In this document: one piece after another, positions 1-32,000 of the stretch | Layout: each line of letters opens with the position of its first letter | Numbering within the stretch: the first letter of the stretch is position 1 | NCBI RefSeq assembly: GCF_008629685.1 | Contig: NZ_VWSF01000029.1 | Coordinates: 26,687-58,686 of the forward strand | Origin: Adhaeribacter rhizoryzae | Lineage (GTDB): Bacteria > Bacteroidota > Bacteroidia > Cytophagales > Hymenobacteraceae | Reading direction: 5' to 3' | Length of the DNA stretch: 32,000 nt | Position numbers and translations under genes: made by a program | The notes under the pieces: generated by a model | The model's database searches: none | Seen by the model: only the letters and a program-made list of their open reading frames with translations | What the model was told of the DNA's origin: nothing

Positions 1-1389
1 TGGGACAAAACTTTGGGAGGAGACAGTTATGATTATGCCCCTTCTATTCAACAAACAAATGATGGCGGCTATATCCTGGGAGGTTACAGCTTTTCAGGTA
101 GAAGTGGAGATAAAACGGAGCCTAATATAGGTGATATTGACTATTGGATTATTAAGCTCGATGGAAACGGTAACAAAGAAGGAGATAAAACCATAGGTGG
201 AAATAAAAACGACGTTTTAACTTCTGTTTTACAAACGACGGATGGCGGCTATATTTTAGGTGGGGCATCCGGTTCTAATGCCAGCGGTAATAAAAGCGAA
301 AACAATAAAGGTTATACCGACTTCTGGATTGTAAAGTTGGTTGGAAATATTCAATCCCCAATAATTTGTGATTTAGGCTTAACTACCAAAGTTACCCAGG
401 CCGAACCTTGGTACGGCTTATGGGACTATAACTTTGGGGCAGGCTCCATTGATTTAAAAGTAACCGGGGGAACGGCTCCGTATACTTATCAATGGAATGC
501 CGGGGTAAGCAGCCAGGATATAACGGTTGCCATGCCAGGTCATTATTCGGTTACCGTCACCGATGCCAACGGCTGCAAGGCTACTACGCACGTTTTTGTC
601 GGTAAAAAAGATGATTTCTTGCGCGTACTTTCTTCCCATCAAAATGTTACGGCTCCAGGTCGTAGCGATGGCTCTATTGATTTAACCGTAGTTGGTGGTG
701 TAGTACCGGCTACTTACCGATGGAGCAATGGGGCATGGGTTAATTTTTCTGAGGATTTAACTAATCTCTCAGTCGGCACTTATACAGTAGTAGTTACAGA
801 TGCGTTTGGTCGACAAGCTACCACTACAGTCATCATTTCCGAGCCGGGTAGCCCCCTTTCCCTGGCTATTTCGCACCAAAACGTTTCCACTACCGGTAAG
901 CAGGATGGTGCTGTGGATTTAACAATAATAGGTGGTACCGGCCCCTATACTTACCGCTGGAACACAGGGGCGGTAACAGAAGATTTACATTATGCCACTC
1001 CGGGTTTATACACCGTAATCGTAACTGATGCCACGGGTGCCACGGCTACAGCTTCGATTCAGATAATGGTAGGGCGCTCCCCTGCCCTGCTAGCCCTAAG
1101 AAATGAGGCAGCAGTATGGTTAAAACCTGCTAATAATTTAATTGTTTACCCCAACCCAGCAAATAATAGCGCCACGGTAAACTTTAGCTTAGCTACTCCG
1201 GGTAATTACACTTTAAATATGTTCGACCTTAAGGGATCGAAAATGAAGACCTTAGCCACCGGTAAGATTGAGGCGCATAAAGTTATAGCTGTAGAAGTAG
1301 ATGTGACGGCTTTTTCTAAAGGAATATATCTGCTCCAGCTCCAAACCGAGCAGGGTATTCGCTTTCAACGGTTACTAATTCAACGATAA
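1..1389 (+). CDS. Secreted repeat surface protein, 5'-partial (runs off left edge), with SprB-type repeats and a T9SS C-terminal sorting domain
   Basis: Frame 1 is open from base 1 (track ORF 13..1389). The N-terminal part repeats DGGYILGG...SG.K....G..D.WI.KL. Three copies follow of GSIDL.V.GG..P.TY.W...YTV.VTDA.G (SprB-repeat-like). The C-terminus LIVYPNPANNSATVNFSL...GIYLLQLQTEQG fits the Por/T9SS secretion tail pattern. Confidence 0.85.
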   Translation, partial: WDKTLGGDSYDYAPSIQQTNDGGYILGGYSFSGRSGDKTEPNIGDIDYWIIKLDGNGNKEGDKTIGGNKNDVLTSVLQTTDGGYILGGASGSNASGNKSENNKGYTDFWIVKLVGNIQSPIICDLGLTTKVTQAEPWYGLWDYNFGAGSIDLKVTGGTAPYTYQWNAGVSSQDITVAMPGHYSVTVTDANGCKATTHVFVGKKDDFLRVLSSHQNVTAPGRSDGSIDLTVVGGVVPATYRWSNGAWVNFSEDLTNLSVGTYTVVVTDAFGRQATTTVIISEPGSPLSLAISHQNVSTTGKQDGAVDLTIIGGTGPYTYRWNTGAVTEDLHYATPGLYTVIVTDATGATATASIQIMVGRSPALLALRNEAAVWLKPANNLIVYPNPANNSATVNFSLATPGNYTLNMFDLKGSKMKTLATGKIEAHKVIAVEVDVTAFSKGIYLLQLQTEQGIRFQRLLIQR

Positions 1390-1431
1390 ACCCCAATTCA
1401 CCGGGCCTACTAGAGCAAAAATTCTGTTAAG

Positions 1432-1464
1432 AAAAAGTCCTGTCGCTTGGTACAGGGCTTTTTC
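1432..1464 (+). terminator. Rho-independent terminator after the surface-protein gene
   Basis: aaaaagtcctgt (1432-1443) pairs with acagggcttttt (1452-1463), with one G-T wobble and an 8-nt loop. A T-run follows. It lies 43 nt after the stop codon. Confidence 0.6.
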
Positions 1465-1497
1465 TTAACTGCTGTTAAAGCAACCGAAATAGCCCTT

Positions 1498-1602
1498 TTA
1501 ATAAATGGCAAGGTATATACTTATAATTTCCCTGAATAATACTTTACCTCAGCCCTAATGAGCACGCCTGAAGTTGTAAGAATATACCTTGCCATTTATT
1601 AA
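1498..1602. repeat. 105-bp unit bounded by perfect 21-bp inverted repeats (MITE-like or long hairpin)
   Basis: ttaataaatggcaaggtatat at 1498-1518 is the exact reverse complement of atataccttgccatttattaa at 1582-1602. The spacer is 63 bp and noncoding. Confidence 0.5.
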
Positions 1603-2001
1603 ACATTTCAGTTTTAAGTGTTCCCTCCTCTAAATGTCACCTATATAACAAAACCACCAGTCAGCTTATAAATAACATGATGTAAATCAGCTTATTAACT
1701 GACATCCCTCCTTTAACTTATGGTAATGGTTGATTAAGTTTGTTATCACAATGTCCTGACCGATTTGGCAATATTTGGTTAAATCTGGATTGCACTATAG
1801 AAGATTCCGAATAAAACCGGGAATTAGAAAGTACTACGCTATTACTAGAGAGAGATTAGTGGCGCTATAAGTACATGAAAAGAAGCATACGCTAACCGCT
1901 AAAAATTTAAAGTCTGACAAAAGTTTTTATCTGTATTCTCTGTTGGCAAATCAAAGCCTAGAGTAACTGTATTAAATATCTAAACAAAGAACTATTATAA
2001 A

Positions 2002-2009
2002 GAGGAGGT
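2002..2009 (+). promoter_or_regulatory. Canonical Shine-Dalgarno sequence (GAGGAGGT) 5 nt upstream of the ATG at 2014
   Basis: The sequence reads aaagaggaggtaaaaATG. The upstream regions I checked for other genes (3764, 14517, 21223) show no comparable SD. Confidence 0.5.
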
Positions 2010-2013
2010 AAAA

Positions 2014-2985
2014 ATGAGAGTGATGCTCTTAGGCTGGAATAAGTTATTTACCAACCGGGATAGTACAGCAATATCCTGTATTAATCCGGCAGAAGCTTTG
2101 GCTAAATGGGTAAATGTTTCTTTAATTCTACCGCAATCTGAATGGCGAACAACGCAAAAAAATATTCAAATAACTGGTTTAAACCATATTAGGCTACGAG
2201 CAATTTCAGCTAATAATCCCAAACCTGAAACATTCCCATTTGCTGACCAGAATATTGCCCCGGCAATGATTCCATTATATGGCACCCCAGTTTATACCGG
2301 GCAGGGAATTGACCAAATCAGGCAAAAATTTTCCGGGGAAGCGATTACAACCGGTACGTTTACGGAGGAAACCAACCTAAATAGCCCAGAACAGGGAACA
2401 AAACTAAATTTATTTAATCCTGAGCAGTTTAATCAACTAAGCCTGTCCTCCCAGATTATTCAGTATGCCCGCTATGCCAGCCATTACGCTTCCCAAAGTA
2501 GCTTTGATTTAATTTATGCCTATGATTTACCTGCTTTCCTGGCGGGCACGGAACTTAAGCTACGTACCGGCAAAAAATTAGTGGTGCAGGTTTCTGGTTT
2601 GAGTTATATGCCAGCCAGTCACAAAAACGAGGGTTGGCTCTATGAAATAGAAAAATATACGCTTGAAAAAGCAGAAGTTGTTATTTCTGAAAGTAAAATT
2701 GTTAGGGCTGCGCTGATAGAAAAATATGATTTAAACCAGAAAAAGATAATTACCCTCGAAACAAAAGTTACAAAAACGACTACAGAAAAGACTGGCAATT
2801 CGCCAGCTTCAACTCCGGGAAACAATGAAATCGAGCCTGCAACTATTTATAAACAAGATTTCTTAAACCAGGTAACGGGTGAAATTCTGGAAACATTGCT
2901 TTCTTTAAATATTACCGAACAGCCTGAGGAAGTAAAAAAAGAAAAGTCTGAATCGGAAAGTATTTTGGTTTATAACTTAGCTTAA
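2014..2985 (+). CDS. Hypothetical protein with a weak resemblance to a glycosyltransferase family 4 N-terminal half and an acidic/lysine-rich tail
   Basis: 323-aa ORF with a strong SD. The N-terminus MRVMLLGWNKLF... loosely recalls GT4/glycogen-synthase-like N-termini. I saw no recognisable C-terminal catalytic half. Confidence 0.5.
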   Translation: MRVMLLGWNKLFTNRDSTAISCINPAEALAKWVNVSLILPQSEWRTTQKNIQITGLNHIRLRAISANNPKPETFPFADQNIAPAMIPLYGTPVYTGQGIDQIRQKFSGEAITTGTFTEETNLNSPEQGTKLNLFNPEQFNQLSLSSQIIQYARYASHYASQSSFDLIYAYDLPAFLAGTELKLRTGKKLVVQVSGLSYMPASHKNEGWLYEIEKYTLEKAEVVISESKIVRAALIEKYDLNQKKIITLETKVTKTTTEKTGNSPASTPGNNEIEPATIYKQDFLNQVTGEILETLLSLNITEQPEEVKKEKSESESILVYNLA

Positions 2986-3236
2986 TAATTACTGTACTTG
3001 ATGCAATCATTGGCATTTACCCCAAGAAAAGCGCTGCTTTCAATAATGCTAATAGGAAGATAAAAATATCAAAATATCCCCCTGCAACCATGATTCTTTT
3101 TAGTGGTTCGAAAAGCGTTTGATTAGTTTAGGGCCGCTCTGTCTTGTTGTCAGACTAATAGGTGTGGTTACTAAAATTATTACGCTTCGCTTTAATCGTT
3201 AGCACTTCATTTTGTTCTTTTCAATCAATAAATACC

Positions 3237-3734
3237 ATGCAAAAGCGTAAAATCATCTGGGTAATGGTAGCGGCTATTCTTTGGTGCTGGGCCGCCCTGG
3301 TAGCAGGTGAAATTTTTCCCAAAGTACCACTCCTTTTTGACTCCCCAGCTGGTAATAACATGGTTGGCCTTTCTGCTCTGTTTGAGTTATTTTTACTGGG
3401 AGCACTGGCGTTATTCCTTTTAATATTTAATCCCTCCCGCAATGTATGGCTGCTGACTTTATTCGTAGGAGTACTGCTTCTCCTCAAAGGTGTTTGGCTT
3501 GCCCCTTTGCTTCTTAGTTCTTTGGAGTGGGAATATCCGCCCCTTTCTTATCTACCTGCTATTTATGCATTTACCGAACTAATTAAGTTTGTTTTATTGC
3601 TTTTAACCAGTTTCTGGATCTATACCGAAATTACCACTATCACCCGGGTAGAAGAAAGATATCAACTTTTCATTTCTACCCGCAACGCTATAAGAAACCA
3701 TTTGTCTCCGGACCATAAGTTAAATGATAAGTAA
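3237..3734 (+). CDS. Hypothetical integral membrane protein (about 4 TM)
   Basis: The track ORF 3162..3734 begins at a GTG. The ATG at 3237 (MQKRKIIWVMVAAILW...) gives a typical positively charged N-terminus followed by hydrophobic helices. Confidence 0.6.
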   Translation: MQKRKIIWVMVAAILWCWAALVAGEIFPKVPLLFDSPAGNNMVGLSALFELFLLGALALFLLIFNPSRNVWLLTLFVGVLLLLKGVWLAPLLLSSLEWEYPPLSYLPAIYAFTELIKFVLLLLTSFWIYTEITTITRVEERYQLFISTRNAIRNHLSPDHKLNDK

Positions 3735-3763
3735 TCTTTGCTACTAAAACTAGTTAACTCGCC

Positions 3764-4300
3764 ATGAAAAACTTAATTGTTTTTTATTCCTTTTCCGGTA
3801 ATAACCGGTTACTGGCCCAGCACCTGCAAAAAATGCTGGATGCGGACCTGCGGGAAATTGTAGAGCCAAGCCCAAGGACCGGCTTTCGCATTTTGTTGGA
3901 TGTACTTTTCAGAAGAACGCCCAAAATAATAGCTCCGGTTATAGATTGGCAGCAATACAATCATGTGTTCCTGATAGCTCCAATCTGGGCCGGCCGGATC
4001 GCCACCCCCCTTAAAGCCTTTCTCCGGCTGAGCAAGCAGCACCTGCTACATTATTCATTTATTTCTTTGTGTGGTTCTGGTCATAATAAAAAGCTCAGAA
4101 AAGAACTAACCCAATTAACTGGAATGGAACCGGAATTCATATTGGAATTATTGGTAAATGATTTACTGCCGCCGGAAAAGAAAAATAAAATAAAATATAC
4201 CTCAGGATATAAAGTACAACCTACCGATTTAAAATTTTTCGACGCTGCTCTGGACAAACAACTACCTGCTTCCCGGCAGTTAATGGTGCCTAAAAGGTAA
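3764..4300 (+). CDS. Flavodoxin-like fold protein
   Basis: The N-terminus MKNLIVFYSFSGNNRLLA matches the flavodoxin-type phosphate-binding start (short beta strand, then S.SGN). Size is 178 aa. Confidence 0.65.
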   Translation: MKNLIVFYSFSGNNRLLAQHLQKMLDADLREIVEPSPRTGFRILLDVLFRRTPKIIAPVIDWQQYNHVFLIAPIWAGRIATPLKAFLRLSKQHLLHYSFISLCGSGHNKKLRKELTQLTGMEPEFILELLVNDLLPPEKKNKIKYTSGYKVQPTDLKFFDAALDKQLPASRQLMVPKR

Positions 4301-4346
4301 TCTGCAACAAGTTCAAAAAGTTCAGCTATAAAAGTAATAACCAGGC

Positions 4347-4790
4347 TTATAATTTTTTTCCTATACCTCTGCTTTGTTTCACTTTTAAACCCAGGCTTAA
4401 ACCATAACTGCCAGGCTGGTAGATCGGAGCCAGCAAAATTTTTTCTTTTTTGAACTGGGACAAGTTAATATTTTCGCGCAACCAGGGGTAAACCTGTATT
4501 CAGAATATAGTTGTTACCTTTTTACCTGCAAGCCATAATCTAAGCCTAACGCTTAAAATGGCGCAAAAATCAGGTAATCATATACTGCAGTATGAAAATT
4601 GGGAAATTGCTGCAAATTTCGCTGGGCATCGTAGCTGCTGTAAATACAGTTGTTCTTAATAGTGGTTAAACCATTGGTAATTTATACCGCCGGAATAATC
4701 GTAGCCCGAAATATATTGGCCCGCAAAAATGGCCTTTTAGTCGTATCTCCGGTTACGAGATTTTCATATTCTTTCTGTTGTTTTATTGTA
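4347..4790 (-). pseudogene. Decayed remnant of an outer-membrane beta-barrel-type gene (multiple frameshifts and stops)
   Basis: The minus-strand translation yields disconnected fragments in different frames: ITNGLTTIKNNCIYSSYDAQRNLQQFPNFHTAVYDYLIFAPF*, ALGLDYGLQVKR*, VYPWLRENINLSQFKKEKILLAPIYQPGSYGLSLGLKVK. These have the alternating aromatic/Gly character of barrel strands. No intact ORF of 60 aa or more exists here. Confidence 0.3.
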
Positions 4791-4849
4791 CCGGCTGGGT
4801 CTTTTGTTGGTAAACTCCTGAAATAGCTTTACACTTTAAGTATAAAGTT

Positions 4850-5227
4850 ATGAATAATAGGAATTTAAAAGAAACTGTAAAAAGGAATTATCCGTCTGCA
4901 AAGAAAAGAAAAATTGTCGAAGAACTTCGTTCCGGCATGCTGACTATCCGGCAAAGCACCAAGCAATACCAGGTGTCGGTATCTAACTTACAAGATTGGA
5001 GCCGCTGGTACTATAAAACTAGATTGTTAAAATATTTTAGACCAAAACCATCTTTGCTTATGGAGCCCACCCTTAATCAACTAAAGCAGCAATTAGCCGC
5101 TGCCCAAGCACAATTAGCGCAGGAAAAATTAAAGACGACCGCTTTAGAAACTATGATTTCGGTGGCTGAAAAACAATTAAATATAGAAATCAGAAAAAAG
5201 TATGGTTCCAAGCAGTCCAGCAGTTAA
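4850..5227 (+). CDS. IS3-family transposase OrfA (HTH plus leucine-zipper-like coiled coil)
   Basis: 125 aa. A helix-turn-helix region (IRQSTKQYQVSVSNLQDWSRWY) is followed by a coiled coil (LNQLKQQLAAAQAQLAQEKLK). The slippery site lies near the 3' end. Confidence 0.75.
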   Translation: MNNRNLKETVKRNYPSAKKRKIVEELRSGMLTIRQSTKQYQVSVSNLQDWSRWYYKTRLLKYFRPKPSLLMEPTLNQLKQQLAAAQAQLAQEKLKTTALETMISVAEKQLNIEIRKKYGSKQSSS

Positions 5228-5235
5228 ACCTACAA

Positions 5236-5775
5236 TTGCCCGTTAGCCGTCCCAACCAGCTATGGGTAAGCGATATTACCTATATCAGAACGGGGAATGA
5301 TTTTAGCTATTTAAGTTTAATCACGGACGCTTATTCCCATAAAATTGTAGGTTGGGCGGTAAGGGAAACATTGCATACCACAGGACCTTTAACCGCCTTG
5401 CAAATGGCCGTTAAGACTTTACAAAAGGGAAAAGAAAGCCTGATTCATCATTCTGACCGCGGCTTACAGTACTGCTGTCAGGATTATATTAAGTTGCTCT
5501 CCTCCCATACTATTCAAATCAGTATGACCAATCAGGGAGACCCGGGAGAAAATTCCATTGCCGAACGCATTAACAGGACCATTAAAGAAGAATTCCATTG
5601 CCAGGCCTTTCTTACTTTTGAATAGGCCCAAGCTGCTATAGCCAAGACGATACAAGCTTACAACAATCTACGCCCCCACGCCTCCTGTGATTACCTAACT
5701 CCCAGCCAGGCACACCAGCAGGAAATTCCGCTAAAAAAGCGGTGGCGAAAATATGAAAGAAAAAACTACCAATAA
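5236..5775 (+). pseudogene. IS3-family transposase OrfB (rve/DDE domain), N-terminally deleted and interrupted by an in-frame TAG
   Basis: The motifs WVSDITYI, HSDRGLQY and NSIAERINRTIKEE (D, D, E) are present. An in-frame TAG sits at 5623-5625, after which the same frame continues AQAAIAKTIQAYNNLRPHASCDYLTPSQAH...* to 5775. Only about 15 codons separate the slippery site from the WVSDITYI motif, where I would expect several-fold more from memory of intact IS3 OrfB proteins. Confidence 0.8.
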
Positions 5776-5947
5776 GGACTAGTTAGTAGATAAATCAAAT
5801 AGAACTTTAACCGTATAACCTGTAAAGTATTTTCAGGAACCTACCTACTTGCAGATTCCGGAAAAAACCTTTTCAAACTTGGAGTAGTATTTGGTAGTTT
5901 TATTTAACTGGTTCAATTTGGTTTGAGTAACAGTTGGAAAAAAGTGT

Positions 5948-6433
5948 CTACGATTTGGACGGGACTGAAATGGTTAAAAGAGACAAATCTCCTGCTTCAT
6001 TGTTGTTGCGAATATAAGCTTGCCCGTTTTGTACATCCTGAACCAAGTCCTGGATGGTTTTGGTGGAGAATAATGCAGCCAAGCCATCGCGGTATTTCTT
6101 GAAATCGTTGTGTAACGGGCACGGATGTGAATCGGAGCATTGTTTTAAACCTAAACCACATTTTTTAAAAGCTTCTACTCCATCAATTACCCGCACAACA
6201 TCCATAATAGTAATTTCACTGGCGGTACGGCTCAGGTAAAAACCGCCATTCGGGCCTTTTACCGAAGAGATAATGCTTTTGCGTACTAAATCCTGCAATA
6301 TTTTGCCAATAAAATGAAGCGGTAGTTCCAGTTCTTTTGCAATTTCTTTAATGCCTATCTTTTTCCCTTCGGCAGCCTGCATAGCTACGTAAACAATGGA
6401 GCGCAAAGCATATTCTGAAGTTTTAGTTAACAT
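5948..6433 (-). CDS. Rrf2-family transcriptional regulator (NsrR/IscR-like, three-Cys cluster motif)
   Basis: The N-terminus MLTKTSEYALRSIVYVA and a winged-helix region match Rrf2. The motif CGLGLKQCSDSHPCPLH supplies three Cys spaced as in Fe-S-binding Rrf2 members. Confidence 0.85.
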   Translation of the reverse strand: MLTKTSEYALRSIVYVAMQAAEGKKIGIKEIAKELELPLHFIGKILQDLVRKSIISSVKGPNGGFYLSRTASEITIMDVVRVIDGVEAFKKCGLGLKQCSDSHPCPLHNDFKKYRDGLAALFSTKTIQDLVQDVQNGQAYIRNNNEAGDLSLLTISVPSKS

Positions 6434-6634
6434 ATAATTTCCAAGAACGCAATTTGTGTTTTTAGTTTAAAAATACTTCGGTAGTAATAAGCAAGTGTAA
6501 TCGGTTCGGATTAACCTTTTCTTTACTCCTAACCTACTGCCGGTAAAAAGTATCTTTTAAGCAATGGTAAGTATACTGGCAAATAATTAATCTGGTCGTG
6601 TTTTTATGAATTTTAAATATAAATAGCTCTGTTG

Positions 6635-7000
6635 CTAAAAAAAGTGGTCCCACAAGCTGCCGCCGTGATCGCGGTTTTGGGATTGGTAGCCGCCATTTAG
6701 TTGAGCTTGTCCGGCTTCTGAAATCATGTCGGAATCCCACATGGGTATCCACACCAGTTCTACTATTATTTTATAACCGGGGTAATTTTTTTCTAAAACA
6801 TTGGTTACAGCATTGGTAATCATCTGTCCCATGGGGCAACCTGGCGAAGTTAAAGTCATGTTAATGGTTATGGTTTTATCTTCCGATAATGCCACTTCGT
6901 AAACCAAACCTAAATCCACAATATTTAACCCAATTTCCGGGTCAATTACTTCTTTTAGTACTTCGAAAATATTTGCGCCAAAATTACTTTCCGTTGTCAT
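6635..7000 (-). CDS. DUF59/MIP18-family Fe-S cluster assembly protein
   Basis: The motifs VLKEVIDPEIGLNIVDLGLVY and MTLTSPGCPMG are the hallmark DUF59 motifs. Size is 121 aa. Confidence 0.8.
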   Translation of the reverse strand: MTTESNFGANIFEVLKEVIDPEIGLNIVDLGLVYEVALSEDKTITINMTLTSPGCPMGQMITNAVTNVLEKNYPGYKIIVELVWIPMWDSDMISEAGQAQLNGGYQSQNRDHGGSLWDHFF

Positions 7001-7013
7001 TTTGATTTTCTTT

Positions 7014-8288
7014 TTAATTAGTTTTCAGGCCTTTACTTAAAAGCTTAAATACATTAATATTATAAATAAGAGCAGTGAGCAGAAAAAGACCACTACCGGC
7101 TTTTAAAAGAACTGGTTGAACCCAGGCCACGCCGATTAATAAGGTTACTAATCCTAAAAAATAGCTGATATTTTGCCAGCGCACCCAGCTTTCGCGGTAC
7201 AAATCTTTGGGCTGCGGCACTGCCTGCTTCCCTACCAGATGCTGGTACCTGTGCATCCACACAATAAAAGGTAAAGTCTTGTATGTCTGGCCTAATATTA
7301 AAGCCGAGATAAAGCCGAGGAAAATGGAAATACCATAGGCCAGGTACCATTGTAAACGCGTTTTTTCGGGCATAGGCGCCTGCTCACTTACGGCTACTAC
7401 CAGCACTATCGGTAGCACCATTAGAGCTACCGCTACTAGTGATTGCTGCATACCCGCATCTACTTTTTTGCGAACCCGGTGGCGGTAAGCTTGTACTACG
7501 AAACAGCCAAATAATAGCATACCTGCTCCCACGGCCAAGGCATAAATTGTTTGGTAAGGCGTATGCAGAAACAAATGGTCGACGCTGAACAGCAATAAAC
7601 CCAGGTTAATCAGGTAATAGCTCCCGGAAAGTAATTTGGTTGGCAGCTTGTGCGTCAGCAGAAACATGGGCAATAATTTGGAACCTACGCCAATAATCAG
7701 CAACAAAAACCAGCCGGCCATGCCTACGTGCGCGTGTAGTTTTAAGTAATGCAGGTGCGATTCTTTCAGAAACGGATAAGAAAAGTTAAAGGCCATCAGC
7801 AACCCAATAACACCGGTTGTGAGTAACCAAATGCCCGAGGTGAAGATAAAATCGGCTTCTATGGTCCAGTTTTTGGTTTGCCGGGTAGTCAAAAACAAAT
7901 TCAGGTTGAAAAGCAAAAAAGAAATAACCAAAAAACAGGAAGCCATGTATAATGGCAGCCCAACCGAAAAAGTCCAGAAGGCATATGCCAGCATTAAGGT
8001 ACCGACGGCTAAAAACCCAAAGGTGAACAAAGCTAACTTGGCGCTGAACAAGGGCACTTGCAAAATAACCGGCAGCAACTGATACAACGACCCGAAAATA
8101 ATCATGGTGGCCCACCCCAAAACAGCCACGTGGGTGAGGGTTAGAAGCTTGGGATGGAAATAATGCCCCACCAAGGCATCTTCAGAAAAAAGCAATAAAA
8201 TACCCAGAGCTAAAAAGGAAAGTGCGGCAAAGGCAAAGTGCGGCAGTACCACTGATTTAGGAGCAGGTTTAGCAGTTATGAAGTTCAT
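7014..8288 (-). CDS. 12-TM membrane protein with an internal three-fold repeat; distantly heme-copper-oxidase-subunit-I-like (tentative)
   Basis: The ORF is open to 8354, but the ATG at 8288 (MNFITAKPAPKS) cuts the overlap with the upstream gene from 86 nt to 20 nt. There are about 12 hydrophobic helices. TM2, TM6 and TM10 share the motif (T/A)HV...GW......G....LLP. Confidence 0.8.
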   Translation of the reverse strand: MNFITAKPAPKSVVLPHFAFAALSFLALGILLLFSEDALVGHYFHPKLLTLTHVAVLGWATMIIFGSLYQLLPVILQVPLFSAKLALFTFGFLAVGTLMLAYAFWTFSVGLPLYMASCFLVISFLLFNLNLFLTTRQTKNWTIEADFIFTSGIWLLTTGVIGLLMAFNFSYPFLKESHLHYLKLHAHVGMAGWFLLLIIGVGSKLLPMFLLTHKLPTKLLSGSYYLINLGLLLFSVDHLFLHTPYQTIYALAVGAGMLLFGCFVVQAYRHRVRKKVDAGMQQSLVAVALMVLPIVLVVAVSEQAPMPEKTRLQWYLAYGISIFLGFISALILGQTYKTLPFIVWMHRYQHLVGKQAVPQPKDLYRESWVRWQNISYFLGLVTLLIGVAWVQPVLLKAGSGLFLLTALIYNINVFKLLSKGLKTN

Positions 8289-9105
8289 GATCAGGAATTT
8301 TATAAATAAGCAGGCGTACCTCGTCGGGGCCAGGTTCTGCAATGGCAAAGGCAAAGCCGCGGGCTGTTAGCTCTTGTAATAAATATTGGGGTATCCGACA
8401 ATGGTAAACAAACAAGGCCTGCTCCGGAGTAAGTTTGAATAGCGCCTCCAAAATATTCATCATGGGCTGCGGCATTTCCAAATTTCTAACGTCTATTTCT
8501 ATCAGGCTGTGTTGGTATTGTTGCTGCAGTCTTTCGAAAGAATTTAAAAAATCTGGCCCTGATATAGCATTATTTTCGGGTTTATCGGTTCGATAGAAAT
8601 AAGTATGTACTAAGTTTTCCTCGGTCTGGTCAGTATAATGCGTAAAACCTTTTTTTCGGAGTACTGCATACAACGGAACGGGTTCAAACGTATTAATAAT
8701 TAACATGCTTTGATTTTTGGAGAGTTTTTCGGCGGCAGTAATTATTTCTTTAAACGGGTCCTGGCCGGCTTGTAAGGTTTCGCGCACATCTAAAGTAATG
8801 CCAAGCGGCGGGAAAGCGGGCTGAGAAGAAGGGGCCGAAATCTTGGTCCCTTCTCCTACCCTATCAGAAACAAACCCTAAACTTTTTAATTTATCAAAAA
8901 ACACCTCCACTTTTGTGCCACCAATGCGGGCCGCATCCGCTATTGTTACCCGCGAAGCCAGCACTTTACGCAATATTGGATTTCGCAACTTTTCGAAATG
9001 CTTGTTAATAGAAGCAATAACTTCAATTGCTGCTGGATTCGCCCGTATAATGGTAGAAATGCGGGTATTGGCACTAATTTTAAGGAATTGTGTTTGCGTG
9101 CTCAT
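8269..9105 (-). CDS. DUF1858 domain plus two DUF2249 domains
   Basis: The N-terminal ~75 aa (ANTRISTIIRANPAAIEVI...ILRKVLASRVTIADAARIGG) resemble the DUF1858/ScdA-N-like hairpin. Two later segments, LDVRETLQAGQDPFKEI...LIINTFEPVPLYAVLRKKGF and IDVRNLEMPQPMMNILEAL...FVYHCRIPQYLLQEL, are DUF2249-like. Confidence 0.75.
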   Translation of the reverse strand: MSTQTQFLKISANTRISTIIRANPAAIEVIASINKHFEKLRNPILRKVLASRVTIADAARIGGTKVEVFFDKLKSLGFVSDRVGEGTKISAPSSQPAFPPLGITLDVRETLQAGQDPFKEIITAAEKLSKNQSMLIINTFEPVPLYAVLRKKGFTHYTDQTEENLVHTYFYRTDKPENNAISGPDFLNSFERLQQQYQHSLIEIDVRNLEMPQPMMNILEALFKLTPEQALFVYHCRIPQYLLQELTARGFAFAIAEPGPDEVRLLIYKIPDHELHNC

Positions 9106-9123
9106 CTGTCAGCGTAAATTAGT

Positions 9124-9627
9124 TTACATTTCAACCGGTTGAGAAAGCCAAAATGCAGGCTCAAAATCATCGGTTGGCTCAACGGCATATTTATCCATTT
9201 CTAAACCAATCAATATTAATTGACCGGGCGTAGCAACTTGCTCCAGGTACGGGAAAAATATCCGCTCTTCGAAGCGTACGTGCTCTTTTACTAAAATTTG
9301 CAAGGTATTCAGCACGTAATCAATATTCTCCCGATAACAGGAAAGGTAATTTACGACACTGCGGATGAGGTCGTGGTCTTGTTGTACCCGAAACCGCATG
9401 GGGTCCGCTTCGGATAAAACCTGCACCACAATTTTCTCTTCTTTTTCCAGGTGGTTTTCTAAATGATTATCCCAGAAGTAGCGGATATAATCTTGAATAA
9501 TATGGCTATCTACTTTGCGAGCCAATCCTTGTTTTATTTTCCAGGCGAAAAGCAGTTCAAAATGGTGCTCCCGTGATAGGCCTACCAGTTCCGGATGTCT
9601 TTTCAGGGGTTGTACTATCGTTTCCAT
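9124..9627 (-). CDS. Hemerythrin-like (HHE cation-binding) domain protein
   Basis: Spaced His/Glu motifs: LSREHHFELLF, HLEKEEKIV, and a C-terminal EHVRFEERIFFPYLE. Size is 167 aa. Confidence 0.75.
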   Translation of the reverse strand: METIVQPLKRHPELVGLSREHHFELLFAWKIKQGLARKVDSHIIQDYIRYFWDNHLENHLEKEEKIVVQVLSEADPMRFRVQQDHDLIRSVVNYLSCYRENIDYVLNTLQILVKEHVRFEERIFFPYLEQVATPGQLILIGLEMDKYAVEPTDDFEPAFWLSQPVEM

Positions 9628-9682
9628 AATTTATTTAAATTTAATTGCCAGAAAAAGAGAGAAAATATTAATCGTTTATCAG

Positions 9683-10633
9683 TCAGGAAAGTACTTTTTG
9701 CTCTAACGCAATGGCTTTCGGAAACAGAATATTATTTTCAAGGTGTATGTGCTGGTGCAGGTCGCTCTCAAATTCCTGCAGTTTGGCAAAAGCCAGGCGG
9801 TAAGTAGTGCAACCATCTACCGGTACGGTATAGTTATCACTTAATTCCCGGATAGCTTCCAGAGAATTGCCGGCCGCTTCGTGTTCCATCTCCATCATGT
9901 TAATCGGATTTTGGATGCTGCCAAAGCCGGGAGTTACTACAGAAACGCCAGCTTTATCTGCTTCATTTAACCGACGGATATACGGGAATAATACCCGCTC
10001 TTCTTTGGGCATGTGGGCGTTTAACTCGGCTGCTATGGCCGTAAAGTGTTGGGCAATGGCTATTAATTCCGGATGTTTTTCGCCGTGTACCCGGGCAATT
10101 TTGGTAGTGTATTCGGTTAAAGCCGGCAATGATTCGCGCACGTAAGTATGGTGGGTATTTTCAATATAATCGGCCAGGAAGCTTAAATCCCAAGCCCCAA
10201 AATTCTGGGAGCGGGCTACTGGCGTTTCGGTTAGGGCATTCAGTTCCTGTTCTACCTGGGCTAGGCTAATGCCTTTTTCCTGGCAGGCACGCGCTACCGA
10301 TTTTTTGCCGCCACAGCAGAAATCAAGGCCGTATTTCTTAAATATTTCAGCTTTGCGGTAATCTTTGGCAACTAACTCCCCAATAGTTTCACCTTCCTTG
10401 GGATTAAGTTTGGTTATGCGTACTTCCCAAATTTCCGGCCCCTGCGACAAATATTCCCATTTAAAAATATTACCACGCTCACCTAAAAGTTGGTAATAAA
10501 GAGGTTTGGGGTCGTGGTCGTTGTGAATTACAAAATATTCGCCGCCAGCTAAAGCATCAAACCGGTTAAAAATGGTAGGGTGTTTTAAACGCGGTTCTAT
10601 TACGGTTACATCTAAAAAATCGAGGGTTTCCAT
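9683..10633 (-). CDS. ric: Repair-of-iron-centres di-iron protein (RIC/ScdA/YtfE family) with an N-terminal DUF2249 fusion
   Basis: aa 1-75 are DUF2249-like (LDVTVIEPRLKHPTIFNRFDAL..GEYFVIHNDHDPKPLYYQL). A ScdA_N motif follows (KYGLDFCCGGKKSVARAC). Next come hemerythrin-type repeats (HHTYVRE, MPKEERVLFPY, EHEAAG, HIHLENNILFP). Confidence 0.85.
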   Translation of the reverse strand: METLDFLDVTVIEPRLKHPTIFNRFDALAGGEYFVIHNDHDPKPLYYQLLGERGNIFKWEYLSQGPEIWEVRITKLNPKEGETIGELVAKDYRKAEIFKKYGLDFCCGGKKSVARACQEKGISLAQVEQELNALTETPVARSQNFGAWDLSFLADYIENTHHTYVRESLPALTEYTTKIARVHGEKHPELIAIAQHFTAIAAELNAHMPKEERVLFPYIRRLNEADKAGVSVVTPGFGSIQNPINMMEMEHEAAGNSLEAIRELSDNYTVPVDGCTTYRLAFAKLQEFESDLHQHIHLENNILFPKAIALEQKVLS

Positions 10634-10756
10634 GCGGATTTTGTTTATGAAATTATTTTTTTTATTAAGTTATTTAAAGATAAAAAGTAATAATCAAAAA
10701 TAAAATATATTTTACTCTTTTTTTCTTTATTTACAGCTTAAGCTAATTTATAGAAG

Positions 10757-10788
10757 TAAAAAGGCCCGCTTTATCTGCCAGGCCTTTC
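10757..10788 (-). terminator. Rho-independent terminator downstream of norB
   Basis: On the minus strand: aaaggcc tggcagataaagcg ggccttttt. A 7-bp GC-rich stem is followed by a T-run, starting 7 nt after the norB stop. Confidence 0.6.
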
Positions 10789-10794
10789 GTCTAA

Positions 10795-13131
10795 TTAGCT
10801 GTTTACTTCTTCTGTTATTTCTCTGGAAGTAGGAACAGGTTCGCCAACAGGTTCAATAGTTGGGTAATCATCCGGCGAAATATCGGTGTGGGGTTGTAAT
10901 GACCAACCGGTCTTCAAGCCAATTACAAACCAGGCCAGGGCTACCACTCCTAAGGCAAAAATGGTATCTCCTATTACCCGCAGCCAGCGCAAAATTTCCA
11001 TGGTATCGGTTTGCATAAATTCCATGGAGCGGGCATACCATAAACCATGTTCTACACTGGCCCAGGTTTGCAGCAAACCCACTGGTAACACACTTATTAG
11101 TACCATCAGGCCCAGCCCAATATTTATACTCCAGAAAGCAAAACTAATAACACTGTCTTTCCAAACGTTGCGGGCAGCCATACCTTTGAGCGCGAACAGC
11201 ATTAAACCAATTCCCAAAACTCCGTATACCCCGAATAAAGCGGTGTGACCGTGTACCGGCGTGGTATTTAAGCCTTGCATATAGTAGAGTGCAATAGGCG
11301 GATTGATAACGAAACCAAAAATACCAGCTCCTACCAAATTCCAGAAAGCCACCGCAATAAAGCAGTAAATAGGCCACTTGTAAGCTTTAATCCAGGTGGT
11401 AGAGCGGCTTAGTTCCAGGTTATGGTAAGCTTCAAAACCGATTAATACCAGAGGCACTACTTCTAGAGCGCTAAAAGTGGCGCCCAAAGCCAGCACCGAA
11501 GTAGGCGTACCACTGAAATACAGGTGGTGAAACGTGCCAATAATACCGCCAAACAAGAAAATAATGGTGGAAAATAATACTGTTGGCGTGGCAATTTTGG
11601 TACGCAGTAAACCCATCCGCACGAACAAAAAGGCAATTACCACAGTAGCAAAAACTTCAAAGAAACCTTCTACCCACAGGTGCACCACCCACCAGCGCCA
11701 GTACTCGGCAATGGCCAGGTTAGTTTGGCGGCCCCACATCAGGCCAGCGCCGTAGAATACCGCAATGGCTACCGATGAAATCAGGAACATACCCAACAAA
11801 TGGCGGCCTTCAGCATCTTTTTTAAATGCTGGCCAGATGGCGCGGGTCATTAAAAACAACCACAAAAACAAACCTACCAGCAGGAATATTTGCCAGAAAC
11901 GGCCTAAATCTACGTATTCATACCCTTGGTGCCCAAACCAGAAATTTTCTACCAGACCTAGTTTCTGCATTACACCAAACCACTGCCCGGCCAAAGAACC
12001 TACTACTATGATTAGTAAGGCAATAAAAAGCAAGTTTACGCCGGCCCGCTGGAATTTAGGTTCGTGGCCTGATACCGCCGGGGCAATAAATAAGCCGGTC
12101 GCCAACCAGGAAGTCGCAATCCAGAAAATAGCCAGTTGCACGTGCCAGGTGCGGGAGATAGAGTAAGGTAAAATATCGGCCAGTGGCAAACCGTAGAGTG
12201 CCTGCCCTTCTACGCCGTAGTGCGCCGTAACCACACCCATAATTACTTGTACCAATATTAAGGACGTTACAGTCCAGAAATATTTAAGCGTAGCACGCAT
12301 AGAGGGCGTTGGCTCCAAGCCCAGCAGCGGGTCTTTCTGTGGCAGTTTGCTTACATCTAGCTCTTCTTCTTTATTTGAAGCATAATAATAGGCTAATAAC
12401 CCAATGCCCGCAATCAGTACAATTACGCTAAAGCCTGTCCAGATAATCAGGTCGCTGCTGGGTTTATTGCCGACTAACTTTTCGTGGGGCCAGTTATTGG
12501 TGTAAGATATATTTTGGCCAGGGCGTTCGGTCACGCAGGCCCAGGAAGCCCAGAAGAAAAAGGCATTCATCTGGCGCATCCGTTCCGGGTCTTTAATGCT
12601 GTTATCCGGAATGGCGTAAGCTTCGCGGTATTTGGCCATGTCGGCATCATTCATAAATAAACCGGTATAGTAGCGGCTTACATCGGCAATGGCGGCGGCC
12701 CGCACATCCAAAATAGTTATGGTGTTGGCCTGATTATTATAAGTATTTTGCCGGATTTGTGTTTGCAACCGAGCTTCTAAACCGGCCTTGCTTTCGTTAT
12801 CTAAATCAGAAAACTTTTCACCTTTCTCCGCGGTGGCCCAAATATCCAGCATATACATGGCTTCTTTGTGCAGCCACTCAGCCGTCCAGTCGGGTGCCTG
12901 GTAAGCGCCATGGCCCCAGATGGAACCTACTTCCTGCCCGCCCATCGATTGCCAAACATTTTGTCCGTTTTTAATGTCCTGGGCTGTAAATAAAACCTGG
13001 CCTGAAGCCGAAACTACTTTATCCGGAATGGGGGGTGCTTGCCGGTAAATCTCCGAACCATAATACCCTAAAACGGCAAAAGACCCGACTATTACGGCTA
13101 TAAATCCGAGCCATAATTTGGTGTATTTCAT
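10795..13131 (-). CDS. norB: Quinol-dependent nitric oxide reductase (qNOR, single-subunit NorB/NorZ type)
   Basis: 778 aa. An N-terminal TM helix and a ~200-aa periplasmic extension (GQNVWQSMGGQEVGSIWGHGAY) precede a heme-copper core carrying WWVVHLWVEGFFEVF, FHHLYFSG and VHGHTALFGVYG. Confidence 0.95.
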   Translation of the reverse strand: MKYTKLWLGFIAVIVGSFAVLGYYGSEIYRQAPPIPDKVVSASGQVLFTAQDIKNGQNVWQSMGGQEVGSIWGHGAYQAPDWTAEWLHKEAMYMLDIWATAEKGEKFSDLDNESKAGLEARLQTQIRQNTYNNQANTITILDVRAAAIADVSRYYTGLFMNDADMAKYREAYAIPDNSIKDPERMRQMNAFFFWASWACVTERPGQNISYTNNWPHEKLVGNKPSSDLIIWTGFSVIVLIAGIGLLAYYYASNKEEELDVSKLPQKDPLLGLEPTPSMRATLKYFWTVTSLILVQVIMGVVTAHYGVEGQALYGLPLADILPYSISRTWHVQLAIFWIATSWLATGLFIAPAVSGHEPKFQRAGVNLLFIALLIIVVGSLAGQWFGVMQKLGLVENFWFGHQGYEYVDLGRFWQIFLLVGLFLWLFLMTRAIWPAFKKDAEGRHLLGMFLISSVAIAVFYGAGLMWGRQTNLAIAEYWRWWVVHLWVEGFFEVFATVVIAFLFVRMGLLRTKIATPTVLFSTIIFLFGGIIGTFHHLYFSGTPTSVLALGATFSALEVVPLVLIGFEAYHNLELSRSTTWIKAYKWPIYCFIAVAFWNLVGAGIFGFVINPPIALYYMQGLNTTPVHGHTALFGVYGVLGIGLMLFALKGMAARNVWKDSVISFAFWSINIGLGLMVLISVLPVGLLQTWASVEHGLWYARSMEFMQTDTMEILRWLRVIGDTIFALGVVALAWFVIGLKTGWSLQPHTDISPDDYPTIEPVGEPVPTSREITEEVNS

Positions 13132-13324
13132 AACAATTGTAATTAATGATGAACAAGAAATTTTAAAATTGACATGCTGATTTATGTTCCTTTATTTAGC
13201 TGTAAAAGCGATTACATGGACAAAAACAACAAATAATCCAATTATTAACCTGTAGCGATAATCATTCTGAATGCTATTGGTGCTTTTTCAAGAGATAAAA
13301 GTATATTTATCTTAAATGCTGGCT

Positions 13325-13340
13325 AATGATGAAAATCACT
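13325..13340. promoter_or_regulatory. FNR/CRP-like box AATGAT-GAAA-ATCACT upstream of norB
   Basis: A TGAT-N4-ATCA core about 200 bp upstream of the norB ATG. It matches the palindrome upstream of the nos operon at 13 of 16 positions. The 10-mer TAATGATGAA also recurs at 13144-13153. Confidence 0.35.
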
Positions 13341-13659
13341 TAGTATTGTGATACTCCTCAGATATAAAGAAAATAATACGCGTATAGAAGACAAAAATGT
13401 CTTTTACTATTTTAATTTAGTATTTACTTTACTACCTAAAATCAATAATATTTTCTTTAAAGTTGAAGGCCTGATCTGGCAAATAGTTTTGGTAGGAAAT
13501 TTAGCTATTGCTTTCTCTGCCTGAAGTATTAGTAAATAATTTGCTGATTCTTATCTCTAATCAATCAAATCCTAAAAAATAACAAGTAAAATATAAGTAA
13601 ACGCCCTTTAAAACCGTAGGTAAGTGATAGTGCTAAAGTTTACCGCAATGTAATATTCT

Positions 13660-14137
13660 ATGGAAAAAAACTTAAAACGTAGTATACACATTGAAATCCT
13701 AACCAACGAACATCATACAGGCCTATTATTCTGCTGGAGAATACGTCAGGGGCTAAAAAAAGGAATTAATACAAACCGGATTCAGGCGTATGTTCCGTAT
13801 TTGGGAAATTCATTTGCAGCCCCATATTCAGAAAGAGGAAGAACAAATGGTCTATAAAATTAAATCTTGAATTATGCCAGAAAGCCTTACTCCAACACCA
13901 GGAAATTAAAAGCCTGGTTGCCTAGGTAACCGTTAGTACACCGGCACCATCACCCGATTTACTAAACCAGTTGACTGATTACGTAGATGCCCACATCCGT
14001 TTTGAATAAAGAGAATTATTTCAGCACTTGGAAAAAGTTTAAGCCAAAAAGAGTTGGAAAGCATTGGCGCCGCATTAGAAAAATCGCACACCACCCCAAT
14101 ACCCGACAACTATGCAGATGCGTTTTGGTCAAAATGA
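13660..14137 (+). pseudogene. Hemerythrin-domain protein pseudogene (paralog of 9124..9627)
   Basis: Stitching three frames gives MEKNLKRSIHIEILTNEHHTGLLFCWRIRQGLKKGINTNRIQAYV / RIWEIHLQPHIQKEEEQMVYKI / LCQKALLQHQEIKSLVA*VT...LLNQLTDYVDAHIRFE*RELFQHLEK / LSQKELESIGAALEKSHTTPIPDNYADAFWSK*. This needs at least 3 frameshifts and crosses 2 in-frame stops. It runs collinear with the intact hemerythrin protein (LSREHHFELLFAWKIKQGL..., HVRFEERIFFPYLE). Confidence 0.8.
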
Positions 14138-14516
14138 ATAAGGCAAAAGGAAGAATTTATTTGGGTTAATAATCAATATTCCGAATTTCCGGCAGGCACT
14201 ACCACCGCCATTGTACCATTAAACACGGAGATTATACTGCCCTATACTCCACAAAGTAGCCGGTATAAGGAACTGCATTCTTTTATCTAATTAGAAAAAA
14301 ACTGATATTATAGCATTGGAGTGTTTATAAAGACTATATTGCAAATTATTCGGAATAACACAATTTGGCTAAAGGCCGTAATATCACAAAGCTTTTACGT
14401 TTCATAATTATTACATCTAATATTCAGCGAAACGAACGTAAGCAATTATTTTTATCTGATATAACTCTAAGGAGAATGCTAATGCCTTAAGTTACCTAAC
14501 CCCAAAAGATAAAATT

Positions 14517-16016
14517 ATGCCCGATGAAAGTCTTGTAAGTTTTACGTCGCATAAAATATTATTTCTGAATACCCTGGCTTTTACGGTTTGTTTTGCCGCC
14601 TGGATGCTGAACGGGGTATTGGTAACATACTTAACGGATAACGGGATTTTTGAATGGAGCATGGTACAAATTGGCTGGCTCCTGGGTGTACCAGTCCTAA
14701 CTGGGTCTTTATTCAGGTTGCCCATTGGGATTTTAACCGACCGGATAGGCGGTAAATGGGTTTTTGGTATTTTGCTATTGTTTTGTTCCGTTCCCATGTT
14801 CCTGCTTTCCCAGGCCAATAGCTATTCTACCTTTTTACTTTTGAGCTTTTTGTTTGGCATGGCCGGTACCAGTTTTGCGGTTGGGGTGGGCTATACATCC
14901 GTTTGGTATCCCAAAAGCTGGCAAGGACGAGCTATTGGTATATTTGGTATGGGTAGCGCCGGTGCTTCGCTTACCACTTTAATCGGACCTTCCTTATTAA
15001 ATAACCTAACGGCTGGTGGTGCCAATCCGGAAGGTTGGCGACAATTACCGGTTATTTATGCGGGGGCCTTGCTGGCAATGGCTATCTTGTTTTTGATTTT
15101 TGCCCAAAATAAAAAACCTGTTGCGGCCGGTAAGTCTCTGCAGGCTATTGTTATGCCCCTAACACAAATTAGGGTGTGGCGTTTTGGCTTGTATTATTTT
15201 CTGCTCTTCGGCTGTTTTGTAACTTTCTCGCAGTGGCTGGTTCCATATTTTGTGAATGTTTATCAGACAGACCTTATTCTGGCGGGTTTACTTGCCTCCA
15301 CTTTTAGTTTGCCCGCCGGATTGTTCCGGGCGGTAGGCGGCTTTCTTTCGGATAAATACGGTGCCCGAAAAGTAATGTATGGGGTCTTGGGCTGTTCAGT
15401 AATACTCAGTTTCTTTTTAATTATTCCCCGCATGGAAATTTCTTCACCCGGCTCGGGGGTAATGGCTACCAGCGCTGGTACTGTAACATCGGTATCAGAC
15501 ACAGCTATTACGGTAAATAATAAAACATATCCGGTTACGGCCAAAAGTAATATGTTTGAACATGTTAACAGAAAGGCATTGGTTTTTCCGGCTAAAGAAA
15601 GCTGGCACGAGGTTTTGGTAAAGCCCGGCGATAAAGTAACTAAAAAACAATTACTGGCACAGGGCACTACCCGTATTTACTTCAAGGCCAATATGTGGGT
15701 ATTTATTGGATTGGTGATGTTTATTGGCATGGCGTGGGGCATTGGTACAGCTGCGGTGTTTAAACATATTCCGGAATATTTTCCTACTCAAATTGGCTTG
15801 GTTGGCGGTATGGTAGGCTTAATTGGTGGGCTTGGCGGCTTTGTCGGGCCAATTTTGTTTGGCTATTTACTTAGTACTACTGGCCTCTGGACCAGTTCCT
15901 GGATGTTTGTCCTGCTACTTTCCATTATTTGCCTCGTTTGGATGCACCTGATTATTACCCGGATGATGAACCGGAGTGCTCCCGATTTGGCTGATAAATT
16001 TGAACATCCGCACTAA
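14517..16016 (+). CDS. narK: MFS nitrate/nitrite transporter (NarK/NasA family) with an inserted ~88-aa loop domain
   Basis: A 12-TM MFS layout. Nitrate/nitrite-porter-like Gly-rich motifs are present (FGMAGTSFAVGVGYTS, GGLGGFVGPILFG), as are conserved Arg-containing helices (SLFRLPIGILTDRIGGK, GLFRAVGGFLSDKYG). An extra soluble segment covers aa 305-392. Confidence 0.85.
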   Translation: MPDESLVSFTSHKILFLNTLAFTVCFAAWMLNGVLVTYLTDNGIFEWSMVQIGWLLGVPVLTGSLFRLPIGILTDRIGGKWVFGILLLFCSVPMFLLSQANSYSTFLLLSFLFGMAGTSFAVGVGYTSVWYPKSWQGRAIGIFGMGSAGASLTTLIGPSLLNNLTAGGANPEGWRQLPVIYAGALLAMAILFLIFAQNKKPVAAGKSLQAIVMPLTQIRVWRFGLYYFLLFGCFVTFSQWLVPYFVNVYQTDLILAGLLASTFSLPAGLFRAVGGFLSDKYGARKVMYGVLGCSVILSFFLIIPRMEISSPGSGVMATSAGTVTSVSDTAITVNNKTYPVTAKSNMFEHVNRKALVFPAKESWHEVLVKPGDKVTKKQLLAQGTTRIYFKANMWVFIGLVMFIGMAWGIGTAAVFKHIPEYFPTQIGLVGGMVGLIGGLGGFVGPILFGYLLSTTGLWTSSWMFVLLLSIICLVWMHLIITRMMNRSAPDLADKFEHPH

Positions 16017-16198
16017 AAGAAAATCTAAGTGGCAGGTGGTATTATTTAATTATTGTTCGCTGAATCATTTAAATTAAAGCAGATGCTTGAACCAAGATAA
16101 CCTTGGAATAACCTTTAATGCAATCTCGATAATTTAAAGAAGCGAATTAGGCATTTGCGATGATGTTTCTTATAAAAATTTACTTTTTATTTGGAAAA

Positions 16199-16456
16199 CT
16201 AAAAGTTGATATTTTTTCTTCTTACCTGGTTGGGCAAGAAATAAAGCCAGCCGGCGCCAATTAAAAACAAGACAAATGAGGCAATAAAGGCTGGAAATGC
16301 AATATCAGTATTTTCGGCCAGTGCATTGTTCAATGCTGTATATAGCAGCCAAATCTGGAGGCTTACATTCATTATCAGAATAACAATTAAAGCCAGCATC
16401 AGGGTGCTGGTTTTGTTCGGGTGTGCCTGGTTCTGGGCTTCGCGGAAGTTACTCAT
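16199..16456 (-). CDS. Small 2-TM membrane protein, last gene of the molybdoenzyme operon
   Basis: 85 aa with two hydrophobic helices (LMLALIVILIMNVSLQIWLLY, AFIASFVLFLIGAGWLYF). It starts 13 nt after the Rieske gene stop, on the same strand. Confidence 0.6.
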   Translation of the reverse strand: MSNFREAQNQAHPNKTSTLMLALIVILIMNVSLQIWLLYTALNNALAENTDIAFPAFIASFVLFLIGAGWLYFLPNQVRRKNINF

Positions 16457-16469
16457 ACCTGATATTCAA

Positions 16470-17000
16470 TTAAGTGCTACTGGTGTTAAACGGGTTGGCG
16501 GCGTTGGTTTCAAATTCTTTCACGTAAATATCTTCCCCTTTTATTACCACCTCTAACCGGGGTAAGGGCCGGGGCGGTGGTCCTGCCAAAACTTCGCCGG
16601 TTAAGGCATCAAACCAGCCATCGTGACAGGGGCATTCTATTTTGCCGCTTTTCGGCATATAAAATACGGCACACGATAAATGCGTACACTTTTGCTCATA
16701 AGCACGGAATTCGTCGGTTTCGAGGCGGATAAGAATATAGGGTATGGTGCTGCCGGTAATAACAAACGAGCGTGTGCCGCCTTTAGGCAGTTCGCTTTTT
16801 TTACAAACCAAGTGCTCCCCCTGCACTTTTTCGGGTGGAAAAAAATTTGCTTTAACCGCGACGTAACCGCTACCGGTAGCCAACCCACCCGAAACCAGGC
16901 AAAGAAATTTAGCAAAATCGCGGCGGGTAACCTGGGTTGCTTCCAGTTGCTCTATCGGGAAATCTTCTTTCCAGTGATTATCTTTTTCGTCGGTTGCCAT
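16470..17000 (-). CDS. Rieske [2Fe-2S] protein, bc-type, with a twin-arginine / TM-anchor N-terminus
   Basis: QVTRRDFAKFLCLVSGGLATGSG is a Tat-like RR motif followed by a hydrophobic helix. The cluster boxes CTHLSC and CPCHDG include the two extra Cys typical of disulfide-stabilised, high-potential Rieske proteins. Confidence 0.85.
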   Translation of the reverse strand: MATDEKDNHWKEDFPIEQLEATQVTRRDFAKFLCLVSGGLATGSGYVAVKANFFPPEKVQGEHLVCKKSELPKGGTRSFVITGSTIPYILIRLETDEFRAYEQKCTHLSCAVFYMPKSGKIECPCHDGWFDALTGEVLAGPPPRPLPRLEVVIKGEDIYVKEFETNAANPFNTSST

Positions 17001-17004
17001 AATG

Positions 17005-17574
17005 CTAGTCTACAATTAATTGGGTACTCCCCTTCGGCATCATAATATTTACTTTAGTGCTTACCTTTTCATTACCGAAAAGGAAATTATTGACCGGTGT
17101 ACTGTTGGGCCGCATCCGGGCCATTTCTTCGCGGGTGCCGTAATAAAGAGCCTGGGTGGGGCAAACCGTAGCGCACATGGGCTTTTTGCCAGCGCTGGTC
17201 CGGTCGTAGCACATGTTACACTTCATCATTAAATCGTAAGCCTCATTCTTTTTGGGTACCCCAAACGGACAAGCCATTACACAATTAGAGCAGCCAATGC
17301 AACGAGCCGTGTTAGCTGTATGCACCACTCCAAACTCATCTTTCGAGATGGCATCGGCCGGGCAAACGTTAGCGCAAACCGGGTCGTCGCAGTGCATACA
17401 CACCTGCACGGTGGTCTGAATGGTAACCGCCCGGTCTACGTAATTGACGTGTATCATCGATTCGTGGCCGTTGGTTTCGCATTCGGCACAAGCCATTTCG
17501 CAGGCTCTGCATCCGATACACCGCTGCATATCCACAAAAAATTCTTGCTGGGTTTGATAATTGGTTTGGGGCAT
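17005..17574 (-). CDS. Four-cluster [4Fe-4S] ferredoxin subunit (DmsB/NrfC/HybA-like)
   Basis: Four Cys groups: CIGCRACEMAC, CMHCDDPVCANVCP, CIGCSNCVMACP, CNMCYDR...CATVCP. 189 aa with no signal peptide. Confidence 0.85.
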   Translation of the reverse strand: MPQTNYQTQQEFFVDMQRCIGCRACEMACAECETNGHESMIHVNYVDRAVTIQTTVQVCMHCDDPVCANVCPADAISKDEFGVVHTANTARCIGCSNCVMACPFGVPKKNEAYDLMMKCNMCYDRTSAGKKPMCATVCPTQALYYGTREEMARMRPNSTPVNNFLFGNEKVSTKVNIMMPKGSTQLIVD

Positions 17575-17600
17575 ACTGTTATGTTTTAGCTTACAAAATA

Positions 17601-19850
17601 TTATGCACTGGCAAAAGCATTAGACTCCTGCGAAGGCGGCGCTTTAATTCCTAATGGCTCTAACTTACAAGCACATACCTTAAACTCCGGAATTTTGGAT
17701 ATCGGGTCCAGCGTACCAGGGGTAAACTGGTTAGCTGATTTTTTCCCGGGCCAGTGATACGGCAGAAAGACCGTATCGCGCCGGATAGTTTCTACAATAT
17801 TCGCCGGGAATTCATCCGTTCCGCGCCGGGTAGAAACCCGCACCAGTTCGTCCTGATGGATGTTATATTTTAAGGCCAGTTCCGGATGTATTTCCAGCTT
17901 GGGCTCCGGATAAATATCTACTAATTTGCCAATTCGGCGGGTTTGAGTACCGCTTAAATATTGCGATACTACCCGGCCGGTAGTTAAAACCACGGGGTAC
18001 AAATCATCGGTAACTTCGCCTGGTTCCCGATAAGCAACGGCATTAAAGTGGGCCTTGCCATCGGGAGTAGCAAACTTTTTATCTTCCCATAAACGAGGCG
18101 TACCCGGATGGTCTAACGTGGGACAGGGCCAGAAAACGCCCATTTTTTCTTCAATTTTTTGGTAGGTAATGCCAAAATAATCGGCGGTGCCGCCCTTAGA
18201 AGCTACCCGCAATTCATTAAATATATCTTCGCTGGAGTTGTACCGGAATTTATCGCCTGCTCCTAATCGCTCGGCTAATTCTAATATAATAGCGGTATCG
18301 GTACGCGCCTCACCCGGTGGACTTACCGCCCGCCGAATTCTTACTACTCTGCCTTCGGCAGTAGTAACGGTTCCTTCCTCTTCTTCGTGCAACGAACCAG
18401 GCAAAATTATATCGGCGTGGCGGGCTGTTTCGTTCATGAAAAAATCGATGCACATGTAAAACTCCAGTTTCTCCAGAGCCTCGCGTACATAGTTGTTGTT
18501 GGGTAGCGATACCAACGGATTAAAGCAAATGGAAATCAATCCTTTTACTTCGCCCCGGTGAATGGCTTCAATCAGTTCGTAAGCCGTAAGCCCTTTGCCC
18601 GGCATATCTTTTTCGTCTATGCCCCAAACCTGGGAAATATATTTACGATGCTCCGGATTGGTGATGTCGCGGTTGCCGGGCAATTGGTCGCATTTATGGC
18701 CGTGTTCGCGGCCGCCTTGGCCATTACCCTGGCCGGTAATGGTACCGTAACCGCAATAAGGTTTGCCTATCCGGCCGGTAGCCAGTACTAGGTTTATGCA
18801 ACCCAATACATTGTCTACCCCTTTGGAATGATGTTCGATGCCGCGGGCGTGCAATAAAAAACTGGTAGCCGCTTTGCCCCACCACTGCGCCGCCAGTTCA
18901 ATTTTTTCTTTTTCGATGCCGGTAACTTCTTCGGCCCATTCCAGGGTATAATCTTTTACGGTGGCTAAAGCCTGGTCAAAACCGGAAGTATAATTATTTA
19001 TAAAATCATGGTCCAGCATATCATGGTCGGCCAAATACTTCAACATGGCGCCATATAAAGCTGAATCGGTACCGGGCCGAATGGGCAGGTGTAAATCGGC
19101 GGTACGGGCCAGCGGAATTACGCGCGGGTCTACTACAATTAGTTTCGCACCGTAATCGCGGGCCCGCCATATCCAATGCGTCAAAGTCGGGAATGTTTCA
19201 CTTACATTGGCACCGGCCACCAAAATTACTTCAGCCCGCTCTAAGTCCTCAAACGTATTCGAAATCCGGTCGAGGCCAAAAGCTTTCTTGTTGCCGGCAC
19301 CCGCGCTTACCATGCACAAGCGGCCATTATAATCGAGGTTAGCGGTTTTAAGTGCCACCCGGGCAAATTTCCCCACCAGGTAGCTTTTTTCATTAGTTAA
19401 CGAAACGCCCGACAACATGGCAAAAGCATCGTTGCCGTACTGCGCCTTAATGCGTTTAATTTCTGAAACGGTTTTTTCCATGGCGGCATCCCATGGAACC
19501 GGGGTAAACCCTACTCCTTCCTGCCGCTGCAAAGGTTGCAACAGGCGGTCGGGGTGGTTGTTTTGCATGTAGCGCTGCACACCTTTGGGGCATAAGCGGC
19601 CTTCGTTAAACGGGAACTCCATCCACGGGTCGAAACCAACTACTTTATTCTTTTTAACCAACAGCTTAATGCCGCACTGCATACCGCAAAAACAGCAATG
19701 CGTTTTTACCACCGCATCCGGTTCATCGCGGCCTAAGAAACCTTCGTGCGAAGGATAATTTTTGTGGGGTCCAAATTGGGCAATCAGTTTTTCGGGAGAT
19801 ACCGGAAGATACGCCATATTAGTTCTTTTAACCGAATAATTTACCGCCAT
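17601..19850 (-). CDS. Molybdopterin (bis-MGD) oxidoreductase catalytic subunit, Nas/NarB/Nap-like nitrate-reductase type, no signal peptide
   Basis: 749 aa. An N-terminal 4Fe-4S motif [10 protein letters not shown]...RLCPKG is present. The segment [18 protein letters not shown] resembles the Cys-Mo-ligand region of Cys-ligated nitrate reductases. There is no RR motif. An alternative start is M12 at 19817 ([10 protein letters not shown]). Confidence 0.85.
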
Positions 19851-20895
19851 CCTGCTGGCGGGCCTTGAGGTGAGCCATACCCAACCGCGAACGTTTTCCT
19901 TCGGGGCTTAAATCCAGGTGAGAAGTTCCGTCTGCCCGGGTAAAATCAAAACCTAGCTCTTTGGTTACCGTTTTTAAATCGTCTATATGCATCTGGGTCG
20001 CGAATTCTTTACCGGTATGCGGACAAACGGCCATGCCTCTTTTAATACCTTCTCTTTTGTAGATGTGGGCGCCAATTTGGGCCGGCCGCTGAATAATATG
20101 AAAAAACTTACCAAATGGAATCCAAATCAAAAACATGATAACTGTTACAGCGTGGGTTACGGCCATAAAATCATAGGCCATGCCTTTCATAAACTGGTAA
20201 TCGTAGGTTAATCCTAAACCGGTAATAGAAATAGCCAGCAGCAGTATTAAAGGCAGTAAATCGCCATCGAAGGATTGGATAGAAATTAAACCGGCGTGGG
20301 TTAGCCGGCGGCGCATAAAAATCAGCACCCCAATTATTACCAGCCAAGAACACCAGTTAAGGGCATGAAACGTGAAGAAAGCAATAAAAGAACCAAGCGG
20401 AAATTCAAAAACCTTAAATCCAAAAAAATGTGCTTCGTACATGCGAACGCTATCGGGGTTCAGACTGGTTTCGGGATTGAGGGTAAAATGAATCCAGCCA
20501 AAAGTGAGCGGAAAAGTAATGGCAAAGGCCATGGTACAACCTACGGCCATTAAAAAGTGACCAATCCACCGGCTGCGGCCTCTGGGATAAATAAATTTCT
20601 GAAAACCAATATTCTGAATGAATTCTTTTATAAAAAAGTACAAGTGCGCAAACACTTGGCCTTTAAATACAAACTGCCAGGTACGTTTAAAATACATCCA
20701 GGTGGGTGGCCGTTGCAGCCAAACCGAATACCGGTACACAATTCCAAAAAAGGCGAATACCGTTCCGAATAAATAACCAATCAGGGCCGGGTCAAAATTC
20801 TGTAGTTTGCGGGAGCCGTAAAAGACCGTTGCTATCACCAAAACAGAAACCAGCGTTGCTATCAGAATTGCTTTTCGGTTGAGGGTGGTATTCAT
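19828..20895 (-). CDS. Polytopic membrane protein, NarI/HdrE/DsrM-like (putative di-heme cytochrome b) with a ~80-aa cytoplasmic tail
   Basis: 355 aa with about 6 TM helices that carry His residues ([20 protein letters not shown]). The last helix, [15 protein letters not shown], resembles the PF.K..H motif of the NarI-gamma family (from memory, not computed). It overlaps the Mo-subunit ORF by 23 nt. Confidence 0.7.
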
Positions 20896-21222
20896 GCGTA
20901 ACTTTTAAAATTGGAACAAAAGTTATTGATGATATAGGTATAAGTACGAATATATTCCCAAAGGTTTGGCTGCTTTCGCAAAAAACAAGAATTTACTAAG
21001 CCTTAAAATCTTTGGATTTCGTTAAAAAGCCTTCTTAATACTTTTGATAAACCGTATTAAATAAAATGAGTATCAACTACTTTCGATTTTTATAAGTTTA
21101 GTAAATACAGAAGGGAATAGCTATCATAAATTAATAAAAAAAATTTTTTTTATGATATTTCTGTTCATATCTGCCGTAAAACACCAATTTATAAATTACT
21201 GAACCTTTATCACAGACGTAAT

Positions 21223-22344
21223 ATGAAAGAGGTGAACTTATTTCTGGAAAAATTCGACAAGCAAATTAAGTTAAAAGGTTTTGGCGTGCCGGGCCAGGAA
21301 GCATTGACCAATGCCAAGGTTCTGGTGATTGGTGCCGGGGCACTGGGTATTCCGGTAATTACTTACCTGGCTGCTGCGGGCGTTGGCAACCTGGGAGTAG
21401 TTGAACCCGGTATGGTTTCTTTATCAGATTTACCCTTGCAGCCTTTGTTTAAGAGCAACGAAGTAGGCAAAGCTAAACTAGCGAGCGTGGTTCAGCACGT
21501 AAGAGATTTAAATCCGGATACAACCCTGCAACTGTACGATTATGCGCTGGATGCAGAAAATGCACTTCAAAGAATATCCCGGTATGAAGTAGTAGTAGAT
21601 GCTACTAATAATTTAAAATCAGCTTTATTAATGAATGATGCCTGCGTAATTGCGGGTGTACCGCTTGTCTTTGGCTTGGTTTACCAATACACTGGTATGT
21701 ACTGTGTATTAAATTTTAAAAAAAGCGCCACCTTGCGTTGTATGAAGTCGGATGCTAAGCTGCGGAAATATTTGAATGAAGACGAGTCGGACGGGGTATT
21801 AGGTATTCTGCCCGGTATAATTGGCTGCCACCTGGCAGGAGAAGTGGTAAAAATAATAAGTAACCTGGGCGATGTACTTGCTAATAAGCTTCTAAGCTAC
21901 GATTTCCTGAAAAACCAGCAACAGGAATTAAAGGCCACTCTTAACCCGGAGAACCTAAAAATAGAAACACTACAAGAGCCTTATTTTTCCACTGAAATAC
22001 CTCAAGTAAATAAAAAAATACAGTCGATTACGCCGCATCAGCTTTTCTTAAAATTAAACTATCAGGAATCGCTACAACTGATTGATATCCGGGAGGATGA
22101 AGAATGGAACATTTTCCATTTGGAAAATGCCATCCATATACCGGCCAGTGAATTTCTAAATAATTTAGATAAAATTCACCAGGATATTGCTGTAATATTA
22201 ATTTCCCATAAAGGTGAAATCAGTAAAGAACTTACTGACTTACTTTTAACGAAACATGGGTTTGGCAATATTTATAATTTAGCAGGAGGAATTGATGCCT
22301 GGGCGCGAGAAATTGACCAATCTATGGCAACTTATAAAGGGTAA
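21223..22344 (+). CDS. ThiF/MoeB-family adenylyltransferase-like protein with a C-terminal rhodanese-homology domain (divergent)
   Basis: A Rossmann motif VLVIGAGALGIPVITYLAAAGVG is present. The C-terminal ~110 aa are rhodanese-like (LIDIREDEEWNIFHLENAIHIP...NLAGGIDAW). Several canonical catalytic positions appear substituted (see findings). Confidence 0.75.
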   Translation: MKEVNLFLEKFDKQIKLKGFGVPGQEALTNAKVLVIGAGALGIPVITYLAAAGVGNLGVVEPGMVSLSDLPLQPLFKSNEVGKAKLASVVQHVRDLNPDTTLQLYDYALDAENALQRISRYEVVVDATNNLKSALLMNDACVIAGVPLVFGLVYQYTGMYCVLNFKKSATLRCMKSDAKLRKYLNEDESDGVLGILPGIIGCHLAGEVVKIISNLGDVLANKLLSYDFLKNQQQELKATLNPENLKIETLQEPYFSTEIPQVNKKIQSITPHQLFLKLNYQESLQLIDIREDEEWNIFHLENAIHIPASEFLNNLDKIHQDIAVILISHKGEISKELTDLLLTKHGFGNIYNLAGGIDAWAREIDQSMATYKG

Positions 22345-22379
22345 ATTTACTAAATAAATAAAGTTACTAAATAAATCAG

Positions 22380-22395
22380 GCTTCTTACCAGAAGC
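22380..22395 (+). terminator. Weak hairpin after the moeB-like gene
   Basis: GCTTCT tacc AGAAGC, a 6-bp stem followed by ataatt. The T-tract is poor. Confidence 0.3.
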
Positions 22396-23084
22396 ATAAT
22401 TAAAATGTAGATTTGTTACAAGCTATTAATTAGAAAGTTGTTCACTGTAATTTTTAACTTCTCGCGGAATTGGCTTGCACCCCAACACTTTTCCCTGCTA
22501 CCCTACTAAAAACAAAAAAAACCTGCCCGGTAATAAAGTAATTACCCCAAACAACAACCTAAAATACGCCTGTAGCATTCCGCAGCCAGTCTTGAAATTA
22601 GGCCTAAGATTCCTTGTACGCGCTGGTTCGTCAGGGAACCATTAATGTTAATATCATTACCAAATTAGAAAAACTAACTACCGGATACAAGGCGAACCGC
22701 TCACATAAGAATACTCATATGTGTCAGCAGTTGTGCGAGGTTTGTCACCAGTATTATTTCTTCAACAGTTATAAATTCTGACGGATACAACCGGTGATTT
22801 TCGGTACCTGAATACAGAACAAGTACAACCTATAAACGCCAAGCAACAGAAATATTTGCAGGCATTCCGCCAGAATTTGCTCCAGGGTATCTCCTACTAC
22901 GAAGAATTAGTAACCCAAATTTCTGCTTTTAAAAATGTACAGTAGTTGATGCGGGACCAGTTAAGGAAAAGTAAAGAAGAGTTAATATAAAGAGCCCTAC
23001 TTATAAATTGAGCAAGGTGGATTGTAATTATATTTTGACTGTTTAAAGGTTTATTCTAGTTGCACTAAGATAAATTTGGTAAGC

Positions 23085-23131
23085 AAAAAAAAATAATCGT
23101 GCCGTTTGTTCAAGCGGCAGGATTATTTTTG
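23085..23131. terminator. Bidirectional rho-independent terminator
   Basis: An A-run, then aataatcgtgccg, loop tttgttcaa, then gcggcaggattatt and a T-run. An A-tract on the left and a T-tract on the right allow function on both strands. It lies 10 nt downstream of the minus-strand lipoprotein-like ORF. Confidence 0.6.
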
Positions 23132-23140
23132 TGCAAACGA

Positions 23141-23401
23141 TTACTCTGATGATTTTTGGCTTTGCTCTTTTGCGCTTTCTGCCGAACGGATAATATCTAC
23201 TTCAAATCGGTTGTCTGGACCTGGATCTTTGCTTAGCTGAGGGGACCTGCTCTCGTGGGAATTTTCTTTCACGTGGTCGGCATTGTTATTATTGCCACCT
23301 TTCTTTTCGCCGGCGGTATTCTTAGCATTGTTTCCGCAAGCAAAAACATTAACGCAGCTTAATAATAGGAGTACTTTTTTTACGTGGTTGGAATAGTTAA
23401 T
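23141..23401 (-). other. Lipoprotein-like small ORF lacking a canonical start codon
   Basis: The minus frame is open for 86 codons: INYSNHVKKVLLLLSCVNVFACGNNAKNTAGEKKGGNNNNADHVKENSHESRSPQLSKDPGPDNRFEVDIIRSAESAKEQSQKSSE*. It has a signal-peptide-like start and a lipobox-like FAC. No ATG/GTG/TTG precedes the hydrophobic segment, which is why it is absent from the ORF track. Confidence 0.35.
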
Positions 23402-23496
23402 TCACCACTAATTTCTAAATGCATGCTTTACAAAATTAACTTCATCAAATTTTATCTGAACTGATTTTTTGAAATTCAATTTTTCTATCAGCCACT

Positions 23497-24285
23497 TTAA
23501 AAATCCTTATTTTGTACTTTTTTCAGGAATAGCAGCAGCGGAACAAATATCCACACTAATAACGCCCCCAATGAAACCACCATGCCCAGCGCCGTACCTA
23601 AAAATTTATTAAATACCGCCCCGGTGTAGCCCAGCAAAGCGGCCGTTTCGAGGCGTAGTAAAATCAGAATACGTGACAAGTCGATAGGATTAAATAATGT
23701 CAGACCGATGGTGGCTTTCTCTAAAGGATAATCGTTGAAGATAACCAGGAAAGTTAGCAGCAGGCCGTCGTAAATAACGGCGGCAAACAGCCAGATCAGG
23801 ATAGCAATGCCAAAACCTTTTACCCGGTCTTCGAACAACGCCGACATCAGGAAAGCCAAACCGGTAAAAATGGCCGTAAGCAAGGTCCCACACAGCGTAA
23901 GCATACCCAAGTGCACACTTTCTTCGGCGGTGCCGGCAAATAATAAAAAGGTAATGCCTAAACCCAAACTCAAACTCAGCGCCAACGATAAGGTTAAGCC
24001 TAAATACTGGCCCAGAAATATATTATTGCGCTTAATAGGCTGGGCCAGCAGCAGTTCAGTAAATTCGCGGGAGTTATAGGCGTACATCACCCCAAACACC
24101 GTGCTGATAAGCGGCACCAGCAAGAGCACAATATTCAACAGACTTACAATAGCCTTGTTAAAATCGCCGGAAAAGTACAGCAGCGTGGCCGAAATTACCA
24201 GGAAAAATAACCCGTACAGCAGTGCCCACCAGCTCCGCCAGGTGTCGTAAAACGAATATTTTATGATTTTGGTGAGGGAGTTCAT
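23497..24285 (-). CDS. nosY: ABC-2 type permease NosY
   Basis: 262 aa, 6 TM, directly downstream of nosF with a 4-nt overlap, in the nosDFY order. Confidence 0.85.
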   Translation of the reverse strand: MNSLTKIIKYSFYDTWRSWWALLYGLFFLVISATLLYFSGDFNKAIVSLLNIVLLLVPLISTVFGVMYAYNSREFTELLLAQPIKRNNIFLGQYLGLTLSLALSLSLGLGITFLLFAGTAEESVHLGMLTLCGTLLTAIFTGLAFLMSALFEDRVKGFGIAILIWLFAAVIYDGLLLTFLVIFNDYPLEKATIGLTLFNPIDLSRILILLRLETAALLGYTGAVFNKFLGTALGMVVSLGALLVWIFVPLLLFLKKVQNKDF

Positions 24286-25019
24286 GCCGCTTGAAAACTT
24301 AATTTTTTACTTTTTTTTTCGGTTTGCAGCAATAGCTGGGCAATGGCCCGTTCGAGGTTGCTTTCGTTTTGGGTTTGCACCAGGTTTTGCACCGTGCCTT
24401 GAAAGTATATTTTACCGTCCAACAGAAATATTACTTCGTCGGCCAGTTCTTCTACTTCGCTTAAAATGTGCGTGGTAAGCAAAATGGTTTTGCCATTGTC
24501 GCGTTCTTCGCGCATTAAATCTTTCAGCTTCAGGTGCGCAACCGGGTCCAGGCCCACCGACGGTTCATCAAAAATCAGAATATCAGGATTAAACATAAAA
24601 GCCAGCACGGCATTTACTTTCTGTTTGGTGCCGCCCGATAAATTTTTCAGCTTTTTATCGCGGGCGCCCTCCAGGTTAAAATAAGAAATATACTTTTCTT
24701 CGTCCGAAGCGGTTTTCCGGATATCCCGGGTCATGCCGAGCAATTCCATCATGTTCAGGTTCTCGGGAAAACGGGCAATCTGCGGCATGTAGCCTATGCA
24801 ACTTTTATACTGCCAGTTGTTCTTAATATTTTCGTTCTGAATAAGTATCTCGCCATTATCCGGTTGGTTTAAACCCAGAATAGTTTTAATAAGGGTAGTC
24901 TTGCCGGAGCCGTTCGGCCCCAAAAAAGCATATATTTTTCCTTTCTCCAGATTTATATCAATGCCCTTCAGTACCTGCAGCTTACCAAAAGCTTTGGTTA
25001 TATTTTTAATTTCGATCAT
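24282..25019 (-). CDS. nosF: ABC transporter ATP-binding protein NosF
   Basis: Walker A GPNGSGKTT, signature LSGGTKQK, Walker B ILIFDEPSVGLD. The ATG at 25019 forms an ATGA overlap with the nosD stop. The track ORF start at 25028 is a TTG. Confidence 0.9.
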   Translation of the reverse strand: MIEIKNITKAFGKLQVLKGIDINLEKGKIYAFLGPNGSGKTTLIKTILGLNQPDNGEILIQNENIKNNWQYKSCIGYMPQIARFPENLNMMELLGMTRDIRKTASDEEKYISYFNLEGARDKKLKNLSGGTKQKVNAVLAFMFNPDILIFDEPSVGLDPVAHLKLKDLMREERDNGKTILLTTHILSEVEELADEVIFLLDGKIYFQGTVQNLVQTQNESNLERAIAQLLLQTEKKSKKLSFQAA

Positions 25020-26290
25020 GATTTCCAAGTGTTTAAACGGGTACTGGGCTGGTTATCCAATACATTTTCGGGGGTCAGTACCGGTGCTACCTTTTCTATC
25101 AGTTCCAACAAATCAATAAACAAACTGCGCAGCAACACCACCGAAGTTGGAATATCTTCGAGCAAGTAAGAAAATAATCTTACCGGTTTATGCGCTACAT
25201 CGCCCGTTCCGTCGTGGTTTAGGTCGTAGCCAGTATAGCTGCTCCAGTAATTACCTCGGAAAATATTGTTGCTGTTATAATTGGTACTGGTACTGATTTC
25301 GAAAGTATTGCCGATAAAATTATTCTCTTCAAAGGTCAGGTCTTCGCTGCTGCCCAAGAGGCGCACGGCCCAGCCATTATTCCGGAATTCATTATTTTTC
25401 AGGTACAGCCGCGTAGAGCCTTCGGCGTAAATGCCGGTAGTGTTTTGCCGGAAAATATTGCGTTCGATGCGGCTGTCCACGATATCTTTCAGCAGAATGC
25501 CGTAGGCGGCCGCGCCCCAGTTCTGCTCAAATAAATTATCTGTCATGATAATATTGCGGGAATACATCACGGCAATACCCGAACCGTTCCGGATAAATTT
25601 ATTACGCTGGTAGCTATTATTATCCGAGAACATAAAGTGCAAACCGTAACGCAAGTTGTTCTGGCTAACATTACCAGTGATGGTGCTATTGCTGGAACTC
25701 TCCAGATAAATGCCGTCGCGGTGGCCCGAAACTTTATTATCGGCTACAGTTATGTTCTCCGTGCGGTATAAGTGAATGGCATTACCGGAAGTTGATTCCT
25801 GTTTAGCATTGCCCCGGATATAATTATGGCGTACAGTGCAGCTATCGGTTTGCTCCAGGTACACGCCATAATAACAATTTAATATGGTATTATTCCGAAC
25901 GGTTATGTGGCCGCCGCCGCGTACCCGCACTGCGGCGTAATTTTTAGTAAAGCTTTCTTCTACGTTTTGGAGGGTAAGGCCAGCGATTAACACGTTTTGC
26001 GCCATCACGGAAAAAATACCCTTTTTAAAACCGGCATCTATGACGGGGTTTTGCCGCCCTATAATGGTAAGCGGTTTATTTATTTCAATGTCATTTTCGT
26101 GGTATATTCCGGAAGCAATTAAGATGGTATCGTAAGATTGCGCCAGCCGTACTGCTTCTTTTACCGACCGAATTTCACCAGTAGGGCTCACGGGTAAGGT
26201 TTTTGCTTGAACCACCTGCCCAGCCAGCAACAGCACCACTGACAAAGCGGTCTTTAAAATAAATCTGCTGGTTTGAAAGATTGCGGCCAT
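25016..26290 (-). CDS. nosD: Periplasmic right-handed beta-helix protein NosD (N2O reductase maturation)
   Basis: A signal peptide is followed by many parallel-beta-helix repeats (N.I..N...GIYL..S..N.I..N). It sits between nosL and nosF. Confidence 0.9.
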   Translation of the reverse strand: MAAIFQTSRFILKTALSVVLLLAGQVVQAKTLPVSPTGEIRSVKEAVRLAQSYDTILIASGIYHENDIEINKPLTIIGRQNPVIDAGFKKGIFSVMAQNVLIAGLTLQNVEESFTKNYAAVRVRGGGHITVRNNTILNCYYGVYLEQTDSCTVRHNYIRGNAKQESTSGNAIHLYRTENITVADNKVSGHRDGIYLESSSNSTITGNVSQNNLRYGLHFMFSDNNSYQRNKFIRNGSGIAVMYSRNIIMTDNLFEQNWGAAAYGILLKDIVDSRIERNIFRQNTTGIYAEGSTRLYLKNNEFRNNGWAVRLLGSSEDLTFEENNFIGNTFEISTSTNYNSNNIFRGNYWSSYTGYDLNHDGTGDVAHKPVRLFSYLLEDIPTSVVLLRSLFIDLLELIEKVAPVLTPENVLDNQPSTRLNTWKS

Positions 26291-26356
26291 TTTACTATTA
26301 ATATATTTTACTGCTGCGCCTATTCAGGATAAAGAAAATGTTGTTTTAATTTGTGT

Positions 26357-27400
26357 TTACATTTGCTTTGCGTAGTCGGCGGCTAAATGCAATACATCGG
26401 GCCAGCGTAGGAGATTACCGTCTTTTTCCCGGGCGGTTGCGGTGGCGGTTTTCTGGTCGGCAAAGGCCGTCAGGTTTAAGCCCATGGGGCTGGGCTGCTG
26501 TTCGCTTTGCAGGAATGTGGCTTCGGCAGCATTTACAAACTCGCCCGGACGGGTATAATCCGTTACCAGTAACAACGCGGGGTCAATTTCTTTTTGTTCG
26601 TTAACATAAGCGGCCAGGCATTCGGCCGAATCAAATTTAAAAGCTTTACCTTTTTTAGTTACTAACTCGGCGCCATAGCGGTTATCCGAAATGGTCATGC
26701 GGCAATGGTCGCAGTTATCGGTGCCATAAGCAATTGGTTGGGGCTCGGCGGTACAGGAAAACAGCAAAAGGCTGGTGGCAACCGCGCCTATCTTGCTAAT
26801 TGTGGGTAGCGACAAAGGTGCGTAGTTCGTTTCTTTTTTGTAGGAAAAGTAGATGGCTAGGCAAAGTGCCATTACAGCTAATCCGAAGAAGTACCCGCCT
26901 AAATCGGGGAAAGAAGTGGCGGTAATATTTAGTAAGGTTTTAACCCCTAAAAAAGGTGGGGAATAAGTCATGCCGGGTACCACTATGGGAGCCTGTGGAT
27001 CTAGATTATTACCGAATTCCTGAATCCAGTAGTAAAAATCGGCTAATCCTACCGCCCCGGATAATATTAAGATAAAGGTATAAGCCACCAGCGCTTTCCG
27101 GTTGCGCCAAACCATAACCCCAACACTTAAAAGAATTAAACCCAGCAGTACAAAGGGCATAATATTCAGTTCGGTAAAAGAAGCGGGGGTAATGGCGGCC
27201 ATGCCTACGTAATGGTTCAGGATATTAATATTTTGTAAGGTAAATTCGTCGGTGCCGGTAATCTGGTGTATCCAGATGTACATATCGAGTCCGCCGGGAT
27301 ATTGCGGTGCCTCAAGGCGAATGTGCCACAGCGGCACAAAAAATATAGCCGCTAAAAAAGCACTGCTTAACAGTAATAAAAAGAGGGAGGTCTTTTTCAT
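26357..27400 (-). CDS. nosL: Fusion of a 4-TM membrane domain (nosB-like position) with the copper chaperone NosL
   Basis: The C-terminal ~130 aa carry NosL motifs (YGTDNCDHCRMTISDNRYGAELVTKKGKAFKFDSAECL). An internal lipoprotein-signal-like segment, VATSLLLFSCTAEPQP, precedes them. The N-terminal ~215 aa have 4 hydrophobic helices. The preferred start is the ATG at 27400 (MKKTSLFLLLL); the ORF is open to 27445. Confidence 0.8.
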   Translation of the reverse strand: MKKTSLFLLLLSSAFLAAIFFVPLWHIRLEAPQYPGGLDMYIWIHQITGTDEFTLQNINILNHYVGMAAITPASFTELNIMPFVLLGLILLSVGVMVWRNRKALVAYTFILILSGAVGLADFYYWIQEFGNNLDPQAPIVVPGMTYSPPFLGVKTLLNITATSFPDLGGYFFGLAVMALCLAIYFSYKKETNYAPLSLPTISKIGAVATSLLLFSCTAEPQPIAYGTDNCDHCRMTISDNRYGAELVTKKGKAFKFDSAECLAAYVNEQKEIDPALLLVTDYTRPGEFVNAAEATFLQSEQQPSPMGLNLTAFADQKTATATAREKDGNLLRWPDVLHLAADYAKQM

Positions 27401-27475
27401 GGCCTTGGTTTTTAGTTTTAGGTACCCGGATTGCTTTATTAACAATCCGGGTAGCCTGTTACAAAATTTGTTTAC

Positions 27476-29482
27476 TTAGATAGCGGGCTTCTTTTTCTCG
27501 CCCAGCCAAAATTTAATTGGGGTGTTGGTACCTTTAGGAGAAACCCTAGCGTAACCCTGCATTTCCTGGTGTAAAGCCGAGCAGAAGTCGGTGCAGTAGA
27601 ATGGGGTTACCCCGCTTTTGGTAGGAACCCATTTCAGGGTTCTGGTTTGGCCCGGCATTACCAGCAACTCGGCGTTTTGGTTACCCATCACGGCAAAGCC
27701 GTGCGGTACGTCCCAGTCTTGCTCCAGGTTGGTTACGTGGAAGTAAACCTCATCTCCTACCTGGATACCTTCAATGTTATCAGGAGCTAAGTGGCTCCGG
27801 ATAGCGGTCATGTACACGTGTACCTGGTTGCCTTTGCGTTCCACGCGCGCATCAGCCTCTTTTGTAGTAGCATGCGGGTGTTTATTTTCGTCGAGGCGGT
27901 AGAATTTTTTAGAATTTTTAGAGACTACATCGGCTTTAATGGCTTGGGCGTAGTGCGGTTCACCAAAGGTTGGGAAGTCGAGCAGCATTTTCATTTTATC
28001 GCCGCTAATATCAATTAACTGCGCGGTTTGGGCCAGTTCCGGACCGGTAGGCAAATAACGGTCTTTGGTAATTTTGTTCATGGCCAGCAAATATTTACCA
28101 TCAGGGTTCTGGGTGTCGCCACCCGGTATCATTAAGTGACCAATAGAGTAATACACTGGTATCCGGTCCAACACTTCACGGGATTTAACATTCCATTTTA
28201 CGACTTCCGAAGACACGAACATAGAGGTATACGCATTGCCTTTGTTGTCGAACTCGGTGTGCAACGGACCTAAACCTGGTTTCTGTACTTCGCCGGCCAG
28301 CACGCTTTCGTATTTCAGGACTGGTATGCCATTGATGTCTTTGTCGAAAGATTTATTCTTGATGGCTTCTAACATTTTGGTATAAGAGTGCACCGGAATA
28401 ACAGCGGCCAGTTTTCCGCTTACCACAATATTTTCGCCGGTAGGGTCTACGTCCACACCGTGCGGCGATTTAGGCACCGGTATCAAATACATCATGCCGG
28501 GGCAATCTTCGGGCAATAATACCCGTACGCTTTTCATTTGGGTTGAAACGGCGGTATGCGTTTTTTCATCCATCCGGTTGTGGTAGTAATTGGCCGGAAT
28601 TTCGCGGGCTTTACCCTGGCGGGCGTATTCGGCGGCTTTTTTCCAGTTAATAGCAGCCAGGTAGTCTTTGTCGTTCTGCGAAGCTCCAATTTCTTTCAGT
28701 GTACCGGCTTTTTCGGTGTTATAAGAAGTAAAGAACATCCAATCCGCCGACGGGCCTTTACCCCCGTTGGCTAAGTCGAAGTCGAAGCCCGGCACCAGAA
28801 TCTGGAAGTCAATATCCATTTCGCCAGATTCTTTATTTACTTTAATAAAAGAAAGTGAAGCCCGGAATTTATCTTTATAGGTATCGAGCGGCACGTCCTG
28901 AATACCACTGCCGTCGGTGGCTATCGGCACCGCAAAGCGGGTACCGGCTACTACGTACTCGTTGTTATCGGTGGGGTATGGCGAGCAGTGCTGACCGGCG
29001 CTATTGGGTATTTCTATGATTTCGGCAGTTTCGAAAGTGCTCAGGTCTACCCGCGCAATGCGGGGCGTATTGTTACCATTCACAAATAGCCAGCGGCCAT
29101 CGGGTTTGCCGTTGGTGCGCGACAATTTAGGGTGGTGCAAATCATCCCACGGAATCTGACCGAAAGATGTTTGCAGCATGGGTTTGGTTTCTTCGTTGTA
29201 GCCGTAGCCGTTTTCCGGGTTTTGCGAAAATACCGGAATTACTTTTAACAGACGGCCGGAAGGCAAGCCGTATACGTCTACCTGGCCGTTAAAACCGCCG
29301 GAGAGGTATGCATAATATTCATCGTGCTTGCCCGGGGCAACGTAAACTTTTTTGGCGGCCTCCCCGTCGGCCGAAATTGCCGAATCGTTACTCAGGGCTG
29401 ATTTCTGACAATTGGTTAGGGCAAGTGCTCCCAACAGCAGGCAACCGGCACCGGTTAAGGCAGATGTAGTTAAGGTTTTCAT
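27476..29482 (-). CDS. nosZ: Nitrous-oxide reductase NosZ, clade II (Sec/lipoprotein-type signal)
   Basis: 668 aa. The N-terminus MKTLTTSALTGAGCLLLGALALTNC has no twin-arginine. A CuZ-region His pair is present (WDDLHHP). The C-terminal CuA motif is CTDFCSALHQEM. Confidence 0.95.
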   Translation of the reverse strand: MKTLTTSALTGAGCLLLGALALTNCQKSALSNDSAISADGEAAKKVYVAPGKHDEYYAYLSGGFNGQVDVYGLPSGRLLKVIPVFSQNPENGYGYNEETKPMLQTSFGQIPWDDLHHPKLSRTNGKPDGRWLFVNGNNTPRIARVDLSTFETAEIIEIPNSAGQHCSPYPTDNNEYVVAGTRFAVPIATDGSGIQDVPLDTYKDKFRASLSFIKVNKESGEMDIDFQILVPGFDFDLANGGKGPSADWMFFTSYNTEKAGTLKEIGASQNDKDYLAAINWKKAAEYARQGKAREIPANYYHNRMDEKTHTAVSTQMKSVRVLLPEDCPGMMYLIPVPKSPHGVDVDPTGENIVVSGKLAAVIPVHSYTKMLEAIKNKSFDKDINGIPVLKYESVLAGEVQKPGLGPLHTEFDNKGNAYTSMFVSSEVVKWNVKSREVLDRIPVYYSIGHLMIPGGDTQNPDGKYLLAMNKITKDRYLPTGPELAQTAQLIDISGDKMKMLLDFPTFGEPHYAQAIKADVVSKNSKKFYRLDENKHPHATTKEADARVERKGNQVHVYMTAIRSHLAPDNIEGIQVGDEVYFHVTNLEQDWDVPHGFAVMGNQNAELLVMPGQTRTLKWVPTKSGVTPFYCTDFCSALHQEMQGYARVSPKGTNTPIKFWLGEKKKPAI

Positions 29483-29506
29483 GATGTTTTAAATATGAGT
29501 TAAGCT

Positions 29507-30028
29507 TTACTTTTTCGTTTGGGTTCGAAAATATTCCAGCACTGCCCGCGCTTCTTCTTCGGTTAAGTTTTGGTTAGGCATCTGGGTCATAAATTCGCCG
29601 AGCAGTTCTTTAGCAGTTGGGTCTTGCTGTACCATTTCCTCTGGGTTTAGGACCATGTTCATCACCCACTCGGGCTTACGGCGTTCGGTTACGCCGGCTA
29701 AATCCGGACCAACATAACGATCGCCAAATTTGTGGCAGGCAGTACATTTGCTTTCAAAAACCGCTTTTCCTTTGTCGGCCAGCGCCTGGTCGATACCGGT
29801 GCCCAGGTCTACGGTTTTAACTGGTCCTACCCCTTTGCCTTCGTCAGCAGCTGGTGCATTTGCAGTAGCTGCTGGGCTTTCAGTGGATGCGCTTTCCTGG
29901 TCGTTCTGAGCATTGTTTTCATTGCCTCCGGAAGAACAACTCACTAAAAAGAAACAACCAAGGGCAAACCCCAGCGGTAGGCATTTTTTCCGGAATAGAT
30001 TCTGATGATTTAGAATGTGTTTTTTCAT
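29507..30028 (-). CDS. Lipoprotein mono-heme c-type cytochrome, likely electron donor to NosZ
   Basis: A signal plus lipobox (FFLVSCSSGG), a low-complexity Ala/Glu/Asn linker, a single CTACH heme site and a distal Met region (FMTQMPNQN). It is the first gene of the nos operon. Confidence 0.85.
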   Translation of the reverse strand: MKKHILNHQNLFRKKCLPLGFALGCFFLVSCSSGGNENNAQNDQESASTESPAATANAPAADEGKGVGPVKTVDLGTGIDQALADKGKAVFESKCTACHKFGDRYVGPDLAGVTERRKPEWVMNMVLNPEEMVQQDPTAKELLGEFMTQMPNQNLTEEEARAVLEYFRTQTKK

Positions 30029-30083
30029 CTTTTTTTGACTTTAAGTAGCCAAGAGCCTCAACATTTACCCATTGGTTACAGAA

Positions 30084-30091
30084 CAAAAGTA
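30084..30091 (-). promoter_or_regulatory. Candidate Bacteroidota -7 promoter element (TAnnTTTG) for the nos operon
   Basis: The minus strand reads TACTTTTG, 56 nt upstream of the cytochrome c ATG. A TTG lies about 16 nt further upstream. The match was made by eye only. Confidence 0.3.
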
Positions 30092-30134
30092 AGTTTCATT
30101 ATAAAAACAATAAAAGACATTAATCTCTTTTATT

Positions 30135-30150
30135 AATGATAAATATCATT
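30135..30150. promoter_or_regulatory. 16-bp palindrome AATGATA-AA-TATCATT (FNR-like TGAT-N4-ATCA core) in the divergent nos intergenic region
   Basis: Perfect 7-2-7 inverted repeat. It overlaps a second inverted repeat, CATTAAT-N7-ATTAATG (30118-30138). It sits between the nos operon and the divergent 30214/30699 gene pair. Confidence 0.45.
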
Positions 30151-30213
30151 TTTTTAAAAGCTTAAGGACGGGAATTTTGAAGCATACAGGAGATGCCAAA
30201 CACCTGTTTCCGA

Positions 30214-30579
30214 ATGAAAAGCTTTGTTTATATATTATTAAGTGTGTGTATTTTGGCGCAGGCCAGCAGCAAAAGTATTTTGCTGTTACACTACCGCTTA
30301 AACAAAGAAGCAATTGCAGCCCGATATTGTATTAATAAAAGTAAACCGGAGAAGAACTGTGCGGGCAGCTGCCAATTGCACAAAAACCTGAAAGACACCA
30401 AAGAAGCACCAATCCCATTTGGCGGGAGTACAAAAGAAACTACCGGAACTACTTTGTTTTGTCAGGCACTTACCTGCATTAGCTTCAATCTTTTTCCAGC
30501 TTATAGCGCTCACCTAAGCCACTACCTGGAATTTAAGCTTTTTGCTTTTAAAGCAAAGTTTCTTCACCCGCCCAATTAG
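30214..30579 (+). CDS. Hypothetical secreted protein with a Cys motif
   Basis: The ATG at 30214 gives a signal-peptide-like start, MKSFVYILLSVCILAQA (ORF open from 30193). The motif YCINKSKPEKNCAGSCQLHKNLK has 3 spaced Cys. No family was recognised with confidence. Confidence 0.55.
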   Translation: MKSFVYILLSVCILAQASSKSILLLHYRLNKEAIAARYCINKSKPEKNCAGSCQLHKNLKDTKEAPIPFGGSTKETTGTTLFCQALTCISFNLFPAYSAHLSHYLEFKLFAFKAKFLHPPN

Positions 30580-30698
30580 AAATACGCTTTCAACCGTTGG
30601 TAATCAGTTTTTTCTGATTATGAGAATTATTAGGGTGCAGCGGGCCTGCTCTTTCAGACTAGCATTGCTCAAAACATGAATATTTTAATTTAAAAAAG

Positions 30699-31637
30699 AT
30701 GAAAAAGCTTTTACTTGCCGTTTCCTTGTTGTCAGGATTAACATTCGGCAATACTATTACCGCTAAAGCCTGTGATAAAAGTTGTACCATGGGTGGTCAT
30801 TATATAGGCGTATTACCCCAAATACAGAAAAATTTTATAGGGGTCCGGTTTAATACCCGGCAATACACATTTACCCAAACCCATACCCATGTGCACGAGG
30901 GTATGGTTCACGAACACCAGGAAGTTACAAAAGAAAGCTATAATACTTATGAAGTCTGGGGTCGCTTTTATCCGGCCAAACGAATTCAAGCTTTTGTTTT
31001 TGTACCGTATATTTTTAACATCCAAACCCAAAATACGGCTGCCCTCTCCCAGCAAGGCTTGGGAGACATAACCCTACTGGCAAATTATGCGGTTTTAAAT
31101 TATAGTAGTTTCAACTCTTCAAATTTAAAACAAACCTTATTAATTGGCGGAGGCGTTAAACTACCCACCGGCGTTTATAAAGCCCATAATACCGCAGAAA
31201 TAGTAGCGCCGAGCCTGCTGCCCGGCACCGGGAGCGTAGATTATCTGGTTAACGGCTCTTATACTTTGCGCTACAAGAAAGTTGGGGTAAACACAGATTT
31301 TACTTACCGGATTAATTCAGAGTCAAGAAACGGATACCAGTTTGGAAATCGCTATAATGGTTCGGCTAATATATTCTACTGGTATGAGGCGGGTAAACTG
31401 GCTATTTTACCCAGTACTGGTCTGTATTTCGAAAAAGCCAATCCAGATTCTTTTAACGACGATACGCATACTCAAATGGGAGGAGAAGGTCTGTTTGCTA
31501 ATGTTGGGTTAAGCTTTTACTATAAAAGCGTTGCCCTCGGCGGCACTATCCAAAAATCTATGGGTCAGCACCACCAGGCAACCCATGTAACGGAAAACAA
31601 CAGCAGACCATCTCTTTATTTTAGTGTTATGTTTTAA
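30699..31637 (+). CDS. Outer-membrane beta-barrel protein (MetA-pathway/transporter-like OMP) with a His-rich N-terminal segment
   Basis: It has a signal peptide, alternating amphipathic strands, and a C-terminal aromatic residue (YFSVMF). The His-rich stretch THTHVHEGMVHEHQE covers aa 61-75. Confidence 0.7.
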   Translation: MKKLLLAVSLLSGLTFGNTITAKACDKSCTMGGHYIGVLPQIQKNFIGVRFNTRQYTFTQTHTHVHEGMVHEHQEVTKESYNTYEVWGRFYPAKRIQAFVFVPYIFNIQTQNTAALSQQGLGDITLLANYAVLNYSSFNSSNLKQTLLIGGGVKLPTGVYKAHNTAEIVAPSLLPGTGSVDYLVNGSYTLRYKKVGVNTDFTYRINSESRNGYQFGNRYNGSANIFYWYEAGKLAILPSTGLYFEKANPDSFNDDTHTQMGGEGLFANVGLSFYYKSVALGGTIQKSMGQHHQATHVTENNSRPSLYFSVMF

Positions 31638-32000
31638 GTAATAAACCTAAGTACTCGTACTAAATATTTGGGCTTTACCATGGAAGTATAAACAGGCGGT
31701 GAAGCGCTACAGAATTTCGCTTTAAAAATAATAAGCCGCAGATGCAACACAAAAGCATAAACAATGATTAAAATTAAGGCCCAGGTTTCTTTGGGGTCCC
31801 AGGCCCAGGAACGGCCCCAGCTTTCGTTGACCCATCCGCCGCCTAAAAAAGTGCCATCCGTTAGTAAAAACAGACTGATGGTAATGGACAACTCATTTAC
31901 AATATTCAGTTCCTGCATACTATTCCACCACTGCGCTTGAGACGTGGCCGGCTTAAACATGAGTAACAGTAAACTGAGCAAAGCGAGAATAGCGGCAAAG
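31634..32000 (-). CDS. ccsA: Cytochrome c biogenesis protein CcsA/ResC-like, 5'-partial (runs off right edge), with an atypical short C-terminus
   Basis: The Trp-rich heme-handling motif WGRSWAWDPKETWALILIIVYAFVLHLR is present. The frame stays open to base 32000. The stop overlaps the convergent OMP gene by 4 nt. Confidence 0.7.
   Translation of the reverse strand, partial: FAAILALLSLLLLMFKPATSQAQWWNSMQELNIVNELSITISLFLLTDGTFLGGGWVNESWGRSWAWDPKETWALILIIVYAFVLHLRLIIFKAKFCSASPPVYTSMVKPKYLVRVLRFIT

Follow-up and report, generated by a model that had tools for sequence, protein, structure and literature searches.

A heme-copper oxidase subunit I homologue, probably without copper, encoded with DUF2249, DUF59 and RIC genes in Adhaeribacter rhizoryzae

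Background

The scaffold of the heme-copper oxidases (HCO) is among the most studied membrane-enzyme folds, and it has cofactor-poor relatives without assigned biochemistry. NnrS (PF05940), a 12-TM protein with heme and copper, belongs to NO-responsive regulons. In 2014 Pei, Li, Kinch and Grishin reportedly defined, by computational means, a class of 12-TM, three-unit HCO homologues (HCOH) with two conserved His. These proteins are said to occur in DUF2249 or denitrification contexts, and the same authors reportedly placed NnrS in the HCOH superfamily. The HCOH family is known from computation and has never been studied at the bench. The initial annotation of the gene described here called its product uncharacterised, which stands as far as bench work is concerned, but the class itself had, by this account, already been defined. 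PMC11218638 attributes the DUF2249 link of HCO homologues to Pei et al., and according to the same paper these authors tied some of the homologues to the export of N compounds and to iron homeostasis.

Results and discussion

The HCOH gene and its neighborhood

The window, the whole stretch of Adhaeribacter rhizoryzae DNA that was analysed, has 32,000 nt. The genes of interest are all on the minus strand:

5948..6433, minus strand: Rrf2-family regulator with C92-x6-C99-x5-C105, present in 51/80 loci
6635..7000, minus strand: DUF59 / SufT-like protein (FeS_assembly_P), following HCOH after a gap of 13 nt
7014..8288, minus strand: HCOH, a 424-aa, 12-TM homologue of HCO subunit I (ORF translation, profile and fold matches)
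8269..9105, minus strand: DrpB-like protein with DUF1858 and two DUF2249 domains (Pfam), whose 3' end runs 20 nt into the start of HCOH
9124..9627, minus strand: hemerythrin-domain protein of 167 aa, present in 41/80 loci
9683..10633, minus strand: DUF2249-RIC fusion (ScdA_N plus hemerythrin; di-iron Fe-S repair protein), RIC being present in 63/80 loci
10795..13131, minus strand: qNOR with all six ligand His, a neighbor in 7/80 loci

The 424 aa of HCOH contain no extra domain. An alternative TTG start at 8354 would give a longer ORF; the ATG is the start in all homologues. The AlphaFold2 model (mean pLDDT 86, pTM 0.87) has 12 long helices, arranged 4+4+4. The loops on the N-terminal side hold 18 Lys and Arg against 3 on the opposite side, and the topology is N-in/C-in, with a cytoplasmic C-terminus. 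Databases name the protein 'cbb3-type cytochrome c oxidase subunit I' by automatic annotation. The family is large, with 426 cluster representatives (clusters at 50% identity) at E < 1e-30, and its length, motifs and synteny are kept across at least five phyla.

Three-fold internal repeat

A 12-TM protein with a three-fold repeat, in which one motif recurs about every four helices, had been proposed from the sequence and was borne out by both the model and profile-profile comparison. The motif was found at residues 52-74, 186-208 and 318-341, with offsets of 134 and 132 residues. The three units are:

7869..8288, minus strand: unit 1, residues 1-140, TM1-4, with the invariant H53 (codon 8130-8132, at -20 from P73)
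7461..7868, minus strand: unit 2, residues 141-276, TM5-8, with an H-x-H formed by H185 and H187
7014..7460, minus strand: unit 3, residues 277-424, TM9-12, plus the stop codon; conserved His absent

Using an alignment of 124 sequences, hhalign detected a significant repeat among the 4-TM units (E 5.1e-15, 7.9e-16 and 3.6e-14, about 130 columns each), well beyond the reversed controls, of which 9/9 were at E >= 0.003. A shallow alignment of 24 close sequences gave E 5.8e-7 and 3.9e-4, and the third and weakest pair, unit 2 against unit 3, reached significance with the 124 sequences only.

Relation to heme-copper oxidases

Kinship with the HCO had also been suggested. Profile searches against COX1 and CcoN, as well as the predicted structure, lead to HCO subunit I. 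Pfam COX1 matched HCOH with E 1.4e-7 and 31.2 bits, which misses the gathering cut-off of 34.8, and some relatives exceed this threshold (56 bits for P0224). A search of the PDB with the single sequence gave no match, while the family profile matched TM10-11 of cbb3 CcoN (E 3e-6). Among the 50 Foldseek matches listed for the model there were only HCO subunit I structures, including CcoN, CyoB, CtaD and NorB, with TMq up to 0.77 (best 3mk7). Comparison of the HCOH profile with CyoB and with the qNOR of the window gave nothing significant.

The best match of every unit was TM9-12 of CcoN, with E 9e-12 for unit 1 and then 2e-6 and 7e-5. The sole long alignment between HCOH and cbb3 is rotated, with TM2-7 on TM6-11 (E 1.9e-6). 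In the 174-column alignment, H53 is aligned with the TM6 His of CuB and H185/H187 with the H-x-H of TM10, and the TM7 His-His of cbb3 falls in a gap. Since every unit prefers unit 3 of cbb3 and the sole long alignment is rotated, ligands were assigned from symmetry positions, and both co-linear and circularly permuted registers were considered. We lean towards regarding HCOH as a divergent, copper-less relative of HCO subunit I, made of three 4-helix units that are each nearest to cbb3 TM9-12. It is neither an oxidase nor a NOR, nor an NnrS.

NnrS was examined as a candidate identity and rejected. There was no PF05940 match at E <= 0.01. Two genuine NnrS proteins, which score 389 and 264 bits with PF05940, were compared with HCOH by hhalign and gave E 0.34, which places HCOH outside the NnrS family.

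Histidine pattern and putative cofactor sites

Conservation was counted in 124 diverse homologues. In agreement with the initial annotation, the canonical six-His set is absent, as are a TM7-type HH and a His in TM10, and the conserved His lie mainly in the first two repeats (H17, H42 and H53 in unit 1; H178, H185, H187 and H213 in unit 2; none in unit 3). Only H53 (TM2) and H185 (TM6) are invariant (124/124 sequences); of the six metal-binding His, HCOH retains two to three. The qNOR of the same window, in contrast, carries all six His. H185 (codon 7734-7736) is at -22 from P207 and H187 (codon 7728-7730), 68% conserved, is at -20. In unit 3, Y318 of TM10 (codon 7335-7337) is at -22 from P340, and K337 is 96% conserved. 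The near-invariant residues are otherwise Gly, Pro and uncharged, among them L57, Q70, V74, N130, L205, M208, F209, F341 and W344; H53, H185 and K337 are the only exceptions. The family alignment shows neither a third or fourth ligand for a metal nor a conserved cluster of Glu or Tyr like that of NOR or HCO active sites.

By sequence comparison, the corresponding positions hold H208 (-20) and H346/H348 (-22/-20) in CcoN, and H106 (-22) and H419/H421 (-22/-20) in CyoB; the TM2 His of cbb3 was assigned to -22 by manual motif alignment. The low-spin heme of the oxidases takes position -20 of one unit and -22 of the next, the positions that H53 and H185 hold in HCOH. Because these two His occupy the symmetry positions of low-spin heme ligands in real oxidases, we infer that HCOH binds a single bis-His heme b, that a second His/Tyr site is optional, and that copper is absent. 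The b-type heme would lie in the pocket formed by units 1 and 2, close to the periplasmic side; the ligand His are some 7-9 residues from the periplasmic ends of TM2 and TM6. For roughly two thirds of the family, the A. rhizoryzae protein among them, H187 and Y318 may form the second site in the pocket of units 2 and 3. The third inter-unit pocket is hydrophobic. Y318 is present in 77/84 sequences with H187 and in 7/40 without it (Fisher p 1.5e-16), and both residues changed on the same branch eight times against 1.7 expected (p 4e-5). As the His triad of CuB/FeB and one heme ligand pair are missing, HCOH cannot run binuclear O2- or NO-reductase chemistry.

The second site raises the alternative of an active, copper-free enzyme with two hemes, which we consider unlikely. 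Heme 1 (H53/H185) would pass electrons, taken from quinol or from a donor in the periplasm, on to heme 2, where H187 would be accompanied by Y318 as a catalase-like Tyr, either proximal or nearby. NO, peroxynitrite, H2O2 or O2 would be turned over at heme 2 on the periplasmic side. H185-x-H187 on one helix does mirror the heme-bridging H-x-H in TM10 of the HCO, the co-variation of H187 with Y318 is that of a functional pair, and the loci contain NO-producing or NO-consuming enzymes. However, the operon is kept in the third of the family that has no H187/Y318, and the further metal ligands and the Glu or Tyr cluster of NOR and HCO are missing. Donor subunits of the CcoO/CcoP, CoxB or NorC type were not found adjoining HCOH, nor was a quinol or cytochrome c domain found fused to it, and its conserved partners, cytoplasmic and Fe-S-related, are not redox carriers. 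A bolder version, in which the cofactor sites of such an enzyme, a bis-His heme 1 and a heme 2 in a catalase-like His/Tyr setting, are shifted by one 4-helix unit from those of every known HCO, is likewise unlikely; this enzyme would detoxify NO-derived oxidants (NO, peroxynitrite or H2O2) on the periplasmic side and also be wired physically to cytoplasmic Fe-S cluster repair through the DUF59 and DrpB-like proteins. Were this enzyme real, the oxidase scaffold would support catalysis of a new kind.

Conserved partners

Synteny was counted in 80 related loci (79 with a complete HCOH gene), found through the 24-sequence alignment and mostly from one phylum. The operon of RIC, hemerythrin, DUF2249 and DUF59 genes recognized initially is confirmed by Pfam and is conserved across loci. 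The DrpB-like gene with its DUF2249 domains lies immediately upstream of HCOH, on the same strand, in 79/79 loci, and a DUF59 gene lies downstream in 76/79 loci with a complete HCOH gene; RIC co-occurs in 63/80. In six representatives the C-terminus of HCOH is fused to DUF59. The same synteny was also found in three further phyla. DUF59-DUF1858 fusions have been reported as well (PMC4982691). The conserved and obligate partners of HCOH are the DrpB-like and DUF59 genes, not qNOR. A qNOR gene does share the neighborhood, as first noted, but in only 7/80 loci is this adjacency conserved.

The DUF2249-RIC fusion gene is probably the first gene of the operon, and the gap upstream of it is AT-rich. 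A hairpin followed by a U-run was found after the qNOR stop, a weak indication that qNOR may sit on a separate transcript. The Rrf2-family protein is a candidate Fe-S-binding NO sensor of the NsrR type; a search for the E. coli-type NsrR box AAGAT-N13-ATCTT found none. The NO context of the window comprises RIC, hemerythrin, the three-Cys Rrf2 protein, qNOR and nosZ, and distant HCOH loci have NirK with Crp/Fnr regulators.

Proposed function and alternatives

On balance, we favor a function of HCOH as the membrane heme partner of an NO-stress module that protects Fe-S centers. Most likely its cytoplasmic face would form a complex with the DrpB-like protein (DUF1858-DUF2249x2) and the DUF59 protein, and the operon would probably respond to NO by way of the Rrf2 protein, whose gene follows closely downstream. 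The role of HCOH is likely to resemble that of NnrS, the heme module coupling the NO or redox status of the membrane to cytoplasmic RIC and DUF59, which protect or repair Fe-S and iron centers, with no turnover of NO by HCOH itself. The suggestion in the initial annotation of an NO-related membrane metalloprotein is consistent with this role. Fold, repeat, pattern of ligand conservation, synteny and fusions are shown here, whereas heme binding, complex formation and the link to NO are predicted and the direction of signal or electron flow is speculative. A pure sensor role is weakened by the candidate Rrf2 NO sensor already present in the operon.

The putative heme is near the periplasmic face and all partners are cytoplasmic, so that direct electron transfer from one to the others seems implausible. 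The same geometry bears on another possibility, that HCOH is a quinol-linked electron-entry subunit which, as the membrane reductase of the Fe-S repair system, keeps the di-iron centers of RIC and hemerythrin reduced. A bis-His heme is typical of electron transfer, and RIC and hemerythrin are found in the same operon in 63/80 and 41/80 loci, respectively. This is nevertheless improbable: the ligand His, about 7-9 residues from the periplasmic end, are distant from acceptors in the cytoplasm, the neighbors RIC and hemerythrin are dispensable whereas the DrpB-like and DUF59 genes are not, and no quinol-site motif was identified.

HCOH might instead be a cofactor-free scaffold or transporter, such as a membrane anchor or a conduit for iron, heme or gas that supplies the DUF59 and RIC proteins, its His being structural or channel-lining. 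The DUF59 fusion and the membrane association of DrpB would suit anchoring, and PMC11218638 credits Pei et al. with linking some HCO homologues to N-compound export and iron homeostasis. We hold this to be a poor prospect too, because the two invariant His are exactly at the heme-ligating symmetry positions, the near-invariant residues besides these and K337 are Gly, Pro or uncharged, and domain searches of HCOH gave no match to a transporter family. Lastly, a decaying cbb3-type oxidase remnant without a function of its own, which the automatic annotation and the partial His pattern could suggest, was rejected as extremely improbable, being refuted by the size of the family (426 cluster representatives at E < 1e-30) and by the conservation of length, motifs and synteny across at least five phyla, with no ccoOQP genes near HCOH.

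The family is large, spans several phyla and is fixed in a three-gene module with DrpB-like and DUF59 genes in NO-stress operons. Solving its function would supply a membrane component for the poorly understood protection of iron centers from NO by RIC, DUF59 and DUF2249 proteins, and would reveal the role of a near-symmetric, EU3-like oxidase fold. That role in turn bears on the evolution of oxidases and NO reductases by triplication of a 4-helix unit. In addition, the name 'cbb3-type cytochrome c oxidase subunit I' is corrected, a widespread mis-annotation that leads to overcounting of oxidases in Bacteroidota genomes and metagenomes.

Comparison with known systems

The upstream partner has the same architecture, DUF1858 plus two DUF2249, as DrpB of Thermus thermophilus, a membrane-binding protein that has no TM segment and is implicated in N-oxide-dependent regulation (PMC6282519). 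The Thermus protein, unlike the DrpB-like partner of HCOH, is paired with DrpA downstream of nar.

NnrS is, like HCOH, a 12-TM membrane protein of NO and denitrification contexts, for example adjoining nirK in one locus (L088). Its proposed role in protection rather than NO turnover serves as our working analogy for HCOH. The partners of the two proteins differ, and their sequence similarity is undetectable (hhalign E 0.34), which speaks against the analogy.

Single-unit (4-TM) HCOH proteins of 150-156 aa adjoin three-unit genes in two loci (L085 and L087). They carry an H-x-H or H motif, align to unit 2 (E 1.5e-7 and 1.2e-5) and match COX1 weakly. With one unit they presumably trimerise, whereas three units are fused in the A. 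rhizoryzae protein; the 32,000-nt window contains no single-unit gene.

The best structural match to HCOH is cbb3 CcoN (PDB 3mk7, 8smr and 9g83; TMq 0.72-0.77). The two share the N-in topology and the TM10-like motif H-x-H-x3-L-G-W-x6-G-x2-Y-x2-L-P of CcoN. Unlike CcoN, HCOH lacks the TM7 His-His of CuB and any His in TM10. Its H-x-H is on TM6 and not on TM10, and its ligand pattern is therefore rotated by one 4-TM unit.

The A. rhizoryzae protein fits the three-unit HCOH proteins of Pei et al. (2014). Like them it has 12 TM in three homologous 4-TM units, as hhalign confirmed. The strongest HCO similarity of the class is to TM9-12, which is also the case for all units here. The two conserved His of the class, predicted to bind a single heme, have their counterparts in H53 and H185. 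Finally, the class occurs in denitrification, NO-detoxification and DUF2249 contexts, and so does the A. rhizoryzae locus.

Genomic neighbourhood of the HCOH gene

The gene of this HCO homology (HCOH) protein lies in a run of minus-strand genes, given here in reading order:

10795-13131 (-): qNOR, first in order
9683-10633 (-): DUF2249-RIC, after qNOR
9124-9627 (-): hemerythrin, after RIC
8269-9105 (-): DUF1858-DUF2249x2 (DrpB-like), directly before the target
7014..8288 (-): HCOH target, an ORF of 424 aa
6635-7000 (-): DUF59, directly after the target
5948-6433 (-): Rrf2, last, after DUF59

The DrpB-like gene overlaps the target gene by 20 nt. A TTG at 8354 is an alternative upstream start that would add 22 residues; the ATG is the first residue in 24/24 aligned homologues. 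Directly after the qNOR stop there is a hairpin with a 10-bp stem and then a U-rich tail (10759-10788 (-), -14.5 kcal/mol), no more than a modest gain over shuffled sequence (z = -1.6), and the gap upstream of the RIC gene is AT-rich. Together these features weakly suggest that qNOR is on a transcript separate from the RIC-to-DUF59 operon, the hairpin being a possible terminator.

The Rrf2 protein has a C-x6-C-x5-C motif, and cluster-binding NsrR/IscR-type regulators carry such a Cys motif. A perfect inverted repeat, AGATAAA-N6-TTTATCT (13293-13312), is a candidate operator about 160 nt 5' of the qNOR start; 5' of the RIC gene (about 10670-10680) there is a TTTTATCTTT half-site as well. A search for the E. 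coli-type NsrR pattern gave no match. Two short ORFs with HTH and rve integrase-core domains (4850-5625 (+)) border the NO-stress operon immediately past Rrf2 and resemble an IS3-like transposase fragment.

Genes for both N2O and NO reduction are found within the window, as it contains qNOR and a clade II (Sec-dependent) nosZ cluster (23497-29482 (-)):

27476-29482 (-): NosZ
25016-26290 (-): NosD
24282-25028 (-): ABC ATPase

In a cluster at 16470-20895 (-), a NasC-like molybdopterin nitrate reductase (827 bits, under the cut-off of 1100 bits) is joined by a DmsB-like 4Fe-4S subunit, a Rieske protein and a protein of 355 aa that weakly matches the TmcC membrane anchor, a subunit set unusual for an 'assimilatory' enzyme; an MFS transporter gene is found at 14517-16016 (+).

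Internal repeat and fold

The AlphaFold2 model of the target, built on a 24-sequence alignment, is confident (mean pLDDT 86, pTM 0.87) and shows 12 long helices grouped 4+4+4. Loop Lys and Arg residues number 18 on the N-terminal side versus 3 on the other, and therefore both termini are cytoplasmic, as in oxidase subunit I. The initial annotation had proposed a three-fold repeat from three similar motifs, which correspond to residues 52-74, 186-208 and 318-341. The family alignment was cut into residues 1-140, 141-276 and 277-424 (units 1, 2 and 3), and the profiles were compared by hhalign at two depths, 24 close sequences and 124 diverse ones with identity down to about 24%. Unit 1 matched unit 3 with E 5.8e-7 and 7.9e-16, respectively, and unit 2 with E 3.9e-4 and 5.1e-15; units 2 and 3 gave no significant match with 24 sequences and E 3.6e-14 with 124. 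With 124 sequences each match covered about 130 columns and so all four helices. In nine controls with column-reversed units, whose composition and hydrophobicity are preserved, the E values were at least 0.003 and the probabilities <10%. The repeat is real and no composition artefact.

The proposed relationship to HCO subunit I was borne out. The single Pfam match was COX1 (E 1.4e-7), at 31.2 bits below the gathering cut-off of 34.8 bits. A PDB search with the target sequence alone gave no match; the family profile matched the cbb3 oxidase CcoN, with query TM2-3 on CcoN TM10-11 (E 3e-6) and fainter echoes at CcoN TM2 and TM6. Foldseek of the model against the PDB returned only HCO/NOR catalytic subunits among the 50 matches listed, led by cbb3 3mk7 (TMq 0.77). 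Each query unit has TM9-12 as its best cbb3 match (E 9e-12, 2e-6 and 7e-5), and the cbb3 units show barely any similarity to one another; the target therefore has the oxidase fold in a more symmetric form.

A database entry 100% identical to the target, from Adhaeribacter rhizoryzae (Bacteroidota), is named 'cbb3-type cytochrome c oxidase subunit I'. This name and 'cytochrome C oxidase subunit I', both in use for the family, are misleading because CuB ligands are absent and there are no ccoO/ccoP partner genes. Canonical HCO/NOR identity fails on three defining features: the set of six His is incomplete, the Pfam score is under the cut-off and partner subunits are missing. Membership of NnrS (PF05940) also fails.

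Histidines and predicted cofactor sites

Only H53, H185 and G192 are invariant in the 124-sequence alignment. Other histidines are less frequent (H187 68%, H213 58%, H42 52%, H178 49%, H17 45%), and unit 3 has no conserved His in this alignment, so that the His pattern is as partial as had been noticed. The target lacks CuB ligands, in contrast to the qNOR of the window, an internal positive control with the complete six-His set (H330, H484, H535/H536, H627/H629).

A near-invariant Pro ends each central helix (TM2 P73, TM6 P207, TM10 P340), and residues can be counted back from it.

Residues at the symmetry positions of the three units
Unit 1, counted from P73: -20 is H53, -22 is L51
Unit 2, counted from P207: -20 is H187, -22 is H185
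Unit 3, counted from P340: -20 is I320, -22 is Y318

The count was repeated on fetched sequences of real oxidases. The TM6 CuB ligand of cbb3 CcoN, H208, falls at -20, and its TM10 residues H346 and H348 fall at -22 and -20; in E. coli CyoB, position -22 of TM2 holds the haem ligand H106, and H419 and H421 are found at -22 and -20, respectively. In oxidase structures every cofactor pocket is flanked by the -20 residue of one unit and the -22 residue of the following one: TM10(-20) and TM2(-22) bracket the low-spin haem, and TM6(-20) and TM10(-22) the haem-copper centre. By this rule the units 1/2 pocket of the target, with invariant H53 and H185, would be a bis-His haem site. The units 2/3 pocket has H187 and Y318, and the units 3/1 pocket, with I320 and L51, is empty. 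This ligand arrangement matches that of an oxidase after rotation by one unit. The sole long profile alignment with CcoN (174 columns, E 1.9e-6) agrees with this rotation: the TM6 His is paired with H53 and the TM10 H-x-H with H185/H187, and the TM7 'PHH' is in a gap.

Y318 is present in 77 of the 84 sequences with H187 versus 7 of the 40 without it (Fisher p 1.5e-16). Parsimony on a rough neighbour-joining tree gave 19 changes at position 187 and 22 at 318, and 8 of these fell on the same branch versus 1.7 expected (p 4e-5), which, within the limits of such a tree, argues for functional coupling of H187 and Y318 independent of shared ancestry. This second site would be present in two thirds of the family members.

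Conservation of the gene neighbourhood

We compared 80 related loci, most of them from Bacteroidota and a few from Melioribacteraceae and Chlorobiota MAGs; the target gene is complete in 79. The DrpB-like, HCOH and DUF59 genes form an obligate triad: DUF1858-DUF2249x2 is upstream on the same strand in 79/79 loci (80/80 including the locus with a truncated target) and DUF59 downstream in 76/79. RIC (63/80), Rrf2 (51/80) and hemerythrin (41/80) are frequent neighbours, and the suggested RIC/hemerythrin/DUF2249/DUF59 setting holds across genomes. The qNOR gene does stand next to the operon in the window; as a conserved feature this adjacency did not hold (7/80 loci), and it is incidental.

The pattern extends to distant branches. 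In Verrucomicrobiota and in one Symbiobacteriia MAG the order is DUF2249 gene(s), HCOH and DUF59, and in Gemmatimonadota it is RIC, HCOH, DUF59 and then DUF1858-DUF2249x2. These loci also contain NirK-type nitrite reductases, Crp/Fnr regulators and 150-aa single-unit HCO-like proteins. Six cluster representatives of 522-536 aa (P0086, P0133, P0140, P0147, P0166 and P0180) are HCOH-DUF59 fusions with DUF59 at the cytoplasmic C-terminus, and provide a Rosetta-stone link to the downstream DUF59 gene of the window. Fusions of DUF59 with DUF1858 are on record (PMC4982691).

Two short proteins of 150-156 aa (loci L085:5531-6001 (+) and L087:1414-1866 (+)), with about 4 TM and weak COX1 matches, contain an H-x-H or H motif and align with unit 2 of the family; they are probably HCOH proteins of a single unit, and adjoin or are near three-unit genes in Symbiobacteriia and Gemmatimonadota. 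On Agrobacterium tumefaciens plasmid pAtCFBP6625b, a clear NnrS (L088:20327-21559 (-); PF05940, 389 bits) annotated as 'short-chain dehydrogenase' adjoins nirK, and the locus also has norD with two DUF2249 genes after it.

Proposed role

Most likely, and with moderate confidence, HCOH would be a membrane haem module that, like NnrS, protects or signals, here in the service of RIC/DUF59 iron-centre repair, and not an NO or O2 reductase. It may bind a single haem b through two His close to the periplasmic face, associate with the DrpB-like and DUF59 proteins at the cytoplasmic face, and be expressed in response to NO through Rrf2. A main weakness of this reading is that the predicted haem would be on the membrane side opposite the DrpB-like and DUF59 partners. 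Less likely rivals are a copper-free two-haem enzyme, with its second haem at the H187/Y318 site, a quinol-linked reductase for RIC, which is found in 63 of the 80 loci, and a cofactor-free scaffold or transporter, against which invariant H53 and H185 speak. The cautious initial reading, an HCO-like, NO- or O2-related membrane metalloprotein or transporter, was correct, its functional part being a prediction, and the class had been described in 2014.

Comparison with known systems

Large and conserved, the HCOH family is mis-annotated and biochemically untouched; a literature search found no experimental work on it. Pei, Li, Kinch and Grishin (2014) reportedly described HCOH proteins as having 12 TM in three evolutionary units that resemble TM9-12 most closely, usually with a pair of conserved His as possible ligands of one haem, and as tied by gene context to denitrification and NO detoxification. 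Judged from the abstract of that work, the target fits these three-unit proteins, a class known since 2014 and defined by computation. A summary of the same work links DUF2249 to the HCO superfamily (PMC11218638).

The domain architecture of the upstream partner, DUF1858 plus two DUF2249, is identical to that of Thermus thermophilus DrpB. Lacking a TM segment, the Thermus protein attaches to the cytoplasmic membrane, and it has a role in nitrate/N-oxide-dependent regulation (PMC6282519).

Relative to the 2014 abstract, four points appear to be new: the -20/-22 symmetry rule, with the one-unit-rotated ligand pattern that it brings out; the H187/Y318 second site; the near-universal DrpB-like/HCOH/DUF59 triad; and the DUF59 fusions.

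Follow-up and report, generated by a model that had tools for sequence, protein, structure and literature searches.

The window analysed here, a 32,000-nucleotide stretch of an Adhaeribacter rhizoryzae contig (NZ_VWSF01000029.1, positions 26,687 to 58,686), contains an operon in which the gene of a molybdopterin enzyme stands together with those of a membrane protein, a ferredoxin-like protein, a Rieske protein and a small membrane peptide; the genes carry generic names in the NCBI annotation, and the question is which reaction their products catalyse and whether they do so as one complex. The original prediction, made from the sequence alone, proposed an unusual membrane-bound nitrate reductase with a Rieske protein, and the present analysis supports this reading: the operon most likely specifies a nitrate reductase that is membrane-bound and has a subunit design that has not been studied before. 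All five predicted minus-strand ORFs are present (Table 1), Pfam searches confirmed the domains of subunits B, C, D and E and gave no match for subunit A, and every motif quoted for these proteins (the FeS motif, the RLCMVSAG segment, the Rieske boxes and the last helix of A) was found.

Table 1. Genes of the operon and its surroundings, in window coordinates.
Feature	Position	Strand	Remarks
Subunit A, membrane protein	19828..20895	-	355 aa; predicted two-heme cytochrome b, NarI/HdrE/TmcC superfamily
Subunit B, bis-MGD MopB protein, Nas-like nitrate reductase catalytic subunit (putative)	17601..19817	-	738 aa from Met12
Subunit C, ferredoxin-like, four [4Fe-4S] clusters (DmsB/FdnH type)	17005..17574	-	189 aa; Fer4_11
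Subunit D, bc1/b6f-type Rieske [2Fe-2S] protein	16470..17000	-	176 aa; Pfam Rieske
Subunit E, two-helix peptide, DUF6755	16199..16456	-	85 aa; PF20540
NarK-family nitrate/nitrite MFS transporter	14517..16016	+	convergent with operon; TIGR00886, 174 bits
MoeB/MoeZ-like adenylyltransferase with rhodanese domain	21223..22344	+	divergent from operon; ThiF, Rhodanese
qNOR	10795-13131	-	
nos cluster	23497-30028	-	its NosZ has a non-Tat signal

The tight packing described in the prediction holds, B/C, C/D and D/E being separated by 26, 4 and 13 nt, respectively. The longest ORF for B (17601-19850) does have the predicted length of 749 aa and overlaps the A gene by 23 nt, but an alignment with 52 homologues places the true start at Met12 (MAYLPV..., window position 19817), which shortens the protein to 738 aa and leaves 10 nt between the A and B genes. 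In a comparison set of 61 related loci from genomes and plasmids, a few of them contig-edge fragments, every complete locus has the genes A to D in the same order, and the arrangement is far beyond chance; E comes after D in all 49 loci that allow the test. The operon occurs in at least six bacterial phyla, among them Bacteroidota, Melainabacteria, Acidobacteriota, Deinococcota and Bacillota, so the five-gene arrangement is conserved in relatives and well outside Bacteroidota. This constancy suggests that the five proteins form a single complex. Co-transcription without one complex, with D and E serving another membrane process or D acting as a soluble ferredoxin similar to NasG or NirD, is very improbable; the Nas systems of Paracoccus do use a small Rieske-type protein, NasG, but D and E stand after A-B-C, with tiny gaps or overlaps, in every testable locus of six phyla, and D has a Tat signal-anchor and bc-type boxes and matches PetC/QcrA models, not NirD.

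Subunit B contains the three MopB domains (Pfam Molybdop_Fe4S4, Molybdopterin and Molydop_binding) and had been described as a catalytic subunit of the Nas/NarB/Nap type. NCBIfam searches agree with this description, the NasC model scoring best (827 bits, cut-off 1100) in an alignment that spans the full length, ahead of Fdh-alpha (602 bits, cut-off 666) and NapA (273 bits); NasC is the top model for B in Bacteroidota, Melainabacteria and Acidobacteriota (774-848 bits). RLCMVSAG and a second 13-residue segment are invariant across phyla. B has invariant Cys-Met and Thr...GGRE at the active-site positions that are occupied in formate dehydrogenases by Sec/Cys-His and Arg, so the catalytic His and Arg of the latter are replaced by Met and Thr. 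Judged by these residues, B carries the active-site signature of a nitrate reductase and not that of a formate dehydrogenase, and both the model ranking in three phyla and the replaced residues place it outside the non-nitrate clades. A different substrate (formate, chlorate/perchlorate, selenate/tellurite, arsenite/iodate), with the nitrate context being coincidental, is very unlikely. The solved structures nearest to B by sequence are formate dehydrogenases (479 bits vs. 350 for NapA), which, like the NasC score below its cut-off, counts against the favoured model, and the Fdh-alpha score comes near its own cut-off; arsenite oxidase and iodate reductase typically have Rieske partners. Against formate stand the Met after the Mo-ligand Cys, the Thr in place of Arg and the invariant GGRE, and against arsenite the 149 bits obtained with the arsenite oxidase large-subunit model (cut-off 359), along with the four-Cys cluster motif and the Cys ligand of B.

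The transporters beside the operon bear on the substrate as well. An anion transporter lies next to A or is fused to it in nearly all loci, and it usually belongs to the NarK nitrate/nitrite family; NarK-family genes adjoin the operon in the window, in seven further loci of the set and in Deinococcus and Brevibacillus, and in 16 of 16 complete non-Bacteroidota loci of the genome scan NarK and A form a single ORF of 736-786 aa. The neighbour in about 29 other Bacteroidota loci is a SLAC1/TDT anion transporter, located 8-116 nt upstream on the same strand in 24 of them. The SLAC1/TDT family takes in tellurite-resistance and sulfite-efflux proteins, a point in favour of another substrate; however, the B proteins of NarK-linked and SLAC1-linked loci are equally close to the window protein (80-90% identity), and this, like the 16 fusions, argues for nitrate. 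The functionally linked transporter of the window operon is the NarK-family protein; its convergent orientation, the divergent MoeB-like gene and the flanking qNOR and nos genes had all been recognised correctly.

Subunit A had been predicted to be a His-bearing, NarI-like protein with about six transmembrane helices. Its NCBIfam matches are weak (TmcC, QmoC and TcuB, the first two being best); the AlphaFold2 model (pLDDT 84) contains six transmembrane helices, and the sole high-probability matches in a Foldseek search with this model are NarI chains (probability 0.87-0.99, TM-score about 0.47). H113, H177, H248, H266, C120 and C291 are invariant, and the four histidines lie two near each membrane face. 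In a profile alignment, H248 and H266 correspond to the NarI heme ligands H187 and H205 (E about 1), so that a two-heme signature of the NarI superfamily is present; the weakness of the similarity, apparent in this E-value and in the TM-score, nevertheless speaks against the favoured model. The topology of A is N-in/C-in: the MFS fusion puts the N-terminus in the cytoplasm and, taken with the six helices, the C-terminal domain too. This conserved folded domain is a degenerate zinc ribbon, which has four Cys outside Bacteroidota and retains C291 alone in the window protein; the cytoplasmic loops are conserved as well. The known NarI-family proteins NarI, HdrE, DsrM, TmcC and QmoC are all partnered by cytoplasmic Fe-S proteins.

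Such a partner may be subunit C, where four groups of four Cys, read straight from the sequence, and the Fer4_11 match bear out the predicted four [4Fe-4S] clusters; its nearest solved homologue is FdnH (1kqf_B), and its identity between loci is 54-94%. Neither a signal peptide nor a transmembrane helix was detected in C, nor a signal peptide in B, and these results, together with the inward termini of A and the partners of NarI-family proteins, suggest that B and C are cytoplasmic. Subunit D proved to be the expected Rieske protein with CTHLSC/CPCHDG boxes and an RR anchor: beyond the Pfam match, the top NCBIfam models are b6f PetC and bc1 QcrA, with the anchor included in the alignment, and the nearest solved structures are the anammox, Thermus and b6f Rieske proteins, AioB being weaker. 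The cluster boxes are of the bc type, with disulfide cysteines; the twin-arginine signal-anchor has an invariant RR in (S/T/N)RR(D/E/Q)F(A/T/S)(K/N/R)FL, a segment that leads into a hydrophobic stretch, and upstream of it lies a conserved W-x-(D/E)-(D/E)-F motif. This Tat motif is the sole export signal in the operon. Subunit E, announced as a two-helix peptide, has two helices and matches PF20540 (39 bits, cut-off 27); its Deinococcus counterpart is annotated as "DUF6755 family protein", and a 61-aa two-helix ORF occupies its position in Brevibacillus. E has no conserved Cys or His and is probably a structural membrane subunit.

The reading that we favour, with a rough probability of 0.55, is a single membrane-bound quinol:nitrate oxidoreductase of uncharacterised design composed of all five proteins, with the quinol site at the outer face and the nitrate site in the cytoplasm. 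With quinol as the presumed donor, menaquinol would be oxidised at the outer (P) face in a site built by A, the Tat-anchored D and E, and its protons would be released outside; the electrons would pass the membrane via the two hemes of A, move on the cytoplasmic side through the four [4Fe-4S] clusters of C and continue to the [4Fe-4S] cluster and molybdenum centre of B, where nitrate would be reduced to nitrite, the NarK or SLAC1/TDT-family transporter bringing nitrate in and nitrite out. This would constitute a proton-motive redox loop as in NarGHI, but with other parts: a catalytic subunit of the Nas type, a ferredoxin of the FdnH type and, with a Rieske protein as its partner, a cytochrome of the NarI fold. 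A simple NarI-type loop needs no periplasmic Rieske centre, which counts against this reading.

The same five-subunit nitrate reductase could instead face the periplasm. In arsenite oxidase, the Tat signal of the Rieske subunit exports a signal-less molybdoenzyme, which is of the same clade as B, and the invariant Tat motif of D, having no rival in the operon, could export B and C similarly; these would fold in the cytoplasm, bind D and leave the cell interior as AioA does with AioB. Quinol oxidation would then be a bc1-like split in a Q cycle: one electron would pass from the Rieske centre via C and B to external nitrate, and the second would travel via the two hemes of A and reduce quinone at a site on the inner face. 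Every subunit would thus have a clear role, a Rieske/cytochrome b module with a nitrate reductase is documented in haloarchaea, and Brevibacillus D scores equally against the AioB and bc1 Rieske models. We nonetheless regard this arrangement as unlikely: with reduction outside, it is hard to see why a nitrate/nitrite transporter should be adjacent or fused almost universally, the conserved cytoplasmic domain and loops of A suggest a cytoplasmic partner, NarI-family cytochromes work with such partners and a quinone-reducing site is not known in them, and D is overall nearer to bc1/b6f Rieske proteins, anchor included, than to AioB.

Regarding the physiological role of the enzyme with a cytoplasmic nitrate site, the genomic context points to respiration. 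In the window, between qNOR and nos, it probably serves the first step of denitrification; qNOR, NosZ, Rrf2, ScdA or anaerobic NrdD neighbour the operon in seven other loci, and in Brevibacillus narK and a Crp/Fnr-family regulator with a C-terminal Cys cluster precede A-B-C-D. The MoeB/MoeZ-like gene (224-234 bits with the MoeB and MoeZ models), which recurs in four other loci, is assigned to molybdenum cofactor synthesis, and a full Moco gene set adjoins the F. johnsoniae cluster. A purely assimilatory Nas, fed by the quinone pool and not by NAD(P)H or ferredoxin and delivering nitrite to NirBD or NirA encoded elsewhere, appears quite unlikely. Among the carriers are many, such as Chitinophaga and Mucilaginibacter, that are known as aerobes and not as denitrifiers, NasC is the top-scoring family for B, and the F. 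johnsoniae cluster has, besides its Moco genes, an adjoining siroheme-synthesis gene (TP_methylase; uroporphyrin methyltransferase). However, nas genes usually cluster with nirBD or nirA, and neither was found beside the operon among Pfam/NCBIfam-annotated neighbours or neighbour families recurring across loci; the informative neighbours are qNOR, NosZ, NO-stress genes, anaerobic ribonucleotide reductase and an Fnr-type regulator, and a membrane redox loop conserves energy, as respiratory enzymes typically do. Respiration and assimilation are not mutually exclusive roles, and elsewhere the enzyme may also supply nitrite for assimilation; the F. johnsoniae siroheme gene and the presence of NarGHJI besides a nasC/Fe-S/Rieske set in Bacillus bataviensis, a set read as assimilatory (Heylen and Keltjens 2012), hint at such use in some organisms, against the favoured model.

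A literature search found no paper describing the five-protein complex; "undescribed", as the original prediction had it, is not quite accurate, since Heylen and Keltjens (2012) had noted the linkage of nasC, Fe-S and Rieske genes in B. bataviensis. The accompanying statement that Rieske partners are not known for nitrate reductases was wrong, since the nar operons of haloarchaea include genes for a Rieske protein (NarB) and a cytochrome b (NarC), and a Q-cycle-type model has been proposed for this Rieske/cytochrome b-Nar system. Surveys that look for narG and napA genes would overlook the nitrate reductase proposed here.

Among known systems, NarGHI resembles the operon in the way of working proposed for the latter, with a NarI-fold two-heme anchor, a four-cluster Fe-S subunit, a cytoplasmic Mo site, a proton-motive redox loop and reliance on NarK-type transport; its catalytic subunit, however, is an Asp-ligated type II enzyme, whereas B belongs to the Nas/Nap/Fdh clade with a Cys ligand and a four-Cys FS0, NarH has roughly 500 aa against the FdnH-like 189 aa of C, and the operon has an anchor with six helices and a cytoplasmic domain, lacks NarJ and adds the Rieske and DUF6755 proteins. 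NasC, NasA and NarB are the nearest sequence family of B, with the same cluster motif and Cys-Met segment, but they are partnered by NasG, ferredoxin or an NAD(P)H reductase. B stands instead with membrane proteins and a ferredoxin of four clusters, does not reach the family cut-off and is never clustered with nirBD/nirA in the loci examined. In the haloarchaeal nar operons, too, a nitrate reductase is genetically linked with a Rieske protein and a membrane cytochrome of two hemes, a proposed energy-conserving quinol-oxidising module; their reductase is a Tat-exported type II NarGH and their cytochrome b a true bc1-type one, unlike the signal-less Nas-like B and the NarI-fold A. AioAB and IdrAB combine a MopB enzyme of the same broad clade with a Tat-signal Rieske subunit, but occur as soluble heterodimers in the periplasm, have a [3Fe-4S] cluster and Mo without an amino-acid ligand, and contain no four-cluster subunit or membrane cytochrome. 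In the Tmc, Hmc, DsrMK and HdrDE complexes, a NarI-family cytochrome connects a redox site or protein at the outer face with an Fe-S partner in the cytoplasm, as proposed here; these complexes act in sulfur and methane metabolism with HdrD-like proteins and c-type cytochromes, whereas the operon combines such a cytochrome with Rieske and molybdenum subunits, which none of them has.

Searches with the products of the operon A–B–C–D–E support and extend the original prediction of an undescribed membrane-bound nitrate reductase; by sequence and structure comparison, they point to a NasC-like catalytic subunit (B), a NarI-fold membrane subunit (A), a conserved gene order and a link to transporters. 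A–E would constitute a NarGHI-like quinol:nitrate oxidoreductase with the nitrate site in the cytoplasm (probability about 0.55). All five minus-strand ORFs expected in the window are present at the positions given, and Pfam assigned three MopB domains to the 749-aa ORF (B), Fer4_11 to the 189-aa protein (C), Rieske to the 176-aa protein (D) and DUF6755 to the 85-aa peptide (E). An alignment with 52 homologues places the true start of B at Met12 (MAYLPV..., window position 19817), giving a protein of 738 aa; B therefore begins 10 nt after A, without overlap, and the remaining intergenic gaps are 26, 4 and 13 nt. The surroundings also agree with the description: a NarK-family MFS gene converges on the operon, a MoeB/rhodanese gene diverges from it, and qNOR and nos genes flank it. 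A scan of the operon for sigma-70 promoters and terminators found sites no more numerous than in shuffled sequence, and the FNR/CRP-like box TTGAT-N4-ATCAA with up to two mismatches occurred at 18 sites vs about 20 expected, none of them upstream of the operon. The coordinates of the features discussed below are collected in the table.

Features of the operon, its homologues and its surroundings (L numbers denote related loci from other genomes or plasmids)
Feature	Location	Remarks
NarK–A fusion	L039:8828-11038; also L040, L041, L042-L051, L054, L056, L061	single ORF
SLAC1/TehA (TDT) transporters	L002:8926-9978, L009:8660-9736, L036:8689-9891, ~26 more loci	adjoin operon
Stand-alone A homologue named 'MFS transporter'	L062:8935-10047	example; without MFS domain
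Unannotated Brevibacillus stretch	L063:5280-13413	Brevibacillus laterosporus replicon NZ_CP011076.1
Cytoplasmic tail of A	window 19828-20040	residues ~285-355
D residues 1-24	window 16931-16996	bears W-x-(D/E)-(D/E)-F motif
Insertion in NarK-family transporter	window 15480-15730	NarK residues ~322-405; RMEISSPGSG...RIYFKANMW
Stretch between qNOR and narK	window 13132-14516	~1.4 kb; G+C 0.34; ORFs all ≤65 aa
NO-stress run	window 7014-10633	ScdA-type di-iron protein with DUF2249, hemerythrin, DUF1858/DUF2249, 446-aa protein
Fe-S assembly protein and Rrf2 regulator	window 5948-7000	after NO-stress run
Two short adjoining ORFs	window 4850-5625	second with rve integrase core domain

The top NCBIfam model for B is NasC (NF047855), which aligns end to end with a score of 827 bits; homologues of B from other phyla score 774–848 bits, all these values being below the cut-off of 1100. 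The next models are the formate dehydrogenase alpha subunit (Fdh-alpha, 602 bits vs a cut-off of 666), haloarchaeal NasA (390), NapA (273) and arsenite oxidase (149), and the ranking is the same for homologues from Melainabacteria, Acidobacteriota and Flavobacterium. NapA models as a group gave 264–273 bits vs cut-offs of 904–930, and window B had no significant match to narG (TIGR01580). The predicted motifs, a four-Cys [4Fe-4S] motif ending in CPKG and the Cys-Mo ligand segment RLCMVSAG, are there and are invariant in 53 sequences; Cys-Met together with the GGRE arginine is the nitrate-reductase pattern of Nap and Nas enzymes. When the sequence of B is compared with solved structures, cytoplasmic formate dehydrogenases score highest (479 bits) and Desulfovibrio NapA scores less (350 bits); a formate dehydrogenase alpha subunit of the FdhF/FdhA type was considered for B and rejected. 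In alignments to solved formate dehydrogenases, B has Met after the Mo-ligand Cys where these enzymes have His, and Thr, within a 13-residue segment, in place of their catalytic Arg (R of 'RGQNNVQG'), i.e., the required H141 and R333 of FdhH are Met and Thr; these alignments decide against formate. Both active-site segments are invariant in 53/53 aligned family members. The large subunit of arsenite oxidase was likewise rejected, given the cut-off of 359 bits for its model, the four-Cys motif and the conserved Cys ligand of B.

Membrane subunit A gave no match in a Pfam search, and its NCBIfam matches are weak but consistent (TmcC, 8e-6; QmoC; TcuB); two A homologues hit Nitrate_red_gam (PF02665) below the cut-off, with E = 7e-4 and 1.4e-3. 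A profile of 34 diverse homologues is colinear with E. coli NarI and places H248 and H266 on the heme ligands H187 and H205. H113, H177, H248, H266, C120 and C291 are invariant in the 34-homologue alignment, and position 177 is His in 53 of the 59 sequences of a wider alignment from the loci. In the AlphaFold2 model, which is confident (pLDDT 84, pTM 0.75), six transmembrane helices are accompanied by cytoplasmic helices at residues 65–105, by a three-stranded sheet at 135–166 on the other side of the membrane and by a small domain at the C-terminus. A Foldseek search against the PDB returned high probabilities for NarI chains only (0.87–0.99; TM ~0.47 relative to NarI), the other matches being generic helical bundles. 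The model agrees with the suggested number of about six helices; the similarity of A to NarI is weak, and A would be a two-heme cytochrome b of this type.

The orientation of A can be read from its relatives. All 16 complete non-Bacteroidota loci of the genome scan carry a single ORF of 736–786 aa in which a NarK-family MFS transporter (TIGR00886, 219 bits over the full length) forms the N-terminal half and A the C-terminal half; this ORF is a natural fusion of a nitrate/nitrite transporter to the reductase anchor. The distribution of charges and, with greater weight, these fusions predict that the N-terminus and the C-terminal domain of A are cytoplasmic; H177 and H248 would then be close to the outer side of the membrane and H113 and H266 close to its inner side, as in a chain of two hemes that spans the membrane. 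The tail of A carries a CxxC...CPxC (Cys4) pattern in Melainabacteria, Acidobacteriota, Deinococcus and Brevibacillus, and in all Bacteroidota three of the four Cys are lost and the first is kept (CPHT...SPEG). Since the Cys are kept only partly in Bacteroidota, the C-terminal domain would be no redox centre but would serve for docking, as a degenerate zinc-ribbon-like module.

In Bacteroidota, A is a stand-alone protein. Eight of their loci, the window among them, have a NarK gene next to the operon; about 29 others have a gene for a SLAC1/TDT-family anion transporter there (24 of these 8–116 nt upstream on the same strand), which may be a nitrate or nitrite channel; SLAC1/TehA (TDT) replaces NarK in Chitinophagaceae, Mucilaginibacter, Olivibacter, Parapedobacter and Prolixibacteraceae. 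NarK genes flank the operon on both sides in Deinococcus. The 499-aa NarK of the window contains an insertion of ~85 residues between both MFS halves, which is without membrane-like character. When all neighbours were clustered, the only recurring families were transporters and molybdenum-cofactor genes, and no nirBD or nirA was seen among the annotated or recurring neighbours; other informative neighbours are qNOR, NosZ, Rrf2-type regulators, ScdA and anaerobic ribonucleotide reductase. In Brevibacillus, narK comes first, followed by the gene for a regulator of the Crp/Fnr family that has a cluster of Cys at its C-terminus and then by A-B-C-D, a layout recalling that of Bacillus subtilis, where the narK-fnr region adjoins narGHJI. 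The Brevibacillus stretch is unannotated in its record; besides the Crp/Fnr regulator and A-B-C-D, it contains genes for a radical SAM protein resembling AhbD/NirJ and for a bona fide NarK and, in the position of E, a 61-aa two-helix ORF.

The genome scan, which took one genome for each species, yielded 59 loci, onto which the five proteins were mapped; the order A-B-C-D was found in every locus of sufficient length, and an HMM of E placed it directly after D in 49/49 testable loci. The five-gene order is conserved well beyond Bacteroidota. The nearest relatives of the window A are from Desertivirga (88%), Pedobacter (86%) and Arcticibacter (82%). Carriers in the genome scan include Sphingobacteriales, Chitinophagales, Flavobacterium and Prolixibacteraceae and, at a distance (41–44% identity for A, 55–58% for B), Obscuribacterales (Melainabacteria), several classes of Acidobacteriota and a Gemmatimonadales fragment; Deinococcus megaplasmids and a Brevibacillus laterosporus replicon came from a search of plasmids. 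Searched against 1.84 billion representative proteins, the A profile matched 327 clusters (counted at 50% identity) at E ≤1e-30 and 971 at 1e-10, and the operon occurs in at least six phyla. An apparent second Rieske/Fe-S set upstream in one of the related loci (L043) was merely a short local match within a 472-aa protein, and apparent B/C/D fusion ORFs in high-GC loci were ORF-calling artefacts.

Protein C has four Cys4 groups, as read directly from its sequence, and neither a signal peptide nor a membrane helix; it is nearest to FdnH and DmsB-type four-cluster proteins, its closest solved homologue being FdnH, and the narH model gave 42 bits vs a cut-off of 524. No twin-arginine signal was found in B, the conserved N-terminus of which reads MA(K/Y)(L/P)P.... 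Protein E consists of two helices without conserved Cys or His, the conserved residues lying at the outer end of helix 1; its DUF6755 score is 39.1 bits (gathering threshold 27) in the window and 44–59 bits in homologues from Melainabacteria and Acidobacteriota.

Protein D is a Rieske protein of the bc1/b6f type. The top models for it are PetC and QcrA, with an alignment spanning the N-terminal anchor; its cluster boxes are CTHLSC and CPCHDG, disulfide cysteines included. Among solved structures, it comes closest to the anammox, Thermus and b6f Rieske proteins and is less close to AioB. After CPCH, D has D-G-W-F in place of the G-S-x-Y of high-potential Rieske proteins, which suggests a low-potential centre of the menaquinol type. 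The N-terminal region contains TRRDFAKFL followed by a hydrophobic stretch, the family motif (S/T/N)RR(D/E/Q)F(A/T/S)(K/N/R)FL being invariant. About 20 residues upstream of the twin-arginine, a motif W-x-(D/E)-(D/E)-F-(P/S)-(I/V) is kept in Bacteroidota, Melainabacteria, Acidobacteriota and Deinococcus and is missing in Brevibacillus; Tat signals do not usually carry a conserved motif so close to the N-terminus, and this one might bind a cytoplasmic partner or chaperone.

In the cytoplasmic model, quinol would be oxidised on the outer membrane face, electrons would cross the membrane via the two hemes of A and pass through the four clusters of C, and B would reduce nitrate supplied to the cytoplasm by the linked transporter. 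This site is favoured by B and C being without signal peptides, by the conserved cytoplasmic domain of A and by the near-universal transporter linkage; to our knowledge, all characterised NarI-family cytochromes pair with cytoplasmic partners. A different location follows if the signal of D also exports B and C by hitch-hiking, which would yield a periplasmic reductase driven by a Q-cycle-like module; such export on a Rieske signal has a precedent in arsenite oxidase, and a periplasmic Q-cycle-like module was proposed for the haloarchaeal Rieske/cytochrome b-Nar system. This arrangement, the main rival, is held to be clearly less likely. With nitrate reduced in the cytoplasm, the Tat anchor should still put D outside, where a plain NarI-type loop has no need of a Rieske protein. 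In Tmc-type complexes, a periplasmic redox protein feeds the cytochrome, which offers an analogy for D. At a bc1-like quinol site, D may act as the first acceptor and hand its electron on to the heme chain, or it may instead pass electrons to periplasmic acceptors. A tentative, rather doubtful elaboration is that D and the NarI-fold cytochrome, fused to a nitrate transporter in many lineages, form a Qo-like quinol-oxidising site on an unrelated scaffold, with one electron going to the outward Rieske protein and the other to the hemes; the complex would then be Q-cycle-like, or would split electrons between cytoplasmic nitrate and periplasmic acceptors, e.g., later denitrification enzymes.

Whether the system serves respiration or assimilation has to be judged separately and may vary from one organism to the next. 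The position of the window operon between qNOR and nos points to denitrification; the nos cluster comprises NosZ with a non-Tat signal, NosL, NosD, an ABC pair and a cytochrome c. Despite qNOR and the complete nos cluster, no nirK or nirS was recognised among window ORFs of at least 100 aa, and the nitrite-reducing step is encoded elsewhere or absent. An assimilatory role in some carriers is what a Flavobacterium johnsoniae cluster with a siroheme gene and the coexistence with NarGHJI in Bacillus bataviensis point to. In the latter species, nasC is followed by genes for an Fe-S protein and a Rieske protein, for which an alternative assimilatory system was proposed, the membrane subunit being unmentioned (Heylen and Keltjens, 2012).

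Several other features of the window were observed. The low-G+C stretch between qNOR and narK, with its short broken reading frames, may be a decayed gene or a regulatory region; an Rfam scan of the whole window, this stretch included, gave no match. Downstream of qNOR and on the same strand lies a gene run typical of nitric oxide stress responses, in which the sole match of the 446-aa protein is a weak one to heme-copper oxidase subunit I. The pair of short ORFs farther on looks like an IS transposase split in two, at the edge of a nitrogen-oxide gene island. The window also carries SprB repeats and a type IX secretion sorting domain, which are Bacteroidota marks.

Full-text literature searches found no paper describing the A–E complex or DUF6755, and a Hydrogenobacter lead yielded no relevant match. 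Flavobacterium columnare was found to grow better anaerobically with nitrate and was said to encode only a 'soluble cytoplasmic' nitrate reductase. F. johnsoniae carries the operon and is genetically tractable. In F. columnare, 'nasA' was reportedly deleted in a later study. The NCBI names in the Deinococcus operon are 'MFS transporter', 'molybdopterin oxidoreductase family protein', '4Fe-4S dicluster domain-containing protein', 'Rieske 2Fe-2S domain-containing protein' and 'DUF6755 family protein'; the first of these is also given to stand-alone A homologues and was probably carried over from NarK-fused relatives, and JGI names some A homologues 'nitrate reductase gamma subunit'. Prokaryotic nitrate reduction is usually ascribed to three systems, Nar, Nap and Nas, and environmental surveys use narG and napA as respiratory markers and take nasA-like genes as assimilatory. 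The importance of the system lies in its wide distribution, with common Bacteroidota and Acidobacteriota of soil and water among the carriers, in its poor annotation and in the fact that narG/napA surveys overlook it. If it is quinol-linked and energy-conserving, the nitrate-respiring and denitrifying potential of these groups is underestimated, names such as 'MFS transporter', 'molybdopterin oxidoreductase family protein' and 'DUF6755' are misleading, and experiments could address a new way in which a Rieske protein is coupled to a NarI-type cytochrome and a transporter is coupled to a reductase. The Rieske/NarI-fold pairing and the transporter-anchor fusion are unusual enough to merit such work.

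Compared with known systems, B resembles NasC, NarB and NasA, which have a four-Cys [4Fe-4S] motif and a Cys Mo ligand followed by Met or Ala (Met in B). Nas enzymes, however, are soluble, draw their electrons from an NAD(P)H-reductase subunit, ferredoxin or flavodoxin and are encoded with assimilatory nitrite reductase, whereas B has as its partners a membrane cytochrome, a four-cluster ferredoxin, a Tat-anchored Rieske protein and DUF6755. NarG belongs to the type II DMSO-reductase family, with an Asp ligand and a His-Cys3 FS0, unlike B with its Cys ligand and four-Cys motif; NarH is a four-cluster subunit of ~500 aa, in contrast to the FdnH-like C of 189 aa; NarI is a two-heme cytochrome b with two bis-His sites (PF02665), to which A, with four invariant His, is weakly similar. 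No gene for the NarJ chaperone, a feature of NarGHI systems, was found in or next to the operon in the window and the related loci examined. Nap has a Tat signal on NapA and the partners NapB, NapC or NapGH, while B has no twin-arginine motif and Pfam detected no c-type cytochrome or NapGH genes in the operon. The Rieske proteins of bc1/b6f complexes share with D the Tat signal-anchor and the CxHxGC and CxCH boxes with disulfide cysteines; their cytochrome b, in contrast to the six-helix A without a Pfam match, belongs to Pfam Cytochrome_B, with eight helices or split into four and three, and is accompanied by c1 or f, a type of cytochrome absent from the operon. The AioAB large subunit, with a [3Fe-4S] motif and no amino-acid Mo ligand, differs from B in both respects. 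The claim that nitrate reductases have no known Rieske partner has to be withdrawn, as haloarchaea have narB (Rieske) and narC (cytochrome b) genes in a nitrate reductase system; a Caldithrix locus with Nap and Rieske/cytochrome b proved to be a different system. The A–E system is a new combination of known modules.

Follow-up and report, generated by a model that had tools for sequence, protein, structure and literature searches.

The window analysed is a stretch of 32,000 nucleotides from Adhaeribacter rhizoryzae. A five-gene operon was located on its reverse strand, with a convergent transporter gene beyond the operon end. The features are as follows, the operon being given in the order of transcription.

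19828 to 20895, reverse strand: gene of the membrane (haem) subunit, 355 amino acids
17601 to 19850, reverse strand: Mo-bisPGD catalytic subunit, Nas/NarB-like, 749 amino acids, without signal peptide
17005 to 17574, reverse strand: four-cluster [4Fe-4S] electron-transfer subunit, 189 amino acids, without signal peptide or membrane helix
16470 to 17000, reverse strand: Rieske protein of the bc/b6f type with a putative uncleaved Tat signal-anchor, 176 amino acids, head predicted outside the cell
16199 to 16456, reverse strand: small two-helix membrane protein DUF6755 (Pfam, hydropathy), putative fifth subunit
14517 to 16016, forward strand: putative nitrate/nitrite transporter of the NarK family, encoded convergently at a distance of 183 nt from the operon end

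The operon was flanked by qNor and nos genes, and a cytochrome c and NosZ were encoded nearby within the window. Neither narJ, nor a c-type cytochrome, nor an acceptor for the Rieske electron was found in the operon, and the match frequency of FNR-type boxes upstream of it was not above chance. TatC was present in the genome. Neither NarG nor NapA was found in the genome, and genome searches for NirK and NirS were likewise negative. A complete assimilatory nas/nirBD cluster was located elsewhere, on contig C6, and included a second NarK-like gene. The operon was the only candidate for dissimilatory nitrate reduction in this genome, adjoining qNor and NosZ.

Orthologous loci were found in soil and water Bacteroidota, in Acidobacteriota, in non-photosynthetic relatives of cyanobacteria, and in other groups. 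The order of the five genes, which overlapped or nearly abutted, was conserved across phyla, and the four-cluster and haem subunits were present every time. A purely cytoplasmic, soluble Nas enzyme standing by chance beside unrelated membrane genes was rejected on the basis of this conserved arrangement.

The Mo subunit contained the Pfam domains Molybdop_Fe4S4, Molybdopterin and Molydop_binding. The NCBIfam NasC model scored 827.5 bits, below its cut-off of 1100; scores of 264-273 bits were obtained with the NapA models (cut-offs 904-930) and of 149 bits with the AioA model (cut-off 359). No NarG model was found among the best 25 of 27 NCBIfam matches. The nearest relatives were cytoplasmic NasC proteins and, among solved structures, cytoplasmic formate dehydrogenases. 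A four-Cys FS0 motif was found at residues 52-87. The Mo-ligand motif RLCM (residues 177-180) aligned with the Sec-His position of formate dehydrogenase and thus corresponds to the Cys-Met of Nap and Nas enzymes. The true start is probably Met12 (19817, MAYLPVS), since conservation begins there and the 11 upstream codons overlap the preceding gene.

The FeS subunit was assigned to Pfam Fer4_11 and matched the NCBIfam models of DmsB (107 bits) and FdnH (106 bits); the narH model TIGR01660 scored 42 bits against a cut-off of 524. Four groups of four cysteines were present, the best solved relative was FdnH (1kqf_B), and hydropathy analysis of the subunit gave no membrane helix. In all solved relatives, including NarGHI, FdnGHI and PsrABC, the far end of such a four-cluster subunit docks on the membrane subunit. 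Neither the Mo nor the FeS subunit carried an RR motif or a hydrophobic N-terminus, and none of about 50 orthologs did so even with the reading frames extended to the preceding stop. The lack of signal peptides on both subunits, reported in the initial annotation, thus applied to the whole set of orthologs.

For the haem subunit, no Pfam match was obtained, including NarI and cytochrome b, and the NCBIfam matches, to TmcC, QmoC and TcuB, were weak. Six helices were indicated by hydropathy. An AF2 model (pLDDT 84) was compared to the PDB with Foldseek, and high probabilities were obtained only for EtfD (9ojn, 0.99) and NarI (1siw_C, 0.92). Both were weak by E-value (0.1-1; NarI E 0.67, TM 0.31-0.47), and the remaining matches were mostly GPCR noise. 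H113, H248 and H266 were invariant and H177 nearly so; the motif PFGKFFH and a 12-letter P-side loop were invariant across phyla. Basic residues were concentrated in the loops placed inside, and both termini are predicted to be cytoplasmic. The C-terminal domain was conserved across phyla, with a CxxC...CPxC pattern in the non-Bacteroidota. Judged from sequence and model, the protein is probably a cytochrome b resembling NarI and EtfD, with six helices, two haems and a C-terminal domain in the cytoplasm, and its predicted fold and motif would place it in the NarI/EtfD/HdrE group. Solved members of this group work with cytoplasmic FeS partners.

The DUF6755 protein was recognised by Pfam at 39 bits, and two helices were indicated by hydropathy. 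Counterparts were recognisable 3' of the Rieske gene in Obscuribacterales and Acidobacteriota. Since conserved Cys or His residues were absent from these proteins, the protein is probably not redox-active.

In the Rieske protein, the motif TRRDFAKF was located at residues 25-32 (16905-16928), followed by a hydrophobic stretch of 17 residues (33-49; 16854-16904). This stretch was only moderately hydrophobic, and basic residues preceded it. The cluster boxes were CTHLSC (105-110) and CPCH (123-126), so that the two extra cysteines of bc1/b6f-type Rieske proteins are present. Such a disulfide-forming pair is typical of exported bc-type Rieske proteins and is absent from cytoplasmic Rieske ferredoxins. 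Among the 46 ORFs of the window, the Rieske protein alone combined the strict pattern [STN]RRx[FL]x[KR] with a hydrophobic N-terminus; in the genome, 29 of 6706 ORFs did so, all with one consensus. With RR motif, hydrophobic stretch, cluster boxes and Cys pair all found, the protein has the features of a Tat signal-anchored bc-type Rieske protein, the signal-anchor being assigned by motif and hydropathy only. The RR motif, helix and extra cysteines described in the initial annotation were retained in about 50 orthologous operons of several phyla, and no ortholog inspected in Bacteroidota, Obscuribacterales or Acidobacteriota lacked them. Upstream of these features, a W(K/R)xDF(P/S)I motif was likewise conserved across phyla.

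The Rieske protein scored 48 bits against Pfam Rieske and 49 bits against the NCBIfam model of b6f PetC (residues 19-163), versus 22.9 bits against AioB (cut-off 95.65). The best PDB matches were of bc/b6f type at 46-39 bits, and AioB reached 30 bits. Box II read CPCHDGWF, without the Ser and Tyr that raise the redox potential of bc1 Rieske proteins. The cluster had been described as high-potential in the initial annotation; on this sequence context a lower-potential cluster of the menaquinol type is more likely. Of 6524 representatives, the best 150 included no natural fusion of the Rieske protein to another subunit; an apparent Rieske-DUF6755 fusion (P0277) was a frameshifted sequence. Folding of the natural in-frame FeS-Rieske read-through of locus L001 as a single chain, with the TAA read as Gln, resulted in a pTM of 0.41 with the FeS half unfolded (pLDDT 30-40).

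The haem subunit was linked to transporters in nearly all loci. In 18 of 18 non-Bacteroidota loci with upstream sequence, it formed the C-terminal half of a single frame of about 740 amino acids, the first 400 or so of which were a NarK-type MFS protein; Obscuribacterales and Acidobacteriota had this long form. At least 2644 protein clusters of this long form were counted, and the long proteins were called as single genes by several pipelines. The fused domain of locus L047 aligned to NarU/NarK (E 1e-22) with both substrate arginines and the GxGNxG motif retained. The C-terminus of the NarK part, which is cytoplasmic in solved NarK, was joined to helix 1 of the haem subunit by an Arg-rich linker. 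In the window and in six Bacteroidota loci (L001, L002, L004, L009, L016, L028), NarK was encoded as an adjacent gene; the NarK of the window matched Pfam MFS_1 and scored 174 bits with the NarK family model TIGR00886, below the cut-off of 311.7. In 26 loci, a gene of the SLAC1/TehA family of anion transporters (PF03595, 150-159 bits) was located directly upstream of the haem subunit, a non-orthologous replacement of NarK seen in Bacteroidota. Overall, 49 loci had 1.2 kb or more of sequence upstream, and 48 of them carried a fused NarK, an adjacent NarK or a SLAC1/TehA gene. Fusion of a transporter to the haem subunit is understandable only if nitrate reduction takes place in the cytoplasm.

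The operon is best read as encoding one membrane-spanning menaquinol:nitrate oxidoreductase with an outward Rieske head and an inward nitrate-reducing half, to which a probability of about 0.7 is assigned from sequence comparison. The initial annotation had offered this layout and co-export of the catalytic subunits on the Rieske Tat signal without choosing between them. The spanning layout is favoured by the NarK-haem fusion, the transporter linkage, the predicted cytoplasmic termini and domain of the haem subunit, and the four-cluster type of the FeS subunit; co-export lost its main support, as set out below. The predicted NarI/EtfD/HdrE-type fold, the nearness of the catalytic subunit to cytoplasmic enzymes, the separate assimilatory cluster of a genome without NarG or NapA, and the location between qNor and nos genes also speak for the spanning layout. 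Direct observation covered the sequence features and how far they are conserved, the order of the genes, the fusion and the linkage; on which side the Mo and FeS subunits lie, how they dock, where quinol is oxidised and which route the Rieske electron takes are what we infer.

In the proposed enzyme, two b-haems would be held by the six helices of the haem subunit, one near the outer face at His177/His248 and one near the inner face at His113/His266. Tat-dependent insertion would leave the Rieske protein anchored by its uncleaved signal, with its [2Fe-2S] head on the outer (P) face, where the head could form the quinol-oxidising site together with the DUF6755 protein and the invariant outer loop of the haem protein. 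The four-cluster and Nas-type Mo subunits would be cytoplasmic and bind the haem subunit from inside, in the manner of NarH and NarG on NarI. Nitrate would be imported and nitrite exported by the NarK transporter. The quinol protons would be released outside, the electrons would cross the membrane via the two haems to the FeS and Mo subunits, and nitrate reduction would consume cytoplasmic protons, giving a Nar-like redox loop. The Rieske electron might be handed to the outer haem, which is a guess; we know of no case in which a Rieske cluster passes its electron to a b-haem. It counts against the spanning layout that a simple Nar-like loop could do without the Rieske protein, that the operon encodes no acceptor for its electron, that the haem subunit matched NarI and EtfD weakly in structure, that the NarK of the window scored below the curated cut-off, and that import of periplasmically formed nitrite by NarK is conceivable in principle.

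In a further reading, the outward Rieske head and the NarI-like cytochrome b would form a quinol-splitting site in the style of complex III on a nitrate reductase. One electron of each menaquinol would then cross the membrane to the low-potential FeS chain and the Nas-type Mo subunit, and the other would pass through the Rieske cluster to periplasmic acceptors or the outer haem. This proposal is tentative and rather doubtful; if true, the enzyme would be part complex III and part nitrate reductase, without described counterpart. A narrower version appears unlikely, in which the Rieske head is strictly an exit from the spanning enzyme: one electron would cross to cytoplasmic nitrate, and the other would leave by a periplasmic cytochrome c for a terminal oxidase or N2O reductase. 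The additional periplasmic subunit NarC of Thermus Nar would be comparable. It is consistent with the bc/b6f type and short hinge of the Rieske protein, with the cytochrome c and NosZ encoded close by in the window, and with the periplasmic redox subunit of Thermus NarCGHI. However, no c-type cytochrome or other acceptor gene recurred in the flanks of the 40-odd longer loci, and nitrate reduction would hinge on the presence of a second acceptor. The cluster also occurs in Apibacter, which lacks nitrite-handling genes (Apibacter preprint).

Under co-export, the folded Mo-FeS-Rieske module would be carried across by the Rieske Tat signal and remain tethered on the outer face. At a Qo-like quinol site, one electron would run from the Rieske cluster through the FeS subunit to Mo and periplasmic nitrate, and the other would pass through the two haems and re-reduce quinone inside, as in a Q-cycle. 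Such a scheme gives every redox subunit a role, needs no external acceptor for the Rieske electron and yields, by our count, as much energy as a Nar-like loop. The twin-arginine signal-anchor is real and conserved, and AioAB, in which a signal-less Mo subunit is carried by the Rieske Tat signal, is a precedent. Nevertheless, the signal-anchor is uninformative on partners, since every bc1/b6f-type Rieske protein carries one for its own insertion; the Rieske protein is closer to these types than to AioB; and the Mo subunit, unlike AioA, has a four-Cys FS0 site and an interposed four-cluster protein. The NarK-haem fusion, the near-universal transporter linkage, the SLAC1-type replacement of NarK and the conserved cytoplasmic domain would be left unexplained. 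Moreover, an inner quinone-reducing site is known in no member of the NarI-like family, and electron flow from Rieske through a [4Fe-4S] chain to Mo is unprecedented. Co-export is considered improbable. If instead the RR segment were a non-working export signal, the Rieske head, Mo and FeS subunits would all lie on the inner face. All FeS partners would then form a simple chain on one side, and the stretch is only moderately hydrophobic, but the motif fits the genome's own Tat consensus, basic residues precede the helix, and the disulfide-forming Cys pair typical of exported Rieske proteins was found in every ortholog. This reading is very improbable.

Compared with NarGHI and NarK (1Q16), the spanning enzyme would share a two-haem membrane subunit, cytoplasmic four-cluster FeS and Mo subunits, a linked NarK and the energy yield of a redox loop. 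It differs in having a Nas/NarB-type enzyme of about 740 amino acids with a Cys ligand in place of the 1200-residue NarG, and an FeS subunit of 189 residues in place of the 512 of NarH; neither a NarG-type catalytic nor a NarH-type FeS subunit was found. The membrane subunit has six helices, another His pattern and a cytoplasmic domain, and an exported Rieske protein and a small two-helix protein are additional. A NapA with its own twin-arginine signal and an equivalog-level score was likewise not found in the operon. NasC and NarB are the closest family of the catalytic subunit and share its Cys-Met ligand motif, but work with NAD(P)H or ferredoxin modules, whereas the partners here are of membrane respiratory type. 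The sub-cut-off score, these partners and the separate assimilatory cluster set the enzyme apart from NasC itself.

AioAB (1G8K) resembles the operon in the pairing of a signal-less Mo-bisPGD subunit gene with a twin-arginine Rieske gene. In AioAB, however, the 3Fe-4S site of AioA touches the Rieske protein directly, electrons run from Mo to Rieske, and a four-cluster subunit, a haem b subunit and a transporter are absent; an AioB-type Rieske protein, a 3Fe-4S Mo subunit and a two-subunit soluble enzyme were not found here. The bc1, b6f and bcc complexes share the Tat signal-anchored Rieske protein with CTHxxC/CPCH boxes and disulfide pair, as well as its outward position, predicted for the operon, next to a membrane protein with two haems. 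The haem protein of the operon is not a bc-type cytochrome b, cytochrome c1 or f is missing, and a Mo enzyme would take the place of the quinone-reducing site at the end of the low-potential chain.

Thermus NarCGHI is a nitrate reductase with a periplasmic redox subunit, NarC. In Streptomyces coelicolor, Nar1 depends on the Rieske-containing bcc-aa3 supercomplex (PMC7931247), which is a partial precedent for a Rieske protein serving a cytoplasm-facing nitrate reductase. Both resemble the proposed enzyme in that a cytoplasm-facing nitrate reductase depends on or includes an outer-face redox partner, but both are true NarGHI enzymes, partnered by a separate complex in one case or a c-type cytochrome in the other, whereas here the Rieske gene is part of an operon for a Nas-type enzyme. 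The literature searched contained no account of such an enzyme, though the genes are widespread. A Rieske/cytochrome b pair in a Nap cluster is a different case (Caldithrix paper), and a Rieske gene "in place of narI" was mentioned, without topology analysis, for the so-called NAR cluster of Apibacter (Apibacter preprint).

The haem subunit was often named "MFS transporter" by NCBI. Owing to this naming and to the nasC-type scoring of the Mo subunit, the operon is probably counted as nitrate assimilation in surveys of genomes and metagenomes, or overlooked altogether. If quinol-linked and energy-conserving, the enzyme would join Nar and Nap as a third architecture of respiratory nitrate reductase, and a Rieske protein on a nitrate reductase bears on the recruitment of Rieske/cytochrome b modules in the evolution of respiration. 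A haem subunit with 74% identity was found in Flavobacterium johnsoniae, which is genetically tractable; should that organism carry the complete operon, the topology could be tested directly in it.

Five tightly spaced minus-strand genes of the window encode the putative complex. These genes and their neighbours, with the closest database matches, are as follows.

20895..19828, minus strand: haem subunit, membrane protein of 355 aa; no Pfam match, weak NCBIfam matches to TmcC, QmoC and TcuB
19850..17601, minus strand: Mo subunit, Mo-bisPGD enzyme of 749 aa; nearest to assimilatory NasC (Pfam and NCBIfam)
17574..17005, minus strand: FeS subunit, ferredoxin-like, 189 aa; four-cluster protein of the DmsB/FdnH kind (Pfam, NCBIfam)
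17000..16470, minus strand: Rieske protein of 176 aa; nearest to cytochrome b6f and bc Rieske proteins
16456..16199, minus strand: small membrane protein of 85 aa; DUF6755
14517..16016, convergent with the operon: NarK-family transporter (neighbour)
13131..10795: quinol NO reductase (neighbour)
MoeB-rhodanese gene and nos cluster (neighbours)

For comparison, 57 related loci were fetched. The gene order haem subunit-Mo-FeS-Rieske was strictly kept in Sphingobacteriia, Chitinophagia, one Prolixibacteraceae genome, Obscuribacterales and several classes of Acidobacteriota, and a small two-helix protein of the DUF6755 type was located 3' of the Rieske gene in distant phyla too. On a Gemmatimonadales fragment, the haem-subunit gene was present alone. 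Protein searches gave thousands of clusters overall. Within the phylum, the haem subunit was detected in 5 of 300 other sampled genomes (four of them in one genus), indicating a patchy distribution within Bacteroidota. Membership tests placed the complex outside all of Nar, Nap, Nas, Aio and the bc complexes, and literature searches turned up no description of this enzyme type. An Apibacter preprint reports a Rieske gene in place of narI.

The Mo subunit scored 827.5 bits on the NasC model (curated NCBIfam cut-off 1100) and about 270 bits on the NapA models (cut-offs 904-930). Its Mo-ligand motif RLCM aligns to the Sec-His of formate dehydrogenase and therefore corresponds to the Cys-Met of Nap and Nas nitrate reductases. 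Conservation among orthologs begins at MA(x)LP, and the putative start was corrected to the corresponding Met12 of the window ORF (19817). The FeS subunit contains four four-Cys groups, and its nearest solved relative is FdnH. In FdnGHI, NarGHI and PsrABC, the far end of the four-cluster subunit docks on the membrane subunit. In the predicted structure of a natural FeS-Rieske read-through chain, the FeS half was unfolded.

In the Rieske protein, a hydrophobic stretch of 17 residues follows the sequence TRRDFAKF (residues 25-32). The bc-type pair of extra cysteines is present within the boxes CTHLSC and CPCH. The NCBIfam score was 49 bits on the b6f Rieske (PetC) model, with the match starting at residue 19, and 22.9 bits on the AioB model. 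ORFs were scanned for [STN]RRx[FL]x[KR] among residues 1-70 with a hydrophobic stretch behind it. The Rieske protein was the sole positive among 46 window ORFs; genome-wide, 29 of 6706 ORFs were positive and shared the consensus, and TatC is encoded in the genome. All Rieske orthologs kept (S/T/N)RRxFx(K/R)F, the hydrophobic stretch and both extra cysteines, as well as the peptide W(K/R)xDF(P/S)I about 14 residues upstream of the twin-arginine motif. For the Mo and FeS subunits, each ortholog was extended back to the upstream stop codon, and neither an RR motif nor a hydrophobic N-terminus was present in any of them. The initial annotation had thus correctly described an RR motif, hydrophobic helix and disulfide-type extra cysteines on the Rieske protein and no signal peptide on the two catalytic subunits; the high potential that it associated with such a Rieske protein is a supposition.

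The peptide upstream of the twin arginines lies at window positions 16953-16976 (Rieske residues 9-16), in the n-region of the Tat signal. Such regions are supposedly variable, yet the peptide is retained down to about 40% identity. This conservation suggests a cytoplasmic binding role, and the peptide, in the form W(K/R)xDFPI, may clamp the inner module.

Six membrane helices were predicted for the haem subunit by hydropathy and an AF2 model (pLDDT 84, pTM 0.75). Basic residues are concentrated in 61-109, 196-211 and the C-terminal domain, and loops 27-38 and 132-169 are neutral to acidic, which places both termini inside. The C-terminus of NarK is cytoplasmic in solved structures, and in fused forms of the haem subunit an Arg-rich linker joins it to helix 1, in agreement with an inside N-terminus. 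Three histidines (His113, His248 and His266) do not vary, and a fourth, His177, is shared by at least 90% of sequences. Given this topology, His113/His266 would hold a haem near the inner face and His177/His248 one near the outer face, the two forming a transmembrane wire. Sequence conservation is highest in the outer loop [12 protein letters not shown]. Foldseek returned only two high-probability matches, M. smegmatis EtfD (0.99) and E. coli NarI (0.92), both with poor E-values; the FeS partners of these two proteins are located at the cytoplasmic face. TmcC, QmoC and TcuB are presumably haem-b membrane anchors of the NarI/HdrE-like group. Conservation across phyla extends to the C-terminal domain (270-348), which has an intact CxxC...CPxC in Obscuribacterales and Acidobacteriota, a zinc-ribbon-like pattern that suits the cytoplasm. 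In Bacteroidota one cysteine is left (C291), with the domain (19828-20085 in the window) still conserved.

Outside Bacteroidota, all loci with upstream sequence encode the haem subunit as the C-terminal half of a single reading frame of about 740 residues. Its first 400 or so residues make up an MFS transporter domain (Pfam MFS_1, 138-149 bits). Aligned with NarU and NarK, nitrate/nitrite transporters of solved structure (E about 1e-22), this domain keeps both substrate-binding arginines and the GxGNxG signature. When a large protein collection was queried with the haem-subunit part, accepting long proteins alone, at least 2644 clusters matched; the best 120 of these were mostly about 744 aa long with MFS domains, and were called as single genes by several pipelines. 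In Bacteroidota, NarK and the haem subunit are separate genes, and NarK directly adjoins the operon in six loci and in the window. Where NarK is missing, a SLAC1/TehA-family anion transporter gene (PF03595, 150-159 bits) instead lies directly upstream of the haem subunit, in 26 loci (L011:6900-7961, in one of the fetched loci, and 25 others). We know of no bacterial member of this family that carries nitrate or nitrite. One of the three arrangements was found in 48 of the 49 loci having at least 1.2 kb of upstream flank.

A separate and complete assimilatory nitrate cluster is located on another contig of the genome (C6:54000-75300). It encodes an ABC-type transporter, NirB (836 aa), NirD (123 aa), a NarK-like MFS protein (459 aa) and a NasA-type Mo enzyme (1174 aa), probably together with Moco biosynthesis genes. 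Since this cluster has its own transporter genes, the NarK beside the operon is not needed for assimilation. Three Mo-bisPGD enzymes are encoded in the genome: the operon Mo subunit, the assimilatory NasA and a 912-aa protein, at a guess ActB-like. NarG and NapA are absent from the genome; NirK was not found there, and NirS not convincingly. With qNor, NosZ and the operon nitrate reductase, the genome looks like that of a truncated denitrifier.

The complex is most likely a Nar-like redox loop made up of other components, working like NarGHI-NarK. Menaquinol would be oxidised on the outer face, where the Rieske head would be located; electrons would cross the membrane via the two haems to reach the cytoplasmic four-cluster FeS protein and Nas-type Mo site, and NarK would carry nitrate and nitrite. 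A NarK welded to the haem subunit, or replaced by another anion transporter, is expected for intracellular nitrate reduction; to an enzyme in the periplasm, such a transporter would be of no use. The membrane-spanning arrangement, one of the two proposed initially, is thereby favoured as to the site of nitrate reduction. For the Rieske head, the preferred guess is a quinol site formed by it, the conserved outer loop and DUF6755, with the Rieske electron handed to the outer haem. The main alternative is a complex-III-like quinol split with exit to a periplasmic cytochrome c, against which it counts that no electron-acceptor gene recurs in the flanks of the related loci. Streptomyces Nar1 needs a Rieske-containing bcc complex (PMC7931247), a partial precedent for a Rieske protein serving a nitrate reductase.

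If the catalytic subunits were exported by hitch-hiking on the Rieske Tat signal and a Q-cycle operated, no redox subunit would lack a role, and the energy yield would equal that of the Nar-like loop. This reading is nevertheless considered improbable, as it accounts neither for the NarK fusion and the transporter replacement nor for the conserved cytoplasmic domain of the haem subunit, and requires an inner quinone site, of which none is known to us in this protein family. The Tat signal-anchor itself is no ground for export of partners, because any bc-type Rieske protein needs one for its own insertion.

Some minor observations were made on the individual proteins. The window NarK has a hydrophilic stretch of about 90 residues (about 305-394) between two later helices, which is absent from the fused NarK domains of other phyla. 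Unfused haem-subunit orthologs are often named 'MFS transporter' by NCBI (e.g. in Flavobacterium johnsoniae), a label probably carried over from the NarK-fused forms; some are labelled 'nitrate reductase gamma subunit' by JGI. Among distant relatives of the Rieske protein are some with Rieske-like domains in tandem, two or three per protein (P0267, P0282 and P0318 of the representatives search), in part with a lipoprotein-like N-terminus.
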